A stretch of DNA of 64,000 nucleotides from a virus (Duplodnaviria > Caudoviricetes): IMG/VR virus record IMGVR_UViG_3300021093_000004; one strand, 5' to 3'. Numbering within the stretch: position 1 is the first letter of the stretch; each line of letters starts with the position of its first letter. The notes beneath the pieces were generated by a model. The model did no database searches, was not told the DNA's origin, and worked only from the letters and a program-made list of their open reading frames with translations. Shown in pieces: positions 1-64,000 of this stretch. The translations under genes and the position numbers were made by a program.

Positions 1-9
1 GACTGAGCA

Positions 10-336
10 GTGGGGTCATCGATTTGGGAGTGGATGGTTAATATGATGTTGTTGCCACCGGGGAAGGACGTGTGTCCGGTATGTGCGGTGAAGCATGATC
101 CGAATTTGCCGCATAATGCGGAGTCGCTATATTATCAGCAGCGGTTCTTTGCGTTGCGGGGGCGGTGGCCGCATTGGGCTGATGCTATGGCCCATTGTGT
201 AGAGGAGGTCCGGGATCTTTGGGCTCTGCAATTACGGCAGTTAGGCCGGTGGACTGATCCGGTTAATGAGCCGATTGCCGATCCGCCTGCTGAGTCGTTT
301 AGTCAGGTGGTGGAGTTTGGTGGGCCTGAATTGTGA
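10..336 (+). CDS. hypothetical protein (CxxC-containing)
   Basis: 108-aa ORF with CPVC motif; no family recognised. Confidence 0.45.
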   Translation: MGSSIWEWMVNMMLLPPGKDVCPVCAVKHDPNLPHNAESLYYQQRFFALRGRWPHWADAMAHCVEEVRDLWALQLRQLGRWTDPVNEPIADPPAESFSQVVEFGGPEL

Positions 337-346
337 GGGTGCACCA

Positions 347-629
347 TTATCCTCTGTAGCTGGGGCTGACGAGTAGTCGGTGTTCGTAGTCGTTGAGGAG
401 TTTGAGGCTCTTGGCTTGGCTTCGGATAGATTCTAGAATTTCTTTCGGATAGCTGAAGTCCGTGATCAATATATCCATATTTAAAAAATATGTGTCATCA
501 GGTAGGTCTGGTCCATATTGGACAGGAATAGATGAAGCACTGGGGAAAGTGGCAATGCACTAACCATGCAGCACCCAAGCCGTCAAATCAGTTGGCATGG
601 TACAGAACAGTGTCGATGTTGCCGTTCAT
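347..629 (-). pseudogene. DHH/DHHA1 (NrnB-like) phosphoesterase pseudogene
   Basis: Manual translation: MNGNIDTVLYHAN*FDGLGAAWLV (TGA at 588-590 where HxNCxDG has Cys), frameshift at the tttcccc run (about 542-548), then IPVQYG...DILITDFSYPKEILESIRSQAKSLKLL; DHH motif lost, truncated at TAA 347-349. Confidence 0.75.
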
Positions 630-633
630 GGTT

Positions 634-1164
634 TTATCCCTTCAACCAGAAAGGAATCATACCGCCTAAAATAATGATACACACAACGGTGATAATCCAG
701 CCAAAAAATATGAGTCGATGGCTAGGATATTGGGCGATATAGTCAGGGGCAGTGATCACACCGCCCTCTTTCGTGTGATCAATGAGGGTTTCGCGGAGTT
801 TTATAAGGGTGTTCGCCTTGTCGGTTTCAGTCAGCCCGGACGGTAAGTGCTTGAGGTTCTCGTGGCTATACTTGAGTTTTTTGTGCCATTCACAAACGTC
901 ATTGGTAGGTGTGGCCCAGAAGATGCCGGTGTTGCCGGTGGTGAGTTGATGCTCTTCAATATAGTCGATGGCTTTACCTAGCCGTTCTTGGGCTAATTCG
1001 ATGCTGTTCGCGTCAGCGGCCAGTTTGAGGTATCCGCCGCATTGTTGATTGAATCGGACATTGTTGACATAATACCATGATATTTGGACTATCGGGAAGC
1101 CGATGGAAAAGAGGATGGCGATAGTGGTGAAGATCTTCGTGGAATTGGACCTAGACTGTCTCAT
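634..1164 (-). CDS. membrane protein with N- and C-terminal transmembrane segments
   Basis: Likely start ATG 1164 after a GGAG SD; hydrophobic IFTTIAILFSIGFPIV and LIFFGWIITVVCIIILGGMI. Confidence 0.7.
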   Translation of the reverse strand: MRQSRSNSTKIFTTIAILFSIGFPIVQISWYYVNNVRFNQQCGGYLKLAADANSIELAQERLGKAIDYIEEHQLTTGNTGIFWATPTNDVCEWHKKLKYSHENLKHLPSGLTETDKANTLIKLRETLIDHTKEGGVITAPDYIAQYPSHRLIFFGWIITVVCIIILGGMIPFWLKG

Positions 1165-1294
1165 CAATTTTCTCCAGTGTACGTCGGGCGGAGCGTTTGG
1201 TGTGTTTTGAGCATGGTGGCGGTGTACATCATGTGTGAGGTGGTAGCGTGGTTGGCAGTCAAACGCAAATGGCACAAACAGCATGGCTACAAGA

Positions 1295-1685
1295 ATGGTA
1301 ACCAAAGTCCCCGGCTGCCCAGTTGCGTAACCGCGACACAAAATATCGACGCGGCGGATTCGCGTGAGCGTGACTGCCTAGCAATCACCCTGTGCTTGCC
1401 TTTAAGGCCGAGATTGCCAGGCAAGCTGCGATGCACAAATCGTTTAGGGGTTCGGTCGGGGTAATGATTATGGCGTGGTTTCCAATGCCGAAGAGTTTGA
1501 GCAAACAAAAGGCAGAAAAGATGGCTGGCGAATATCACACGTCTAAGCCGGACCTAGACAACACTGCCAAAGCCGTGCTAGACGCCTTGTGTGTTTCCTT
1601 GGGTGACGATTGCAAAGTAGTTGATTTAAGGGTGCGTAAACGATGGGCGGCTACTATGCACCGGGGACCACAGTTATTTACATAG
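1295..1685 (+). pseudogene. rusA: RusA-family Holliday junction resolvase with a disrupted 5' end
   Basis: C-terminal half KPDLDNTAKAVLDAL...DDCKVV..K is intact; N-terminus reconstructs as MVTKVPGCPVA*PRHKIST-frameshift-GGFA*A*LPSNHPV with stops at 1328-1330, 1365-1367, 1371-1373. Confidence 0.7.
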
Positions 1686-1692
1686 AAGATCT

Positions 1693-2127
1693 TCATTTAA
1701 TGCGATCAATAAGCTGTCGCACATTGTGATATAATTTTAGCCCCTTCATATCGGCTAATTTAAACCATCCGAGAGCCGCAAATTCGTGGTTATTTTCCAA
1801 TCGTTGATTAGACGATGTAACCTTACAATGAATGAACGCGACCCCTTTTTTAGTCGATAGTTGTATGGGCTTTCCGACTGCCCTGCAACGGATATTAGTT
1901 TCTTCTCGCACTTCCCGAACCACCGCTTCTTCTGGTGATTCTCCACGTTTGAGGTGTCCGCCGGGAAACACCCATTTGCCTGCTCGGTCATCATCAGTGT
2001 TGCGAGCTAACCCCAATAACCATTTATCGTGCCATCGGACTATACCAACTGCCGCCTTGAAGTCCTCTTTAAAGGCTTCAGTAAGTACAGAATCGAGAAT
2101 GCCGTCAAATTCTAAAAGTAAAGCCAT
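1693..2127 (-). CDS. NUDIX hydrolase
   Basis: Nudix box GGHLKRGESPEEAVVREVREETN; probable start ATG 2127 (MALLLEF). Confidence 0.9.
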   Translation of the reverse strand: MALLLEFDGILDSVLTEAFKEDFKAAVGIVRWHDKWLLGLARNTDDDRAGKWVFPGGHLKRGESPEEAVVREVREETNIRCRAVGKPIQLSTKKGVAFIHCKVTSSNQRLENNHEFAALGWFKLADMKGLKLYHNVRQLIDRIK

Positions 2128-2234
2128 ATCGCTATATTTGTCAAAGATACTGTAATTCTTAACAGCCTGACAATGCACCGCAACGGAAATGTATTGGGGA
2201 TTTGGACCTAATAAACCAAACCAGGACATTCAGA

Positions 2235-4079
2235 ATGAAATCAATGTATACGACTGATGAAATCGCGAAGTTGTTCAATGTTGACCCGAGCACAGTATTG
2301 AAATGGTTCAACTCCGGAGCACTCAGGGGTTATCGAATCCCCGGAACACAGAACCGTCGAACTGCGCGTGAGTACTTGGTTCAATTCTGTAAACAACACG
2401 GAATTAATCTTCCGGAGCCACTCATCGGCCCCGAACGGTCCAGCCTGCTGACCGGTCGCCGCCCTGAATCTGAGGTACAAAGGGGTATTGGGGAATCAAC
2501 TATGAAGTCGATGACATTGGCACAAAAGCTCAATCAGAAATTCGCTGACGATCCAATTCTTTCTGAATTTGATGCATTATACGAAACTTCAATATCGAGC
2601 CACCGCTTCATCAATCAGGATGATCTTCGACAACATCTCGTCGAAGGTGCCCTCTTGAATGTCGGCGTTCTTGCGTCAAAGGCTCTGTCCATTCCACGCG
2701 GCGATTACATGGTTTGGATGACGGATGCCGGGCATACTATGCTGGTCCCGGTATCTGAGAATCAAAAGCCGCGAGAAGTCTTTGAACATTCAAACGACCA
2801 ATATGATATATTCACTAATACCTTGCTCCAGAATTGGAAGAAGCTGGAACGCACACTATCTGAAGACGATGAAGGCGAAAACGAAGAAAAAGAAGAAAAA
2901 GAAGAAAAATCGAAAAACGAAATCCTTACACACATCAACGTCGATACAGTTGACCGTATGCCGATCTTGCGAGCAATGCAAGATCGCGGCCACACGGTAA
3001 CAAGCCTCGCCAATGAGGTTGGGGTCGACCCACCAGCGATCTCTCGAATTCTCCGAACACCAAAAGACGTTCAAGGAGATCCCAAAGGTCGAAATCCGAG
3101 CATGGGGATGGCATCCCAAATCTGTGCTGAACTGCGATTAGACCCAACCGCCGCGTTTCCGGACATTTTCGGAAGCAGCAGTCGATACGAGCCACGCAAA
3201 ACACCGGGAAACCGTGGCAGTGGAATGAGCGGAGCCGCTTCTGGCTCCAAAAGAAAAGGCCGTGGCACCGAAAAATATACGCAAGGCAATACTTCAGAAG
3301 GATTCACGCGACGTTCTGATACCCTTTCCGAAAGTATGATAGAAGCTGCAAAACGAGACATTGATGAGCTTGAAGATGAGCTTGAAATGGAAAGTGGTGC
3401 GATGGCCCGCACCACCGCTGAAGAATTCGCACAACGTTTTGATGTTCTCTGCGAAGCAATTGCCCTGTCTGGCTTGCCGTTCAATACTTATTGGGAATCT
3501 TACGCTCGTCCAACATTGACAGAAGGAAATTGTCGAACTGTCGATGAATTACTAAACGAATTCTGGTGGCCATTCGGAAGTAATCAGTCTTCACCAGCCG
3601 CAAAGACAGCCCCAAAGACAACCCCAAAGACAACCGCACCGCCATTAGATCCACAATCAGCAGCAGCCAATAAACTGTACGCCGATCGTTTGGCAGCCAG
3701 AAAGCAAGCTGGCATTAAACCGGGATTGATTCCCGGCCATGAGCTGCGTGCGGATCGATTTGAAGCTCAAAAGCAAGCTATGAATGAGCGAATTGTCGCT
3801 CCGATCAAAAAAGCTTTCGCCTCTGCGATGAACTTATTCTTGCGGCAGATGCAAGAATTGCAATACAACAAGAATATTGGAGATAAGGACGCGCCGCACG
3901 CTTGGAAGTTGGCCCAGAACTTCTATAACGCAATGATGCAACGAGCGGCTGAATTCCAACCCAATTGGCGTCGGATGAAACCCGGCGAGACGCTCGGTTA
4001 TCGCGGAGCTTATGACCAAGCTCGCGGAGCATATCAGAGCAACGAGTTACCCCGTAACTGGAGGCTGAAACAAGGGTGA
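2235..4079 (+). CDS. large protein with N-terminal MerR/excisionase-type HTH, internal XRE-type HTH and low-complexity C-terminal part; possible virion-internal protein
   Basis: YTTDEIAKLFNVDPSTVLKWFNSGALRGYRIPG (MerR-like); MQDRGHTVTSLANEVGVDPPAISRILR (XRE HTH); second in-frame start at 2502. Confidence 0.7.
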   Translation: MKSMYTTDEIAKLFNVDPSTVLKWFNSGALRGYRIPGTQNRRTAREYLVQFCKQHGINLPEPLIGPERSSLLTGRRPESEVQRGIGESTMKSMTLAQKLNQKFADDPILSEFDALYETSISSHRFINQDDLRQHLVEGALLNVGVLASKALSIPRGDYMVWMTDAGHTMLVPVSENQKPREVFEHSNDQYDIFTNTLLQNWKKLERTLSEDDEGENEEKEEKEEKSKNEILTHINVDTVDRMPILRAMQDRGHTVTSLANEVGVDPPAISRILRTPKDVQGDPKGRNPSMGMASQICAELRLDPTAAFPDIFGSSSRYEPRKTPGNRGSGMSGAASGSKRKGRGTEKYTQGNTSEGFTRRSDTLSESMIEAAKRDIDELEDELEMESGAMARTTAEEFAQRFDVLCEAIALSGLPFNTYWESYARPTLTEGNCRTVDELLNEFWWPFGSNQSSPAAKTAPKTTPKTTAPPLDPQSAAANKLYADRLAARKQAGIKPGLIPGHELRADRFEAQKQAMNERIVAPIKKAFASAMNLFLRQMQELQYNKNIGDKDAPHAWKLAQNFYNAMMQRAAEFQPNWRRMKPGETLGYRGAYDQARGAYQSNELPRNWRLKQG

Positions 4080-4096
4080 CTTTCGGAGGTGTCGAA

Positions 4097-4579
4097 ATGC
4101 AGCGAATCAGGTTCTCAAGAAAGTCTAGGTGGAGCATGAATATCGTCGAATTCGTAGCCTCCGCAATCACAGATGATCCAGACATTCTTAATGAAGAAGC
4201 TCTAAGTACATCCGGTATAGCACCCGGCATGGCATCTGGCGAAACACCCGGTGGTGCTCCTGCGGGTGCCGATAAACCGATGAATGCTACGGAAATAAGC
4301 CAAGAAGCCGAAGAAGTAGCCGGTAACAAGGATTCATCCAAACAAGCCGAAGAGCTACTGAAAGCTCAAGAAGAGGCGAAAAAGGCGGAAAAATTAGAGC
4401 GGCAACGAATAATTAAGCCGCAAATGGAAAAATTGAATTCATCGCTCGACAAATTGCGCACCGGAGTCACACAAAGTACTGCAAATACTCAAAATGCTGG
4501 AGAAAAGCTTGGTAATCTTGATACCGAGATGACCACTATCCGCACATTGATCGGTAATCTCGAAAAGACCTTCATGTAA
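4097..4579 (+). CDS. coiled-coil hypothetical protein
   Basis: GGAGG SD before ATG 4097; heptad-rich C-terminus. Confidence 0.6.
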   Translation: MQRIRFSRKSRWSMNIVEFVASAITDDPDILNEEALSTSGIAPGMASGETPGGAPAGADKPMNATEISQEAEEVAGNKDSSKQAEELLKAQEEAKKAEKLERQRIIKPQMEKLNSSLDKLRTGVTQSTANTQNAGEKLGNLDTEMTTIRTLIGNLEKTFM

Positions 4580-4675
4580 TCACATGGCGGCAACCCGCCT
4601 AATTTGACATTAGCGAATTCAGTCTAACTTGGTGGGGGACCAGATGACAAGTTCGATCTGAAATTTAAATAGGTT

Positions 4676-5986
4676 ATGTTGCACCACCATGTAGTTCGAA
4701 ATTCGAAACCAAATGTGATTATTATAATCACCGACCAGCAGCGTTTCGATGCTGTTGGCTATGTTAATCCAAATATTATTACTCCGAATCTTAATAAATT
4801 AGCCAGCGAATCCGTGATTTGTGCAGAAGCATTTGTACAAAGCCCCCAATGTCAGCCGAGCAGAGCATCAATATTGACTGGTCGTTATCCCACCGCTCAT
4901 CGAGTGTGGTGGAATGAAACCAAACTGGCTCCAACTGAATTGACTATTGGGAACTATTTCGAGGCGGCTGGATATTCAACTGGATATTTTGGTAAATTGC
5001 ATATTGATGGAGATTCAGATTATACATCGGTTGCGAAGCACTTTGGATTCCGACATACGTTTCTGTCCGAAGATTGGCAGCTAATGGCTACCGGCAAACT
5101 ATTGCAGACCGGAAAATCGATTCCTAACAGAATCAGAGAAGAATTCTTCGGGCCGATGGCGACCAAAACGTGGGTTGGTCAGTTAAGTAATCGATCTCTG
5201 CATCATGAAGATATGATTACAACAAAGGCCGTGGAATTTATCCAGTCTCAAACTGAGCCGTACTTAGCAGTCATTAGTTATAATGGGCCACATCCTCCAT
5301 ATGCGGCTCCGACAGAATTTAGTCAACTCTACGATCCATCGACTCTTTCGGTACCAAAAGAGCGGGTCCCAAATTTAATGGGCCATGTATTATCGTCATC
5401 CGAATGGCGTGAATTAAAACGCCAATATTATGGAGCCGTGTCTTGGATTGATGATAATGTTGGACGTATCTTGAGCATTGACCAGTCAGCGATTGTGGTC
5501 TTTCTATCGGATCATGGTGATATTTTAGGTGATCATGGCCTATTTTCTAAGGGGATCTTTGCTTACGATGGTAATATTAGAATTCCATTATTATTTAAAA
5601 TCCCTGGCGTAAACCCGTCTGATTACCGGCATTTGGTACAGACTATTGATATACTTCCAACATTACTACATGCTGTCGGGGTCGGAGGAACACCCGGAAT
5701 TCAAGGAAAATCGTTATTGGAGCATTTTAAGTCAGATACGGCTGCTAATAATTATGTGATTAGTATGTTATGCCATAGTCAGCGGTTACGAATGATCCGC
5801 ACTAAATCTTGGAAATATTGGGTTCATGGGGCTAGAGAGTTCCTCTATGATCTACAGAACGATCCGTCTGAGGAGCGGAACATAGCCCATTCAGGGAAAC
5901 ATGCTTTACATGCAGCTAGGTATGGTTTGCTGCAAGCACTCATACACTGTGAAGATCCGTTGCCGCTTCCGCGACCGGTTTATTGA
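4676..5986 (+). CDS. formylglycine-dependent sulfatase
   Basis: KPNVIIIITDQQR, CQPSRASILTG (CxPxR), GYFGKLH, PHPPY, SDHG motifs. Confidence 0.92.
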   Translation: MLHHHVVRNSKPNVIIIITDQQRFDAVGYVNPNIITPNLNKLASESVICAEAFVQSPQCQPSRASILTGRYPTAHRVWWNETKLAPTELTIGNYFEAAGYSTGYFGKLHIDGDSDYTSVAKHFGFRHTFLSEDWQLMATGKLLQTGKSIPNRIREEFFGPMATKTWVGQLSNRSLHHEDMITTKAVEFIQSQTEPYLAVISYNGPHPPYAAPTEFSQLYDPSTLSVPKERVPNLMGHVLSSSEWRELKRQYYGAVSWIDDNVGRILSIDQSAIVVFLSDHGDILGDHGLFSKGIFAYDGNIRIPLLFKIPGVNPSDYRHLVQTIDILPTLLHAVGVGGTPGIQGKSLLEHFKSDTAANNYVISMLCHSQRLRMIRTKSWKYWVHGAREFLYDLQNDPSEERNIAHSGKHALHAARYGLLQALIHCEDPLPLPRPVY

Positions 5987-6549
5987 CCGGTCGAACCAAA
6001 ACCACCTTCTCCGCGTTTGGTTTCGCTGACTTTGGCTTCTTTTACGATTGCTTGATAACAGGGTGCTAGTACACCCTGCACGATCCGTTGACCATGTTCG
6101 ATGGTGATTGGTTCAATATTTCGATTAAACACACATGCGAACACTTCACCACGGTAGTCAGAATCAATGATTCCGACTGAGTTTGCGAGCATAAGACCTC
6201 TGGCTCCCATGGATGATCGCATAAAAAGTTGGAGTACAAAGCCGGGGTTGAACTCGCATTTGTACCCAAGGGATATCATTACTGTTTCATTGCATGTCAA
6301 GATCAACTTGGGTTTAGATTGTCCCGGTTCACTACGGTGTGAGACACCTGCGTGTTGTGACGGAGCTTTGGAAACCCGCGATCCGGCGTCGGTGGCATAG
6401 AAATGAGCTTTGTCACCATGTGAGTCTACGTGCATACATGGACGAGTAAGGCACGCTGAAAAATCGATCCCGGCAGAATGTTCTGTCCCGTATGTGGGAG
6501 TGTTTAAATCGTTCTCCGGAAACGGTTCCAATATTAACCACACTGTCAT
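5980..6549 (-). CDS. dut: trimeric dUTPase with an insertion after motif I
   Basis: SAGIDF, RSSMG, GIIDSDYRGE, QRIVQG, RGEGGFGSTG. Confidence 0.93.
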   Translation of the reverse strand: MTVWLILEPFPENDLNTPTYGTEHSAGIDFSACLTRPCMHVDSHGDKAHFYATDAGSRVSKAPSQHAGVSHRSEPGQSKPKLILTCNETVMISLGYKCEFNPGFVLQLFMRSSMGARGLMLANSVGIIDSDYRGEVFACVFNRNIEPITIEHGQRIVQGVLAPCYQAIVKEAKVSETKRGEGGFGSTGQ

Positions 6550-6599
6550 ATCACCCTCTTTAGGAGAGCATTTTGATACACATACCATAATTAGGCGAC

Positions 6600-7472
6600 C
6601 TATGATTTTTTACGTACTAGTTCAGCTTCAAGTTGTTCTACCGAGAGTTCGCTGAGCATCACGTCGGCGGTCTTTTCGTATGGCTGCATTCGCATATCAC
6701 TGACTTCGATGATGCCATCAACGACCGTTTCGACGGCTCCGTGAAAAATCGTTGGGTATTTCTCTTTGAGGATCAAATAAATCTGCTCAAAGACGAGCCT
6801 GATTTCCCATTCTGAATGGCGACCGGTCCGTATCATGACCGTATGACGCAGGGTTCGCAAGTTAGTTGAAAACCCGATTTCGTTTGTTTGACCGTTGGGG
6901 GTGATTCTTCGAAGAGCGGATGTGATCTTTTTCTTGGTGGTGAAATCGCTCATTTGGTCCAATTGCATTTTTTGGACCATGCTGGTATACTTCCCTTCGA
7001 GATAATACTGGATCTCTCGGAAATCTTCTCTGACTGCTTCAAGAATAGGATCGAAAACAATATCGATCTCGTCCAGTCGAATATAGCGGCCACTATTCTG
7101 AGAGAATGCGGTGCCGATACGGTGGCGGACCAACTCGTGGGTAAAGACGCGGCTACAGTCGGCGATGAGAAAATTGAATCCGACGTGCTCGAAGATCGAC
7201 CCATGTCCTACGTCGAAGCAACCTTTGAGATTGTCGGAAATGTCGCGGACGCGAGTGATATTAGCGTTTTTGCCGAGCGTGAGGCTCTTGTAGCACAATT
7301 TGGCGAACATGCTACAGAGGATTTCGGCGTTGGAGACACCAGCTTCTCTTGCTTCAATAACTGATTGCCAGAAATCCTCGTTGCCGCTGTCTTTCAGGTA
7401 CCGTTGAATTTCGCTGTCATTGGTTTCTGTATACCCGACCCAATAGACCTTTGGCGTTACAAGTTTACCCAT
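6600..7472 (-). CDS. thyX: FAD-dependent thymidylate synthase ThyX
   Basis: GHGSIFEH; THELVRHRIGTAFSQNSGRY (ThyX motif); LRTLRH. Confidence 0.93.
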   Translation of the reverse strand: MGKLVTPKVYWVGYTETNDSEIQRYLKDSGNEDFWQSVIEAREAGVSNAEILCSMFAKLCYKSLTLGKNANITRVRDISDNLKGCFDVGHGSIFEHVGFNFLIADCSRVFTHELVRHRIGTAFSQNSGRYIRLDEIDIVFDPILEAVREDFREIQYYLEGKYTSMVQKMQLDQMSDFTTKKKITSALRRITPNGQTNEIGFSTNLRTLRHTVMIRTGRHSEWEIRLVFEQIYLILKEKYPTIFHGAVETVVDGIIEVSDMRMQPYEKTADVMLSELSVEQLEAELVRKKS

Positions 7473-7650
7473 TGTCGATGCCGATTACAGTTAGTGTTCG
7501 TGTGTGGTTACTGTCTTGATGAGTGACCTTAATTACGCACGACTCAGATATGCAGTCTAATTCAATGGAGACAAATGTAATGCCTGTGACTTCTTGGTCT
7601 AGGTCACTGTATACCTTGACTGTGTTCTCTGACACCTGCCCCGGATTCAT
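7465..7650 (-). CDS. small hypothetical protein
   Basis: Fills the gap between rnhA and thyX; its stop overlaps the thyX start. Confidence 0.4.
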   Translation of the reverse strand: MNPGQVSENTVKVYSDLDQEVTGITFVSIELDCISESCVIKVTHQDSNHTRTLTVIGIDNG

Positions 7651-8203
7651 TTTCACTGAGTATGTTCGGGGGCTGGGAAGGTTGTAATCTGTTGCCCATA
7701 TGACCATTTCGGATCAATCTCCTCGCTTCTACGGCAAGTATGTCGCATCGTTCGTTCAATTCATGTCCGGAATGGCCACGAATCCATCGCATCTTTATAC
7801 TCTTTTGAATTCTGACTAGTTCGTCGATCTCTTGCCATAAATCGATGTTTTGGAGTTCGCCTTCTTTCCTTCTCCACCCTTTTTGTTTCCATCCAACCAT
7901 CCAACCGTAATTGCCAAATCGAGGTTCGCCGCCTAGCCATTCTCCGATGCTGTTGACAACATACTTGCTGTCTGAGTAAACTGTAACATCGCAGGGACGT
8001 TTGAGTAATTTAAGAGCTTCGATGACCCCGGTTAGCTCCATACGATTATTGGTAGTTGAGAGATGCCCTCCTGACATTTCTATCTCATGAATTCTATCTG
8101 GTAGCTGATATTGTAATATAGCTCCCCAACCTCCCGGTCCGGGATTCGGCTCGCAGGCCCCATCAGTATAAATCACGACTTCAGAGATAAGAGCATGCCT
8201 CAT
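7604..8203 (-). CDS. rnhA: ribonuclease HI
   Basis: YTDGACEPNPGPGGWG, TTNNRMEL, DSKYV, NIDLWQ, WIRGHSG..NERCD.LA. Confidence 0.95.
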   Translation of the reverse strand: MRHALISEVVIYTDGACEPNPGPGGWGAILQYQLPDRIHEIEMSGGHLSTTNNRMELTGVIEALKLLKRPCDVTVYSDSKYVVNSIGEWLGGEPRFGNYGWMVGWKQKGWRRKEGELQNIDLWQEIDELVRIQKSIKMRWIRGHSGHELNERCDILAVEARRLIRNGHMGNRLQPSQPPNILSENESGAGVREHSQGIQ

Positions 8204-8218
8204 TTATTCATAACCAAA

Positions 8219-8263
8219 CCACCATGCAAATTTCCACCATGCAAATTTCCACCATGCAAATTT
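8219..8263. repeat. perfect tandem repeat 3 x 15 bp (ccaccatgcaaattt)
   Basis: Direct reading; lies between divergent genes. Confidence 0.95.
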
Positions 8264-8362
8264 AATAAAATACAGGTGGATTCGTGACCAAATGACTTCA
8301 TCGCAAGAAATGATTGATAACACTACTACGGTCTTTCAATCTCGTTAACGGTGTAGATTCTT

Positions 8363-8617
8363 ATGCGTGCAATAGAAGCAATTAATTTAGATGATGGTTA
8401 TTCTAGTATCATTATATTTGATAATAATCAAGTAATTTATGTTGATGGAAACAAAATGTTGACTCCGAGCGGACGTCGGGTTAGTTTTCATCTCACATTT
8501 AGTGATAATTTTAAAATTAGACAAGCCCATCCTAATGATATTGCTAAGATACCTGATAATATTATGACGGCGTTCGGTTGGGATGAAAGATTTGGAGCTA
8601 TAGATCAGAACATCTAA
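8363..8617 (+). CDS. small AT-rich hypothetical protein (cassette cargo)
   Basis: 84-aa ORF located between the 17-bp repeats. Confidence 0.65.
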   Translation: MRAIEAINLDDGYSSIIIFDNNQVIYVDGNKMLTPSGRRVSFHLTFSDNFKIRQAHPNDIAKIPDNIMTAFGWDERFGAIDQNI

Positions 8618-8732
8618 TCTTTATTGATGTCGTTAGAAGTCGTTATCCATACCGATAGATATGCTATTGTACGACTTCAGAGATAAGTCTACTCACAATA
8701 TTCTCCCAGTGCTCTTCTGGTAAAAATACGTT

Positions 8733-9212
8733 ATGAAATTGAGAACAATATCAGAAAACAGCAACCGATCGGACCATGATATTGCCGGTTTTGAATTGGC
8801 TTTTGTTGGACCTAAAAGTCCAAAGTCATCTAGGAAACTTGGCGCATATTTGCTACCGCATAATCTGGCAACCATCAACTGGGAATTAATTGATAATTTA
8901 GAATACTTTGAACGTTGCGTTGTTTACGACTTAACGCACGATCAAATAGCAATACCAGAAATACAATTATTAAAGAATGAATTTGTGAAACAAAGGGTTG
9001 ATTCAGCGGAATTAATTATAGAATATAAAATCGATTTTATAGATGAAATACAGAATCCTCATTGGAAAGGCTCTGTTGTCCCTGGCGTAAAGCATTCTGT
9101 TTCTAGTAGACAATCTAATTATTATAATTCATATTTACTTATAAACGGAAAAAAATTAAGGATTCCTAGCGAATATGGTTATGCTATTTTCTTAAAACAC
9201 TTAGATAATTAA
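8733..9212 (+). CDS. AT-rich hypothetical protein
   Basis: 159-aa ORF preceded by AAATA-N4-ATG. Confidence 0.7.
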   Translation: MKLRTISENSNRSDHDIAGFELAFVGPKSPKSSRKLGAYLLPHNLATINWELIDNLEYFERCVVYDLTHDQIAIPEIQLLKNEFVKQRVDSAELIIEYKIDFIDEIQNPHWKGSVVPGVKHSVSSRQSNYYNSYLLINGKKLRIPSEYGYAIFLKHLDN

Positions 9213-9491
9213 TCATTGTTGACGATATACATCATCTATCAGTTCTGTACATGCGGCTTTTGGTTTAGGGGGAACGTTCTCTGCGATTTTTACTATTTCG
9301 CAAAGCACGCCCTTTTTATCTGTCCAAGTTCCGATAATAGCAATTAGCCCATCTCCGACCTCAACTGTAATTGAAAGTGATTCCGCTTTCTAAGCTACTT
9401 CGTCATCAACTTCCAAATACAGATGTCGAGTGATCAGATTCTTTCTAAGTTTACGTGAGATTTCTTGTTGGGTTACTGTGATGTATGGCAT
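9213..9491 (-). CDS. 92-codon ORF interrupted by one in-frame TAG (codon 34); readthrough candidate or recent nonsense allele
   Basis: ATG 9491 directly follows the upstream TAA; MPYITVTQQEISRKLRKNLITRHLYLEVDDEVA*KAESLSITVEVGDG...RQQ; TAG at 9390-9392; fills the gap exactly. Confidence 0.65.
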
Positions 9492-9953
9492 TTAAGACTC
9501 CATTCTTTGATATTCACGCATTATGTCGGCCTGAACTTCAAGATCACGTTCGCAGCGACGTATACGTTCGACTGGCCCGGCTGTTGAATCGTTGACGAAT
9601 TTATCGTGATGGATGAGTTTCGTGAATAATTCGATGGCCAAATACAATTTATCAATCGATCGTGGGTCGAATATATCAAAATGCTTAGTAGTGAATGATC
9701 CACGAGTATATTGAACTCTCCATCGCCAACCCAATGGTGCCAAGACCGTTGAGCATTCAATTCGCCCGTTCACAACGCACAGGACAATGGTATACTCTGT
9801 GGATATTCTGATATTACATTCTGATCTTAAATTAGGATTATATGCTTCTTGCTTTGTCACCGGGCTGAGGCGTACATTGTAGCCTTTTTCACGAAGATCC
9901 TGAGCGATACTGCTCAATATTAGATAATTTCCATTTTCCTGTTCTTGTACCAT
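9492..9953 (-). CDS. hypothetical protein
   Basis: ORF in a co-directional run; probable start ATG 9953. Confidence 0.6.
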   Translation of the reverse strand: MVQEQENGNYLILSSIAQDLREKGYNVRLSPVTKQEAYNPNLRSECNIRISTEYTIVLCVVNGRIECSTVLAPLGWRWRVQYTRGSFTTKHFDIFDPRSIDKLYLAIELFTKLIHHDKFVNDSTAGPVERIRRCERDLEVQADIMREYQRMES

Positions 9954-10240
9954 TCTTCGATGACTCGTTTCAACTCTTCGGGAGACACCAATTGCTTGTC
10001 TCCACACAATTGGCATGTTGGCTTTAAATTGCCAGTTAATAGACCTAAACGATACGATTTCGCTTCTGCGTTGTTTAATACTTCGTCGAGAGACTTGTCA
10101 TTTATTGATCCGACTGGTGTGGGGTAGCAGCAGAGATGAACTTCACCACTGGCTCGAATAAAGGCTTTGGCCCATGGGTCGATACACAACCGGGTTTGGC
10201 CTTCTTGCGGTTTTTGTGAATAGATGCGTAGTGCAGTCAT
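9920..10240 (-). CDS. stand-alone SPASM/Twitch Fe-S domain protein
   Basis: CIDPW..AFIRASGEVHLCC...VGSINDKSLDEV...CQLC. Confidence 0.8.
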   Translation of the reverse strand: MTALRIYSQKPQEGQTRLCIDPWAKAFIRASGEVHLCCYPTPVGSINDKSLDEVLNNAEAKSYRLGLLTGNLKPTCQLCGDKQLVSPEELKRVIEEWYKNRKMEII

Positions 10241-11031
10241 GATACGTGTACCGGAATGGCCCAGTGAGCTTGCCCTGTTTGAATCTTATGATTCAAACTA
10301 TCTAGAATTCCTTGTTTAATATCGCAAACAATTCCATTTTGAAGACAGTGTGCTTCAATTTCAGTGAATATTTCTAACGCCCGTTTGCAATCATCGACGG
10401 GCATTTCAGCCACATGTTGAACTTCCAATGCTCCCTTCGGTGTCGGTCCGACCCCAAGGTTACAAAAGGTCATCGCATGGATACCAAGTCCAATTCCACA
10501 ATGGACCAAATCAAGTAGGCCCATCATGCTTTTGTCACAAACCACAATGCTCCATGAGATCTTTGGATCTCTGCCCATCACTCTCGCCCGCGTCGCCACA
10601 CGAATGAGATTGTATAGCACGTTTCGAATATCCCCTCCACGGCGTAGCTTACTGAATAGTTCGACATCGATGGTATCCAAACTGACAGTCACGCCTGTCA
10701 TGCGGCTAAGAAAGTCAATCTCGCGATCATCGTATGTCTTTGAGAGGTTTGTGCAGATTGAGACTCCGATACCAGCGTCGAATAGTTTATCAGCATAATC
10801 ACACCAACCGTCGATCATGGTGGTTTCACCGTGACCATGAATATGGACTACGAACGGTTCTAGTGCTTTGATCTCATCGATAAGTCGATGGGCCAATCCG
10901 GAATTCAGTGTAAGAAACTGCCATGACGGTTGGCTAACAAGACAGTATGAACATCTCATGTTACAATCGGTCGTTATCTCGATCATAACGTGATATAAGT
11001 TCTTAACTTCCAGCATTTCGTCTATGTTCAT
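10237..11031 (-). CDS. radical SAM protein
   Basis: CNMRCSYC (CxxxCxxC), GHGET, TNLS, VSLD. Confidence 0.9.
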   Translation of the reverse strand: MNIDEMLEVKNLYHVMIEITTDCNMRCSYCLVSQPSWQFLTLNSGLAHRLIDEIKALEPFVVHIHGHGETTMIDGWCDYADKLFDAGIGVSICTNLSKTYDDREIDFLSRMTGVTVSLDTIDVELFSKLRRGGDIRNVLYNLIRVATRARVMGRDPKISWSIVVCDKSMMGLLDLVHCGIGLGIHAMTFCNLGVGPTPKGALEVQHVAEMPVDDCKRALEIFTEIEAHCLQNGIVCDIKQGILDSLNHKIQTGQAHWAIPVHVS

Positions 11032-12095
11032 GATCGTGAAACCATTGTCCCAGGAAAGATCTGGTTTTTGGCAATATAGGCTCTAACTGTTTCGATTTGA
11101 TTCATTTGCTGCGGGGGCAGGACCGATGAATCAAAGGCACCGCAAGCCGTGATAACGAAATCAAGCTCGTCGATACCTAATTCCTTGGCTATTCGTTGAG
11201 CTTCATTCAGTTGTTCAATCGATTCTGTTGTGTTGAACAGAATATATTTCCAGCGGATCGTGCATTTCGCTCCGAGTTGTCGTTTGCGGCTTGCGGCGAC
11301 GCCCATAAACGCGACCGCTTTGTCCCAATTGCCTTTGCGTCGGTATGTTGCATACGCTTCTTTTGATGAGCCGTCGATAGAGCAATTTAATCTGTCGAAT
11401 AACAAGTATGCGTCATTGAATTCTTGATTGGCATTGGTATCCATTGATTGGGCTATAAAATGCTCATGTGCGTACCGGATCATATCCGGCAGCGATTTGT
11501 TTAGAGTTGGCTCACCTTTGCCACAATATTGGATTCGCTTAATTTCGACACTGTGCTTCTTCGCACAATCGAGCATATGTCTAAACCATTCGACAGGAAA
11601 CAAATATGGCGGTTTTTCAGTCGTGAGGGAAGATTTATGGATTCCGTGGACACAACCGGGGCATCGAAGGCTGCATGGAAACGATGGCTCTAACTGGATT
11701 TCGCTGATTTTGTCTATGCTGCCCAAAGCCCAATCGCGTGACACGCTGGTCTTCTTCAGTGATTTGTAGGCCGCACTCGATTGATGTTGAACATTATTGG
11801 CTGGTTCTGAATCTTTATATCGTTGAAAACGCCGTTCCCCGGCAGTAAGCAGGCAACAACAACCGGCACATTCAGGGATATAATATTGACTTGATTCTAG
11901 AACATCAAGCCGCATTTTCCTCATTTCTTCCGAATTAACAATGTCTGTGATAAAATCGGAATTGATGAAATCTTGTTGGACTACAGTATGTGTCTCACCT
12001 CCGTCACACCAGCATGGGACGCGACCATTTGCTTTGACATAAACTCGATTCCACGCCCAACAATGGAGTCGATGTTCAAGGATTGGTAATAGCAT
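11028..12095 (-). CDS. radical SAM protein with N-terminal SPASM-like domain
   Basis: N-terminal CWAWNRVYVKANGRVPCWC...CAGCCC; core CSLRCPGC, GKGEPTL, TNAN, SIDG; start ATG 12095 after GAGG. Confidence 0.85.
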   Translation of the reverse strand: MLLPILEHRLHCWAWNRVYVKANGRVPCWCDGGETHTVVQQDFINSDFITDIVNSEEMRKMRLDVLESSQYYIPECAGCCCLLTAGERRFQRYKDSEPANNVQHQSSAAYKSLKKTSVSRDWALGSIDKISEIQLEPSFPCSLRCPGCVHGIHKSSLTTEKPPYLFPVEWFRHMLDCAKKHSVEIKRIQYCGKGEPTLNKSLPDMIRYAHEHFIAQSMDTNANQEFNDAYLLFDRLNCSIDGSSKEAYATYRRKGNWDKAVAFMGVAASRKRQLGAKCTIRWKYILFNTTESIEQLNEAQRIAKELGIDELDFVITACGAFDSSVLPPQQMNQIETVRAYIAKNQIFPGTMVSRS

Positions 12096-13053
12096 AGCAC
12101 CTCTGTAGTTCGTCCCATATCGTACTACAGAAACGATCCCATGTGTAATGAGTTTCGATCTTTTTTCTAGCCACAATCGAGCGTGCTCGCAAGACATCAG
12201 ACGGCACGTGCAGCAAGTCAGTGATAATTTTGACAGTTTCATCTACGCTGTTGAGCGTCAATGAAGTGAACATGGAATCGTTATAATATCCAGATTGTGG
12301 AGTGCATGCTGGGATGAGACCCCAAGCAGTTGACTCTAACAACGTTGTGGGGTTAGCATCTGAGATACTGGTATTGATAAAAATATCGCATTCATTCACG
12401 ATCGTCTGTGCCAAGGTTCGGTCTAATACGACCCACCCAACTGTTTTTACATTAGGCAGCCTGGCTAGCGGTGATTCGCCATCGCCCCCATACCAGTGTA
12501 GTTGCACTGTCGGTAATCGCTTCATTACTTCATACATGAACCCAAGATTCTTCTGTGGCATATTGCTGCCGATATAGACCAATCTCCGATGTCCCACTTC
12601 GTTGAAATGCGTCTTAAGATATGGATAAATATTAGTATCAACAGCCATATCGACCCGCGTGATCTTCGGCTTCCAATGGACGAACGGTGTTCGTTCGATG
12701 GTGTCGTACCAGTATGGGCCGCAAATTGAAAACACTTTATCAGCCGCTTGCGTTAGATGATCAAACGGCATATTATCTTGGACGCGGACTGTATGCAGTG
12801 GATGAATTGTGCATCTTAAACGGCATTTCTTGCCCGAAGCGAAGAATCGCTGCACTGTGGTGCTTGGATCGTAATGGGGGTGTCCAATGAAAATGTCGTC
12901 TGGTTCCACATCGACATCGACATGGCTGTCCCATGTGTAGTATTGCACGTCTGCTCGTGCTTTCATGTAATAATATAGATGATGTGTAATTGAATATGGA
13001 GATTGAATTCGTGGATCATCTGGCGATCCGGCATAAACAAAATGAACTCTCAT
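12076..13053 (-). CDS. GT-B glycosyltransferase (GT4-like)
   Basis: YIGSNMPQKN, CDIFINTSISDANPTTLLESTAWGL (donor-binding region). Confidence 0.8.
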   Translation of the reverse strand: MRVHFVYAGSPDDPRIQSPYSITHHLYYYMKARADVQYYTWDSHVDVDVEPDDIFIGHPHYDPSTTVQRFFASGKKCRLRCTIHPLHTVRVQDNMPFDHLTQAADKVFSICGPYWYDTIERTPFVHWKPKITRVDMAVDTNIYPYLKTHFNEVGHRRLVYIGSNMPQKNLGFMYEVMKRLPTVQLHWYGGDGESPLARLPNVKTVGWVVLDRTLAQTIVNECDIFINTSISDANPTTLLESTAWGLIPACTPQSGYYNDSMFTSLTLNSVDETVKIITDLLHVPSDVLRARSIVARKKIETHYTWDRFCSTIWDELQRCYAITNP

Positions 13054-13135
13054 GGTTGCTTCTCGATTGGGCAGTGTTCTGGGTACGGCCTTATTGCGTG
13101 TCTGATGAATCGTTAGCCACGCATCACAGATACGA

Positions 13136-13171
13136 TATTGAATCCGAATTTTCTCAAAATCGGATTCAATA
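13136..13171. promoter_or_regulatory. near-perfect 36-bp palindrome (16-bp stem, one bulge) in an intergenic gap of the glycan cluster
   Basis: tattgaatccga-a-tttt-ctc-aaaa-tcggattcaata. Confidence 0.5.
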
Positions 13172-13197
13172 AGATTTTAGGATGGTACGATGATTTT

Positions 13198-14217
13198 TCA
13201 TGCCTGATGCTCCTTCAGCATGTTGATATATGCATCTATGTTGTCATCATGCCAAAAGATCTTTCCTGTTGCCCTGATTGGAGCACTTGTCACTGCTGGG
13301 CTGTTGGTGACTTCGAACCATCTGATGTCTTTTTTGCACCAATTAGTGTTACAAGCATTGGATAGACCGCTCGAAACACTGAAGAATGCCTGACAATGAT
13401 TGAACAATTCGGCGCATTCTCTGAGTGTCAGATTACCGACAAAAAAGACATTATCAGGAGCTAGTCGCTTTAGTTCTTGCACGTCGTAATTGTCATTCTT
13501 ACGACTAATGAACAAGTTAGTAGCTCCGTCGAGCAGATGCTTAGCAACCCGCATTGTCCATTCTGGCGTCCAAAAGCTTTGCCCAGACTCTCCGTGCACT
13601 TCCATTAGGATATTTCGGCAATTGGCCATGTTTGGAATGCGACTTCTAAAATCTCTCACCTTCGCGATTTCTTCTTGGGTTAACTTCAATATTGATTCGA
13701 TTGGCCATTCATATGGGATGTTGGCGTGTTCTAGTGCCCGCATCCACGCACAGATTAGATTATCGCCTAATTCTGGGTGCTTCAGGCTGTTCCAATTTCC
13801 GTGGTTAAACATCGGATGTGGCGAAAATGTTTGATCATATCCTCTTCCGACTAGATGGTCTGGAATCACCAATGCGAGGTGCAGAGCCGTGTCTTTGGTG
13901 TCGGCTGGATATTGAATCACATTTGTAATATGTGGGTTGTTATGAAATGCCGAACCATATAATGTAGATGTGTGAACATCAATAATACAATCTGGATATG
14001 CCTGTTTGATAGGTCGAAGCATCAATGTACTATTGATATTGTCTCCCCACGACCCGGTTTGAATAATCGCGATCTTTGATCGTTTTTCCGATGCGGAATA
14101 TATCGGAACCACCTGTGAAACGGTTGACTTAGGAAGAATTACTTTTTTCTTGCCAATCGATTTCTGAATGATCGGTTGTCGTTTGTTTGATACCGTTGGA
14201 TTAGTCTGGTGTCGCAA
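13198..14217 (-). CDS. GT9-like (heptosyltransferase-type) glycosyltransferase
   Basis: GSWGDNINSTLMLRPIKQAYPDCIIDV..NNPHI..V; LTLRECAELFNHCQAFFSVSSG. Confidence 0.75.
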   Translation of the reverse strand: MRHQTNPTVSNKRQPIIQKSIGKKKVILPKSTVSQVVPIYSASEKRSKIAIIQTGSWGDNINSTLMLRPIKQAYPDCIIDVHTSTLYGSAFHNNPHITNVIQYPADTKDTALHLALVIPDHLVGRGYDQTFSPHPMFNHGNWNSLKHPELGDNLICAWMRALEHANIPYEWPIESILKLTQEEIAKVRDFRSRIPNMANCRNILMEVHGESGQSFWTPEWTMRVAKHLLDGATNLFISRKNDNYDVQELKRLAPDNVFFVGNLTLRECAELFNHCQAFFSVSSGLSNACNTNWCKKDIRWFEVTNSPAVTSAPIRATGKIFWHDDNIDAYINMLKEHQA

Positions 14218-14932
14218 GGTCGATATCTCTCAATAGTTGTCCGGTTGATGGATCGTGTCTACGTTCTAATGATTCGGCAGAAAGGTAATATAATGCCAAA
14301 TCATCAGAAATAAGCCCAAATTGTTCTCCGCCAGCATGAAATTTTTCCCACAATCTGGCATCGCCAATCACACGATAATTACCAAAGTACCCATATTTTT
14401 TATGCAATTCTCGCCTCCATATCGGGCACGGTCCGGCAGTCGATAGTGGATATGGATGGGCCGGGATTTTGTCGTGCGGTGTCCAATCAGGCCAAAGCTG
14501 ATTCGGAGTGTGTGTCATGAGGATTCCGGTTGACACAATTCCTACATCGGGATGCTGGTCGAGATAGTCACAGCATCTTTCAAGATATGTCGGATGCCAT
14601 TGATCGTCGGCGTTATAATTGGTAATATATCGCGATTTTGTCCGCTTGATACCAACGTTCCAACTTGGATATAGTAAGATAGGCTCGTCGAATACTATGT
14701 TGATGACGTTTGAGCGTTCAGCCGCAAATGCGTCGCACAACGCAGATTCATTCTCATGATTTTGGCAATTCAGGAAAACCACTAATGAATCGTCGATTAT
14801 CGTTTGCAGTTTAAGCGATTCAATCTTGGATTTTATGAATTTCCCAGATTTGTAGAGAGCGACTAATACTACGACTCTAGGCTCTTTTTCAATTCTTGAT
14901 GATTGTGAACCCATACGATATCCTTGTGCCAT
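14201..14932 (-). CDS. GT2 family glycosyltransferase
   Basis: VLVALYK, WNVGIK..KSRYITNYNADD, PCPIWRRELHKKYGYF. Confidence 0.8.
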   Translation of the reverse strand: MAQGYRMGSQSSRIEKEPRVVVLVALYKSGKFIKSKIESLKLQTIIDDSLVVFLNCQNHENESALCDAFAAERSNVINIVFDEPILLYPSWNVGIKRTKSRYITNYNADDQWHPTYLERCCDYLDQHPDVGIVSTGILMTHTPNQLWPDWTPHDKIPAHPYPLSTAGPCPIWRRELHKKYGYFGNYRVIGDARLWEKFHAGGEQFGLISDDLALYYLSAESLERRHDPSTGQLLRDIDLATPD

Positions 14933-15678
14933 TGCACTTGAGCCAGTCTATATTCATATTTGTAAAGATCATCCACCCACAAACATATGACCTTCTTTGC
15001 CTGATATTCGTTTGGCAGTGCGAGGTTTGCACAGAAGAATCCAGACCCGACTGAGAAGAATATACTACAGTGGCGTAATAGCATTATTATTTGTCTGCGG
15101 GTATACCTTAAAAGATCATCTACATTCGGATGATTTGGGGCACCCTGGTTGCTAAGCCACAGAATTTTATGGGTGCAGGCGAATCTATCAACAATCATTT
15201 GAATTGCTTCTTGGTCAGCCCAACTCTGAGCAGATTTTGCTACGCATTCTACGGCGATGGTTGGATGTCCATTCAATAATTGCCCATAATCATGCCCAAA
15301 TCGCAATTCGTCTTGTGTTGGCAAGAACATTGGCCTCTGTTCGAAATCCGGTAGCCCTAGTTCTCGTCCAACACATAGTGCTGTGTCGATCAGTGAATGG
15401 TTTTGATCATGTTGCTGGTAGGCAGGAAATTTTGCATTTTGAGTGATCTGATAAATATGCCGATATTTCAGTCTTTCCAGTGCTTCCAGCCCGTGATACA
15501 TGCTCGGAATGTGGATAATTTCGCCGATCCACGGAACGTTAATAAATGCGTCTGCACAGTGCGGTGTTACAGCAACAGTGACTTCGCGTCCATGCTTTTC
15601 ACTTATTGACTTGATGAGTGGAACATTGAATAGGCAATCACCGAAGCCATGAGATGATTCAACACCAACAACATTCAT
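14869..15678 (-). CDS. GT9-like glycosyltransferase
   Basis: HGFGDCLFNVPLIKSI...NVPWIGEII; LLRHCSIFFSVGSG. Confidence 0.75.
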   Translation of the reverse strand: MNVVGVESSHGFGDCLFNVPLIKSISEKHGREVTVAVTPHCADAFINVPWIGEIIHIPSMYHGLEALERLKYRHIYQITQNAKFPAYQQHDQNHSLIDTALCVGRELGLPDFEQRPMFLPTQDELRFGHDYGQLLNGHPTIAVECVAKSAQSWADQEAIQMIVDRFACTHKILWLSNQGAPNHPNVDDLLRYTRRQIIMLLRHCSIFFSVGSGFFCANLALPNEYQAKKVICLWVDDLYKYEYRLAQVQWHKDIVWVHNHQELKKSLES

Positions 15679-15697
15679 ACGTGCTCCTCTTTTGATT

Positions 15698-16378
15698 TTA
15701 GTTAGCATGTGCTTCTCTGCGTAGGAATGTTTTGAGATGTGTTATACTGTGAAATCCGAACGATGTTTCTAATTTATCATGATCGTCCCACGCGGTTTCA
15801 ATTGCAAATCGCTTTCCGATATCAAGCTTGGGAAATTTAAACCCTTTGCTAAGAAAATATTGGCGATATATTAAAGAAATGGTTACATCTTCGTTTATTT
15901 TCTTGTCGATTTGCAGATCGGAACATTCCTGTAATAATTTAAAACTTCTCAGAGAGAATCCGCCATTACCAACGATCCCATTCTCTCTACATGGATAACC
16001 TCTTAACCATCCATCAAGAGGCCAAGGAGCACCAATATAATCATAGTCCAAAAATTCATTACTCCATAGGTGTGGGTTGGCTATACATCCGTCCCACTGA
16101 AACAGCAAGCAAAATTTCGAGTCGATATGCTTATGTAACTCTTTGATACAGAAATTATTATAATCTTGGAGTGAGCCAATTGGATCTATACTAATGAATT
16201 GTACTAGGTCGTGCCGAATATGATTTTGCGGCGGGGTCAATATTACGATTTTATGAAACTTGAAATAGCGTGCCGCAAATTCAGCGTGACGGATGAGCAT
16301 TTTAATTGCAAATTCACTGATCCGACCATCAATACCACAATAAGTTATGTCTGGCAAATAGGTTGTGTGGTTTAGCAT
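15698..16378 (-). CDS. DUF5672-like putative glycosyltransferase
   Basis: LLFQWDG...WSNEFLDYDYIGAPW...VGNGGFSLRS.KLL...NED...FGFH. Confidence 0.75.
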   Translation of the reverse strand: MLNHTTYLPDITYCGIDGRISEFAIKMLIRHAEFAARYFKFHKIVILTPPQNHIRHDLVQFISIDPIGSLQDYNNFCIKELHKHIDSKFCLLFQWDGCIANPHLWSNEFLDYDYIGAPWPLDGWLRGYPCRENGIVGNGGFSLRSFKLLQECSDLQIDKKINEDVTISLIYRQYFLSKGFKFPKLDIGKRFAIETAWDDHDKLETSFGFHSITHLKTFLRREAHAN

Positions 16379-17079
16379 CCACGATATTCTTGTACTTTAG
16401 TATGGAATTTTTGCCATTCCTCTGATGTAATTTCGCGTTGCCATAGATTCTGACCATTTCTCCAAAGATAGCACGCAAGGAGTTCGTTTATCCAGAGAAA
16501 TCTCGAATTGGCCTGGTAATAAGACCGCATCCACCATTCCGCATCGCCTGCGGCTTTAAACGATTCATCAAATAATCCGATTTTATCGTGAACCGACCGC
16601 CTCCAGAGTGGGAAATGCCCGACCCCGGCTCTGTCGATGTCTCCAGTGAAATTCCCAGGTAGACCACCAACAGCATCAACATTGGTTAATTGGTGCCAAT
16701 TTTGGTTTGGGACATCTGTCGTGTACCAGCTTGGATAGGCGAAATCATAGGCCGAATCACTATCCAATTCTGCCATTAGTCTCGCATAACAAGTCGGTGC
16801 TACTAGGTCATCGGTGTTAGCGTTTGTAATATATTGGCCTGATGATTGTTGAATTATATAATTCCACGCTGCATAGACACTAATTCTTTCCTCTAATTTC
16901 ACATACTTCACTGGATATTGTTGCGGAATATCGTGATCACGCGGGTCTGGGCTGTTTGCATTGACACACCAAATCTCGCTTTGAGGCAAGACGGTGATTT
17001 GCATAAGATTGTCGAGGCGATTCTTTATCCATTCGCCGGAATTATACAGCGACACCATTATGACGAGTTTGGGGTGCAT
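16372..17079 (-). CDS. GT2 family glycosyltransferase
   Basis: IMVSLYNS, AWNYII..SSGQYITNANTDD, PLWRRSVHDKIGLFDESFKAAGDAEW. Confidence 0.85.
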   Translation of the reverse strand: MHPKLVIMVSLYNSGEWIKNRLDNLMQITVLPQSEIWCVNANSPDPRDHDIPQQYPVKYVKLEERISVYAAWNYIIQQSSGQYITNANTDDLVAPTCYARLMAELDSDSAYDFAYPSWYTTDVPNQNWHQLTNVDAVGGLPGNFTGDIDRAGVGHFPLWRRSVHDKIGLFDESFKAAGDAEWWMRSYYQANSRFLWINELLACYLWRNGQNLWQREITSEEWQKFHTKVQEYRGC

Positions 17080-17080
17080 G

Positions 17081-17464
17081 CTATCGGTATTCCGTGTACG
17101 ACTTCTCCTCGACGATATTCGAGTGAAGTAGGTCGTTGATTTGTCTTTTGATCTTCGATCTCTCATCGTTGTTCAGATATACTCCACGTGCGAATTGCAC
17201 GAACTCATCTGAAAAATCTTTTCGCCTTTCACAATCCCTGATGCCATCTTCAATATCCCAGATGGTCTCGTTTATAATCTTCAATTGTGCCCGCAATTGA
17301 ATCAACTCATCTGACATCAGCAATGTAGCATATTTGGCCGATAGCAATTCTAATTCCGTCTGAACATTTTTCAGTTTCGCGGGGTCAGATATACGCTCTG
17401 CCTTTATTGCCAGGATAGTCAATTTATCGACGAGTTCGCCATACGAGACTGGAGCGTCAATCAT
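17081..17464 (-). CDS. DUF6165-like conserved protein
   Basis: [17 protein letters not shown]...WDIED.IR..E...F...AR.VY..ND.R..IK..IN...S.IVEEKSY. Confidence 0.75.
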
Positions 17465-18384
17465 TTGTCATACCAATCTATAGTTTTTAGGAGGCCGCTT
17501 TCAAGTGATGTTTTGGCTTTAAAACCAAATAATGCTTCTGCACGAGTGGTGTCTAGGCACCGGCGTGGCTGTCCGTCTGGGTAATTCGAATCCCAAATAA
17601 TCTTGCCATTGAATTTTGTGCGTTTGGCGATCATTTCGACGAGGGCTTTAATTGAGATTTCTGATTGTGTTCCCAGATTCACTGGTTCGTTGCCGTCATA
17701 CAATTCAGTGGCAGCAACAATGCCTTCAGCGGCATCTTCGACATAGAGAAATTCACGAGTCGCAGAACCGGTCCCCCAACAAGTGATCGATGGTGCCTTG
17801 GCGTCACGGGCTTCGATGCATTTTTTGATTAATGCTGGGATCACATGAGACGAATTGGGGTTGAAATTGTCTTTCGGTCCGTACAGGTTGACGGGTAGCA
17901 GATAAATGCTGTTGAATCCGAATTCTTGTCGGTATGCTTGCGATTGGACTAACATCATTTTCTTAGCTAACCCGTATGGTGCGTTTGTTTCCTCTGGATA
18001 TCCGTTCCAAAGATCCTCTTCCTTGAAGGGAACCGGTGTGTGCTTGGGATATGCGCAAATAGTACCGATTGCGACGAATTTCTCAATTGCTCGCCGTTTA
18101 GCGTGCTCCATCAGTAGAGCACCCATCATCAGATTCTTATAATAGAATGTGCCTGGCTTTTCTCGATTGATTCCGATGCCGCCCACAACGGCGGCTAGGT
18201 GGATCACGATTTCTGGTTTGAAGTCATCGTACATTCTTTCAACGTCGGCTTCTTGAGTCAGGTCGTAATTCGAAGACCTGATTACGATTGGGGATACGCC
18301 TTTTAGCTGCAACAAATCGCAAACATGTGATCCGAGGAATCCTGCTCCACCGGTAACTGCTATTCGTTTTCCGGCAAGATTCAT
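17461..18384 (-). CDS. fcl: GDP-L-fucose synthase (extended SDR)
   Basis: [35 protein letters not shown] (YxxxK), NLYGP.DNF...[27 protein letters not shown]. Confidence 0.93.
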
Positions 18385-18424
18385 GTGCGTCCCTCCGAGA
18401 ATATAATTGTCCGCGATTGTGATT

Positions 18425-18432
18425 ATTTATAT
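18425..18432 (-). promoter_or_regulatory. T4-type late-promoter-like TATAAATA upstream of the glycan cluster
   Basis: Exact TATAAATA on the minus strand about 40 nt before the fcl ATG. Confidence 0.5.
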
Positions 18433-18526
18433 ACGGTTTTTCCTTGCGTTGCTTTTGGCTATTGTTGAACGAGAGGCCCGAAGGCCGATATGACATAAAC
18501 GAGTGCCACGGAAGCGAAAGGAGAGC

Positions 18527-18826
18527 CTACGACAGGCCATCGAGACGGTCTTGAAGATCGTCGCGTTCTCTTTTGGTAGCTTCCAAATCGAATTCGATAT
18601 ATTTCAAATCCACTCCAAGGGTGGTCAATTCGTCTTTGACTTTAGCCCAAAATTTCACTACCTGCTGGTTTTGTTTGTCAATCGCGGCCAGTAAATGATT
18701 GAATTGGTCAGATATAGAGGTACGCATCCCTGGAGGTAATTCGTTGATCATCAGCCAGAGTATATGGATATGATATGCGGGATCGTCTAGATCGTCATGT
18801 TCGCTGTGGCTGCTTTGGCTGTCCAT
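18527..18826 (-). CDS. coiled-coil hypothetical protein
   Basis: ORF; probable start ATG 18826. Confidence 0.6.
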
Positions 18827-18986
18827 TTTTGATTGCGTTGAATACCTCTTGACGATGGACCGATACATCTCTCGGTGCTTCGACACCGATACGCACCTTG
18901 TCTCCCCGGATATCAACGATCGTTATCGTGACTGTGCCGTTACCGATAACGATCGATTCATTTTTCATGCGACTTAGTACTAACAT
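18795..18986 (-). CDS. csrA: carbon storage regulator CsrA/RsmA RNA-binding protein
   Basis: MLVLSR..NESIVIG...[28 protein letters not shown]. Confidence 0.95.
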
Positions 18987-19010
18987 ATCTGTCCATCCTT
19001 GAGTAGGGTG

Positions 19011-19052
19011 AAAAACGCTGACGCCGGATCAACACGTCTTGACCCGGCGTCA
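19011..19052 (-). terminator. intrinsic terminator-like hairpin upstream of csrA
   Basis: 14-bp stem tgacgccgggtcaa/ttgatccggcgtca with a G-U pair on the minus strand, followed by gcgttttt. Confidence 0.6.
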
Positions 19053-19092
19053 GGCAATCTGGCATTCCGAATGTCGTGACCGGGAAGCACGA

Positions 19093-19923
19093 TTATTTCC
19101 TGCGTTGCTCGTAGCCGTCTTTCTGAAGCTTGGCACGAGCTTTTTCGAGATCGGCCACGGCGAACCACGGCTTCTCTTTCTTCGCACCCTTGACCGCCCG
19201 ATCGTGAAGAAATTCTTCGATGGGAAGCTGTTCGGAACTCTTGCCGAGCGTGCCGTTGTAGGTATTGAAGCAGAACTTCCGGGGGTGGGTACCGGTGAAT
19301 AAGATGGTATGGGCTTGGACATTGATTCGCTCGTGGTCGAATTTGATGTCCTTTCGGGTCCAAAGTTCGCAATGGTCGGATGCCGCAAGTGCGTCCAGAT
19401 CCACTGTGATCGGCTGACGGGCGACCTTCGGTGCCTTCTCAGCCTTGGGTTTCTCGTCGGCTGCGGGTTTTTCTTTCTTTTCCTTTTCAGCCTTCTTCTC
19501 AACAGCTTCTGCCATGGGTTTAACTCCTAACCAGTAAAGCTTGAACTGACCGTGTGACGGACACGTCAGATGTCCACTGACCGCAGTGACCATCTCGACA
19601 TAGTTACAATTTGGACAAACTGCACGGTACTTGCCTCCAGACTCAATTACCACTGCTTGTCCGCCGACGTTGACCGGAATGATTCGACGGAATTGGACCT
19701 TGACCTGCCGGGTCGTGCCCTTCTCTTTAAGGGTCACGTGACCCTTTCGATCGCTTCTTTCCGAATCAACTTCGTAGACCTCCTGCGAGATTCTACCATC
19801 AGAGCACAAAATACGTACTTCTGAATTCGGTTGAAAAGTAACTCGTCCACCGGTGTTAACAATCATTGGTTCGTGCTCCTTGGAGATGTGATATTCGACA
19901 ATCTCATGTGGCACGTGTTCCAA
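19093..19923 (-). CDS. hypothetical protein with Zn-ribbon (CPNC...CPSH) and Lys/Glu/Ala-rich linker
   Basis: 276-aa ORF. Confidence 0.65.
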   Translation of the reverse strand: MEHVPHEIVEYHISKEHEPMIVNTGGRVTFQPNSEVRILCSDGRISQEVYEVDSERSDRKGHVTLKEKGTTRQVKVQFRRIIPVNVGGQAVVIESGGKYRAVCPNCNYVEMVTAVSGHLTCPSHGQFKLYWLGVKPMAEAVEKKAEKEKKEKPAADEKPKAEKAPKVARQPITVDLDALAASDHCELWTRKDIKFDHERINVQAHTILFTGTHPRKFCFNTYNGTLGKSSEQLPIEEFLHDRAVKGAKKEKPWFAVADLEKARAKLQKDGYEQRRK

Positions 19924-19945
19924 TGTCCGTTAACCCAAGAGGACT

Positions 19946-19989
19946 AATTTGTCACGAATTACAATACATGCGATGAACTCGTGACAATT
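19946..19989. promoter_or_regulatory. intergenic inverted repeat (ttgtcacga...tcgtgacaa)
   Basis: 9-bp perfect arms at 19949-19957 and 19979-19987. Confidence 0.45.
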
Positions 19990-19990
19990 G

Positions 19991-20266
19991 TTATTCATCG
20001 GAAAGCCGCAGGCCCTCCCTTAAGGCGGGATCGAAACGGTGCTGAAGCACAACGTCGGTCTTCTCAATATTGGGCATCCCTTTCTGCAAGCGACTCAGTG
20101 CCGCTTCCAGTTGATCCTGAATTACGGCCAATTCAGTGCTGCTCAATACCCCATGGCTCAATAATTCGACGACCATGCATGTTCGAGCATACCCACCGGT
20201 TTGCTGTACTGATCGATAATTTGGGGGGAATCCAGGGTATGGTAATTTACTCATCAGCATCTCCAC
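19991..20266 (-). CDS. hypothetical protein
   Basis: 91-aa ORF in a co-directional run. Confidence 0.55.
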   Translation of the reverse strand: MEMLMSKLPYPGFPPNYRSVQQTGGYARTCMVVELLSHGVLSSTELAVIQDQLEAALSRLQKGMPNIEKTDVVLQHRFDPALREGLRLSDE

Positions 20267-20699
20267 TGTGTCCGGTCAATCTCCGAACATATTCCTTGAT
20301 GATATTACCACCACGTTTAGAGAATAGCTGCCCCAAAAGCTTGAGATAACGTTCTTCTGTGATAATCCCCAACGTGAACATGCCAATCAAGTCATGATTT
20401 TTCTTACGTTGTTTGCATGCTTTGCAGACCGGAACTACATTGGCTGGAATATTTGGAGCATGATCTTTAAGGGGGAACGGGTGATCTAACGTATCTGGGT
20501 CGTTGCATTGGCAATACGCACATTTGTTCTCTTGCTCGGCAAGGATCTCGACGATGTCCTGAATCTCAAGATCGCTGTAAATATCTTGTCGCTTAGCACG
20601 ATAACGTGCTTGGCGAATCCAACTGCTGATTGTCTTATTATCCATGAGGAACTCCAATTGCGGAGTAAAAACGACAACGGATTCAGATGATTGAGACAA
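20247..20699 (-). CDS. HNH endonuclease-like protein
   Basis: CAYC...TLDHPFPL...NVVPVCKAC; last Asn appears degenerate. Confidence 0.75.
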   Translation of the reverse strand: MSQSSESVVVFTPQLEFLMDNKTISSWIRQARYRAKRQDIYSDLEIQDIVEILAEQENKCAYCQCNDPDTLDHPFPLKDHAPNIPANVVPVCKACKQRKKNHDLIGMFTLGIITEERYLKLLGQLFSKRGGNIIKEYVRRLTGHSGDADE

Positions 20700-21685
20700 C
20701 TGAAATTTTCGCGGCGTCGTTTAATCATTGTTCCACCGTCTGTCCACACCAAAATGGTGCCCTAATCGCGTGGTACTCTGGAATTAGCGAGTGTCACGAC
20801 GATCAAAGCGTACATCTTATATTTATTGGTCAAAATGGCTCCTCCGATATTGTACGGATTGGTGATAAAACTGGAAATCCGGTCCTTTGGAGATCCGGAG
20901 ACGACATATTTATATTGTGGTCGCGATTTGAAGACGATGGAGAAATTGTAAGATTGGCCGATAGGTGGAAATATTGTAGTTTATGGGTACAAAAAATCGA
21001 GATTGAAGACAAACCAGTATTGGTGGGAAAGCCTGAATGCATTGTCGGTAGTAATCATAATTTATTAGGCAGATGCCCGGTATTACATCGTAATAATCAA
21101 ATCTTATTACCATTATATGATGAAGTTGAGGGTACATGTGTCATATTAGATGGGACACGATTTACCGAACTATCAAGATTTGGTTCTGGACTGATTCAGC
21201 CAACGTTATGGACGAAATATAATAAGTTACACGCATTAAGCCGTAATTTCAGAACCCGCAAAATAAGAGCGCAGCATATTCAATCGAGCGATGGCAAGAA
21301 TTGGTTTCCATCCACCGATACAGAAATATTCAATGTAAACAATTCTTTGTGCGTTGTAAATGTGAGAAACTCAGAGGCAATTGTCTGGAATGATACCACT
21401 TCACGGTATCGAGACAAGCTGACATTGGGACTATTGAAGAATTACGGCTGTTTAGAGGCTATACCGGTTAGCGTGCTTGGCCCTAAATATGGGTCATATC
21501 CATTTTGTGCAGTAAGTGATGACCGATTACATATAACGTTCACCAATGTTCGCAAAAGGATCGAATATCATGTCTGGAAATGGGAAGATGTCACAGAAGC
21601 CTGTCGAAGAAATCTCGTTAGAGCTTCCGCCGACAGACGCAATCACGCACATTCCAGATCAAAAGCAGACGCCGAAATTCTTTGA
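20687..21685 (+). CDS. BNR/sialidase-like beta-propeller protein
   Basis: ALIAWYSG..E...D, NPVLW, ILLPLY, IQPTLW, SSDGKNW (Asp-box-like), YPF. Confidence 0.7.
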   Translation: MIETTEIFAASFNHCSTVCPHQNGALIAWYSGISECHDDQSVHLIFIGQNGSSDIVRIGDKTGNPVLWRSGDDIFILWSRFEDDGEIVRLADRWKYCSLWVQKIEIEDKPVLVGKPECIVGSNHNLLGRCPVLHRNNQILLPLYDEVEGTCVILDGTRFTELSRFGSGLIQPTLWTKYNKLHALSRNFRTRKIRAQHIQSSDGKNWFPSTDTEIFNVNNSLCVVNVRNSEAIVWNDTTSRYRDKLTLGLLKNYGCLEAIPVSVLGPKYGSYPFCAVSDDRLHITFTNVRKRIEYHVWKWEDVTEACRRNLVRASADRRNHAHSRSKADAEIL

Positions 21686-21700
21686 AGACACGGTTGATTA

Positions 21701-22132
21701 TCATGTTTTCGAATCGTCTGACGAATATCCATCATCTGGACCCTCTTCTGGACCTTCTGCGGAAGACACACTCTCAGAAGATAAACCTTCCTGAAGTTGG
21801 TCTATAGCGTCTCCGAAATCTAACTGCTGACTATCAGCAACTTCTCCGTCCACGATGGTCGGATCTATTGCAATTGTGTGTAATTCTGGGCTGATCGCAG
21901 AAATGACTTGAAGCATGTCACATGCTTTTCGCGGACTATCGCAAATTTGAGTTAGCAAGTGTCGTCGGTCGCCGAATTCTCGCAATTTCACTTCCATAAA
22001 TTTGGCGAATTTCAATGATAATTCTGCATCGTAAAATATTGGCATTGTTGGAATACCATGATTCTCGTAACTAAAGAGTTTTTTAGTCACTGAGAATTCG
22101 CCGTAAGACAGCACGATTATTGGCAGTTTCAT
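21701..22132 (-). CDS. hypothetical protein with acidic C-terminus
   Basis: ORF; probable start ATG 22132. Confidence 0.55.
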   Translation of the reverse strand: MKLPIIVLSYGEFSVTKKLFSYENHGIPTMPIFYDAELSLKFAKFMEVKLREFGDRRHLLTQICDSPRKACDMLQVISAISPELHTIAIDPTIVDGEVADSQQLDFGDAIDQLQEGLSSESVSSAEGPEEGPDDGYSSDDSKT

Positions 22133-22154
22133 GATTCGTATCCAAAAATAGTGT

Positions 22155-23495
22155 ATGAAGCTCCACACTATACATACCGACTCGTGCTCCAGACTACCGG
22201 CAGAGTTACGTACTCTTTTGAGGGAAGCCGTATCTCCGGCATCATTCGATTCTATCGATTTATCGGCACGTACGACGGCCTATCCATATTCATTATACTT
22301 CATCGATGCTGTAATCAAATCGCAAGTTTTAGGTGAAGCTGGTTCCAACCGTCTAGGATCATTATTAGGAGCCGGATTATCGAAGTTGCAATCGATGACA
22401 ACTCCGAATATTTCCAATGATACTGCGCCAATGTTGGCGATAATGGCACCCCAATCAAGCGTTGACTCTGTTCGACAACTGGTGGCAAACGCCGCACGTG
22501 TACCTAATATCCTCGACGACCAGAACTGGTTGTCTGAATTTTTTGCTGCCTTTGGGATTGATGATCCACAAGATCAAGATAATATTATCAACCAATTAGA
22601 GGCTGACGCTGGTGTAACGCCGAATGAACCCCAACCAGCACGACCAACCGCTACACAACCAACCGCTACACAACCAGCGGCAGCACAACCAGCGGCAGCA
22701 CAACCAGCGGCTACACAACCAGCGGCAGCACAACCAGCCGGGCTGCAGCAATTAAGTGGTGCAATAGGAGCCGAGAAAACTGCGACACAAAATTCTATTA
22801 ATAATATTAAGGCAACATTGGATTTAATTGCCACAAATCGTGTCAATGCTCAACAAGAACTCGCGAAAATAAACGCCAAAATCAAAGCACTTATGGCACG
22901 GATGGCTACACAGACACCACCTTCTGTAGCTACCGCGACCGAATCAATATTGAATCATATCGCTGGGCAACTGTTCGATGAATCGGTGGTGCAGCGAAAT
23001 CTCTACGTCATAATTCCAGAATCATTGCGGCAATTCGGGCAAGCTCATGGCGTTACTGTTGTCATAACAGAAGCCAATTGGGGACAGTTGGGCCAAAAAA
23101 TCGGCGGTTTCTTCAAGAAGATCCCCGGCATGGTCGGCAATGCGATTCGCGGTGGAGCGAGTGCTCTCAGAGGTATGCGGCATCTCGCAGCGAATCCACA
23201 ATATTCGACTCGAAAATTGGGCCAATGGCAATCTCAAAGCGACAGTACACGCCTCGCGAAATATGCGGTTCAATTGGCAGTTGACCATATCCAACAGAAA
23301 TTCACAACAACGTTACAGCAAGCTGGTTTAGATCCAGCAGAGACGTTGGCATTATATCCACAATGGCAGAAATTGAAACAGCAAAACGACGCATCTCCAC
23401 AATTCGTTGAGATGAGTCAAAAATTGGATGCTGCATATAAACTATTTAATCGGGATCAATCGCCATTTTTAAATTGGACTACCCAAGAAGTCTGA
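22155..23495 (+). CDS. Gln/Pro/Ala-repeat protein, candidate virion-internal protein
   Basis: 446 aa; AAATA-N4-ATG upstream; QPAAA/QPTAT repeats; (I/L)xE sites. Confidence 0.7.
   Translation: MKLHTIHTDSCSRLPAELRTLLREAVSPASFDSIDLSARTTAYPYSLYFIDAVIKSQVLGEAGSNRLGSLLGAGLSKLQSMTTPNISNDTAPMLAIMAPQSSVDSVRQLVANAARVPNILDDQNWLSEFFAAFGIDDPQDQDNIINQLEADAGVTPNEPQPARPTATQPTATQPAAAQPAAAQPAATQPAAAQPAGLQQLSGAIGAEKTATQNSINNIKATLDLIATNRVNAQQELAKINAKIKALMARMATQTPPSVATATESILNHIAGQLFDESVVQRNLYVIIPESLRQFGQAHGVTVVITEANWGQLGQKIGGFFKKIPGMVGNAIRGGASALRGMRHLAANPQYSTRKLGQWQSQSDSTRLAKYAVQLAVDHIQQKFTTTLQQAGLDPAETLALYPQWQKLKQQNDASPQFVEMSQKLDAAYKLFNRDQSPFLNWTTQEV
22632..22740 (+). repeat. in-frame 15-bp tandem repeats (caaccagcggcagca variants), about 7 units
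   Basis: Encodes QPARPTATQPTATQPAAAQPAAAQPAATQPAAAQPA. Confidence 0.9.
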
Positions 23496-23706
23496 ATCTT
23501 CACAGCCACAGCAATCTGAATAGAGCCGTCTAAGGATTTTCATCACAGTAATGGGGCATTGATCGTTTTTACTGCTAGATCGACTGTAGCATCTACGAAT
23601 GTTACAAAGGCTATTGGATTCGATGAAAATAAGGAGCCAACGGTGTTATTTTATACGCAATCTGATTTGGCTGCAATGAGCCAACAGAGTGTCTTATAAG
23701 AGATTA

Positions 23707-24336
23707 TTAAAAATCGATTTTTATCCAATAGCAACCATGCTTTTGCAAATAAGCCATTGCATTATTACTAATTTTTGGTGATGCGATATATCCAATTGTT
23801 TTTATTTTATTCCCCTGAAATGATTCTAAATATCGCTGTAATTGAGAACAATGATTAAGAACAGCAGTCGTACGCTTTGCTTCTACAATATGGTACACAT
23901 TGTTTGTGTCGATTCCTAAGAAATCGATAGGCCCTAAATTACTTTGATATTCTGTATAAATGAGTTCCAATTCAACATCAAAATAATCATACCAATTGTC
24001 AAATAATTTTTGAACAAGATCTTTTTCTGTTTTTGTAATTGACACAGAATTATCTGACCAATTTAATAATGGTGTATATGATAATATGTTGTGAATGATA
24101 ATTGTTATAGTTTCAGACTTACGCCTTGATATCAGGCTGTTTCCATTGTATTCAAGCTTCGCACCTGGCCCCTGATAATTGCAGGGCGGATTTTTGGTTG
24201 AACTATGAATTAATAATGTTCCATCTGATTTATGAATGATCAGATATTGACCGCGTTCGAGCGAGGAATCGGCTCGCCCCGAATAATATACTTCACATTC
24301 TGCATATAATACCAACGCTGATTTTGGGTCGATCAT
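23707..24336 (-). CDS. nucS: NucS/EndoMS mismatch-specific endonuclease
   Basis: CEVYYSGRA.S.L..G..LII.K.DGTLLIH...P.NYQ; TEKDL; E....G.IDFLG.D...IVEAKR...QL.RY. Confidence 0.88.
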   Translation of the reverse strand: MIDPKSALVLYAECEVYYSGRADSSLERGQYLIIHKSDGTLLIHSSTKNPPCNYQGPGAKLEYNGNSLISRRKSETITIIIHNILSYTPLLNWSDNSVSITKTEKDLVQKLFDNWYDYFDVELELIYTEYQSNLGPIDFLGIDTNNVYHIVEAKRTTAVLNHCSQLQRYLESFQGNKIKTIGYIASPKISNNAMAYLQKHGCYWIKIDF

Positions 24337-24340
24337 GACC

Positions 24341-24769
24341 TTATTTATGTTCTTGATTCTGTGGGTTGACCGTAGCTTGGAATCTGCTTAAGATGTGTCC
24401 CACACCTTCAGAACCAGCACCCACAACAAACATCCACACGATTGTCTGGCCTTCGGTTTTATCAAAGTGACTAGCATTGAGCCATAAAATAAAGCACAGC
24501 GTCACCATGTAAATCCCTAACCGCAGCATATTCCACATTGGATGTACTGGCGTTGCCGTTTCTTTTTTGCGAGCGGTATTGAATAATTGTCCAATTCCTT
24601 CTGCACTTCCACCAGCCAGAAACATTAAAACAATAGTGCGTATCTCAGTCTCATCGAAGCTAGAGGCATTGAGCCACAATACAAAGCTCAATGCCATCAT
24701 ATAAATGCACAGCCTGATTAATGACCACAACGGGTGAAGTGGGTCTTTGGCATGCTCGATGAAACTCAT
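24341..24769 (-). CDS. membrane protein made of two tandem homologous 2-TM units (holin-like)
   Basis: HPLWSLIRLCIYM..L.F.LWLNAS.FD.TE..TIV.MF occurs twice. Confidence 0.7.
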   Translation of the reverse strand: MSFIEHAKDPLHPLWSLIRLCIYMMALSFVLWLNASSFDETEIRTIVLMFLAGGSAEGIGQLFNTARKKETATPVHPMWNMLRLGIYMVTLCFILWLNASHFDKTEGQTIVWMFVVGAGSEGVGHILSRFQATVNPQNQEHK

Positions 24770-24776
24770 GCAACAC

Positions 24777-25046
24777 TTATACCTCAGCCACGCTTTCGAC
24801 CGGGTTGGTTGTATACCAACCGTCAGCATTTACCGGTGGCAATCGTAAGAACTCTTGCTGGCCATGCTTTGATCCGGTGGCCCGACCAGAACCGAGAGAT
24901 AGTTGAGCGGCTTCCGAACCCGGAATCAGCGACAAAGCTTCATCCACTGTGACTCGTGTCTTGTCCGCTGGCTTGTTATGTGGAACTTGGACGAATCCGT
25001 TAATGACAGGCCAGGAACGATAAATTCTAATGTCAGTGAGTGCCAT
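24777..25046 (-). CDS. small hypothetical protein
   Basis: 89-aa ORF immediately downstream of the giant VWA gene. Confidence 0.55.
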   Translation of the reverse strand: MALTDIRIYRSWPVINGFVQVPHNKPADKTRVTVDEALSLIPGSEAAQLSLGSGRATGSKHGQQEFLRLPPVNADGWYTTNPVESVAEV

Positions 25047-25053
25047 GGTTTCC

Positions 25054-28000
25054 TCAGTTTAAAGTGGCGATTATACCGTCTGGCCAGACCATTCTCGTTG
25101 GGAGAATTTCTCGATGCGATGCAAAGTAACTCGTAATTCTTGATCGGCCACGAGTCGTATCGAGATGCTTCTCAATAAGAATGATGCTTAAACCAGTCAT
25201 CAACTCCTTCGAGTACGTCGTTTCGGTCAATCGCCCGGTTGTGAAATTTCTCAAGTACGGGGTGAATTTGGCCGGATCAAGTCCTTTGATCCTCGTAATA
25301 TCTTTGATAGTCATTTTTCGTGAGGTACCGTTCCTCGGCGATGTCTTTTGGTTTGGATCAAAAAGATCGCGTTGGATCAGGAATCCTACTGCAACATTGG
25401 CCGATTCGCGGACAGTCAATTCATCACAGCAGAGTTCGTCTGGTAGTGGGTCATCACCGGGGCATGGTCTGCTTAATAACGGTCCGGATTGACATGACAA
25501 ATCTTCGATTTCACATTCTGGCTCAATTGGATATGGATATGGTGGCGGTGGTACCGGCACTAACACAATCGGATCACACAGCAGACTTCTTTCGAAGCTC
25601 GGGATCATCATTGGTATATCACCGAATCGTTTGAACGTAACTGTAAATCTTGAAGTGACATCTGGATCAGGACCATTGGCGTTTTGGACGACTCTAATAT
25701 CTCCTGGGTTTATTTCCGGATGCTGCTCCAAAATTTGTTGCATCCCAGCGGCAGTGGTGTTCCAAGTGATCTTGCTGCTTGTTTGAATGATATCGTTGAT
25801 GTTTAGTTTAAGTCTAAAATACCCACCGTTGGCTCTTTTGATGGTGACTCTTTGCTTTTCAAACGATGATCCGCCATCTGTAACACCGGTAATTGCGATT
25901 GGTCCACCTCTCAATTGAGATGAGTCAACTTCCATTTGTCGAATGCCGGTAGCCGCTCGCGATCCTACGAACTCGACGGTCCATTCGTTTAATAACGGCT
26001 CTAATGGGTCGGCTGGCGATTTGGTAACGGTTACGTCGGAATTGGTTACGAAACCAGAGGCGACCAACCCGGCTTTCACTTGAGCATCGCTGGCGTTGTA
26101 TGGAAGAGGTGCGGTGATGAAAAATGTAGCACCAGAAAGATCATCTGGGCTATAGAATTTAATCGTGAATGTACCGCTTGCCGCCATTACTCGGATACGT
26201 TGCTTTTCATTGACTCCAGTTCCGCCCTGCCAATTGGTAGCCACAGAATAATTTGGTGTGGGCTGTACGGTCATTTCGGGAACATTGTTATTAGCTAATG
26301 TCCCAACGAAATCAACGGCTAAATCACCGGTGTATGGAGAGTCTCTATCGGATGTCCCGCCAGTTACTGACACATTGCCGTCACCAATTGTTGAAATACC
26401 CCAAAACGCTCCTTGCTTCTGGTTCAATGACCAATTATACGTAATTGGAATTGATGTAACACCATTGAATTCGACGATAAGGTCAAATAATGTTCCAGGG
26501 GTTACAGTGATTGTCTGTCGTTCATTCTTTGTGCCATTGGTGATTGTTTCTACGACCCCGGACGAAGTTCCAGTTAAAAAACTCCCATCGGCGGCCATAA
26601 GTGGAATATCGGTGCCACCAAGATCACCAACGAATTCAACAACGAATGGGTCAGATTGTGTTCCAGTACCGGTGACTGCGACATTACCATGTCCTACGTT
26701 GCTGAGCCTTCCGATTCGGATTTGTACAACATCTGCCCCGGCGTTCCACGGAATAGTAGCGGTTTTCGAATCGCCAGCAATAGTCACGGTTAGATCCCAT
26801 GTACCACCGCTTGGGACCGGGAGAACAATGGACTGAATTTCGTTGTCTTTGACGCCTTTAACTATTTCTTCAATTATAACTTCAGCATCGCATGGATCAA
26901 AGAATGTTGCCGAACTAACAATGTCGAATTTACTAAATATTAAATTACCATTTCCAGTGGCGATGAAATTGAGCGAATCTGTGCATTGGTCCAACCCAGT
27001 GCCAGCGGTATTATCTAATTCAAATTTAACCGATTCCCAACGAGCGGACATTCCACACAGACCGTTACCCAGGGTTGAAATTGTGTCCCATGGTGTTCCG
27101 GCAAAACTCACTTCTTGCGGGTATAGGCTATTGCGTGCTACAGTGACACGATATTCGCGATTCAAGCCCAAACTGTTTTGGTATGTGATAACAACATCAA
27201 ATTCGTCTGCTGGATCGGGTCCACACAAGAATGGTCCTGGGCACACTGAAGACGGCGGGATATCAGCGGGTGTAATCTGATTGGCCAGATAGAAAATTTC
27301 AACGCTTTCTACCACATTGCCTACTGACTCTGGCGGGAACGTAGTGATTAAAGCATCCTGCAACGTTCCTACACTGTTGGCTGGAATAGACCATAACCAA
27401 TTGTCACGTGTGGCGACTGATGCGAAATTACCAGAATTTATGGCTCTGATATTCGACGGCGTTAGATTGGTGTCGGTAATCGAAAGTTCCGCCGATCCGC
27501 CATTGCCTTGCTGTTTCCAAAAGTCACATGTAGAGCCGGTTCCACATGATGTTGGGGCTACCGCCCCTAAATGCCCATCGGCGGTTGGTATTAAGTTGAC
27601 GACCGTTCGAACTAACGGATCGCTTGGATCACGCAATGTGATTCTTGCGAACATGTTGAATATATTGACCGGGCGTCTTGGGATTCCTTTCCATTCGATT
27701 TTGGTAGTCAGTTTAGTGATGCTGCCATCGCATACAGGTGGGTCTGATTTACAGACCAAAATGTTATCAACCACTGTCCCGTCACCGCTTGCAGCCTGAG
27801 ATTTAATGGTGACATGGACCAGACCAGTATCTTGAACAACACAAGAATGTGTATACAATCCGGGGGCTAATGGAGAAGTGAATTGATCGGTTGCAGTGCC
27901 CGATGCTAACTCTATTATGACACCCTTATTATCCAAGACTTCAATAGTAATTTGAAAGGCAGAAGCTGGTTTTATAGCTGAATATGTCCGTGTCAATCCT

Positions 28001-30015
28001 GGACCGCTCGGAATATAAACCTTTCCATCAGTCCAGACTCCACCACTCCATGCACCAACGTTTTCATCGAATGAATCAAACGACAGGCGGTCAAAACCCA
28101 ACTGACAAACACCAGTCAAATCACACAGCAAAACACTGCGAATACGAGCGGCACCAGAAAGTGCCCCGGATTTGAAGAAAACAGTAACACTTGTGGTTGG
28201 AACGGTGAATGATTGAAAGACATTGTGTGGGAATTCTATTGCACTGTTTGTGAGTGTTCCTGTTAATATTATATTACCAACAGCATCTCGAATACCATAA
28301 ACGAGTTCCAGTTCACCGATAGTGTCTGGTTCATGAGATAATAGTGTAAATCCAAATGTCATCGACCGTCCGACAATCAATCCACTTACTGATTGACGAG
28401 CCTCGGATGCTCCCGACAGACTGACGATTAAAGCATCGTTACCGCTGTCCCACCACTTTGGATCATTTGGTGGAATAAGTGCGTTTCCGGACGCATCAGA
28501 CCAAAATTCGACGCCTTCGGCGAACTGCGGGTTCTGAATTGAGTTGCGAGTTCCCGGACCACAATCTGTGACAGGAATCAGACACAATCTCACGTTGTCG
28601 ATAAAAGTATGAGATGTTGATTCAAATGATACTGTAATAATCCCACTACTTGGGACATTCATGTTGATACTTAGTCTGACAGCATCTGAATTTGCTGGTA
28701 CAGAATAAGTCTCACTTGCGCCATCCACGAACCCATAGGTTAACACACCAGCCACTGTTCCGCCGAGAACATCAAAAAACATCGTGATAAAATCACCAGG
28801 AGTCAGCCCGGACACGGTTTGCCGGGCAATCGGGTTTGGTCCACCCTCATTGATTTGTAATTCTAACGCCTTCTTCACACTATCCCACGAGACTGCCGGT
28901 TGGTGCTCGGTCCAACCAGCGATATCGGTATTAAATTCGCCGTTGAGAATAATGTCTTCGCCGCCCAAACATTCCGGCGGCGGTGCGACCGTGCCACATA
29001 ATGCGAAAATGTATGAATATACTAATTCTGCTAACCCTAGACCGCTATTGGGAGTTGCAACATAAATGCCACCAGTTCTACGGGCAATTTCTTGCAGATT
29101 CGAGGCAACGTCCGGAGTACTAGGTGGTGTTGCGGCGGCTATAATCTTGATGCCGCAAGATGCGGCAGCCGATGCAGCGTCGAATAGTCGCTGTCGGTCT
29201 TCTGCATCATACCTATCATTACACCCCGCAACACTAGCGTCTGTAATGAATAGTATGACCTTCACGGCTGCGGGATCGTCTCTCCATGGACCAAACCCAG
29301 TCCCATCGACGGCTTGCACCATTGCAACATCGCCTGCCTCTGGCATTCCCCTCCCACCACCGGCCCTAACTGTGGACAAAGATGCTTTAAATGCAGCAAT
29401 ATTTCCACACGCAGCAGATCCTCCTGGACCTGCGGCTGGAAACTTTACTAATGATTGGATTCCTGGTATACCATCACAGTCACCGAATGTTATTAGCCCC
29501 ATTCGATAATTGCCACCACTAATCGTCTCGAAATATCCGGCTATTGTGTCTACGGCGGCTCTTACCGCTTCGATCGCTCCGCCCATACTACCAGTTATAT
29601 CGAGTACAACTCCGAAATCAATCAGACAGTCGGTGACTGGTTCCTCGCACACCACATCACCGATTGCACATCCGATCGTACTCGAACCCGCAAATGGGTT
29701 TAGTAATAATGATCTGAATTCTGCTGAGATACGTTCAGCTTTGTAGGAATCTGCTGACTTTTGTGGACCGGTCAGGTCATACTTCTGTGGTATTCCGGAC
29801 CTTCTGATCGGAGTTATGACCCCTTGTTTTCTGGCTGGTGGAACATATCGTGGTTCTCTACCGAAAGCCAACGAACTGAGAGCTTGTTCGACATTTGGTG
29901 TCGGACCAAGAATCGCTATTTCTTTTCGTTCTTGAATGGATATAAGCTCGACATAGGTCGGTTGCCCGACCTCTGCACTGAGCCTTTTGACATTACTGAA
30001 TGGGTCTGTGGTCAT
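25054..30015 (-). CDS. giant (1653 aa) vWA-domain virion/adhesin-like protein with CBM-like and beta-rich repeats
   Basis: MIDAS DFGVVLDITGSMG...FITDA; three NGEF/NPQF..W-type repeats; four NExQxI...GTF.L...T..I.WNA repeats. Confidence 0.8.
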   Translation of the reverse strand: MTTDPFSNVKRLSAEVGQPTYVELISIQERKEIAILGPTPNVEQALSSLAFGREPRYVPPARKQGVITPIRRSGIPQKYDLTGPQKSADSYKAERISAEFRSLLLNPFAGSSTIGCAIGDVVCEEPVTDCLIDFGVVLDITGSMGGAIEAVRAAVDTIAGYFETISGGNYRMGLITFGDCDGIPGIQSLVKFPAAGPGGSAACGNIAAFKASLSTVRAGGGRGMPEAGDVAMVQAVDGTGFGPWRDDPAAVKVILFITDASVAGCNDRYDAEDRQRLFDAASAAASCGIKIIAAATPPSTPDVASNLQEIARRTGGIYVATPNSGLGLAELVYSYIFALCGTVAPPPECLGGEDIILNGEFNTDIAGWTEHQPAVSWDSVKKALELQINEGGPNPIARQTVSGLTPGDFITMFFDVLGGTVAGVLTYGFVDGASETYSVPANSDAVRLSINMNVPSSGIITVSFESTSHTFIDNVRLCLIPVTDCGPGTRNSIQNPQFAEGVEFWSDASGNALIPPNDPKWWDSGNDALIVSLSGASEARQSVSGLIVGRSMTFGFTLLSHEPDTIGELELVYGIRDAVGNIILTGTLTNSAIEFPHNVFQSFTVPTTSVTVFFKSGALSGAARIRSVLLCDLTGVCQLGFDRLSFDSFDENVGAWSGGVWTDGKVYIPSGPGLTRTYSAIKPASAFQITIEVLDNKGVIIELASGTATDQFTSPLAPGLYTHSCVVQDTGLVHVTIKSQAASGDGTVVDNILVCKSDPPVCDGSITKLTTKIEWKGIPRRPVNIFNMFARITLRDPSDPLVRTVVNLIPTADGHLGAVAPTSCGTGSTCDFWKQQGNGGSAELSITDTNLTPSNIRAINSGNFASVATRDNWLWSIPANSVGTLQDALITTFPPESVGNVVESVEIFYLANQITPADIPPSSVCPGPFLCGPDPADEFDVVITYQNSLGLNREYRVTVARNSLYPQEVSFAGTPWDTISTLGNGLCGMSARWESVKFELDNTAGTGLDQCTDSLNFIATGNGNLIFSKFDIVSSATFFDPCDAEVIIEEIVKGVKDNEIQSIVLPVPSGGTWDLTVTIAGDSKTATIPWNAGADVVQIRIGRLSNVGHGNVAVTGTGTQSDPFVVEFVGDLGGTDIPLMAADGSFLTGTSSGVVETITNGTKNERQTITVTPGTLFDLIVEFNGVTSIPITYNWSLNQKQGAFWGISTIGDGNVSVTGGTSDRDSPYTGDLAVDFVGTLANNNVPEMTVQPTPNYSVATNWQGGTGVNEKQRIRVMAASGTFTIKFYSPDDLSGATFFITAPLPYNASDAQVKAGLVASGFVTNSDVTVTKSPADPLEPLLNEWTVEFVGSRAATGIRQMEVDSSQLRGGPIAITGVTDGGSSFEKQRVTIKRANGGYFRLKLNINDIIQTSSKITWNTTAAGMQQILEQHPEINPGDIRVVQNANGPDPDVTSRFTVTFKRFGDIPMMIPSFERSLLCDPIVLVPVPPPPYPYPIEPECEIEDLSCQSGPLLSRPCPGDDPLPDELCCDELTVRESANVAVGFLIQRDLFDPNQKTSPRNGTSRKMTIKDITRIKGLDPAKFTPYLRNFTTGRLTETTYSKELMTGLSIILIEKHLDTTRGRSRITSYFASHREILPTRMVWPDGIIATLN

Positions 30016-30047
30016 GCAATCTCTCTTAACCTACAATAGGTTTGATA

Positions 30048-30479
30048 CTAGAGATCGGATACTATCGTATTCAACGCTCCACGTTGTTGTAGCTTCATTT
30101 CTTCTACAAGAGTTTTAACTTCGGCGGCTCCTGAATTTATCTTGTCTGTATATTTCTTCTTGATATCATCGACATTCCATTTCATGACCAACATTGGATC
30201 GAGATTTCGCATTCTGGAGACAGCGATATCTAATTGAAGCCTGAACCAATCATCATCTTTGGTCCATTTCTCATTCAGAATCGGAAATGCCACCGATTTC
30301 AGGCATTCGAGAAATATTTGGTATTTGATAGTTTCTTCGACAATCGATTCCCATTCATTGGGTAGTATGCTTGAATACAGTTGAAGCATACTCCCATCTG
30401 CGTAGTGTCTGATGGAACCATCGAACACGAATATAGTTGGGTTATCTTCTTTCTTCGACTTCTTTTTCTTCTTGCTCAT
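30048..30479 (-). CDS. hypothetical protein
   Basis: ORF; probable start MSKKKK at 30479. Confidence 0.6.
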   Translation of the reverse strand: MSKKKKKSKKEDNPTIFVFDGSIRHYADGSMLQLYSSILPNEWESIVEETIKYQIFLECLKSVAFPILNEKWTKDDDWFRLQLDIAVSRMRNLDPMLVMKWNVDDIKKKYTDKINSGAAEVKTLVEEMKLQQRGALNTIVSDL

Positions 30480-30536
30480 AAAGTCCTCCTGCGAATATAT
30501 ACGAATTCCTAACCGAAATACTAACAAGATTTGTAT

Positions 30537-30974
30537 TTAGGCTTGATTTAACCACTTCTTGAGCATGCGGAGTAGCCGTAACTGCTCACGCCGAGCGGCG
30601 ACATTGGTATCGAAGAGACAGGATTCCGGCATCCATTCATTATCAGAATTTGAATAGAAAAATTCGCCGGTGTCTTTACTTCGAATAAGATCACAAACCA
30701 CGAATGGTTCAATCACTAATCGAGATGTGATGAGGCTAGTGAGTAATGTGAAGTCTGCGTGATGAACGCGGGGAAGCAGAGCCGTTGAACTTGATTTCCA
30801 AACTAATCTATATGGGCCACGCTCATATAAAACTTTTGGATGATGGTCAGTCATCCATTTGTCATCCTCTTCGATTTCAGGAACTGCTTCCTTTGGACGT
30901 AGAACCACCCACCACGCGGTATCTCCTACCTTGTAGCGTGCTAATTCTAGTACACTCTGTATTCTGCCACGCAT
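30537..30974 (-). CDS. hypothetical protein
   Basis: 145-aa ORF, tightly packed. Confidence 0.6.
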   Translation of the reverse strand: MRGRIQSVLELARYKVGDTAWWVVLRPKEAVPEIEEDDKWMTDHHPKVLYERGPYRLVWKSSSTALLPRVHHADFTLLTSLITSRLVIEPFVVCDLIRSKDTGEFFYSNSDNEWMPESCLFDTNVAARREQLRLLRMLKKWLNQA

Positions 30975-30980
30975 GTGATC

Positions 30981-31205
30981 TCATCCACAGATCACCCTAT
31001 TCAGTGCCTGGCTGACTATCTGCTCCGCTATCGTTCGCTTAACGCCAGTCACAATAGGAGACCATGTTCCGTTTTGGTTAATCTCGATCTGGTGATCCCC
31101 CTCCATCACGCTCTGTCCGGACATCGGAGTTATCCGGACATTCGTTGCACCCACTTCCTTTATTTGTCTGGTTGCAGTGTTTACATCAACGGCCATAATT
31201 TTCAC
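30981..31205 (-). CDS. small hypothetical protein
   Basis: 74-aa ORF after a GAGG SD. Confidence 0.6.
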   Translation of the reverse strand: MKIMAVDVNTATRQIKEVGATNVRITPMSGQSVMEGDHQIEINQNGTWSPIVTGVKRTIAEQIVSQALNRVICG

Positions 31206-31229
31206 CTCACATTAGGTTTGAGACCGACT

Positions 31230-32012
31230 TTAGATAGCGTCAAGGGCTTCGAAAGCCGTCTTGAACGTTTCGGATCTAGTTAAAGCACTTCCGTGCTTTC
31301 TTCCAAGTGCTGGCTCAAGGAAATACCAACCACCGAAATTCGTGGTGTTGGCATCATTCAAAGTAGCCTGAATTTTGGTATCACCAAACCCTATCGGCTT
31401 ATGCCCATGACCAATCTTAAAATCGTGAATATCTATCGCTCCGACATATTGTTTCAATAATGTCCAATATCTGATGAATGGGTCTTGCGATTGTCTAATG
31501 ATTAACTGGGCTGGGTCATATAATAATTTCCATCGCTTGAATTTGTTCAACCATTGAACAACATCCACTGGCCTATAAATAGAACTAGCGTGGGAAATCT
31601 CAAGCAGGGGTGTGATATTAGCAGAAATCGATCGTTCTGTGATCATATGAAGCCAATCGCGAACATGCTTGTCCGCGTCTGGAGCTTCTAACCCGGTATA
31701 GATTCTAATATAGGATGCCCCAAAGTACGAAGCAACATCAAATACTCGGTCGATTGACTCTTTCGGAATCGATGACAACGTGTTTGCGGGAACCTGTCCA
31801 AGTTCCGACGCAACCATAATGACGGTAAGCTCGTGCGACTTGAATAATGCCTTCAACGTCTGACACGATTGATCTGTAGCCGCACAAACATTGCTGGTCC
31901 ATACGTGTCGAAGAGCGAGGTACGGAATCCCAAGCGATTTTAATGTAGCACAGCCGGTTTCTGGATCTTCACCGGCCTCATCAAGATATGCTGCTAATTT
32001 TAATGGCCGCAT
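31230..32012 (-). CDS. xylose isomerase-like/AP endonuclease 2 TIM-barrel protein
   Basis: DE...D.E, YLALR.VW..NV, A..FGA.YIRIY, LLEI, YDPA, IDIHD, G.GD..I, EP motifs. Confidence 0.75.
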   Translation of the reverse strand: MRPLKLAAYLDEAGEDPETGCATLKSLGIPYLALRHVWTSNVCAATDQSCQTLKALFKSHELTVIMVASELGQVPANTLSSIPKESIDRVFDVASYFGASYIRIYTGLEAPDADKHVRDWLHMITERSISANITPLLEISHASSIYRPVDVVQWLNKFKRWKLLYDPAQLIIRQSQDPFIRYWTLLKQYVGAIDIHDFKIGHGHKPIGFGDTKIQATLNDANTTNFGGWYFLEPALGRKHGSALTRSETFKTAFEALDAI

Positions 32013-32015
32013 TTA

Positions 32016-33161
32016 TTACTCGACAAAGCATACGTGGTTGGTTTGGGGTCCGGTTCCTACTATAGTTACCGGCAGACCAACCAAATCTTCAATGTCAAGT
32101 ATGAAATCTTTCACCTTACTCGGTAGCTTGTTATAATCATTAGTCCCATAGCATGACCAATCGATATAGTTGGCAAAATTGAGGGCAATCTTCGTCGCCC
32201 CGTTCGCAGCCACGGCGTCCAGAAGTTGTAATTTGGAGAAAGTGAACACCCGACGAAGCCGCTTGGTGACAGTGGTCAATTCGCCCTTCATAACATCTGG
32301 TGGTGCACCACCGGCGGCAGCTACTTCGGCCCACGTAATTTCACTGTGGTCATCGTAACAATCACCGGAATATCCAACCGTATTGCCGTCTTCAATGACG
32401 TTTCCCACGCGGATCGGATATGGTCTTATTACCAGATAAATATCGCCGATGAGAGAATGTCCGATTCCCATATCGGCGACGTTCTGAACTGCGGTTGTTC
32501 CACGGCTGGTGCATTGTGGATAATGCGAACCGTGGTTGATATCGAGTGAGAACCCCTGTGATCCTTCATGCAGAGCGGTTTGCCCGTTTTGCAACAGGAA
32601 TTTCAGAATCCGTGGAATTGACAGGTTCTCGGTGTTGCCGAGCTTAACGGTGAGTTCGTTCATCCGGCCAACAAATTGTTGAAGCTCTGGATAATCGCGT
32701 GACAGCTTCAATTCCTTACGACGCATTACCTTGTCAGCAAGGAACGCCCCGCATCCTTGCATGGTGCTGGCGATGTGCTTTGTGCCGGTTTCGAGACTGG
32801 CTTCTTGCTGTTTGTGTGAGTCGAGAATGACTCCAGCACGTGGATGAATGTGGGTGTTCTCTTGAACTCCGCAGATCTCGATTTCTTTCAGCATTTGGGC
32901 CATGTCGTATGCCGATGACGCTCCTACGACGATGGCCGGTGAATAGTCTGTGCACCATTTCTTGAGAATTGCCGCCGATGGTAGTGCTTTAGCGACAAAA
33001 GCTTCTCCATCAATGTTGACCGCCGTATGTCCGGCGTTGCTCATGTTAGTTGTCGAGATTATTTCGGGTCGGTGTCTGTCTGCTAATGCAGTTGTGATAA
33101 GCCCTTTGCCGCAACTTCCCCACTGTCCATCAGTAACAACATTAAATCGGCCACTCAACAT
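32016..33161 (-). CDS. purZ: PurZ-clade N6-succino-2-amino-2'-deoxyadenylate synthase (adenylosuccinate synthetase superfamily)
   Basis: QWGSCGKG (Ser at the PurA catalytic Asp13 position), NAGHT, EGSQGFSL, YPQCTSR, RPYPIRVGN, SGDCYDD, TTVTKRLRRVFTFS, LNFANY in place of TKLD, VGTGP. Confidence 0.85.
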   Translation of the reverse strand: MLSGRFNVVTDGQWGSCGKGLITTALADRHRPEIISTTNMSNAGHTAVNIDGEAFVAKALPSAAILKKWCTDYSPAIVVGASSAYDMAQMLKEIEICGVQENTHIHPRAGVILDSHKQQEASLETGTKHIASTMQGCGAFLADKVMRRKELKLSRDYPELQQFVGRMNELTVKLGNTENLSIPRILKFLLQNGQTALHEGSQGFSLDINHGSHYPQCTSRGTTAVQNVADMGIGHSLIGDIYLVIRPYPIRVGNVIEDGNTVGYSGDCYDDHSEITWAEVAAAGGAPPDVMKGELTTVTKRLRRVFTFSKLQLLDAVAANGATKIALNFANYIDWSCYGTNDYNKLPSKVKDFILDIEDLVGLPVTIVGTGPQTNHVCFVE

Positions 33162-33236
33162 AGTGTATCTCCAAGAGCGGTGGTGTTTGACTACGCGGCT
33201 TCAATACCGCGTGGAACTTGTAGAAAGACCGTTTAT

Positions 33237-33623
33237 TTATCCGGTCGGTCGCAGGCGAGATGAAGTTGCGACATCATATCCATCGCCGTCCCACCCAGAA
33301 AGCTGAGCGGCGAAGTTCACTTCGTCGATCGTATCATTGCGATGTGCTCGTAATAGAGCTATAGCATCTGGCAAGTTCATAATTCTTACCAAGATGTCTT
33401 CAATATCACCATTTTCTGATCTGATAATCGATTGTACTGCAACTAAATTTCGCTGCTGAAGAAATCTTTTGATACGTTGAGCAGTTTGAATAGCGTGCAG
33501 TTCTCGTGCTATCCGGTCCAGCGACGCGGCTGTAGATTTTCGCTGTGCTTCTAACCATTCATCGCTTCTGGTTAGAAGATCAGCGTCATCGCCGATTTCA
33601 CTAATTAATGTCATTAGGCTCAT
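33237..33623 (-). CDS. hypothetical protein
   Basis: 128-aa ORF upstream of purZ. Confidence 0.6.
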   Translation of the reverse strand: MSLMTLISEIGDDADLLTRSDEWLEAQRKSTAASLDRIARELHAIQTAQRIKRFLQQRNLVAVQSIIRSENGDIEDILVRIMNLPDAIALLRAHRNDTIDEVNFAAQLSGWDGDGYDVATSSRLRPTG

Positions 33624-33957
33624 TGATTTTAACCCAGTGTTGTGGAACCCAAATTTTCCGACCCATGACTTCGATTCGGTAGAATAGTGGCTTCACGTCA
33701 CAAATGAGTGCAAATTCGTTGTACCATATATGTTCCGAATTGGTTACTTGAACCACATCTCCTATTTTTAATACCGCAAGACCATGTGGGTTTGTAATAT
33801 TTTCGGCTAGAGCCGCTTCTCCAGAAAATATCCCAACAGTGCCCAGATACCCACATACGGGGCACGTGACACACAACCCAGTAGGACCAACAACCACTTC
33901 GTTTGAATCAATCTCGAATGAAATGGAACAGTTCGGGCATATGAGATCTTTATGCAT
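33601..33957 (-). CDS. Zn-ribbon plus KOW/SH3-like small protein
   Basis: CPNC...CPVCG; LKIGDVVQV. Confidence 0.65.
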   Translation of the reverse strand: MHKDLICPNCSISFEIDSNEVVVGPTGLCVTCPVCGYLGTVGIFSGEAALAENITNPHGLAVLKIGDVVQVTNSEHIWYNEFALICDVKPLFYRIEVMGRKIWVPQHWVKINEPNDIN

Positions 33958-34648
33958 CGAGTAATTCTCGAAGCTGATCCGGCTGAGACTGAAATTCTTT
34001 GATAATAGTCTTGGCTTGAGCGAGATTAACTCCAAATCTCGAAGCATTGGGGCATGCTGCCACTGACTTCAAACTGGCGATATTCCCACAAACCTTAACC
34101 GGCACCTTGATGATATCACGAACATATTGGATTTGCCGATTATGCTCGTCTGGGTTGGCTTTGCTTACTTGAAGTTTGAGTAGAGTATCAGTACGAACTA
34201 ACGCCGGTGTCCTAACGGTTAATAGACCACGGCACATTGCCATGATGTTATCATCGTTTCGGAGCGAAGTTCCAAGAACAAATCGGACTTCCGTCGCATC
34301 TGACAGATGTTGTTTCACGAACTCTGTCAGTGCTTTGGATTCGATTCTCGTCTCTAATTCGAGCTTACTGGGAGTCAGCAAGAATTCGAAACCATCCGTT
34401 TCGAGAGAATCGGTTGTTAGACCCCGCATTTTGTTGACACCAAAGATCTCACCCTTCGGCCAATCAATTGGTGTGATGATCTTGAATTTGCCCCCAGCCC
34501 GACTCCTAGCAATGAGCGCGTCTGATGATAAACCCGGATGGACGACAATGGCCGGGAATTTATATTTATGAGCAAGTTCTATAGATTCTTGAATCTCGTT
34601 CACTTGCATTACATCGATTTCTAATCGATTGAATACTGACCCACTCAT
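33950..34648 (-). CDS. DeoC-like class I aldolase fold with Schiff-base Lys replaced by Arg
   Basis: AIVVHP, TPIDWPKG, LVRTDT (vs FVKTST), VKVCGNI (vs VKASGGI), ASRFGVN (vs ATRIGTS). Confidence 0.7.
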   Translation of the reverse strand: MSGSVFNRLEIDVMQVNEIQESIELAHKYKFPAIVVHPGLSSDALIARSRAGGKFKIITPIDWPKGEIFGVNKMRGLTTDSLETDGFEFLLTPSKLELETRIESKALTEFVKQHLSDATEVRFVLGTSLRNDDNIMAMCRGLLTVRTPALVRTDTLLKLQVSKANPDEHNRQIQYVRDIIKVPVKVCGNIASLKSVAACPNASRFGVNLAQAKTIIKEFQSQPDQLRELLDA

Positions 34649-35022
34649 GCTTTTAATTTCTCCAATGCGAACGTGAAAGCTTCATCAACCGACGAAAACC
34701 GAAACACGTTCGGTACAAAATAGAAGGTTTTCAATTCGGTAGTTGGCTCAAGGATCAGCACGACAGGCTTATTTGATACTATTGCTGCTCCGAGTTCAAC
34801 ATGAGTGCCACTCCTGGCCGGAGGTATCATGAAAAACAAATCGGCAGACGTAACACCATTTATTTCTGCGATTCCATATTGTTCCAATTCTGATTCAGAG
34901 AAAACTTGACCATGTGTGGTCCAATCATAAGATATTGATACACCGTGCCCACGAAATCGATCCATGACCGATTTTGCTTGATCTGAATTAAACAGGCTGG
35001 TTCCAACATATACGGTAGGCAT
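34645..35022 (-). CDS. nucleoside 2-deoxyribosyltransferase / dNMP N-glycosidase family protein
   Basis: VYVG, YDWT, GVTSADLF, GTHVELGAA...KPV (catalytic Glu present). Confidence 0.8.
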   Translation of the reverse strand: MPTVYVGTSLFNSDQAKSVMDRFRGHGVSISYDWTTHGQVFSESELEQYGIAEINGVTSADLFFMIPPARSGTHVELGAAIVSNKPVVLILEPTTELKTFYFVPNVFRFSSVDEAFTFALEKLKA

Positions 35023-35059
35023 GATCGGTTAAATACAACTAAGATCACTGCGATATGAG

Positions 35060-36025
35060 TTATAATCTCTCAGCATGTGCAACAATTGTCGGCACAGATA
35101 TTTTATGGTCCATTTTGTTGAAGCGTTCTACGAAGTTCCATGGGTTTTCTGATGAACAGAACGTGAATTTTTGTCTTTCGCCCTCGTTGAGAACATCTGC
35201 CGCATAATCGTAAAATTCGGCTTCTTTCTGGAAACGTTCCCTTCGAACGTCTGGATTAACGTCTGGGTTGGTGCCATAGAAATGTAATTGCCCATTTAAC
35301 CCAGCTGGATTCATGTCGCAACCGAATATGTAAATGTGAGTATAACTCATCCAATACCCGAGTTGCATTGCTGCAAATACTGACGAACGCCCGATATGAA
35401 GCCCTTTTGTTAGGTCGCGGCTGAAGCCTTTGCCACCGAGATTCTTGACCTGCAATGAATTCTCTTTTTGCCGCTTGATTCCGGTACTATTGAAGATCAG
35501 GCCATTGTAACCGGCCCATAAATCTTCATGACGTCGCATTTGAGATTGGTCAAAGAATGCCCAGTGAGTTGTAGGCCAAATACGAGCGTCGGGCTTATTA
35601 ATCGACAATGTATGAATATTGGGATATCCTTTGAATTTCTCTAGTGGCACTTCGTTGATTGAAGGACCATTCCCAATTATAATTAAAATCTTGTTATAAC
35701 CATAATTCCTCAGTTGTTTGATTTTTACCAGCGAATCTGGGGTTATATCTCGACTGGTATATTTTACATTTGGTACCTTCTTGATGGCATTTTTGCGAGT
35801 TACGTGCTGTTTAGATACAGCCGCCGCCACCGGGATTTGTGGTGCGGGCTGAGATTGTTGGATTTTAACATGGACTCGGCGGTTGTTCAATTCATTGAGA
35901 TTTGCCGCCTGTCCGCTGGACGGCTTTACAACGATCTTTACAGACGACGAAGGGGTCTTAACGACTGTGCGTCTTCGCACCAGTTGTGGGCGAACCTTCA
36001 TTGTCACAATGTGATTGTTCGACAT
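35060..36025 (-). CDS. DUF115/Maf/MptE-like domain protein with basic N-terminal extension
   Basis: IIIGNGPSI, INK, SSVFAAMQL..WM....IYIFGCDM...HFY. Confidence 0.7.
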   Translation of the reverse strand: MSNNHIVTMKVRPQLVRRRTVVKTPSSSVKIVVKPSSGQAANLNELNNRRVHVKIQQSQPAPQIPVAAAVSKQHVTRKNAIKKVPNVKYTSRDITPDSLVKIKQLRNYGYNKILIIIGNGPSINEVPLEKFKGYPNIHTLSINKPDARIWPTTHWAFFDQSQMRRHEDLWAGYNGLIFNSTGIKRQKENSLQVKNLGGKGFSRDLTKGLHIGRSSVFAAMQLGYWMSYTHIYIFGCDMNPAGLNGQLHFYGTNPDVNPDVRRERFQKEAEFYDYAADVLNEGERQKFTFCSSENPWNFVERFNKMDHKISVPTIVAHAERL

Positions 36026-36260
36026 CTGCTGTTTTCAATAAATTCTTCAAAAGATCTGCGAGGTAGCTCGCAAGCACACCTTTATTTAAGAATTTTGAGA
36101 AAACAACGATATCTGAATCTGTATCATTTGTGTCAACGCAGACTATCAGACCCTCACTGTGGGATTGAAGTACAGATTTTATATCATCTGGTACAGGCTT
36201 GTTTGGAACAACTCGCAACCGTGCTAACTCTAGGCTATCCGTGTTTGGATCGCCGCCCAT
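35958..36260 (-). CDS. hypothetical protein
   Basis: 100-aa ORF overlapping the next gene start. Confidence 0.4.
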   Translation of the reverse strand: MGGDPNTDSLELARLRVVPNKPVPDDIKSVLQSHSEGLIVCVDTNDTDSDIVVFSKFLNKGVLASYLADLLKNLLKTADVEQSHCDNEGSPTTGAKTHSR

Positions 36261-36334
36261 GCAGAATCTCCAAAAAATTTCCCCAAATGTATAAAATACA
36301 TCGCCACAACGGTTTGATACTTGACAAAAAACGC

Positions 36335-37123
36335 TCAGTTTGATTTAATAACACGACGGCTGTCAGTGTGAAGGCGAAAACTGCGGTGAGAATCTGGGAG
36401 AGTCCCGGCCTTCATATCATCCATCAACTTGAACATGCCATTCTTTTGTGTTTTACGGCGGTTCATGATGCTGAACATGCAGCGGTGAATTGTAGTTGTA
36501 AGCAGATTGAACACTGGTGCCCTTCCGGGAGTATAGACCAGTTTCTTTGCTCGCAATTTATTGGTGACTTGAAGAAGAGCTTCGTTTGAAAAATCTAGCT
36601 GCTCTTCTTCGGACGGGAGATTGAATTTCATGGCAATGCCTTGGCAGATTAAATTAACGTCTTCCAGCATCGCATGCCATGATTGTTCTGTTGGAATTTC
36701 GCGGATGTACCCATCATCCTGTAGTTTCGGAATGATCTCGTCGTATTGTACGAATATGTCAGTCTCAAGATGATGAATCTCTGAGTCCGAAAGGAGGGAC
36801 AATTCTTCTGCTTGTGGAAGGACACGCAATGCGGTTTCTCCGTTGCGATGCATCATTCCCTCCGCAGGAATCATACCATTATTGCTTTCGAAGTGGAAAG
36901 GCAGCCCGGTTGCGATACAATGCAGCCGTACAGGAGACATTGCGTCAGGCAGTGTTTTCCCGTTCTTCAGGATAGGTTGGCCATCTGCTCCGATAGCAAC
37001 CCCGATCACTTTGGTCCACAGTAACCCAAGTGCACGGTACGGTTCCAAGTCGGGAACGGATGACGATAAAAGCCATTGGAACCAACTTTTCTCTAGCTTG
37101 TTCGAATCGCAATATTGACCCAT
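36335..37123 (-). CDS. phage sigma-factor-like protein (gp55/late-sigma type)
   Basis: N-terminal YCDSNKLE; C-terminal LICQGIAMKFN...DFSNEALLQV..KL...PVFNLLTTTIHRCMF.IMNRRK resembles region 2 of T4-like sigmas. Confidence 0.55.
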   Translation of the reverse strand: MGQYCDSNKLEKSWFQWLLSSSVPDLEPYRALGLLWTKVIGVAIGADGQPILKNGKTLPDAMSPVRLHCIATGLPFHFESNNGMIPAEGMMHRNGETALRVLPQAEELSLLSDSEIHHLETDIFVQYDEIIPKLQDDGYIREIPTEQSWHAMLEDVNLICQGIAMKFNLPSEEEQLDFSNEALLQVTNKLRAKKLVYTPGRAPVFNLLTTTIHRCMFSIMNRRKTQKNGMFKLMDDMKAGTLPDSHRSFRLHTDSRRVIKSN

Positions 37124-37239
37124 GGTTGTCTCCTTGCCACAAAATCGTGTGATCAAAGGAGAGAAATACGACAGATTTCTTCTAGATCGAATAATCCATT
37201 GGTGTGCAACGTTCACGGGATGAACAAAGGAGTAACCGA

Positions 37240-38553
37240 GTGCCAATCATCCGACAAATGCCGGGGCTTTATCTCCGGGGGTCTATCGCTAACATTACCA
37301 TGGTGGGACTGTCTCCAGAGGAGAAAGCTCACATCGAGCTAGTTTTCGATCACGTCATCCACCACGAAGAGATGGTGCGGCACAAACAGAAGGTTATGAA
37401 GGAATTTGGTGTCACAATTCGTGCCGACTATGCCGACGATCGAGCCGCCGCTGAGCAAGAATTCAATATCGCCGTCTGGCGTGGGCTTGTCAGCATCTTC
37501 TATCACCGCACTTACGAATTCGAATGTACGAATTGCGGCGCGACCGCCAGCCTGACCCAACGCGGCAAGCCCAAGCCCATCGACCGAATGGTAACTCCGT
37601 GCCCAGTTTGCCACATGGCTGAAATCGTTGACCCCGGATGCTCTGACCACAATCCGGGCGATCTTGTCAATTACACCGAACTCCAAGAGCGTTATAAGCT
37701 CGTCGGGTTCGGGACGCCGACGTTCAAGAGCTGCATTCGGCCCATCCCGAAAGAGAAGAAATACGATAACCCAGACGAGATCATCGGGTGTCCCAAGCAG
37801 TTGAAACGATTCTTCGGCGAGTTCGTCTGGAATTACTTCCGCCAGCAGATTAAAGAGAACAAGCGGAAAGAACACAACAAGACGCCGGTGGAAATCACTG
37901 GCCCAGCAGATCAAATGATCGTCGAACTCATCTTGAGTCTCTGCTCACGAATGAATGTCGATTACAACCGGCACCACAAAGTCGAGCCGGTGAATGGCCG
38001 ATACACGATCGATCTGCTTGGCCTGCTCACGCCACCGGAATTTTCGATCGAACTCGCCCTTGTTCGAGTGTTGGCCGAAAGCCATGGAGTCGTCGTGACT
38101 ACCACGGCTCAAGCGATCGAAATAGCAGTTCACCCTAATCCTCCGACAATCAAAGTGTCGATAGTTCGTGCTGCGCATGTTACCATCATTGATAACCAAC
38201 TGACCGTGACTGACGATGAAGAGAATTCGGGATTCTCAATCAGTCAAGTCAGTTACAAGACTGTAGGAGCAAGACGAATGGACCAAGATGATCACGTGCA
38301 GACCACAGATATCAGGGAAGCCGCGACTAGGACGCGGGCAGCACTTCCTGATGGAGATTGCCAATCTGTCTACGACATTTATTGTCAGATCGGACCAGTA
38401 TACGATAAATTCTCTGAAGTCTACGGCAACGGAACGCCGAGAATTAATCACATCGCTGATTTTCTCGGCATCACCGCACGAGCCGTGAAGCAGTGTCGCG
38501 ATGTTATCCAAGTTCAGTGTCTTGCGAATGATTTCGTTCCGGCATCAACTTAG
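37240..38553 (+). CDS. sigma70-like factor with Zn-ribbon insertion
   Basis: GTG after GGAG; AEQEFNIAVW and FGEFVWNYFRQ (region 2-like) separated by CTNC..CPVC; C-terminal LPDGDCQSVY...IADFLGITARAVKQ (region 4 HTH). Confidence 0.55.
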   Translation: MPIIRQMPGLYLRGSIANITMVGLSPEEKAHIELVFDHVIHHEEMVRHKQKVMKEFGVTIRADYADDRAAAEQEFNIAVWRGLVSIFYHRTYEFECTNCGATASLTQRGKPKPIDRMVTPCPVCHMAEIVDPGCSDHNPGDLVNYTELQERYKLVGFGTPTFKSCIRPIPKEKKYDNPDEIIGCPKQLKRFFGEFVWNYFRQQIKENKRKEHNKTPVEITGPADQMIVELILSLCSRMNVDYNRHHKVEPVNGRYTIDLLGLLTPPEFSIELALVRVLAESHGVVVTTTAQAIEIAVHPNPPTIKVSIVRAAHVTIIDNQLTVTDDEENSGFSISQVSYKTVGARRMDQDDHVQTTDIREAATRTRAALPDGDCQSVYDIYCQIGPVYDKFSEVYGNGTPRINHIADFLGITARAVKQCRDVIQVQCLANDFVPAST

Positions 38554-39288
38554 AGAGCCGATCTTGACACCAGTAGTTTTTGGGTGATCCCAGTTTATCT
38601 CGGATCGCCCAAAATCAAAAAATCCGGGGGATTTGCCTTTGAAGGCTACATTACCACCGTGTGGATCTTGAGACAGGACCCCCGTCCTTTGTTGTATATC
38701 ATATAATCCTTGAACAATACTGTATACGGCTTTCTGCGTAGACTCATCTCCTTGATATGTTTTTGGAAGATGCTTCGACGTTACTATCGAGATGATCTGA
38801 TCTGGGTCTTGGATAAGTCCGGGGTTGTGATCTAAATAATCATACACAGCGTTGGCTGCTACACGATATCGCTTTCCTACGCCTGTCGACAGTCTTTCCA
38901 TTGCTATTACATATAATTCCGATTTCCCAGATTTCATCAGTGGATTCGGAAATGATTTTACCAATTTCACATCATAAATCGACGCCGCATTTGGCGAATC
39001 ATGCCCTTTCATAACAGCAGCAGCCGATGCTTCTTTGCGATCTGTGGTGAATTTCAAGATATAACGATCGCCCACAGGATACGCTCTTCCAGCCCCACCG
39101 GCCATTGATGATCCAATCTTACCATCGATTCCAAGCGAGTTGATCCATGATTGGAAGCGGGGGTCGTCTAAGATTGAGTCGGCCCACTCTTCAGGCCACG
39201 AAGCCTCCATTATCGGACCGCAATCATAGAGCCGGAGTGCGGTCAAAAACATTTCAGGAATATAAGAATGAATGTTACGTAGTTTCAT
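38545..39288 (-). CDS. protein kinase-like (APH/choline kinase fold) phosphotransferase
   Basis: AGGAGRAY Gly loop, ILKFT, KE, QDPHGGNV, FFDFG. Confidence 0.75.
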   Translation of the reverse strand: MKLRNIHSYIPEMFLTALRLYDCGPIMEASWPEEWADSILDDPRFQSWINSLGIDGKIGSSMAGGAGRAYPVGDRYILKFTTDRKEASAAAVMKGHDSPNAASIYDVKLVKSFPNPLMKSGKSELYVIAMERLSTGVGKRYRVAANAVYDYLDHNPGLIQDPDQIISIVTSKHLPKTYQGDESTQKAVYSIVQGLYDIQQRTGVLSQDPHGGNVAFKGKSPGFFDFGRSEINWDHPKTTGVKIGSLS

Positions 39289-39502
39289 AATGGCGTCCGT
39301 CGCAGTCGTCGGAGATTTTCCAAGGCGAACACGTTCATTGCGGCTAAAAATATGTTTGGAGGAACCGATGAAATTTGAAAAATCCGAAATCTTCGATTAT
39401 TATTACCGCACGTAATTTGGTTAATCTACACTATGCATTTTATCCCATCTTCGTGTCTGGGATCTGCTTCGTCTAGAAAACTTCCATTCAGATATCGATT
39501 GT

Positions 39503-40189
39503 TTAGTCATTTTCTATAAACATTTTTAAGAGTTCATTAGCCAAATAATCTCCTGCATCTCGATCAGAGGGATAGTGAAAACCTGCTTTTACACGATAAT
39601 CACCAAGCTCCTTGCCTAATTTGGCGAGATCCTTTTTATGTTTTGGATACAGTTTCGATAACCATTTTGCCATAAAAGTCCCGATTACTGCGTGTGTCGA
39701 AGGATAAGAGGGTGAGCCGGTGGTGTTTCCCTTTGGTATTGTCCTGTCTTTCATAGATTTCAGAAGTTGATAAGGTCTTGCTCGGTCATATTTAACTTTG
39801 TGTTTCAAACTTATTGTGGAAAGTTCTTTTGAAACTTTACTAATTTTTTTGACTAATTGTTTATTTATCTCAACGTCTTTTTTTTGTAGTAAATCTACAA
39901 ACAATAATTCAATATCAGGAACATCTTGTTTTTTAATTTTATTCAAATCTTCCGCAGAATTTGCGTCGAGATAATCTAGAATTACTTCTAGTTCTTTTTG
40001 AGTTTTTGGACTTTCGTTTTTGGGTGGTTGCGGTAATTCTATTTCTTGCCATTTTGGGTTAAAATGCTTGACGGGCTTATCAATCAAATGTGCATCTTGT
40101 TTAAGCTTGCCATATCTCAAATCGGATAGTGGGGTTTTGCCCTCCAGAAGACGTGATGATTTGTCTAACGCAATTTCCGATAAAAGCAT
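39503..40189 (-). CDS. PAP2/haloperoxidase-family acid phosphatase
   Basis: KVKYDRARP, SYPSTH, YRVKAGFHYPSD. Confidence 0.88.
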   Translation of the reverse strand: MLLSEIALDKSSRLLEGKTPLSDLRYGKLKQDAHLIDKPVKHFNPKWQEIELPQPPKNESPKTQKELEVILDYLDANSAEDLNKIKKQDVPDIELLFVDLLQKKDVEINKQLVKKISKVSKELSTISLKHKVKYDRARPYQLLKSMKDRTIPKGNTTGSPSYPSTHAVIGTFMAKWLSKLYPKHKKDLAKLGKELGDYRVKAGFHYPSDRDAGDYLANELLKMFIEND

Positions 40190-40215
40190 GTTAATACCCT
40201 AAACTGGTGTCATGG

Positions 40216-40517
40216 CCGGAACGTGTGAAGAATTGTTGTGACATACCCATAATACCTGAATTAAGAATTAATAATAGTAATACCATATTTATCAATATCT
40301 TGTTGCAAATCGGGCAGCTTCTTCCATGCAGTAACTCTTAGTTTTGAAAGTAACAAAGTTTTTAAACCAATAATCTCAAATTCGTCGTCGCCAAGTGCAA
40401 CAAATGTATTATTGTTGTAATTAAAAATCACTTCCTTTTCGTAATGACTTTTAAGTGTAAAAGAAAAAATCTTTACGTGCCATAACCGGAACGTGTGAAG
40501 AATTGTTGTGGCATACC
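40216..40517. repeat. 32-bp direct repeat (31/32 identical) at 40216-40247 and 40486-40517, 270 bp apart
   Basis: ccggaacgtgtgaagaattgttgtg(a/g)catacc; both copies encode GM(S/P)QQFFTRSG on the minus strand. Confidence 0.92.
40261..40431 (-). CDS. 56-aa AT-rich ORF inside the direct-repeat-flanked insert
   Basis: GTG start after aaggaa; VIFNYNNNTFVALGDDEFEIIGLKTLLLSKLRVTAWKKLPDLQQDIDKYGITIINS; below the ORF-track cutoff. Confidence 0.5.
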   Translation of the reverse strand: MIFNYNNNTFVALGDDEFEIIGLKTLLLSKLRVTAWKKLPDLQQDIDKYGITIINS

Positions 40518-41039
40518 AGCTAATGTCTGTTTCGCAGCATATGGTTCTCCAGGTGGCCGATACGGGACAGTTGTCGGGTTCAAATCGACATACCCATCTT
40601 CGTGATCACCCAGAACACGAGTAATAAAATGAACTACTCGCCGTGGAGTTGTCTGCTTTCTGGCAGTTGCGAATGTACCAATCCCTTCTGGCACTCGAAT
40701 TGCACCCATCCTGATTTGGCGAGATAGATCGTGTAGACTATTGTGGTATGTCTCGCCAAGATACATCCGATGGCTGCCAAGAATAAACATGTTCCAGCCA
40801 AGAACAGCTCGACCAAGTGAAGTATCAATTTCTTTTGCGTGCGGAACGACCTCGATCTTGTTCGATAGAATCGGGATAGTCAATGCAAGATCTTGAATTA
40901 TCGCCGGATACATTTGACGGTCGAAACTCTCAGTAAATCCCTTGTCGAAGAAATACTTAATCAACAATCGACGTACAATATCTGTATTGGCTACGTGCTT
41001 GATACGATCGATTGTGTACGAATCAAGTTGTTGAATCAT
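40473..41039 (-). CDS. hypothetical protein
   Basis: 188-aa ORF with GAGGAG SD. Confidence 0.7.
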   Translation of the reverse strand: MIQQLDSYTIDRIKHVANTDIVRRLLIKYFFDKGFTESFDRQMYPAIIQDLALTIPILSNKIEVVPHAKEIDTSLGRAVLGWNMFILGSHRMYLGETYHNSLHDLSRQIRMGAIRVPEGIGTFATARKQTTPRRVVHFITRVLGDHEDGYVDLNPTTVPYRPPGEPYAAKQTLAGMPQQFFTRSGYGT

Positions 41040-41066
41040 ATAGCTCCTCTCGATATATTTGTCCGG

Positions 41067-41858
41067 CTATTGGTTTTTCCGTCGCCTTCGAAGTCGTGTC
41101 TGCTTCTCCGCCACACCATCCTTTAATCTTCCACGAAGTTCTGCGATATACAGACGTGGAGAACTTAATAATGTAGAAGTCAGATCTTGGTAAATTTTCT
41201 TGTGGAGTCGCTGATCCAGAATGTGCTTATAGAACGCATATTGTGCAGACCGGAATCCCAACCCACGGGAGCCAGCACAATGATGATAAAACAAATCCCC
41301 ATAAATAGACGCATACACAGGATGTGGGCATAAATAATTGGTCTTGATCAACGGTAGCCAAACTTGCCGGTTGTTAATTGATTGTGGCATAGCCGCACCG
41401 ACATCCGAAATATCAATTCCCAACAGATTATTGATTCGGCTAAAATTGAAATCGACGATTTCCAGGGCTTCACGCTTCATATAGAATGCACATGGGTGCG
41501 GGAAGTTGTCGAAATTTTCGGTCCGCATTGGAGCAGCATAAAGGTAATTATGACCAAGCATGCCGTCTAATATTCTGTTCCAATCTTTCTTGATCGGCCA
41601 ACAATCACTGTCCAAAATCAAGAAGCGATCGTAATTGTTTTTCTTGAAGTATTCAACAACTACGTTGATACATTGCAAGTGGGGTAATTGTTTATTCGTG
41701 TGGTAGATGACATTTTGATATTTTGTCGAGTCATCACCATTCACGACGACACCATAGGAATAATCAGTGGTGTTGTCTGAGATAAATTGAGGCTGTAATT
41801 TTCGCCAATATTGACTATTACGATGAGCTACATGGATGGAAACTATTAAGACACTCAT
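41067..41858 (-). CDS. GT-A-like glycosyltransferase
   Basis: FLILDSDCWP (DxD), HPCAF, DVGA, FYHH. Confidence 0.65.
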   Translation of the reverse strand: MSVLIVSIHVAHRNSQYWRKLQPQFISDNTTDYSYGVVVNGDDSTKYQNVIYHTNKQLPHLQCINVVVEYFKKNNYDRFLILDSDCWPIKKDWNRILDGMLGHNYLYAAPMRTENFDNFPHPCAFYMKREALEIVDFNFSRINNLLGIDISDVGAAMPQSINNRQVWLPLIKTNYLCPHPVYASIYGDLFYHHCAGSRGLGFRSAQYAFYKHILDQRLHKKIYQDLTSTLLSSPRLYIAELRGRLKDGVAEKQTRLRRRRKNQ

Positions 41859-43672
41859 AAGACTTCAAGAGTTGAGAATCTGTCTTTACGAATGACACGC
41901 ATTTCTCGTGGAAATGTGTCGAACATAAGGTTTCGGTGTGAGATCACCAAGATAGTTTCAACTCTGTGGGCTAGATCGGTTTTGATGATATTGATTAACG
42001 CATCAATACCATCATCATCGAGACGCCCATCAACCTCATCAAGCACCAACACATTGCATTGTCGGCCATACATCTGCTCGTGAAAATCGAACATGGCCAA
42101 CATGAAAGCTACGTCTGTCCGTTTTCGCTCGCCACCAGATTCGAATTCATATCCCCACATATTACTGGTGATACCAAGAGCTTCGGTGAGCTCGATCTTA
42201 ACATCGAGGTCGAAAACCTCCAGGTAATGTTTCAAACGTGAATTAATAAATGGAATATGATCCCTGAAAATGAAGCTTTTGATCTTCGTTCGGTCGTTAT
42301 ATGCTTTATAGACATAATGATAATGTTTATTCAGCAACTCCGAACGCTTCAACTCCTGTTCGGTATCCTGAATTCCTGTCTTTGCGGTCTCTATTCGCTT
42401 TTGTACGTCAAGAATCGACGTGTCATGTGGATTTTGCTCTTTGAGAACTTTGTCGGCACTAGTCTTTAGCCGTGCGGCTTCGGTGTCGTGTTGCTTCCAA
42501 CGAGTGTGAATGCTTTTGGCATCCTCGATAGTCGTCGTTGGGCGACGATCGGCTAATGTCGCCTCGATCTGTTTGATTTTACCGGCTAATGTCGTTTGTT
42601 GTTTTTTCAATTCCGCGACAGCATTTTGCATTGCATCTCGCTGTTCGATGATGGGACCGATTTTTGCAGATACGTGATCACCGGGAATAGCCTGTTCACA
42701 TGATGCACATATTTTTCCTGATTTATGCTCCCAAAGTCGGATTTTGTCGTTGAGGCTTTGAACGTGGCCGGACATTTCGGCGATCTGCCCGCCGACTTTA
42801 TGAGATTCTCGCCGCATTTCTGATATGCGTTCTTCGATTTTTCTCACCACCGCCCACCGCTCGGCTAGTTTCGCGACATCCGGAAGCTCAATAGCATCAC
42901 GCCTTTGCGTTTCGGTGTTGGCTTGAATCTGGAGATCCTGTGTTCGTTTGGTCTTGTTCGTTACGAAGCTCTCTGATGCCGATTTTAGACGCTCTAATTC
43001 TTGCTCCAGTCGAGTGATATTCGATTTTGCGAATTCGATGGTTTGTCGTTGCTTATCGACTAATTTATCGAGGTTGTCACATTTGATTTTTGCGGCTTGC
43101 GCATAGAATGTTAGCCGATCGACGTGGAGAACTCGCTCGATGGCCTTCTTCCGAGTCGCGTCGGCCATCTCCATCCATGGCTTGCCATATTGGTTGAAAA
43201 ACACCGATCCGCAAAACACTTCCCAATCCAGACCGAAGATTCGGTTTAATTGTTGCTGCTGATTTGTCGCTGTTGATAACGTATCAGAGACCAAATTGGT
43301 CTCGTCGCCATCTTTCGAGATTAATAATTCGTTCTTGCCGTCAGTATTGCGGGTTCTGGTGATACTGTCACCATTCTTGAATACGATCTTGCCCCAGCAA
43401 TCCTTTCCTGAAAACCAATTGACGACGTTGTTGCCGGGCGTCCGAGAGTGCATAGTACGACCAAACAGTACCCATTGAATCACACTCGGAATTGTTGATT
43501 TCCCGGCACCGTTGGATTTACGAATTTGGCCGGGATTATTAGAGTAGTCTTGATCTTCGTCGATCACTTCGCCGATGATCAGGCATTGTCCTAATTTATC
43601 CAACTCGATGGTAGTAGGATAGTCACCGTAGCTTAGAAAATTCTGCCACGATACGGATTTTAATTCCAACAT
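41855..43672 (-). CDS. Rad50/SbcC/gp46-like SMC ATPase
   Basis: NFLSY, SNGAGKS (Walker A), CASC zinc hook, ESGGE, LVLDE, ISH. Confidence 0.92.
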   Translation of the reverse strand: MLELKSVSWQNFLSYGDYPTTIELDKLGQCLIIGEVIDEDQDYSNNPGQIRKSNGAGKSTIPSVIQWVLFGRTMHSRTPGNNVVNWFSGKDCWGKIVFKNGDSITRTRNTDGKNELLISKDGDETNLVSDTLSTATNQQQQLNRIFGLDWEVFCGSVFFNQYGKPWMEMADATRKKAIERVLHVDRLTFYAQAAKIKCDNLDKLVDKQRQTIEFAKSNITRLEQELERLKSASESFVTNKTKRTQDLQIQANTETQRRDAIELPDVAKLAERWAVVRKIEERISEMRRESHKVGGQIAEMSGHVQSLNDKIRLWEHKSGKICASCEQAIPGDHVSAKIGPIIEQRDAMQNAVAELKKQQTTLAGKIKQIEATLADRRPTTTIEDAKSIHTRWKQHDTEAARLKTSADKVLKEQNPHDTSILDVQKRIETAKTGIQDTEQELKRSELLNKHYHYVYKAYNDRTKIKSFIFRDHIPFINSRLKHYLEVFDLDVKIELTEALGITSNMWGYEFESGGERKRTDVAFMLAMFDFHEQMYGRQCNVLVLDEVDGRLDDDGIDALINIIKTDLAHRVETILVISHRNLMFDTFPREMRVIRKDRFSTLEVL

Positions 43673-43746
43673 ACACAGCCTTCCCAAGCGGTTAGATGAT
43701 TTTATGAATAAATACGTAACTATCTAACCGATCGGGAAAACGATTA

Positions 43747-45528
43747 TCAGACACGGACTATTGCTTCAGTGAACCAACCCGGCAACATCCGCTTTGCATC
43801 TGTAAGAAATTTATCTATTGCAGCATCAATGATATACGTGTCAGCGTGATCTGTTTCACTTCTGATGCTGCGACCATATGATTGAACCAATTTCAAGGCA
43901 GTAAGCCATGTATAATACTGTGGGTCTACCTCGACACGTCGAGCCAATTGTTCGTTATCATAGAAATTCGCATATGGAACCTTACAGATCACCTGAAATC
44001 GGCTTAAATCACCGATAAGATCGATACCTTCATGCATCGCAGGTGCGACGATCACACTGTCAGGTATCTTCGCATGGGCTTCCAGCATATTCCGCTTGTC
44101 TGGAAATTCTCGCTGGGTCAAAAGCCGCTTGGAAATAGCGGGTTTACATTTGGAAATAATGGCCTCCATAATGGCGAAATTATGTGTGTGAATAATACCG
44201 CGTTGACCCGGATATTTTTGGATAATTTCTTCGACACTTTTGACCAGTTTTGGTATCCATTCAGCCATCTTATCCTTACCACCGGTCATTTTGGCTGCTG
44301 GCTTGATATAGATGGGCCGATTCTCGACTGGGAAGCGATTCTTCATGCGGAAAGCAGCGACTTCATCACGATTCAGACCCAATGATCGACACATGACATC
44401 GACATCGAGAATCGTGGCACTCATCAGCAAGACTTTCGTACCGAACTTGAGCAGCAAGCTTTCGGCAAAATCGGTCGCATAAACCGGTTTCAATGTCAAG
44501 CTTCGCCACGTTTTGCCTTTCTCGTCCTTGGAGTTGTATTCGGCAACCCATTCAGAGCCTGCTCGTGACAAGTGGTGCATGAAGATTTCATATTTCTTCG
44601 CTAGCCGTTCGAGGTCATCGGCTTCTTTTTGGTTTTCGCCAGTATCAGCAAGATCGATTAATTCCCTGAGTATTTCCTCGAACTTGATCTCGCTGAACCA
44701 TGCTGCATAATCTAATGCAGTATCCAACTGAGGAATAAAAATGCCGTGATTTTGCAGCATCGAATCATTGATGCTCAACGACACGAAATCAAGAATTTGC
44801 GGCTCGATATTATGGGCCTCGTCGATAATCAACAAATCCCGTGGATTGAAGCGACGAGTTAGAGTAGTTTGGTACAGGAAGCTCGAAAAATTCATCAACA
44901 CCTTTTGAGCTTCGATCGCTTTAAACACTTGCTCATAGTATGGACATGTGCTGTAGCGGACATCTGGAGGTAATCGCGTGAGATCGCCCTTCGGGATTCG
45001 TGTAGACGATTTTTGTAATATCAATTGTGTCTGGGCGAAACATTTTGAACAAGAATGCTTTCGTTCTTTCTTCCCCGGTTCTCGATTGAATTTGGTTCGA
45101 CAGAATCCAGAGCCACAATCTGGTCGCTTGTGAAGATTCTCATCGAGTTCCGATTGTTTGAGAATAGTACGCCGAACGAATTCGGTACCATATCGCTGGT
45201 AGAATGTGCACGGATATGCATTCCGACCTTTCACATCAACGATGTCGTCAAAATCGCGGGTTAACTGATCCTGTAAGATTTTGGTGACGGTAAGATAATA
45301 TGATTCCGGCACCATGTCAGCAATCGTCATCCCGATAGCCGATTTACCACTACCAGTTGGACATTCGAGGATGACAATTCGCTTACCGCTATTGAAAGCA
45401 TTGATAGCGAATTCTATGCATCGTTTTTGTCCATCCCGATATGATTCCATCGGGAAATGGGCGTCTATATTTGCGACATTAAGAATTGGAAACGGGCGTA
45501 CTGGTTCTTCAACGTTTAGATCGTCCAT
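43747..45528 (-). CDS. DinG/XPD/Rad3-like SF2 helicase
   Basis: ECPTGSGKS, Cys cluster, DEAH, SAT, EGIDL, KVPY, QSYGRSIRSETD. Confidence 0.9.
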   Translation of the reverse strand: MDDLNVEEPVRPFPILNVANIDAHFPMESYRDGQKRCIEFAINAFNSGKRIVILECPTGSGKSAIGMTIADMVPESYYLTVTKILQDQLTRDFDDIVDVKGRNAYPCTFYQRYGTEFVRRTILKQSELDENLHKRPDCGSGFCRTKFNREPGKKERKHSCSKCFAQTQLILQKSSTRIPKGDLTRLPPDVRYSTCPYYEQVFKAIEAQKVLMNFSSFLYQTTLTRRFNPRDLLIIDEAHNIEPQILDFVSLSINDSMLQNHGIFIPQLDTALDYAAWFSEIKFEEILRELIDLADTGENQKEADDLERLAKKYEIFMHHLSRAGSEWVAEYNSKDEKGKTWRSLTLKPVYATDFAESLLLKFGTKVLLMSATILDVDVMCRSLGLNRDEVAAFRMKNRFPVENRPIYIKPAAKMTGGKDKMAEWIPKLVKSVEEIIQKYPGQRGIIHTHNFAIMEAIISKCKPAISKRLLTQREFPDKRNMLEAHAKIPDSVIVAPAMHEGIDLIGDLSRFQVICKVPYANFYDNEQLARRVEVDPQYYTWLTALKLVQSYGRSIRSETDHADTYIIDAAIDKFLTDAKRMLPGWFTEAIVRV

Positions 45529-45559
45529 ATATGCTCCTAACCTTTCCAACACAATGTGG

Positions 45560-46153
45560 TCACGCGATCTTTTTCGCGAGAACTATACCAACGCTGGCAG
45601 GAGCGGTTAATGTGCTAAGAATCTGCCATGTCGGAAGATTTTCGAGATAAGGCCGGATCAGAGTAGCCTTTGTGGAAGATAAACCATCTGCACGAGTTCC
45701 AAGATCCCAGTCATGCATACAGAAGTAAGTTCCGACTGGTAAATGTGGATCTAACAACTTGAAATCATTGATATTTAATTCTGGATCTTCCGGACCATCG
45801 AAAAACACGAATCCAAGTTGTGATGCTTGTCCCGATTGAATCAATTCGTTGATTAACACGGTAGATGGTTTGTTATTGAAATTGACATATGGTCGAAGGT
45901 GAGTGTTTTCAAATGCCGCAACAGCTTCATTGAAAAGATTTAGATCAACTTCGCAAGTATGTAATAATCGTGCACTCCATGTGCCATGCTCATAGAGAGC
46001 AGAAGTTATGTGAAGTGTAGAACCTCCACCCTTCCAAGTTCCGACTTCGAGTGCTACTACCGGGTTTCGCTCACGAACGGCTTCATATAAGAATCTCCGT
46101 TCTTCTGGCCACATTTGACCTTCCATTGAACGATGAGGCATCATCTTAGTCAC
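45560..46153 (-). CDS. class I SAM-dependent methyltransferase
   Basis: LEVGTWKGGGST, FFDG, MHD. Confidence 0.75.
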   Translation of the reverse strand: MTKMMPHRSMEGQMWPEERRFLYEAVRERNPVVALEVGTWKGGGSTLHITSALYEHGTWSARLLHTCEVDLNLFNEAVAAFENTHLRPYVNFNNKPSTVLINELIQSGQASQLGFVFFDGPEDPELNINDFKLLDPHLPVGTYFCMHDWDLGTRADGLSSTKATLIRPYLENLPTWQILSTLTAPASVGIVLAKKIA

Positions 46154-46767
46154 TTTCTTGTGATTTCAAACATATGGTCTTCGCCGCTCCCAGATAACCC
46201 AATATGAGCACAACTGAAAGTTGCTGGAATTAATTTGAACAGATCATCAGGCACTCTGGCCAGCCACACGTGACGCTCGTTCGGAACTGCATCGGACAGC
46301 GGAGTAACCACATACACTTTCCCCCCAGATGTCATTCTGTCTGCGAGACGTGTGAATAACCTTGTCACCTGATCTGGATAAATGTGTTCGACGACATCAA
46401 ACGCGATGACATGTGAAATGGTCAGATTCAGATATTGAAGAATATTTTCGATATCATCGCAAATTTGGATGATTTTCCTCTGAGTTTCGAGCGACTCTTG
46501 TTTGAGCCATTCCATGAACATGATAACAGCATCATAACTGTAATCGATTGATAGGACACCATCCACCTGCGGAAGTCTTGCGGCTCGTATGCTCAATTCA
46601 CCACGTCCAAAACCCAGATCAAGGACAACGCCACTAATTCGTGGTGCGATCCAATGTTCGAAATTTTTCAACCGTGGGCTGAGAGATTCGACGTTATTCT
46701 CGAATCCTTCGCAACTGGTTTCGTAATAATGTCGATCGTATAGACCGCGAGGGGGACTGCTGGACAT
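46150..46767 (-). CDS. class I SAM-dependent methyltransferase
   Basis: VLDLGFGRG, IDYS, DVVEHI. Confidence 0.8.
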   Translation of the reverse strand: MSSSPPRGLYDRHYYETSCEGFENNVESLSPRLKNFEHWIAPRISGVVLDLGFGRGELSIRAARLPQVDGVLSIDYSYDAVIMFMEWLKQESLETQRKIIQICDDIENILQYLNLTISHVIAFDVVEHIYPDQVTRLFTRLADRMTSGGKVYVVTPLSDAVPNERHVWLARVPDDLFKLIPATFSCAHIGLSGSGEDHMFEITRK

Positions 46768-46953
46768 CGTAACCTCTTTTATCAGTTATGAGACTCCGAA
46801 ACTCCGCTCTCTTGAATCAACTTGACTACTCGCTGAATGTTTCATGCTAAGCATGATACTCTTTTCGGGTCCGATTCATAAATCACCATTAAGATAAATA
46901 CTTTTTTGAAGTATTAAAATACTGCGTATTATATTTTAATTGGAGTTTTCGTT

Positions 46954-56619: not shown

Positions 56620-57080
56620 AATTCACCATCTTCTGCGATGTTGTTGTAAAGGACGAAGGTCAGGCCACTCAAATGGCGGGATGTGGTGTCGCCATTATCG
56701 CTGAAGAAGGTGCACGATCGAAAAAACGATCATACTCGTTCGGTCTTGGTGGTTCTGATACCGAACTATCTAATATCCAGGTTGTCAGGCTTGCATTAGC
56801 ATCGGTGCTGCCGCCGTTTCGCAAGTCTGAAGTTCTTCTGCATGTCACTGACAGAAGAGCGATCGATCTTTTGGCCCGGTCTGGGGCTGATTATAGTATA
56901 ACGCCTGACAAATATCAAGTCGAAATCGCTGAATTGCGAAAATGGTATAAGTATTATTCCAATATCACATTTATCCTTGATGCCAGTGCTGATAAAAATA
57001 TCATTGAAGCCCATGGTTTGGCAACTGCTGCTTGCCAGACTCAGAAGAATACTGATTCTAACACCATTGATATCTCGTAG
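56616..57080 (+). CDS. degenerate RNase H-fold protein
   Basis: FTIFCD...AGCGVAII...SFGLG; helix lacking the catalytic Glu; AHGLA near the C-terminus. Confidence 0.55.
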   Translation: MKFTIFCDVVVKDEGQATQMAGCGVAIIAEEGARSKKRSYSFGLGGSDTELSNIQVVRLALASVLPPFRKSEVLLHVTDRRAIDLLARSGADYSITPDKYQVEIAELRKWYKYYSNITFILDASADKNIIEAHGLATAACQTQKNTDSNTIDIS

Positions 57081-57129
57081 TGTTGAAATAGCGACATGAT
57101 TCGCTTTATCGAGATTGATTGAGGATTAA

Positions 57130-57900
57130 ATGTCTCTTGAAGTTAAATTGACTAGCATACGAGTTAATAAAAGTCGAAAGATTAATGATGTAGATGTAAA
57201 ACGAGACAGCGAAGAAATCTATAATATTGATGGAACAGAATACTCACTCGATGGTGCTGTAGAATATTTGTCATCCAAAAAATCGCATAATCCCGGCGAA
57301 ATCGCCTATTCAAAGACTGCGTTTTTGTTGGTAGAACCTCCTTCACGGGTAATCTCTGCGCATCAAGCCAAGAATCGGCAGGACCACAAGGCATTAATTG
57401 CCAAAGCGAATGTAAAAGGATTATATCTATATTATGCGGACGTGAAATGTAGAGATGGGAAATATTATGCCGTCAAACCATGGATAGTCGATTGGGAGAC
57501 CGTCCCTGAACACCCAGAAGAAATTGCGAAACGCGAGGCCCAACAGGAGAAAAAGAAGGCAAAGGAAGCAACAAAAGAGGTACCTGAAACGCCAGAACAA
57601 GACTCGCTTACATGCCCGTATTGCTCCAAACGTATGTCAAGTACATCTGGCTTGACGCTTCATATAAAATCCAAACATCCGGATAAATTAAACCAGCATC
57701 AAACAAGCACGATGCTGGATGAAGACGACGTGGTAAGTCGTGCGTCTGAAGTGGAAGAAGTCGGACAATCACAGAGTCTCGATAGTCTTCAATGTCCGTT
57801 TTGTGATAAAAAGATGACCAGCACTCCTGGCAGAACTCTGCATATTAAAAGCAAGCATCCAGAGCGATTAGCGGAATATTTGGAGATGGATCGTGACTGA
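57130..57900 (+). CDS. protein with two classical C2H2 zinc fingers
   Basis: C-x2-C-x12-H-x4-H at 57613-57678 and 57793-57858. Confidence 0.85.
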   Translation: MSLEVKLTSIRVNKSRKINDVDVKRDSEEIYNIDGTEYSLDGAVEYLSSKKSHNPGEIAYSKTAFLLVEPPSRVISAHQAKNRQDHKALIAKANVKGLYLYYADVKCRDGKYYAVKPWIVDWETVPEHPEEIAKREAQQEKKKAKEATKEVPETPEQDSLTCPYCSKRMSSTSGLTLHIKSKHPDKLNQHQTSTMLDEDDVVSRASEVEEVGQSQSLDSLQCPFCDKKMTSTPGRTLHIKSKHPERLAEYLEMDRD

Positions 57901-60631
57901 CACATGGGAACAGCTAGAATCACTTGCCCGATCCGCATTAGAGAAACGCGGACTGAATGGCGTGTATAGCGAACGTCTCGATTTCGAACTCAAAGAGATC
58001 GATAAGCAAGGTGCGAATGCTTATTGGCTTGCACTGGTGTCTGCTGATAAAAAGTTTAAGTCCAATCCGAGCATGCTGGTATTGCCATGGTTGTTGGGAA
58101 TGGTTCAAGATGACCCCATTGCCAATCGTAAGGAACCGATGCTGTGCAGTGTGCGTGCGTCGGTGGTCAAAGAGCATTTGCGAACGCACGGCAAAATCCC
58201 ATCGGATCTGATTAAAGATCAGGACATGCCGGATATTGACCTCGATTGCTTGCCGGAAGCACGAGACCCGATTAAAGAATATGCAATGGAGCAATATGGG
58301 GTCGGATTGAATGATGATGGTTACGGTCCTGTGTGTAGTGTCGGCACGTGGCAGACATATAAATTCAAATCGGCGATCATGGACGTGTCAAAAGCTCTGG
58401 AAGCTGTTGATCCGGCAAGAGTTTTCGAACTAACCAAGAAACTACCGGAAGACGTAGACAATCTTAAAGATGGCGGATATGCTGCGTGCAAGAACCGCGT
58501 TATCGATGGAATTACTAATCAAGAAAAAGAATGTGGGACAGTTCACGATCAAGCTGTGTGTCCGTCGTGTGGGTCATCGGACACTGATGCTCCCACTATT
58601 GGTAAGCTTTTGCAAGAACACGCTGATTTAGCTGCGTTCAATCGGCTTTTTCCAACAGTTATAGACTATGCAGTGAAACTAGTTGGGCGTATCCGAAATA
58701 TGGGTATGCACGCCGGGGCGTTGATTATCGCCGATCGAACGTTGTATGGCAATATTCCACTCGCGAAGAATAGCAATCGTGGATACTGGGTGTCGATGTG
58801 GACAGAAGGCAGAAATACTCAACTGTCGAAATTTGGATATTGCAAATGGGACGTTCTTGGATTAAAGACTCTTGAATATATCTTCAGATGCTCTCAGCTT
58901 ATTGAACAAAATCGCGGTATTACATTTGGTCCAAATGCCGAAGGCTGGGATGATATTGACCCTCTTCAAAATCGTGCGGGGCATTATTTTGATGGCTGTG
59001 GGAAAAAGTGCTACATCAATCTGAATGATCCACACGCTCTCAAACTTGCTAACGAGCAGAAGACTGATGCTGTTTTCCAATTTGATACCGATCTAGCCAA
59101 AAGTTTTTTGGCACACGGTGTCCGGCATTTTAATGACTTGATGTTGATAAACGCTATGGGCCACCCTGGGCCGATGGCATCGATTCCTGAAGCAATGCAA
59201 AATCGAGATGATAAGAAGGCATTGTGGAAACAGAAGCTTCATCCGGATATCTTGCAAGTTCTCGAAGACACTTATGGGGTTATTGTCTATCAAGAGCAGT
59301 TGCAGGCCATATGGCAACGCTTGGCTGGGTTCACCGCGCCGGAAGCTCAGGAAGCCCGGAAAGCTGTTGCTAAAAAATGGGCACATAAATTGAAGCCGAT
59401 TCGGGCTAAATGGATCGATGGTGCCTCGAAAACTCTTGGTCGTGCTGAAGCCGAATTATGGTGGACCAAGATGGAAACGTTCGGGCGATATGCATTCAAT
59501 AAATCTCACTCTGTGTCATATTGTTTAGTGGCTCTTCGCTGTTTATGGTTAAAGGCCCATTTCGCTCCGGAGTTTTGGGCTGCGGTGATGAGCGATTGTC
59601 ATCCGGATAAACTGGTTAGGTATATGAGTGTTGCTCGTGCCGAAGACTGGCACCCGACTGATATCACGTATTCCGGGCGTGCTCCGAAAGTGCGAGCCAA
59701 AGGCATCACATTTGGAACGTTGAACATTGATAATCTCACCGTCAATTATACTGTTACTGATGATATTGTCAATCAGGGACTCATTGGAATTAAAAAAGTC
59801 GGTGACAAAGCTGCTGAAGTATTCGCCGGTCGTGGTAATTGGACTAGCATCGATGAATTTGTTGAGTCGTCAGAAGGCAGACGAAATAAGACTGTTTTAG
59901 AGCGATTCATCAAACTTGGCGCGTTCGGTTCAATTAAGGGTCATGAAAATTCTCAAGCATTGTGGCAGTGGTACCAATACCAATATTGCTCTGGTGTGAC
60001 TGCATTGAGGACGGAAATTCGGCAGAAACTACTGGCCGAAGATGGTTGGAATGACAAGACCATCAATGAGGAACGGAATCGACAGATTGACGAATATAAG
60101 CGTCAATTTCCGAATCGTCGTAAAATTCCGCCTAAATTCAATAATTGGGTACCTAAGCCTGACGACACCCGCGAACGAGTAATGGCGTTGTATCGGGAAG
60201 ACTTTAGCCAAGCCGAGAAACTTGCGTTTCAGAAAGAATTTTTGGGCTATTATCTTGACTCACCTTTGGAATTGTTTGCTATTCGCGGTGGATGCACTAT
60301 CAAAGATGCAAAAGCTGCGTGCATTGCTGGTGCTGAAGATGCTCATCTTGAGGTCATGGTGGTTGACCAACAGTTTGCGACTACGAAACCGCGTGACGGT
60401 CGAAGTGGGTCACAATATGTCAAACTGACTGTGACAGATGGCATTCAACGAACCATGATATTTATATGGAATAATGAATTATCTTGTCAAGATCCTCAAA
60501 ATTTGGTCGAAGGTGCAGGCATCCGCATGCGAGTACGATACGACAAGCAGCGTGGCACATTCAGTATGTGTCATGGTTCGAATATAATTAGCTTACGTCG
60601 CTATCAAGAAGACGAAAATGCAACTACCTGA
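57893..60631 (+). CDS. dnaE: DNA polymerase III alpha, C-terminal part (catalytic PDxD through OB fold)
   Basis: MPDIDLD (58226-58246), GMHAGALII, KWDVLGLKTL, AVFQF, TYGVIVYQEQ, YAFNKSH, LKAHFAPEF, GLIGIKKVG, LGYYL. Confidence 0.93.
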   Translation: MTDTWEQLESLARSALEKRGLNGVYSERLDFELKEIDKQGANAYWLALVSADKKFKSNPSMLVLPWLLGMVQDDPIANRKEPMLCSVRASVVKEHLRTHGKIPSDLIKDQDMPDIDLDCLPEARDPIKEYAMEQYGVGLNDDGYGPVCSVGTWQTYKFKSAIMDVSKALEAVDPARVFELTKKLPEDVDNLKDGGYAACKNRVIDGITNQEKECGTVHDQAVCPSCGSSDTDAPTIGKLLQEHADLAAFNRLFPTVIDYAVKLVGRIRNMGMHAGALIIADRTLYGNIPLAKNSNRGYWVSMWTEGRNTQLSKFGYCKWDVLGLKTLEYIFRCSQLIEQNRGITFGPNAEGWDDIDPLQNRAGHYFDGCGKKCYINLNDPHALKLANEQKTDAVFQFDTDLAKSFLAHGVRHFNDLMLINAMGHPGPMASIPEAMQNRDDKKALWKQKLHPDILQVLEDTYGVIVYQEQLQAIWQRLAGFTAPEAQEARKAVAKKWAHKLKPIRAKWIDGASKTLGRAEAELWWTKMETFGRYAFNKSHSVSYCLVALRCLWLKAHFAPEFWAAVMSDCHPDKLVRYMSVARAEDWHPTDITYSGRAPKVRAKGITFGTLNIDNLTVNYTVTDDIVNQGLIGIKKVGDKAAEVFAGRGNWTSIDEFVESSEGRRNKTVLERFIKLGAFGSIKGHENSQALWQWYQYQYCSGVTALRTEIRQKLLAEDGWNDKTINEERNRQIDEYKRQFPNRRKIPPKFNNWVPKPDDTRERVMALYREDFSQAEKLAFQKEFLGYYLDSPLELFAIRGGCTIKDAKAACIAGAEDAHLEVMVVDQQFATTKPRDGRSGSQYVKLTVTDGIQRTMIFIWNNELSCQDPQNLVEGAGIRMRVRYDKQRGTFSMCHGSNIISLRRYQEDENATT

Positions 60632-61181
60632 TAAATCCGGAATCTCTTGTGATTCGTGTGGGATCACGTATCGCACAGATTTTTCATATTATTCGTTTGA
60701 TTTTCATAATGTCGCTGTTTATAATAATCAGCGACCTCCCATAGATACCATTATTCGATCCAATACTATATTTTCTGTTGATATTTGTACCAATTGCTTC
60801 GAAATTATAAGGAAAACGCTGATAGACAACTATTCCGAAATCATGGCTCCGAAGCGTGCAGCAAAACCGACACCGACTGTTACATGTGAGATGACCGGAA
60901 AGAAGCTTGCCGGAACATATGAATATTATTATTGTGTCGTCGCCAAAGCAAATGTCAAAATGTCTGGACAGCCAAATGTGTGCGTCAAATGCAGGACGCA
61001 GACTTTTGACAGCGATAAGCCGTGTTCGAAATGCTCTGGGAAGGAATTTATTCGGCTCGCTGCTATGGACATTGATCGTCGGCATGTCGAGATAAGTATG
61101 TGCGAGGAAGCGTACAAAGCATTTGTAATCAAAGCCGAGACGATTCGCAAGACGGCTGGGCAATGGTCAACTAAATCATGA
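60618..61181 (+). CDS. Cys-rich (multiple CxxC) hypothetical protein
   Basis: CDSC, CTNC, CVKC, CSKC. Confidence 0.7.
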   Translation: MQLPDKSGISCDSCGITYRTDFSYYSFDFHNVAVYNNQRPPIDTIIRSNTIFSVDICTNCFEIIRKTLIDNYSEIMAPKRAAKPTPTVTCEMTGKKLAGTYEYYYCVVAKANVKMSGQPNVCVKCRTQTFDSDKPCSKCSGKEFIRLAAMDIDRRHVEISMCEEAYKAFVIKAETIRKTAGQWSTKS

Positions 61182-61221
61182 AGCGAACATGGTTGCGTGC
61201 GATCTTGGTTTACCTTATTCG

Positions 61222-61229
61222 TATAAATA
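61222..61229 (+). promoter_or_regulatory. TATAAATA late-promoter-like site
   Basis: Exact motif in the intergenic gap upstream of 61345. Confidence 0.4.
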
Positions 61230-61344
61230 TATAGACAACACCGCAGTAATAATTATCACAATGATAGCCCACAAAGCCTGTTCGAAATGCCGGTTAATCA
61301 AACATGAAATATATCAGTAACTGTGACTCGACAGGAATATTGAG

Positions 61345-61635
61345 ATGAGAGCTTTCACTGAAGCATATGCGGAGTTACTCGAAGGAGTGGCTAAAAAATA
61401 TCAGAATCCAGAAGGCGGATTAAATTCCAAGGGTAGAGCACATTTCAAACGCACGGAAGGGGCGAATTTAAAGCCTCCTGTAAGCTCAAAGCAAGCATCC
61501 AAGTCTCCTGCTAAAGCTAAAAGAAGACGGTCTTTCTGTTCTCGGATGGGCGGTCAGAAGAAAATGCATAATATAGACTGTAGTGCCACACCTGATAAAG
61601 ATATATGTAAGGCACTTAGAAAATGGGATTGTTAA
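61345..61635 (+). CDS. DUF6321-like conserved myophage protein
   Basis: GGLNSKGR...NLKPPV...RRRSFCSRMGG.K...ALRKWDC. Confidence 0.8.
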   Translation: MRAFTEAYAELLEGVAKKYQNPEGGLNSKGRAHFKRTEGANLKPPVSSKQASKSPAKAKRRRSFCSRMGGQKKMHNIDCSATPDKDICKALRKWDC

Positions 61636-61706
61636 TCAATGAGTCGGCTTACGATAAGCTGACCAAGTATGAAGACTAGCGATGTATATATTGCGTGGAG
61701 GACACC

Positions 61707-62282
61707 ATGCAATATAATCCATACGATCTTGTGCCGCTAGTTCTAAACGGTCAATCTACGTTCGGGCGACCAACCGCTTTCGATTCTGATGTCGTCGATC
61801 AGATGGCGATGAAGAATGCGTTTGGAAAATATGTCAAGCCGACACAAGTTACGACAACTTGCCCTGATTGCGGGCAGGGGTTTACGCTTGATGTGGAACT
61901 GTCAGAACCCCCATTTAATTCACATCAATGTTCGTGCCCGATCTGTAAGCCAGCACCGCCCCCGATGCTCGATCCGTTTACAAATCCAATAACGTCTGAG
62001 CGGATCACTGTTAACGAGCTTGATCCGATGCTTCACAATATCTCTAAACCTGTTGTACCCACAACGACGGTTGCAGAACGGATTAAGGAGCCGAAGAAAA
62101 AGAAACGCAAAGAAGAAAAACCGAAAGAAGAAAAACCGAAAGAAATACTCAAGCAAGCGGAACGACCTATACATTCTGATGGTGGTTTTATTGAATATCC
62201 AGAAGCATCTCATAAACTAGAGCCAGCCGAAGGAATGGAGGATGAAATTGAATTTAATGACGATGATCTTGTGGAACCATAA
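61707..62282 (+). CDS. Zn-ribbon hypothetical protein with Lys/Glu repeats
   Basis: CPDC...CPIC; GGAGG SD before ATG 61707. Confidence 0.65.
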   Translation: MQYNPYDLVPLVLNGQSTFGRPTAFDSDVVDQMAMKNAFGKYVKPTQVTTTCPDCGQGFTLDVELSEPPFNSHQCSCPICKPAPPPMLDPFTNPITSERITVNELDPMLHNISKPVVPTTTVAERIKEPKKKKRKEEKPKEEKPKEILKQAERPIHSDGGFIEYPEASHKLEPAEGMEDEIEFNDDDLVEP

Positions 62283-63238
62283 TGAATATTATTTTCGGAT
62301 CTGGAATTGTCGGGTTATTAGCTCGCTTCCTGCTTGGGCCAAGCTGGAAAATAATTCCGTTTTATCGTAGCCGATTTTTCAGCTTTAATCCCGCATTAGA
62401 TGATAATTTTATAATCCGTGATGATAAATTAGATCCGTTCATCAATGATGTGTCTAAGATGATAAACGTACCAATCTTCGTTTACCAACGAGTTTGGTCT
62501 GTGTCCGGTGAATTGACTAAGCAGTTTGACAAAGATTTATGTCACGCTTGGATGTATAAACTCTTTGGAGCCGATATTCCATCACAGTCACAAGTATACT
62601 TTGCTGACCGTATGAATTTATTCGTGTATGATATAAGAATAAATCAGTTGTATCAAGCGTTGACCAATAAATTTATTGATGAATTGAAGGCGGAGAACGT
62701 GGCGGGTCCGGTGACAGAAATTGGAGATCATTATATAATAAGGGGTGGAAAACGCCTCGATTTTGATAATGCTGTTAGCACAATTCCTCTCGACGCACTA
62801 TTTGAATTGTCAAAATTTCAACATAACCTTCGTGCTAAGACCCTTCATTATTTGCATGTTCAAACCGATGATTTGAATTTTGAGGGGGCTAATCAGGTTT
62901 TGGTTACGGACCAACTCATCGACTTTTACAAAGTCACACACATTGCACCGAGACGATATCTATTTCATTGTCATAACAATATACCAAATCCTGGTTTGTA
63001 TTTGATGCAATTTATGCGGCAATTCGACATTATTGACGGAACGTCTATTGAAGGGGCGATTCCGATTGGTCAGATCCCAAAATTAGACGAATTAGAAAAA
63101 CGCGGGATTTATTGTATTGGAAGTTCAGCACAATGGGACTGGTGCATGGATGTCGGAAGTTGTATTTTGCGTCTAATGAGGTATTCGCAACGTGGCAATA
63201 AACCCAACACCGTTACAGAATTCAAACTCAACGAATAA
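62282..63238 (+). CDS. FAD/NAD(P)-binding Rossmann-like protein
   Basis: IIFGSGIVGLL, VSTIPL, C-terminal IYCIGSSAQW. Confidence 0.6.
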   Translation: MNIIFGSGIVGLLARFLLGPSWKIIPFYRSRFFSFNPALDDNFIIRDDKLDPFINDVSKMINVPIFVYQRVWSVSGELTKQFDKDLCHAWMYKLFGADIPSQSQVYFADRMNLFVYDIRINQLYQALTNKFIDELKAENVAGPVTEIGDHYIIRGGKRLDFDNAVSTIPLDALFELSKFQHNLRAKTLHYLHVQTDDLNFEGANQVLVTDQLIDFYKVTHIAPRRYLFHCHNNIPNPGLYLMQFMRQFDIIDGTSIEGAIPIGQIPKLDELEKRGIYCIGSSAQWDWCMDVGSCILRLMRYSQRGNKPNTVTEFKLNE

Positions 63239-63950
63239 TTATATAATTATTCCTGCTAGACTGGCATCGACAAGATTGCCAAGAAAATTATTACTGACCG
63301 ATACAGGCCATCCACTCATTTGGCACACCATTCAACGTGCATTGGAATCGAAACTTGCCGATAATATTATAGTCGCGACTGAAGATCCTGAGATTTACTC
63401 AGCCGTAGAGTCATATTCGATTCCTCGTGTTTCTGCTGTTATGACCCCACCCTGTAACAATGGTACGCAACGAGTCTCTGTAGTTCAGGAACGGCTTCCA
63501 GAATCTCGAATTATTATTAATTTACAGGGTGATGAACCAGAATTACCTGGAATCTATATTGATGAATTGATTGCTGTTCTAGATAATAGTCAATCTGCGA
63601 TTGCCACTATCGCTGCTCCAGCTACTGACGATGAAGTCAATTCGCCATCTGTCGTCAAAGTCACGGTAACGCAGCCACCGCATAGAGCATTATACTTCAG
63701 TCGTTCTCGGATTCCATACGCAGGTCCGGTATTAAAGCATTTTGGATTATATGCATATACCCCAATATTCTTTAATGCTTATCGGTCTGAAAAATTCGAC
63801 ACTCAGTATCCCTCCGAATCTTTAGAACAGTTATCATGGTTAGAAAATCGTTGGACTATCGATGTGCTTGTAAAGAATCGTATTGATAACGTCGGGATTG
63901 ATACCCGCGAAGAGTATGATGCTTTTGTACAACGATGGCGAGTTAGTTAG
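63192..63950 (+). CDS. kdsB: 3-deoxy-manno-octulosonate cytidylyltransferase (CMP-Kdo synthetase)
   Basis: IIPARLASTRLPRKLL, VATED, NGTQR, NLQGDEP, VKV, ALYFSRS.IP, H.GLYAY, ESLEQL.WLE, GIDT.E. Confidence 0.92.
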   Translation: MAINPTPLQNSNSTNNYIIIPARLASTRLPRKLLLTDTGHPLIWHTIQRALESKLADNIIVATEDPEIYSAVESYSIPRVSAVMTPPCNNGTQRVSVVQERLPESRIIINLQGDEPELPGIYIDELIAVLDNSQSAIATIAAPATDDEVNSPSVVKVTVTQPPHRALYFSRSRIPYAGPVLKHFGLYAYTPIFFNAYRSEKFDTQYPSESLEQLSWLENRWTIDVLVKNRIDNVGIDTREEYDAFVQRWRVS

Positions 63951-64000
63951 TCTCGTCGGTATTGGTGTCGTTAAATGGTGTAAATACATAATGCGGGACC

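Follow-up and report, generated by a model that had tools for sequence, protein, structure and literature searches.

Several genes packed around purZ in the genome of an uncultured giant lake phage raise the question of whether an NDT-superfamily enzyme could stand in for DatZ in clearing adenine nucleotides, and whether its neighbors serve the same pathway for 2-aminoadenine (Z) DNA. The phage is a jumbo phage from a T4-related, uncultured clade, and the window analyzed here is a stretch of 64,000 nucleotides from its genome. The original prediction described six genes within it as a tightly packed candidate module on one strand. All six open reading frames were recovered at the limits given, on the minus strand. 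The NDT-like and DeoC-like reading frames overlap by 4 bp (ATGA), the PurZ and TIM-barrel genes are 3 bp apart, and the widest gap within the six-gene stretch is 75 bp, in agreement with the packing described; profile searches and fold matches also bore out the identities that had been assigned to the genes. The block extends beyond these six genes: gene 36335, a Maf/MptE-like gene and the gene of a 145-aa protein also belong to it. The features referred to below are as follows.

36335..37246, minus strand: gene 36335, first conserved gene of the block, identified by conservation in related loci
35060..36025, minus strand: Maf/MptE/sialyltransferase-like nucleotide-binding enzyme (weak PF01973 match; AF2 fold matches)
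34645..35022, minus strand: NDT-superfamily N-glycosidase/transferase (P0001), 125 aa (PF05014 family evidence)
33950..34648, minus strand: DERA-fold TIM barrel without the Schiff-base Lys (P0002), 232 aa (AF2/Foldseek)
33601..34047, minus strand: Zn-ribbon protein (P0003), 148 aa (sub-threshold PF13717)
33237..33623, minus strand: conserved 128-aa protein without a family match (P0004)
32016..33161, minus strand: PurZ, N6-succino-2-amino-2'-deoxyadenylate synthase (P0005), 381 aa (PF00709, PHROG 1211)
31230..32012, minus strand: sugar-phosphate isomerase/epimerase-type (xylose-isomerase-like) TIM barrel (P0006), 260 aa (PF01261)
30981..31205, minus strand: candidate small ORF of 74 aa, with GAGGTG as its ribosome-binding site, lying in the 255-bp gap that follows the TIM gene
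30537..30974, minus strand: conserved 145-aa protein, closing gene of the block, found in related loci
5980..6588, minus strand: dUTPase-family protein adjoining ThyX, outside the block (PF00692 at 69.9 bits)

Conservation of the block

The block is syntenic across all related jumbo-phage contigs examined. A PurZ gene is present in all 18 DeoC-like loci, and 20 of the 32 NDT-like loci lie inside the block or on a contig that bears it. Gene 36335 has no match in Pfam, PHROG or NCBIfam. Of the 18 DeoC-like loci, 17 carry it upstream of the block (34-55% identity), and it also occurs in 20 of the 32 NDT-like loci; the ATG near 37123 (Met42) is probably its true start, because alignments with its homologues begin only at residue 35-41. 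The 128-aa protein likewise has no match in these three collections and looks helical from its sequence; it was recovered in 15 of 18 loci (27-63% identity) and was not detected in loci L054 and L055. The 145-aa gene was recovered in 14 of 18 loci and occurs in L054 and L055 as well. The Zn-ribbon protein, which carries two CxxC pairs and likely starts at 33957 (MHKDL...), is a variable member of the block, detected in roughly two of every three related loci and missing from several.

The original prediction had proposed co-occurrence of the NDT-like gene with purZ across phage databases as a check. The answer it gives is weak. Linkage is 100% within one jumbo-phage clade. Among NDT relatives from elsewhere, the 15 nearest (24-38% identity) lie on contigs in which no PurA/PurZ gene was found, three of these contigs being at least 94% complete. 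As PurZ is missing from the closest relatives beyond the clade, the co-occurrence counts as one inheritance event; it comes from a single lineage with conserved gene order, and inheritance alone could explain it.

It is conceivable, then, that these genes are unrelated neighbors whose order was inherited in a slowly rearranging T4-like region, with the DERA-like protein a decayed metabolic gene. The linked loci all belong to one clade, flanking genes for 145-aa, 159-aa and 1653-aa proteins with no obvious role in nucleotide metabolism are syntenic to the same degree, and one contig has its NDT gene some 10 kb away from the remaining block, all of which would fit such an account. We nevertheless consider it improbable, as the block genes overlap or abut and the block stayed intact both when PurZ was replaced by a second PurZ lineage and when mobile genes were inserted, without being dispersed by them. 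It was also retained despite loss of the TIM gene.

PurZ and the NDT-like protein

PurZ matches PF00709 at 129 bits and PHROG 1211 at 212 bits, and its best NCBIfam model is PurZ (220 bits) versus 211 bits for archaeal-type PurA, both below their cut-offs. Its P-loop reads G-S-C-G-K-G, with Ser at the position of PurA Asp13, a replacement used as a criterion for PurZ (PMC12884076). This Ser is found in 15 of 15 jumbo homologues, where E. coli PurA has G-D-E-G-K-G, and the P-loop form GS[CTS]GKG is also seen in PurZ of VP5 and SH-Ab 15497. In a tree that contained no archaeal PurA, the window PurZ grouped with PurZ of VP5, SH-Ab 15497 and a Bacillus phage, apart from PurZ0 (support 96/91). In sequence, the protein shows the hallmarks of an enzyme condensing dGMP with aspartate. 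The genome also encodes a PurB-like lyase (TIGR00928, 275 bits). In one relative, inteins interrupt both PurZ and the Maf/MptE-like gene, which marks both as conserved-site enzymes.

No HD/YfbR-type DatZ or MazG-type MazZ was found in G000 or in three relatives that are 98-100% complete. DUF550 was likewise not found in G000 or the 98-100% complete relatives, in a weak search that gave no match in control genomes either. As DatZ, MazZ and DUF550 were not found in these relatives, some other means of dA exclusion would be needed. Each near-complete relative has two dUTPase-family genes.

The NDT-like protein reaches 22.1 bits against PF05014, below the cut-off of 28.8; 11 of 17 homologues carry this domain, and members of the wider family score above the cut-off, at 30-38 bits. 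The family profile, which recovers 5276 representatives at E<=1e-3, matches the N-glycosidases MilB, BcmB and BlsM (E 2e-5) and aligns their G-T-H-V-E-I-G motif. The corresponding loop here is P-A-R-S-G-T-H-V-E-L-G, so that the superfamily's G-[ST]-x-x-E-x-G nucleophile loop is present, with Glu76 in G-T-H-V-E-L-G. Superfamily membership is further recognized by an N-terminal Tyr and an acidic residue or Asn about 24-26 positions before the Glu. Tyr5, Glu53 and Glu76 are invariant in an alignment of 21 NDT-like sequences and are, by position, the proposed catalytic triad; Glu53 and Glu76 are 23 residues apart, near the Asn77/Glu103 spacing of DmtZ. The spacing between the acidic residue and the nucleophile Glu of DNPH1 is similar. 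The invariant triad and the resemblance to the NMP glycosidases MilB, BlsM and BcmB support the superfamily assignment made at the outset. An Asp six residues before the Glu fits nucleoside-specific NDTs, according to the account of Kaminski and Labesse 2013 given in PMC12884076; the NDT-like protein has no Asp at this position, and its loop suggests a nucleotide substrate. Some members of the wider family are fused to MazG or adjoin it.

Which nucleotide this might be has more than one possible answer. The closest solved relatives act on cytidine nucleotides, being CMP and hydroxymethyl-CMP hydrolases, and the NDT-like enzyme might correspondingly remodel another pool (dCMP, dTMP, a hydroxymethyl-pyrimidine nucleotide or a ribonucleotide), with PurZ a mere neighbor and dA excluded by, for example, polymerase selectivity or a dUTPase paralogue. 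Most of the wider NDT family is without PurZ, one member adjoins a thymidylate-synthase-family gene, and the window itself, besides numerous sugar-modifying genes, also encodes ThyX and two methyltransferases. However, the NDT and PurZ genes are about 1.5 kb apart here, almost all clade members keep them no more than about 2 kb apart, no thymidylate-synthase-family (ThyA-type) gene was found in the 15 outside contigs, and DmtZ demonstrates that NDT enzymes serve Z pathways (PMC12884076). On balance we regard action on another pool as unlikely.

The two barrels and the Maf/MptE-like enzyme

The DeoC-like protein has no match in Pfam or NCBIfam, and homologue searches found its family in this phage clade only. 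The best 50 Foldseek matches of its AF2 model (pLDDT 89.4) are all DERA (E about 1e-11, TM 0.75-0.8). Using hhalign against a 9-sequence DERA alignment, Arg152 was aligned with E. coli DeoC Lys167, the Schiff-base residue on strand 6, which together with the fold confirms both the DeoC-like identity and the Lys to Arg change that had been read from the sequence. This Arg is invariant in 18 DeoC-like homologues. Arg122 takes the place of DERA Lys137, and the invariant Lys185 aligns with the second active-site Lys, E. coli Lys201. Judged by these residues, the barrel is one that cannot form a Schiff base. Nor does the protein appear to be decayed, because its family has 39 invariant columns and the Arg is kept even in a homologue of only 20% identity, which also argues against the view of the block as a chance inheritance of neighbors.

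The second barrel exceeds the PF01261 cut-off (48 bits versus 31.1). In the ESM Atlas, 97 of the 100 feature matches listed for it belong to the sugar-phosphate isomerase/epimerase family, and its best structural match is a cluster of that family (TM 0.90). Its gene is absent in L054 and L055.

The Maf/MptE-like enzyme matches PF01973 weakly (18.8 bits versus a cut-off of 34.6). It has GNGPS and G-C-D-M motifs, 51 invariant columns in its alignment (A3), and, at its N terminus, a basic tail of low complexity that is about 90 residues long. VIA-align matched its AF2 model (pLDDT 89.7) to the Maf glycosyltransferase 5mu5 (Z 14.6), archaeal HPPK (MptE) 8sd5 (Z 10.6) and sialyltransferases (Z 8-9.5), and Foldseek to CstII (probability 0.98). 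These model comparisons are compatible with either a transferase or a pyrophosphokinase.

The conservation of these three proteins suggests a further possibility, namely that the block makes more than plain Z: either a purine nucleotide modified further or hypermodified DNA, via the Maf/MptE-like transferase and both barrels. What the NDT-like enzyme frees, a base or a sugar phosphate, would then be re-joined or decorated, in parallel to MilB and BlsM, which free a base for a glycosyltransferase in the making of nucleoside antibiotics. The Maf/MptE-like gene is the most conserved of the block after PurZ, and the intein in one relative lies at a conserved motif, directly before the Cys of G-C-D-M (between G and CDM); the basic tail of the enzyme would also be in keeping with such a role. 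Both sugar-phosphate-type barrels are conserved, neither is required for plain Z synthesis, and none of the three proteins belongs to the Z pathways described so far. Still, the sequences allow no product to be proposed, L054 and L055 dispense with the TIM gene, the DERA-like protein has lost its catalytic Lys, and fold matches at Z 8-15 indicate fold, not function. We therefore give this possibility little credence.

Proposed role and relation to known systems

Our preferred reading, in which we place slightly less than even confidence, is that the center of the block represents conserved nucleotide metabolism for Z DNA, with the NDT-like enzyme replacing DatZ and MazZ. PurZ would condense dGMP with aspartate, and the PurB-like lyase could then release dZMP. 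Its intact triad and phosphate-type loop make deoxynucleoside monophosphates the probable substrates of the NDT-like enzyme. The likeliest of these would be dAMP, yielding adenine and deoxyribose 5-phosphate, and the enzyme could possibly transfer the sugar phosphate onto another purine. In this it would resemble DmtZ of PurZ0 phages, taking on the task that falls to DatZ and MazZ in small Z phages. The dAMP may be made from dATP by the dUTPase-family paralogue: the protein encoded at 5980..6588, which has a 93-residue N-terminal extension, is a speculative candidate for a dNTP pyrophosphatase feeding dNMPs to the NDT enzyme. For the DERA-like and isomerase-like barrels we can offer guesswork, according to which they most likely bind or convert the freed deoxyribose 5-phosphate without aldol cleavage. 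The block probably clears adenine nucleotides, as far as its sequences tell, by a means whose published examples to date all come from small soil phages.

A more elaborate scheme, which we think doubtful, would join the NDT-like enzyme, the Lys-less DERA-like barrel and the isomerase-like barrel into a deoxyribose-5-phosphate salvage or base-swap route converting host dAMP into dGMP for PurZ, or into dZMP. If true, it would mean that a jumbo phage builds Z-DNA without DatZ, MazZ or DpoZ, and that an aldolase has given rise, in the DERA-like protein, to a new enzyme or carrier that works non-covalently.

The clusters of S-2L and PhiVC8 (PurZ, DatZ, MazZ, DpoZ or PrimPol) resemble the block in having a Ser-bearing PurZ amid nucleotide-metabolism genes; as differences, no DatZ, MazZ or DUF550 was found in complete relatives of this phage, and this genome has a PurB-like lyase. 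MilB, BlsM and BcmB (PDB 4jem, 5vto, 4jen) share with the NDT-like protein the P-x-x-x-G-T-H-V-E-[IL]-G loop with its nucleophile Glu and a small single-domain size, but they function in Streptomyces antibiotic pathways on CMP or hydroxymethyl-CMP ribonucleotides, and the match has an E of only about 1e-5. The DeoC-like protein has the same barrel as DERA, with colinear strand order, and retains Lys201, the F-P-x-G loop and the R-F-G strand, but differs in having Arg at both Lys167 and Lys137 and in an identity of 12-19%.

Two recent reports bear on the claim that this combination of genes is not part of described Z pathways, which is only half true. NDT-M2, a PF05014 protein, is statistically tied to Z-DNA phages through metagenomes and has been proposed to deplete dA (preprint 10.1101/2025.10.22.683976). 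It acts on nucleosides, co-occurs with DatZ and PolA and is not beside a PurZ gene, whereas the window NDT lies close to PurZ, with DatZ absent and with a loop hinting at a nucleotide substrate. DmtZ, published in 2026 for PurZ0 phages such as Ghobes (a Gordonia phage) and Wayne (an Arthrobacter phage), which also have DutZ, hydrolyzes dAMP and passes deoxyribose 5-phosphate on to Z (PMC12884076). Purging of dAMP by an NDT enzyme in place of DatZ is therefore plausible here and no longer new. The likeness covers an NDT-superfamily enzyme near a PurZ-type gene, the lack of DatZ and MazZ, a dUTPase-family partner, the logic of a triad of Tyr, Asn or acid, and Glu, and, by analogy, the proposed conversion of dAMP to adenine, possibly with base exchange. 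We rejected membership of the NDT-like protein in the DmtZ clade, as the likeness is at motif level only and the lineage is distinct: a DmtZ query gave no match in the 32 NDT-like loci, and the NDT profile matches the DmtZ orthologue Archimedes gp53 across the catalytic motif only (10 bits). DmtZ is partnered by PurZ0 in 40-kb actinophages, while the window NDT is partnered by PurZ in jumbo T4-like phages and has no Dut fusion. Three further components set the block apart from the DmtZ system: the DERA-like barrel, the isomerase-like barrel and the Maf/MptE-like enzyme.

Organization and conservation of the block

The window lies in an IMG/VR viral record of 157 kb with an estimated completeness of 43%. 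The original prediction described six ORFs tightly packed on one strand, among them a DeoC-like gene with a Schiff-base Lys-to-Arg change, and this observation was confirmed as a whole: the ORF check reproduced the limits of the six minus-strand ORFs exactly, the NDT and DeoC-like genes overlap in a shared ATGA, 3 bp separate PurZ from the TIM gene, and the widest intergenic gap within the flagged stretch is 75 bp, the genes otherwise abutting or overlapping. Promoter and terminator scans returned scores about 2 standard deviations over the shuffled background and no convincing sites. The relevant features of the window are as follows.

34645-35022, minus strand: NDT-like protein, 125 aa
33950-34648, minus strand: DeoC-like protein, 232 aa
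32016-33161, minus strand: PurZ, 381 aa
31230-32012, minus strand: TIM-barrel protein
30981-31205, minus strand: 74-aa ORF, unannotated, preceded by a good ribosome-binding site; it takes up most of the 255 bp that separate the TIM gene from the 145-aa gene
38545-39288, minus strand: 247-aa protein with the N-terminus M-K-L-R-N-I-H-S
10237-18384, minus strand: run of sugar-modifying genes (radical SAM/SPASM pair, several glycosyltransferases, DUF5672, NAD-dependent epimerase), beyond the 3' end of the block and some 13 kb downstream
5980-6588, minus strand: dUTPase-family protein extended by 93 residues at its N-terminus; 6600-7472, minus strand: its neighbor ThyX

Neither DNA nor protein searches of GenBank phages, run with the 3.8-kb stretch and with the NDT and DeoC-like proteins, gave a match, and the collection holds no cultured member of this clade. 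Among IMG/VR loci (contigs of 30-408 kb), PurZ is encoded in all 18 that hold the DeoC-like gene, and 17 of these share the order gene 36335, Maf/MptE-like, NDT, DeoC-like, (Zn ribbon), 128-aa, PurZ, TIM, 145-aa; in the eighteenth the same contig carries the NDT gene at a distance of about 10 kb. Gene 36335 and the 145-aa gene, which flank the block, are conserved equally.

This order persists even where protein identity has fallen to about 30-40%. In four contigs the same slot holds a second PurZ lineage (T-D-G-G-A-G-S-S-G-K-G; noted at loci L009/L071, L019, L020, L021 and L040), which is 31-33% identical to the window PurZ and forms a separate long branch while its neighbors stay at 40-60% identity. 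It looks as if one PurZ had been exchanged for another in place. From two contigs the TIM, 128-aa and Zn-ribbon genes have disappeared while the other block genes were kept, and the block has stayed unbroken where a mobile endonuclease-like gene has entered between PurZ and the 128-aa gene. Order at low identity, PurZ exchange, loss of these three genes and insertion without dispersal argue for more than passive synteny, and we consider it improbable that the block is a mere inherited neighborhood. The insert in L040 (L040:1964-3955, minus strand), on the opposite strand, encodes a 663-aa Cys-x-x-Cys-rich protein with a faint match to the Mom family and is probably a mobile endonuclease gene. 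Another relative, L006 (IMGVR_UViG_3300045256_000294), carries three classical inteins (at L006:9666-13362 and L006:5513-7561): two of about 400 aa each in PurZ, at N-A-G-H/T (NAGH/C...SHN/T) and P-Q/C-T-S (YPQ/C...AHN/C), and one with LAGLIDADG-type motifs in the Maf/MptE-like protein, at G/C-D-M (G/C...THN/C). The window copy of the block is intein-free.

PurZ and the NDT-like protein

The window PurZ matches PF00709 (129 bits) and PHROG 1211 (212 bits), and its best matches in cultured phages are PurZ proteins (34-37% identity). Its P-loop reads G-S-C-G-K-G, compared with G-D-E-G-K-G in E. coli PurA; Asp13 is retained in 99% of PurA sequences, and the residue is Ser in 147 of 147 phage PurZ (PMC12884076). 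A tree of 22 sequences, none of them an archaeal PurA, groups the jumbo-phage proteins with the PurZ of VP5, of SH-Ab 15497 and of a Bacillus phage and separates them from PurZ0 (support 96/91). The NCBIfam models for PurZ and archaeal-type PurA score closely (220 versus 211 bits, both under their cut-offs). Given these scores and the composition of the tree, placement of the protein in the PurZ clade is good but provisional. The same genome encodes a candidate for the following enzymatic step, which fits a predicted working PurZ route.

G000:C1:154776-155825 (L078:1777-2826), minus strand, outside the window: PurB-like adenylosuccinate lyase, 349 aa (TIGR00928, 275 bits)

The PurB-like lyase is missing from three near-complete relatives.

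Co-occurrence of the NDT gene with purZ had been proposed as a check. Relatives of the NDT protein occur in 32 IMG/VR loci, 20 of them in the clade, 19 of which have PurZ inside the locus. The other 12 have no block genes within 10 kb, and PF00709 was not found in 15 whole contigs (those 12 and the clade-listed L061, L065 and L069), three of which are at least 94% complete. These counts indicate that the link between the two families reflects a single evolutionary event followed by faithful retention.

Searches for HD, YfbR-like and MazG proteins yielded no matches in the genome fragment and in relatives that are 98-100% complete, nor did DUF550, in a search run without a positive control. Every complete relative carries a pair of dUTPase-family genes, one of the N-extended type and one canonical; the specificity of the former could be DutZ-like.

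The NDT protein itself falls under the PF05014 cut-off (22.1 versus 28.8 bits), and 11 of 17 homologues have the domain. Its family profile matches the CMP N-glycosidases BcmB, BlsM and MilB (E ~2e-5) via the loop bearing the nucleophile Glu. Action on another substrate is an unlikely alternative to the dAMP reading. All 21 aligned sequences, reaching 30% identity, share Tyr5, Glu53 and Glu76, whose spacing matches that of the Tyr/Asn/Glu triad of DmtZ. Six residues before the nucleophile the alignment usually has Arg and never Asp, which, under a rule derived from engineered phosphodeoxyribosyltransferases, favors a nucleotide rather than a nucleoside as the probable substrate. At E<=1e-3 the wider family, a large one, has 5276 representatives in a set of 1.84 billion proteins. 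One member (P0270, Logan ERR3697022 contig) carries a fused MazG pyrophosphatase domain and the gene for another (in G006, locus L061) immediately follows a MazG gene on its downstream side, which suggests a route from NTP through NMP to the base.

The DeoC-like protein and its neighbors

No match to the DeoC-like protein was found in Pfam, PHROG or NCBIfam, and a PDB sequence search with its profile gave only a chance ribosomal-protein match. Confidence in its AF2 model is high (pLDDT 89.4, pTM 0.87), and each of the model's best 50 Foldseek matches in PDB is either a deoxyribose-phosphate aldolase or a designed enzyme based on such an aldolase (E ~1e-11, TM 0.75-0.8). With hhalign, comparison to E. 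coli DeoC alone was not significant; a local alignment to nine bacterial DERA sequences (E 0.056), used together with the fold match and for mapping residues only, runs colinearly through 196 columns and places Arg152 on the Schiff-base Lys167, Arg122 on Lys137 and Lys185 on Lys201. The predicted Lys-to-Arg change is thus correct, and Arg152 is invariant in 18 homologues and retained in a 200-aa homologue of 20% identity (hhalign probability 97%). From these residues, the protein is predicted to be unable to use the canonical class I aldolase mechanism. Its alignment has 39 invariant columns, so it is under selection and not a decaying gene.

The TIM gene, last of the six, encodes a PF01261 barrel whose Atlas neighbors are sugar-phosphate isomerases/epimerases; for this reason an identity as endonuclease IV was dropped. 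A PDB sequence search with the TIM protein gave chance matches only, and an ESM Atlas search with the 145-aa protein was uninformative.

The gene directly upstream of NDT encodes a protein of 321 aa, 51 of whose core positions are invariant. Its model matches sialyltransferases as well as Maf glycosyltransferase (Z 14.6) and MptE, an archaeal pterin pyrophosphokinase (Z 10.6). We give little probability to the reading in which this enzyme takes part in a further modification pathway. The distant sugar-modifying run could serve surface or DNA glycosylation.

We tentatively favor, at somewhat below even chances, the reading that this is a nucleotide block for DNA containing Z (2-aminoadenine). 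A separately recruited NDT-family nucleotide glycosidase would remove or recycle dAMP, and the two barrels, DERA-like and isomerase-like, would handle deoxyribose 5-phosphate.

If so, Z-DNA synthesis reaches giant T4-related lake phages with a DnaE-type polymerase, and adenine exclusion by NDT glycosidases arose at least twice, from different NDT lineages. Three conserved candidates would be new to Z pathways, namely the Arg-for-Lys DERA-fold protein, the sugar-phosphate isomerase-like barrel and the Maf/MptE-like enzyme, and they are targets for enzymology and for engineering Z-DNA-making cells. Should the reading fail, the block remains a nucleotide-metabolism unit with clear limits, marked by inteins, in an uncultured phage clade.

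Comparison with published Z systems

The block genes are mentioned neither in the aquatic jumbo-phage paper (PMC12619734) nor in the main text of the metaGPA preprint. The original interpretation is partly supported. Its proposal that an NDT-type enzyme stands in for DatZ has a direct experimental precedent in DmtZ, and DatZ/MazZ-type genes were not found in near-complete relatives; the mechanism is no longer new, and the claim that such a combination is absent from described Z pathways has been overtaken in part by the publication of DmtZ and DutZ (PMC12884076) and by a 2025 preprint tying an NDT to dZ phages.

In PurZ0 phages, DutZ turns dATP and dGTP into monophosphates, and DmtZ, of the NDT family, converts dAMP to adenine and can transfer the sugar phosphate onto Z (PMC12884076). 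These phages likewise lack DatZ/MazZ-type genes and carry dUTPase-family and NDT-family genes (PMC12884076), the same pattern as in the clade described here. However, the window NDT protein is not an orthologue of DmtZ, and its partner is PurZ, whereas that of DmtZ is PurZ0.

What the first reader, a model, noticed from the sequence alone, without database searches (positions are those of the whole stretch)
32016..33161. PurZ-clade enzyme in a large phage with a family C replicase: possible new type of Z (2-aminoadenine) genome
Seen: Ser replaces the PurA catalytic Asp13 (GSCGKG), NFAN replaces the GTP-specifying TKLD (K331/D333), and CTSR, PIRVGN, SGxCYxD and RRVFTFS..Q...A...NG match the PurZ clade. 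Established: characterised PurZ enzymes make the dZTP precursor from dGMP, Asp and ATP, in roughly 40-50 kb phages that mostly use a family A DpoZ plus DatZ/MazZ. Unusual here: TTVTKRLRR keeps Arg at the PurA R303 position (Leu in PurZ as I recall), the polymerase seen is DnaE, and no HD-type DatZ or MazG-type gene is visible in this window. Inference: either a Z genome copied by a different replicase, or an intermediate PurA/PurZ enzyme (for example acting on GMP or IMP).
Basis: partly seen in the sequence, partly recalled or inferred. Interest (0 to 1): 0.92.

Follow-up and report, generated by a model that had tools for sequence, protein, structure and literature searches.

The report
PurZ gene in freshwater jumbo phage
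A roughly 350-kb lake-water phage carries an intact enzyme of the kind small phages use to swap adenine for 2-aminoadenine (Z) in their DNA, but with a different polymerase and different helper genes, so giant phages may also use Z-DNA, though this is not yet shown chemically.

Summary
ORF 32016-33161(-) encodes a 381-aa adenylosuccinate-synthetase homologue with Ser for PurA Asp13 (GSCGKG), the ATP-type LNFANY pocket in place of TKLD, and the PurZ insertion after PIRVGN.

A careful tree nests it inside the PurZ clade, and an AU test (p 5e-5) rejects a basal or intermediate position.

The gene defines a large metagenomic clade: over 1500 relatives, on contigs up to 438 kb, including one complete 355,825-bp relative. 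All checked members have a split DnaE and a short PolA-like gene. None has DatZ, MazG/MazZ, DUF550 or DUF5664, although the same searches find these beside PurZ in known Z phages.

PurZ instead sits in a conserved block with an NDT-superfamily N-glycosidase-like gene, a DERA-fold aldolase and a sugar-phosphate isomerase. The genome also encodes an adenosine-deaminase homologue, a dUTPase and a PurB-like lyase.

Best reading (about 0.55): a Z-DNA pathway variant with a new adenine-purging module and a family C replicase. No chemical evidence was available. This scan had already flagged PurZ in jumbo phages on other DNA.

The parts
32016..33161 (-). PurZ-type succino-amino-deoxyadenylate synthase homologue (381 aa)
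   Evidence: Family matches. Motifs. Tree, AU test.
31230..32012 (-). Sugar-phosphate isomerase/epimerase-like TIM barrel (260 aa), 4 bp downstream of purZ and syntenic in all relatives
   Evidence: PF01261 at 1.7e-12. Atlas feature score 0.96 and TM 0.90 to the sugar phosphate isomerase/epimerase family. Synteny.
33237..33623 (-). Conserved 128-aa protein of unknown function between the DERA-like gene and purZ
   Evidence: No family hit. Present in 8 of 11 related loci.
33601..34047 (-). Zinc-ribbon protein (148 aa), variably conserved
   Evidence: PF13717 at 3.7e-5, below the cut-off. Synteny.
33950..34648 (-). Deoxyribose-5-phosphate aldolase (DERA)-fold protein (232 aa)
   Evidence: AF2 model with pLDDT 87 and pTM 0.86. 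All top 50 Foldseek PDB hits are DERA, E 1e-11, TM 0.73-0.79. Atlas TM 0.75-0.79 to DeoC clusters. Lys158 and Lys185 are invariant. No sequence-level match.
34645..35022 (-). NDT-superfamily protein (125 aa), closest to nucleoside-monophosphate N-glycosidases
   Evidence: PF05014 at 1.7e-4, below the cut-off. Profile against PDB: BlsM 5vto 1.3e-5, CMP N-glycosidases 4jen/4jem. Tyr5 and Glu76 are invariant. Not BLAST-similar to Ghobes DmtZ.
35060..36025 (-). Conserved 321-aa protein with a faint MptE-like (PF01973) hit; upstream end of the syntenic block
5980..6588 (-). dUTPase-family protein (202 aa) with a roughly 45-aa insert between motifs I and II; a possible but unproven DutZ-like dNTP pyrophosphatase
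   Evidence: PF00692 at 2.3e-19. phrog_135 at 1e-46. TIGR00576 at 112.5 bits. 37% identity to the C-terminal part of Ghobes DutZ.
54623..56047 (+). DnaE N-terminal piece (PHP domain plus start of the pol III alpha domain)
57893..60631 (+). DnaE C-terminal piece (rest of pol III alpha, fingers, HhH)

Best explanation
The gene encodes a functional PurZ. It most likely condenses dGMP with aspartate, using ATP or dATP as phosphate donor, to give N6-succino-2-amino-2'-deoxyadenylate. A lyase then converts this to dZMP; here a phage PurB-like gene exists at G000:C1:154776-155825, otherwise the host PurB would serve. Kinases make dZTP.

The phage, a roughly 350-kb freshwater jumbo phage, then builds 2-aminoadenine into its DNA with its own split family C (DnaE) replicase.

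The DatZ/MazZ/DUF550 helpers of small Z phages are absent. In their place, adenine deoxynucleotides are proposed to be removed by a different set of genes:
- the NDT-superfamily N-glycosidase-like protein, which would split a dNMP into base plus deoxyribose-5-phosphate;
- the adjacent DERA-fold aldolase and the sugar-phosphate isomerase, which would dispose of the sugar phosphate;
- an adenosine-deaminase homologue;
- possibly the dUTPase-family enzyme.

Shown here: sequence signatures, phylogenetic placement, conservation, synteny, and absence of the classical helpers. Inferred: substrates of every enzyme, Z in the virion DNA, and use of dZTP by DnaE.
For: 1. PurZ signatures align as expected: Ser16 for Asp13, the LNFANY ATP-type pocket, and the insertion after PIRVGN. 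PMC8342488 links that insertion to exclusion of the ribose 2'-OH.

2. The catalytic core is invariant across 44 diverse relatives: K19, H45, T133, R147, Q202, R303/R304, F329.

3. IQ-TREE (LG+C20) gives PurZ0+PurZ 100/99 and the PurZ clade 98/89. The query clade (100/95) and the characterised PurZ clade both lie inside a 98/92 clade. The AU test rejects the basal alternative at p 4.8e-5.

4. NCBIfam's best model for the protein is PurZ.

5. There are more than 1500 relatives, 54-84% identical on jumbo-phage contigs. Some carry LAGLIDADG inteins exactly in the NAGH|T and YPx|CTSR active-site motifs.

6. The MptE-like, NDT-like, DERA-fold, PurZ and TIM-barrel genes are syntenic in nearly all related loci examined (the NDT-like gene in 10 of 11, the DERA-fold gene in all 11).

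7. Other branches of the same PurZ clade have different adenine- or dNTP-directed enzymes fused to purZ's flank. An adenosine deaminase overlaps the start of P0124, beside NDK, DnaB and a full-length DnaE. A 232-aa dUTPase-like gene directly follows P0141.

8. An ADA homologue is present in G000, G001, G002 and G003. A PurB-like lyase is present in G000.

9. GC-only 6-bp palindromes are almost eliminated (2 observed, 109 expected), far more than A/T-containing ones. Known Z phages show the same direction.

10. Bacillus phage vB_BpsS-140 is cultured, belongs to the PurZ clade, has a DnaE-like polymerase and lacks DatZ. It was reported uncut by DraI (PMC6483233) although its sequence has 21 TTTAAA sites.
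Against: - There are no chemical or kinetic data on the DNA. Only Illumina-derived contigs are held for the 24 lake-water runs.
- The whole classical helper set is absent, even from the complete 355.8-kb relative.
- The NCBIfam PurZ score of 220 is below the cut-off of 300 and barely above the archaeal PurA model at 211.5.
- The NDT-like protein is not detectably related to DmtZ beyond the superfamily. Its nearest solved relatives act on CMP.
- The DERA assignment rests on fold only.
- The PurB-like ORF lacks about 85 C-terminal residues and is absent from the relatives.
- Some A/T-containing palindromes are also strongly avoided: GGATCC 0 observed against 31 expected, CTCGAG 2 against 32. This shows the genome is not simply immune at A-containing sites, although confirmed Z phages show the same.
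- No non-Z control genome was analysed.
- No family C polymerase is known to prefer dZTP.
Confidence: 0.55

Rival explanations
1. The enzyme is a true PurZ and makes dZ nucleotides, but the genome is only partly substituted or not substituted. Under this reading dZ nucleotides, or the drain on dGMP and dATP, serve another purpose: pool manipulation against the host, interference with host replication or defence, or a precursor for a further purine modification made by the neighbouring sugar-handling enzymes.
For: No dedicated dATP triphosphohydrolase and no Z-selective family A polymerase was found. The neighbours are sugar-phosphate and possibly glycosyl-transfer enzymes: MptE-like, a GT2 at 50757-52181, and the TIM barrel. 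A/T-containing palindromes such as GGATCC and CTCGAG are still purged.
Against: In every characterised case PurZ goes with full A-to-Z replacement (PMC12884076, PMC8342488). S-2L manages with a non-selective PrimPol plus pool control (PMC8065100). Several adenine-directed enzymes co-occur with purZ in this clade. Confirmed Z phages also purge some A/T-containing palindromes.
Confidence: 0.25
2. The gene is a purine-salvage auxiliary gene with PurA-like chemistry, acting on IMP or dIMP or on GMP. Together with the PurB-like lyase and the adenosine-deaminase homologue it would form a phage-encoded purine nucleotide cycle that boosts adenine nucleotide supply.
For: A PurA-family gene, a PurB-like gene and an ADA-like gene co-occur in one genome. 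The C-terminal third resembles archaeal PurA more than phiVC8-type PurZ, and the best PDB hit is P. horikoshii PurA at 2.4e-39 against S-2L PurZ at 7.9e-38.
Against: Asp13, the catalytic base of PurA, is Ser in all 44 diverse relatives, while about 99% of true PurA keep Asp (PMC12884076). The GTP motif is replaced by the ATP-type NFxNY. The deoxy-selecting insertion is present. The protein is nested in the PurZ clade with strong support. Arg or Lys at that position occurs in accepted PurZ. The PurB-like gene is missing from the complete relative.
Confidence: 0.1
3. The conserved neighbours (NDT-like, DERA-fold, isomerase) have nothing to do with PurZ. They degrade or remodel another nucleotide, for example a cytidine or modified pyrimidine nucleotide as MilB and BlsM do, and merely share an early-gene block with purZ.
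For: The nearest solved relatives of the NDT-like protein are CMP or hydroxymethyl-CMP N-glycosidases. It has no specific similarity to DmtZ. Jumbo-phage gene blocks are often syntenic without functional coupling.
Against: The order is kept down to 54% PurZ identity across 10 loci. NDT-family enzymes are independently associated with Z phages in two studies (PMC12884076; bioRxiv 10.1101/2025.10.22.683976). A DERA fold points to a deoxyribose-phosphate product.
Confidence: 0.3

Closest known systems
PurZ of Vibrio phage phiVC8 (PDB 6FM1), cyanophage S-2L (PDB 7ODX), Acinetobacter phage SH-Ab 15497 and Salmonella phage PMBT28
   Same: Same clade. Shares the Ser at Asp13, the NFxN/QY adenine pocket, the insertion after PIRV(G/A)N and the TTVTK..RR loop. 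32-38% identity.
   Different: Keeps an archaeal-PurA-like C-terminal region (SCYGT...GTGP) and about 10 extra residues in the insertion. Sits in a roughly 350-kb phage with DnaE. No DatZ, MazZ, DUF550 or DpoZ nearby or anywhere in the genome.
PurZ0 systems of actinophages (Gordonia phage Ghobes, Arthrobacter phage Wayne) with DutZ and DmtZ (PMC12884076)
   Same: The helper logic may be parallel: a dUTPase-family enzyme plus an NDT-superfamily enzyme in place of DatZ/MazZ.
   Different: The enzyme here is not PurZ0. It has the ATP-type pocket rather than LTMLDQV, and PurZ0 is a separate 100/100 clade. The NDT-like protein is not a DmtZ orthologue. The polymerase is DnaE, not DpoZ-1.
Archaeal short PurA (P. 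horikoshii, PDB 5K7X/2D7U)
   Same: Similar length, with overall similarity as high as to PurZ (2.4e-39). The C-terminal part is shared.
   Different: Archaeal PurA keeps GDEGKG and the GTP-type motif and lacks the insertion. It lies outside the PurZ0+PurZ clade.
PurZ-clade genes of the cultured phages Bacillus phage vB_BpsS-140 (55 kb) and Flavobacterium phage MaF61 (168 kb)
   Same: They are the nearest named relatives: 37% identity for BpsS-140, and the same 15-row subclade for MaF61. BpsS-140 also has a split DnaE-like polymerase and no DatZ.
   Different: Neither has the NDT/DERA block beside purZ. MaF61 has a very long insertion and an HD_3 hit elsewhere in its genome. The DNA composition of both is untested as far as the searched literature shows.

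Membership tests
PurZ (ATP-dependent succino-amino-deoxyadenylate synthase) | Ser in place of PurA catalytic Asp13 in the P-loop | tested here: met
   GSCGKG with Ser16. The Ser is invariant in 44 relatives.
PurZ (ATP-dependent succino-amino-deoxyadenylate synthase) | Adenine-nucleotide pocket (N-F-x-N/Q-Y; phiVC8 F295/Y298) replacing the GTP motif TKLD | tested here: met
   LNFANY aligns with LNFCNY/LNFANY of known PurZ and with LTKLDV of E. coli PurA. Residue roles are taken from PMC8342488 and bioRxiv 10.1101/2025.10.22.683976.
PurZ (ATP-dependent succino-amino-deoxyadenylate synthase) | Insertion after the conserved Val (S-2L A242-W250) that disfavours a ribose 2'-OH | tested here: met
   PIRVGN is followed by an insertion homologous to that of SH-Ab 15497 and PMBT28 and about 10 residues longer. 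It is absent from PurA and shorter in PurZ0. The structural effect was not modelled.
PurZ (ATP-dependent succino-amino-deoxyadenylate synthase) | Phylogenetic position inside the PurZ clade, sister to PurZ0 | tested here: met
   (98/89 and 98/92 supports). The AU test gives p 4.8e-5 against the alternative.
PurZ (ATP-dependent succino-amino-deoxyadenylate synthase) | Score above the curated cut-off of NCBIfam NF038379 | tested here: not met
   220 bits against a cut-off of 300. It is still the best-scoring model. The model was built from small-phage PurZ.
PurZ (ATP-dependent succino-amino-deoxyadenylate synthase) | Catalyses dGMP + Asp + ATP -> dSMP | not testable with these tools
   Needs an enzyme assay.
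Z-genome gene cluster (PurZ + DatZ + MazZ/DUF550, often DpoZ) | HD-type dATPase DatZ and a (d)GTP/dATP pyrophosphatase in the genome | tested here: not met
   PF13023, PF12917, PF01966, PF03819, PF04447 and PF18909 gave no hit in G000 or G002-G005. G001, the complete relative, has only one unrelated HD protein. Positive controls were found in four known Z phages. tblastn of all their ORFs found only PurZ, dUTPase and generic replication genes.
Z-genome gene cluster (PurZ + DatZ + MazZ/DUF550, often DpoZ) | 2-aminoadenine replaces adenine in virion DNA | not testable with these tools
   Only assembled Illumina contigs are held. Palindrome statistics are compatible but not decisive.
PurA (adenylosuccinate synthetase) | Catalytic Asp13 and GTP-specifying (T/S)K(L/M)D motif | tested here: not met
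   The residues are Ser16 and NFAN.
PurZ0 (GTP-dependent) | GTP-type pocket (LTMLDQV-like) and membership of the PurZ0 clade | tested here: not met
DmtZ (dAMP hydrolase / deoxyribose-5-phosphate transferase, NDT superfamily) | NDT catalytic Tyr and Glu nucleophile | tested here: met
   Tyr5 and Glu76 (GSHxELG) are invariant in 9 orthologues.
DmtZ (dAMP hydrolase / deoxyribose-5-phosphate transferase, NDT superfamily) | Specific sequence relationship to DmtZ of Ghobes or Wayne | tested here: not met
   BLASTP E-values of 0.27-0.53. The nearest solved relatives are BlsM/MilB-type CMP N-glycosidases.
DERA (class I deoxyribose-5-phosphate aldolase) | DERA TIM-barrel fold | tested here: met
DERA (class I deoxyribose-5-phosphate aldolase) | Schiff-base Lys and second catalytic Lys at the DERA positions | tested here: inconclusive
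   Invariant Lys158 (LKLQ) and Lys185 (IKVSGN) lie at positions close to K155/K184 of B. halodurans DERA. No residue-level structural alignment was obtained, and hhalign against E. coli DeoC was not significant.
DpoZ (Z-selective family A polymerase) | Full Pol I-type enzyme with 3'-5' exonuclease domain | tested here: not met
   The only family A gene is 435 aa. It matches only motifs A-C of the palm and fingers: PF00476 at 34.8 bits, Taq at 0.003.

The most novel reading that the evidence does not exclude
A large, widespread clade of roughly 230-440-kb environmental jumbo phages has fully 2-aminoadenine-substituted genomes. These would be replicated by a phage-encoded split family C (DnaE) polymerase. 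dATP would be excluded not by DatZ/MazZ but by a previously undescribed route: dNMP N-glycosidase, then DERA-type aldolase and sugar-phosphate isomerase, plus an adenosine-deaminase homologue. This would be a third, independently assembled solution to Z-DNA maintenance.
Probability: 0.35. Interest if true: 0.9.

Novelty: new variant of a known kind. Interest (0 to 1): 0.74.

Why it matters
Z-DNA has so far been tied to about 40-70-kb phages that use family A DpoZ or PrimPol polymerases and DatZ/MazZ or DutZ/DmtZ helpers. If these jumbo phages use Z, three things follow:
- The modification would be far more common in nature; hundreds of 50%-identity clusters are seen here.
- It would be compatible with a bacterial-type Pol III replisome.
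- It would be supported by a new way of removing adenine deoxynucleotides.

Such enzymes (a Z-tolerant DnaE, a dAMP-directed N-glycosidase) are of direct interest for making Z-DNA in cells. The result also names two cultured phages, MaF61 and vB_BpsS-140, in which the question can be settled at the bench.

Tried and rejected
- **Intermediate PurA/PurZ enzyme.** Rejected by the tree and the AU test.
- **Arg301 as an unusual ribose-binding residue.** Rejected, because Lys or Arg occurs there in accepted PurZ.
- **Classical helper genes.** Searched with six Pfam models in six related records, and by tblastn of all ORFs of five PurZ phages. None was found, and positive controls worked.
- **NDT-like gene as a DmtZ orthologue.** Not supported.
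- **Window dUTPase specifically related to DutZ or to the dUTPase beside P0141.** Only generic 29-37% identity, so undecided.
- **DERA at sequence level.** No Pfam, NCBIfam, PDB-profile or hhalign signal. Only the fold supports it.
- **Alignment-based scan of prokaryote genomes.** Failed twice because no stretch was conserved enough. It was replaced by a motif scan that recovered archaeal PurA.
- **'Relatives' search.** Not available for a virus record.
- **Direct test via native long reads.** All 24 runs holding the sequence are 2018 lake-water Illumina assemblies kept as contigs.
- **Palindrome avoidance.** GC-only sites are nearly absent, but some A/T-containing sites are purged too, as in confirmed Z phages. 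No non-Z control genome was analysed, so the test is not decisive.
- **Literature.** No paper in the library links PurZ with jumbo or huge phages or with DnaE.
Full report
**Observation**

The ORF at 32016-33161 on the minus strand is real: 381 aa, with an ATG start. It belongs to the adenylosuccinate synthetase superfamily (PF00709, 2.7e-37). Its best phage family is phrog_1211, '2-aminooxy adenylosuccinate synthetase', that is PurZ (2.6e-62).

In NCBIfam the top model is NF038379, 'succino-amino-deoxyadenylate synthase PurZ', at 220 bits. This is below the curated cut-off of 300. It is followed closely by the archaeal-type PurA model PRK04293 (211.5 bits) and more distantly by bacterial purA (153.9 bits).

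Against solved structures the protein is about equally close to P. horikoshii PurA (2.4e-39), S-2L PurZ 7ODX (7.9e-38) and phiVC8 PurZ 6FM1 (2.1e-36).

**Residues**

The protein was aligned with E. coli PurA, archaeal PurA, four PurZ0 and four PurZ sequences.

| Feature | This protein | PurA | PurZ0 | PurZ |
|---|---|---|---|---|
| P-loop | GSCGKG | GDEGKG | GSEAKG | GSTGKG |
| Nucleotide-base motif | LNFANY | LTKLDV or LTMLDK | LTMLDQ | LNF(C/A)NY |

- The insertion after PIRV(G/A)N is present and somewhat longer here. Czernecki et al. relate this insertion to steric exclusion of a ribose 2'-OH (PMC8342488).
The same column is Lys in the phiVC8-type enzyme, Leu in SH-Ab 15497 and PMBT28, and Arg in Burkholderia phage BCSR129. 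PMC8342488 equates phiVC8 K267 with PurA R303. The feature is therefore not unusual.
- Across 44 diverse relatives, Ser16 and the catalytic core are invariant: K19, H45, T133, R147, Q202, R303, R304, F329.

**Phylogeny**

Archaeal and bacterial PurA sequences were recovered with a motif scan of prokaryote genomes. References came from annotated phage records.

A 200-row FastTree and an 88-row IQ-TREE with LG+C20+F+G4 agree on the following order and supports:
- Bacterial PurA, then archaeal short PurA.
- A pair of Streptomyces sequences that still carry Asp.
- A PurZ0+PurZ clade with 100/99 support. PurZ0 alone is 100/100, and the PurZ side is 98/89.
- Within PurZ, the query's 27-row clade (100/95) and the clade holding Vibrio phage H1, SH-Ab 15497, PMBT28 and BCSR129 (96/93) both sit inside a 98/92 clade. 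Bacillus phage vB_BpsS-140 branches outside that clade.

An AU test rejects a tree in which characterised PurZ and PurZ0 form one clade that excludes the query (delta lnL 102, p 4.8e-5). One caveat applies: the group was defined after the tree had been seen. On this evidence the protein is a PurZ-clade member, not an evolutionary or functional intermediate.

**Where it lives**

The window is part of a 157,281-bp IMG/VR virus record that CheckV estimates to be 43% complete.
- The protein has more than 1500 metagenomic relatives. The closest are 60-84% identical and lie on contigs up to 438 kb.
- 351 clusters at 50% identity score below 1e-30.
- Fourteen IMG/VR loci were fetched. One lies on a 355,825-bp genome with terminal repeats, rated 100% complete (G001).
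- The sequence occurs in at least 24 lake-water metagenome runs from 2018.
- Several homologues carry LAGLIDADG inteins inserted exactly in NAGH|T and YPx|CTSR. This is typical of indispensable enzymes.

**Polymerases**

All five records checked have DnaE split into two genes. In the window these are 54623-56047 (PHP domain plus N-terminal part) and 57893-60631.

All five also have a short family A polymerase-like gene. It is 435 aa in G000, at C1:79609-80916, about 6.5 kb beyond the window's end. It matches only the palm and finger motifs and has no exonuclease domain, so it is not a DpoZ.

**Helpers**

HD_3, YfbR-like, HD, MazG, DUF550 and DUF5664 models find nothing in G000 or in G002-G005. 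The complete G001 yields only one unrelated HD protein.

The same searches find DatZ directly beside PurZ in Vibrio phage H1, SH-Ab 15497, PMBT28 and BCSR129. They find DUF550 in SH-Ab 15497 and PMBT28 over the family cut-off, with a weaker below-cut-off hit in BCSR129. The negative result is therefore meaningful.

A tblastn of every ORF of these phages against G000 and G001 returns only PurZ, dUTPase and generic replication genes. It also shows that vB_BpsS-140 has a split DnaE-like polymerase.

**The neighbourhood**

The gene order g303, MptE-like, NDT-like, 232-aa protein, (zinc ribbon), 128-aa protein, PurZ, TIM barrel, g74, g145 is kept in nearly all related loci down to 54% PurZ identity (one locus, L007, lacks the genes upstream of the 232-aa gene, and L011 shows no match downstream of purZ).

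- **NDT-like protein (125 aa).** It keeps the superfamily's Tyr and Glu. As a profile it is closest to the nucleoside-monophosphate N-glycosidases BlsM and MilB (1e-5 to 1e-4). It has no specific similarity to DmtZ.
- **232-aa protein.** It has no sequence-level family. Its AlphaFold model (pLDDT 87, pTM 0.86) hits only deoxyribose-5-phosphate aldolases among the top 50 PDB matches (E 1e-11, TM 0.73-0.79). The Atlas gives the same answer. Two invariant lysines, K158 and K185, lie near the positions of the DERA catalytic lysines, but this mapping is inferred and not aligned.
- **Downstream gene.** It is a sugar-phosphate isomerase/epimerase-type TIM barrel.

An N-glycosidase followed by a DERA is what would be needed to destroy a deoxynucleoside monophosphate irreversibly. 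Two recent studies independently tie NDT-family enzymes to Z phages (PMC12884076; bioRxiv 10.1101/2025.10.22.683976).

**Elsewhere in the genome**

- An adenosine-deaminase homologue (326 aa, G000:C1:5853-6833, TIGR01430 at 118 bits, below the cut-off) is present in G000, G001, G002 and G003.
- A PurB-like lyase (349 aa, TIGR00928 at 275 bits, lacking about 85 C-terminal residues) lies at G000:C1:154776-155825. It is absent from the relatives.
- A dUTPase with a 45-aa insert lies at 5980-6588.

Other branches of the same PurZ clade show different partners pressed against purZ:
- a bona fide adenosine deaminase overlapping its start, beside NDK, DnaB and a full-length DnaE (P0124);
- a 232-aa dUTPase-like gene directly after it (P0141);
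- RNR, clamp-loader and ThyX genes on a 428-kb contig (P0129).

Recurrent pairing of purZ with different adenine- or dNTP-directed enzymes fits the 'functional convergence' picture of PMC12884076.

**Indirect look at the DNA**

Observed-to-expected ratios (O/E) for 6-bp palindromes, with Markov-expected counts:

| Genome | GC-only | Four G/C plus two A/T | A/T-rich |
|---|---|---|---|
| G000 | 0.02 (2 observed, 109 expected) | 0.65 | 0.91-0.92 |
| Vibrio phage H1, SH-Ab 15497, PMBT28 | 0.19-0.39 | 0.72-0.93 | 0.84-0.96 |

- In G000 the 4-mer GCGC is also strongly depleted: 36 observed against 317 expected.
- The three known PurZ-pathway phages in the table show the same ordering.
- Individual A/T-containing sites are also purged. 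GGATCC is 0 against 31 and CTCGAG is 2 against 32 in G000. CTCGAG is 0 against 23 in PMBT28.
- No non-Z control genome was run, so this is compatible with Z-DNA but not evidence for it.
- vB_BpsS-140 DNA was reported uncut by DraI but cut by EcoRI (PMC6483233). Its sequence holds 21 DraI sites. This is a lead, not a proof.

**Verdict**

The protein is a divergent but genuine member of the PurZ clade, with every sequence determinant of dGMP and ATP use that can be read from sequence.

The most likely function is dZ-nucleotide synthesis for a Z-containing genome replicated by a family C polymerase. A new, still hypothetical adenine-purging module would stand in for DatZ/MazZ. I put about 0.8 on PurZ chemistry and about 0.55 on the whole statement, including Z in the DNA. 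The 'intermediate enzyme' idea is rejected.

The kind of system is known. The host phage type, the polymerase and the helper set make this a new variant.

Earlier notes of this scan flagged PurZ in jumbo phages on other DNA (e1-5321892, e1-4369411, e1-5362403) and the same module idea on this stretch (e1-5362522, e1-5362513). They were used as leads only. No paper in the searched library reports PurZ in jumbo phages or together with DnaE.

Noticed in passing
window 52486-53880 (+): A 464-aa protein matches Pfam Volactin (PF25216, 6.9e-43), an actin-fold family described from archaea. It may be a phage cytoskeletal or segregation protein.
   Followed up: no
window 56077-57900 (+), between the two DnaE genes: Three small ORFs (180, 154 and 256 aa) separate the PHP/N-terminal and C-terminal DnaE pieces. 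They have no clear family. The split is conserved in all relatives checked, and G001 appears split further.
   Followed up: partly
homologues P0122, P0123, P0126, P0135, P0137, P0143, P0151, P0159, P0162, P0177, P0190, P0198, P0248: PurZ-like proteins of 734-1197 aa carry one or two LAGLIDADG inteins. These sit at two active-site positions, NAGH|T and YPx|CTSR; P0137 has both.
   Followed up: yes
whole record G000 (157 kb): Extreme avoidance of GC-only palindromes: GCGC 36 observed against 317 expected, and GC-only 6-mers 2 against 109. Several mixed sites are also avoided (GGATCC 0 against 31, CTCGAG 2 against 32, ACGCGT 0 against 19).
   Followed up: partly
L171:5934-7004 and 7001-8158 (contig of P0124): A bona fide adenosine deaminase (TIGR01430 at 255 bits, above the cut-off) overlaps the start of a PurZ-clade gene by 4 bp, in a block with RNR, NDK, DnaB and a full-length DnaE.
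   Followed up: partly
L173:7001-8789 (contig of P0141): A PurZ-clade gene is directly followed by a 232-aa dUTPase/dCTP-deaminase-like gene. This echoes the PurZ0-DutZ pairing, but on the PurZ side of the tree.
   Followed up: no
L116 and L146 (Streptomyces genomes): Two short PurA-like proteins that keep Asp (GDEAKG) branch as sister to the whole PurZ0+PurZ clade (98/91). They are possible bacterial relatives of the PurZ ancestor.
   Followed up: no
L048 (Flavobacterium phage MaF61, PQ858689, 118051-119394): A cultured 168-kb myovirus has a PurZ-clade gene (GSSGKG) with a very long insertion after the PIRI motif. It lies between the scaffold and terminase genes. An HD_3 hit lies 46 kb away.
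   Followed up: partly
L042 and L189-L191 (Bacillus phage vB_BpsS-140, MH884512): A cultured 55-kb siphovirus with a PurZ-clade gene, a split DnaE-like polymerase and no DatZ. Its DNA was reported resistant to DraI although the sequence has 21 TTTAAA sites.
   Followed up: partly
window 25054-30015 (-): A 1653-aa ORF just downstream of the block has no Pfam hit. It is conserved in part in five relatives and is likely a large structural or injected protein.
   Followed up: no
G001:C1:305502-305876 (+): The complete relative has one HD-domain protein (PF01966 at 43 bits; 196-aa open frame) next to its DnaE pieces. It is absent from the other records and is not of the DatZ (HD_3/YfbR) type.
   Followed up: no
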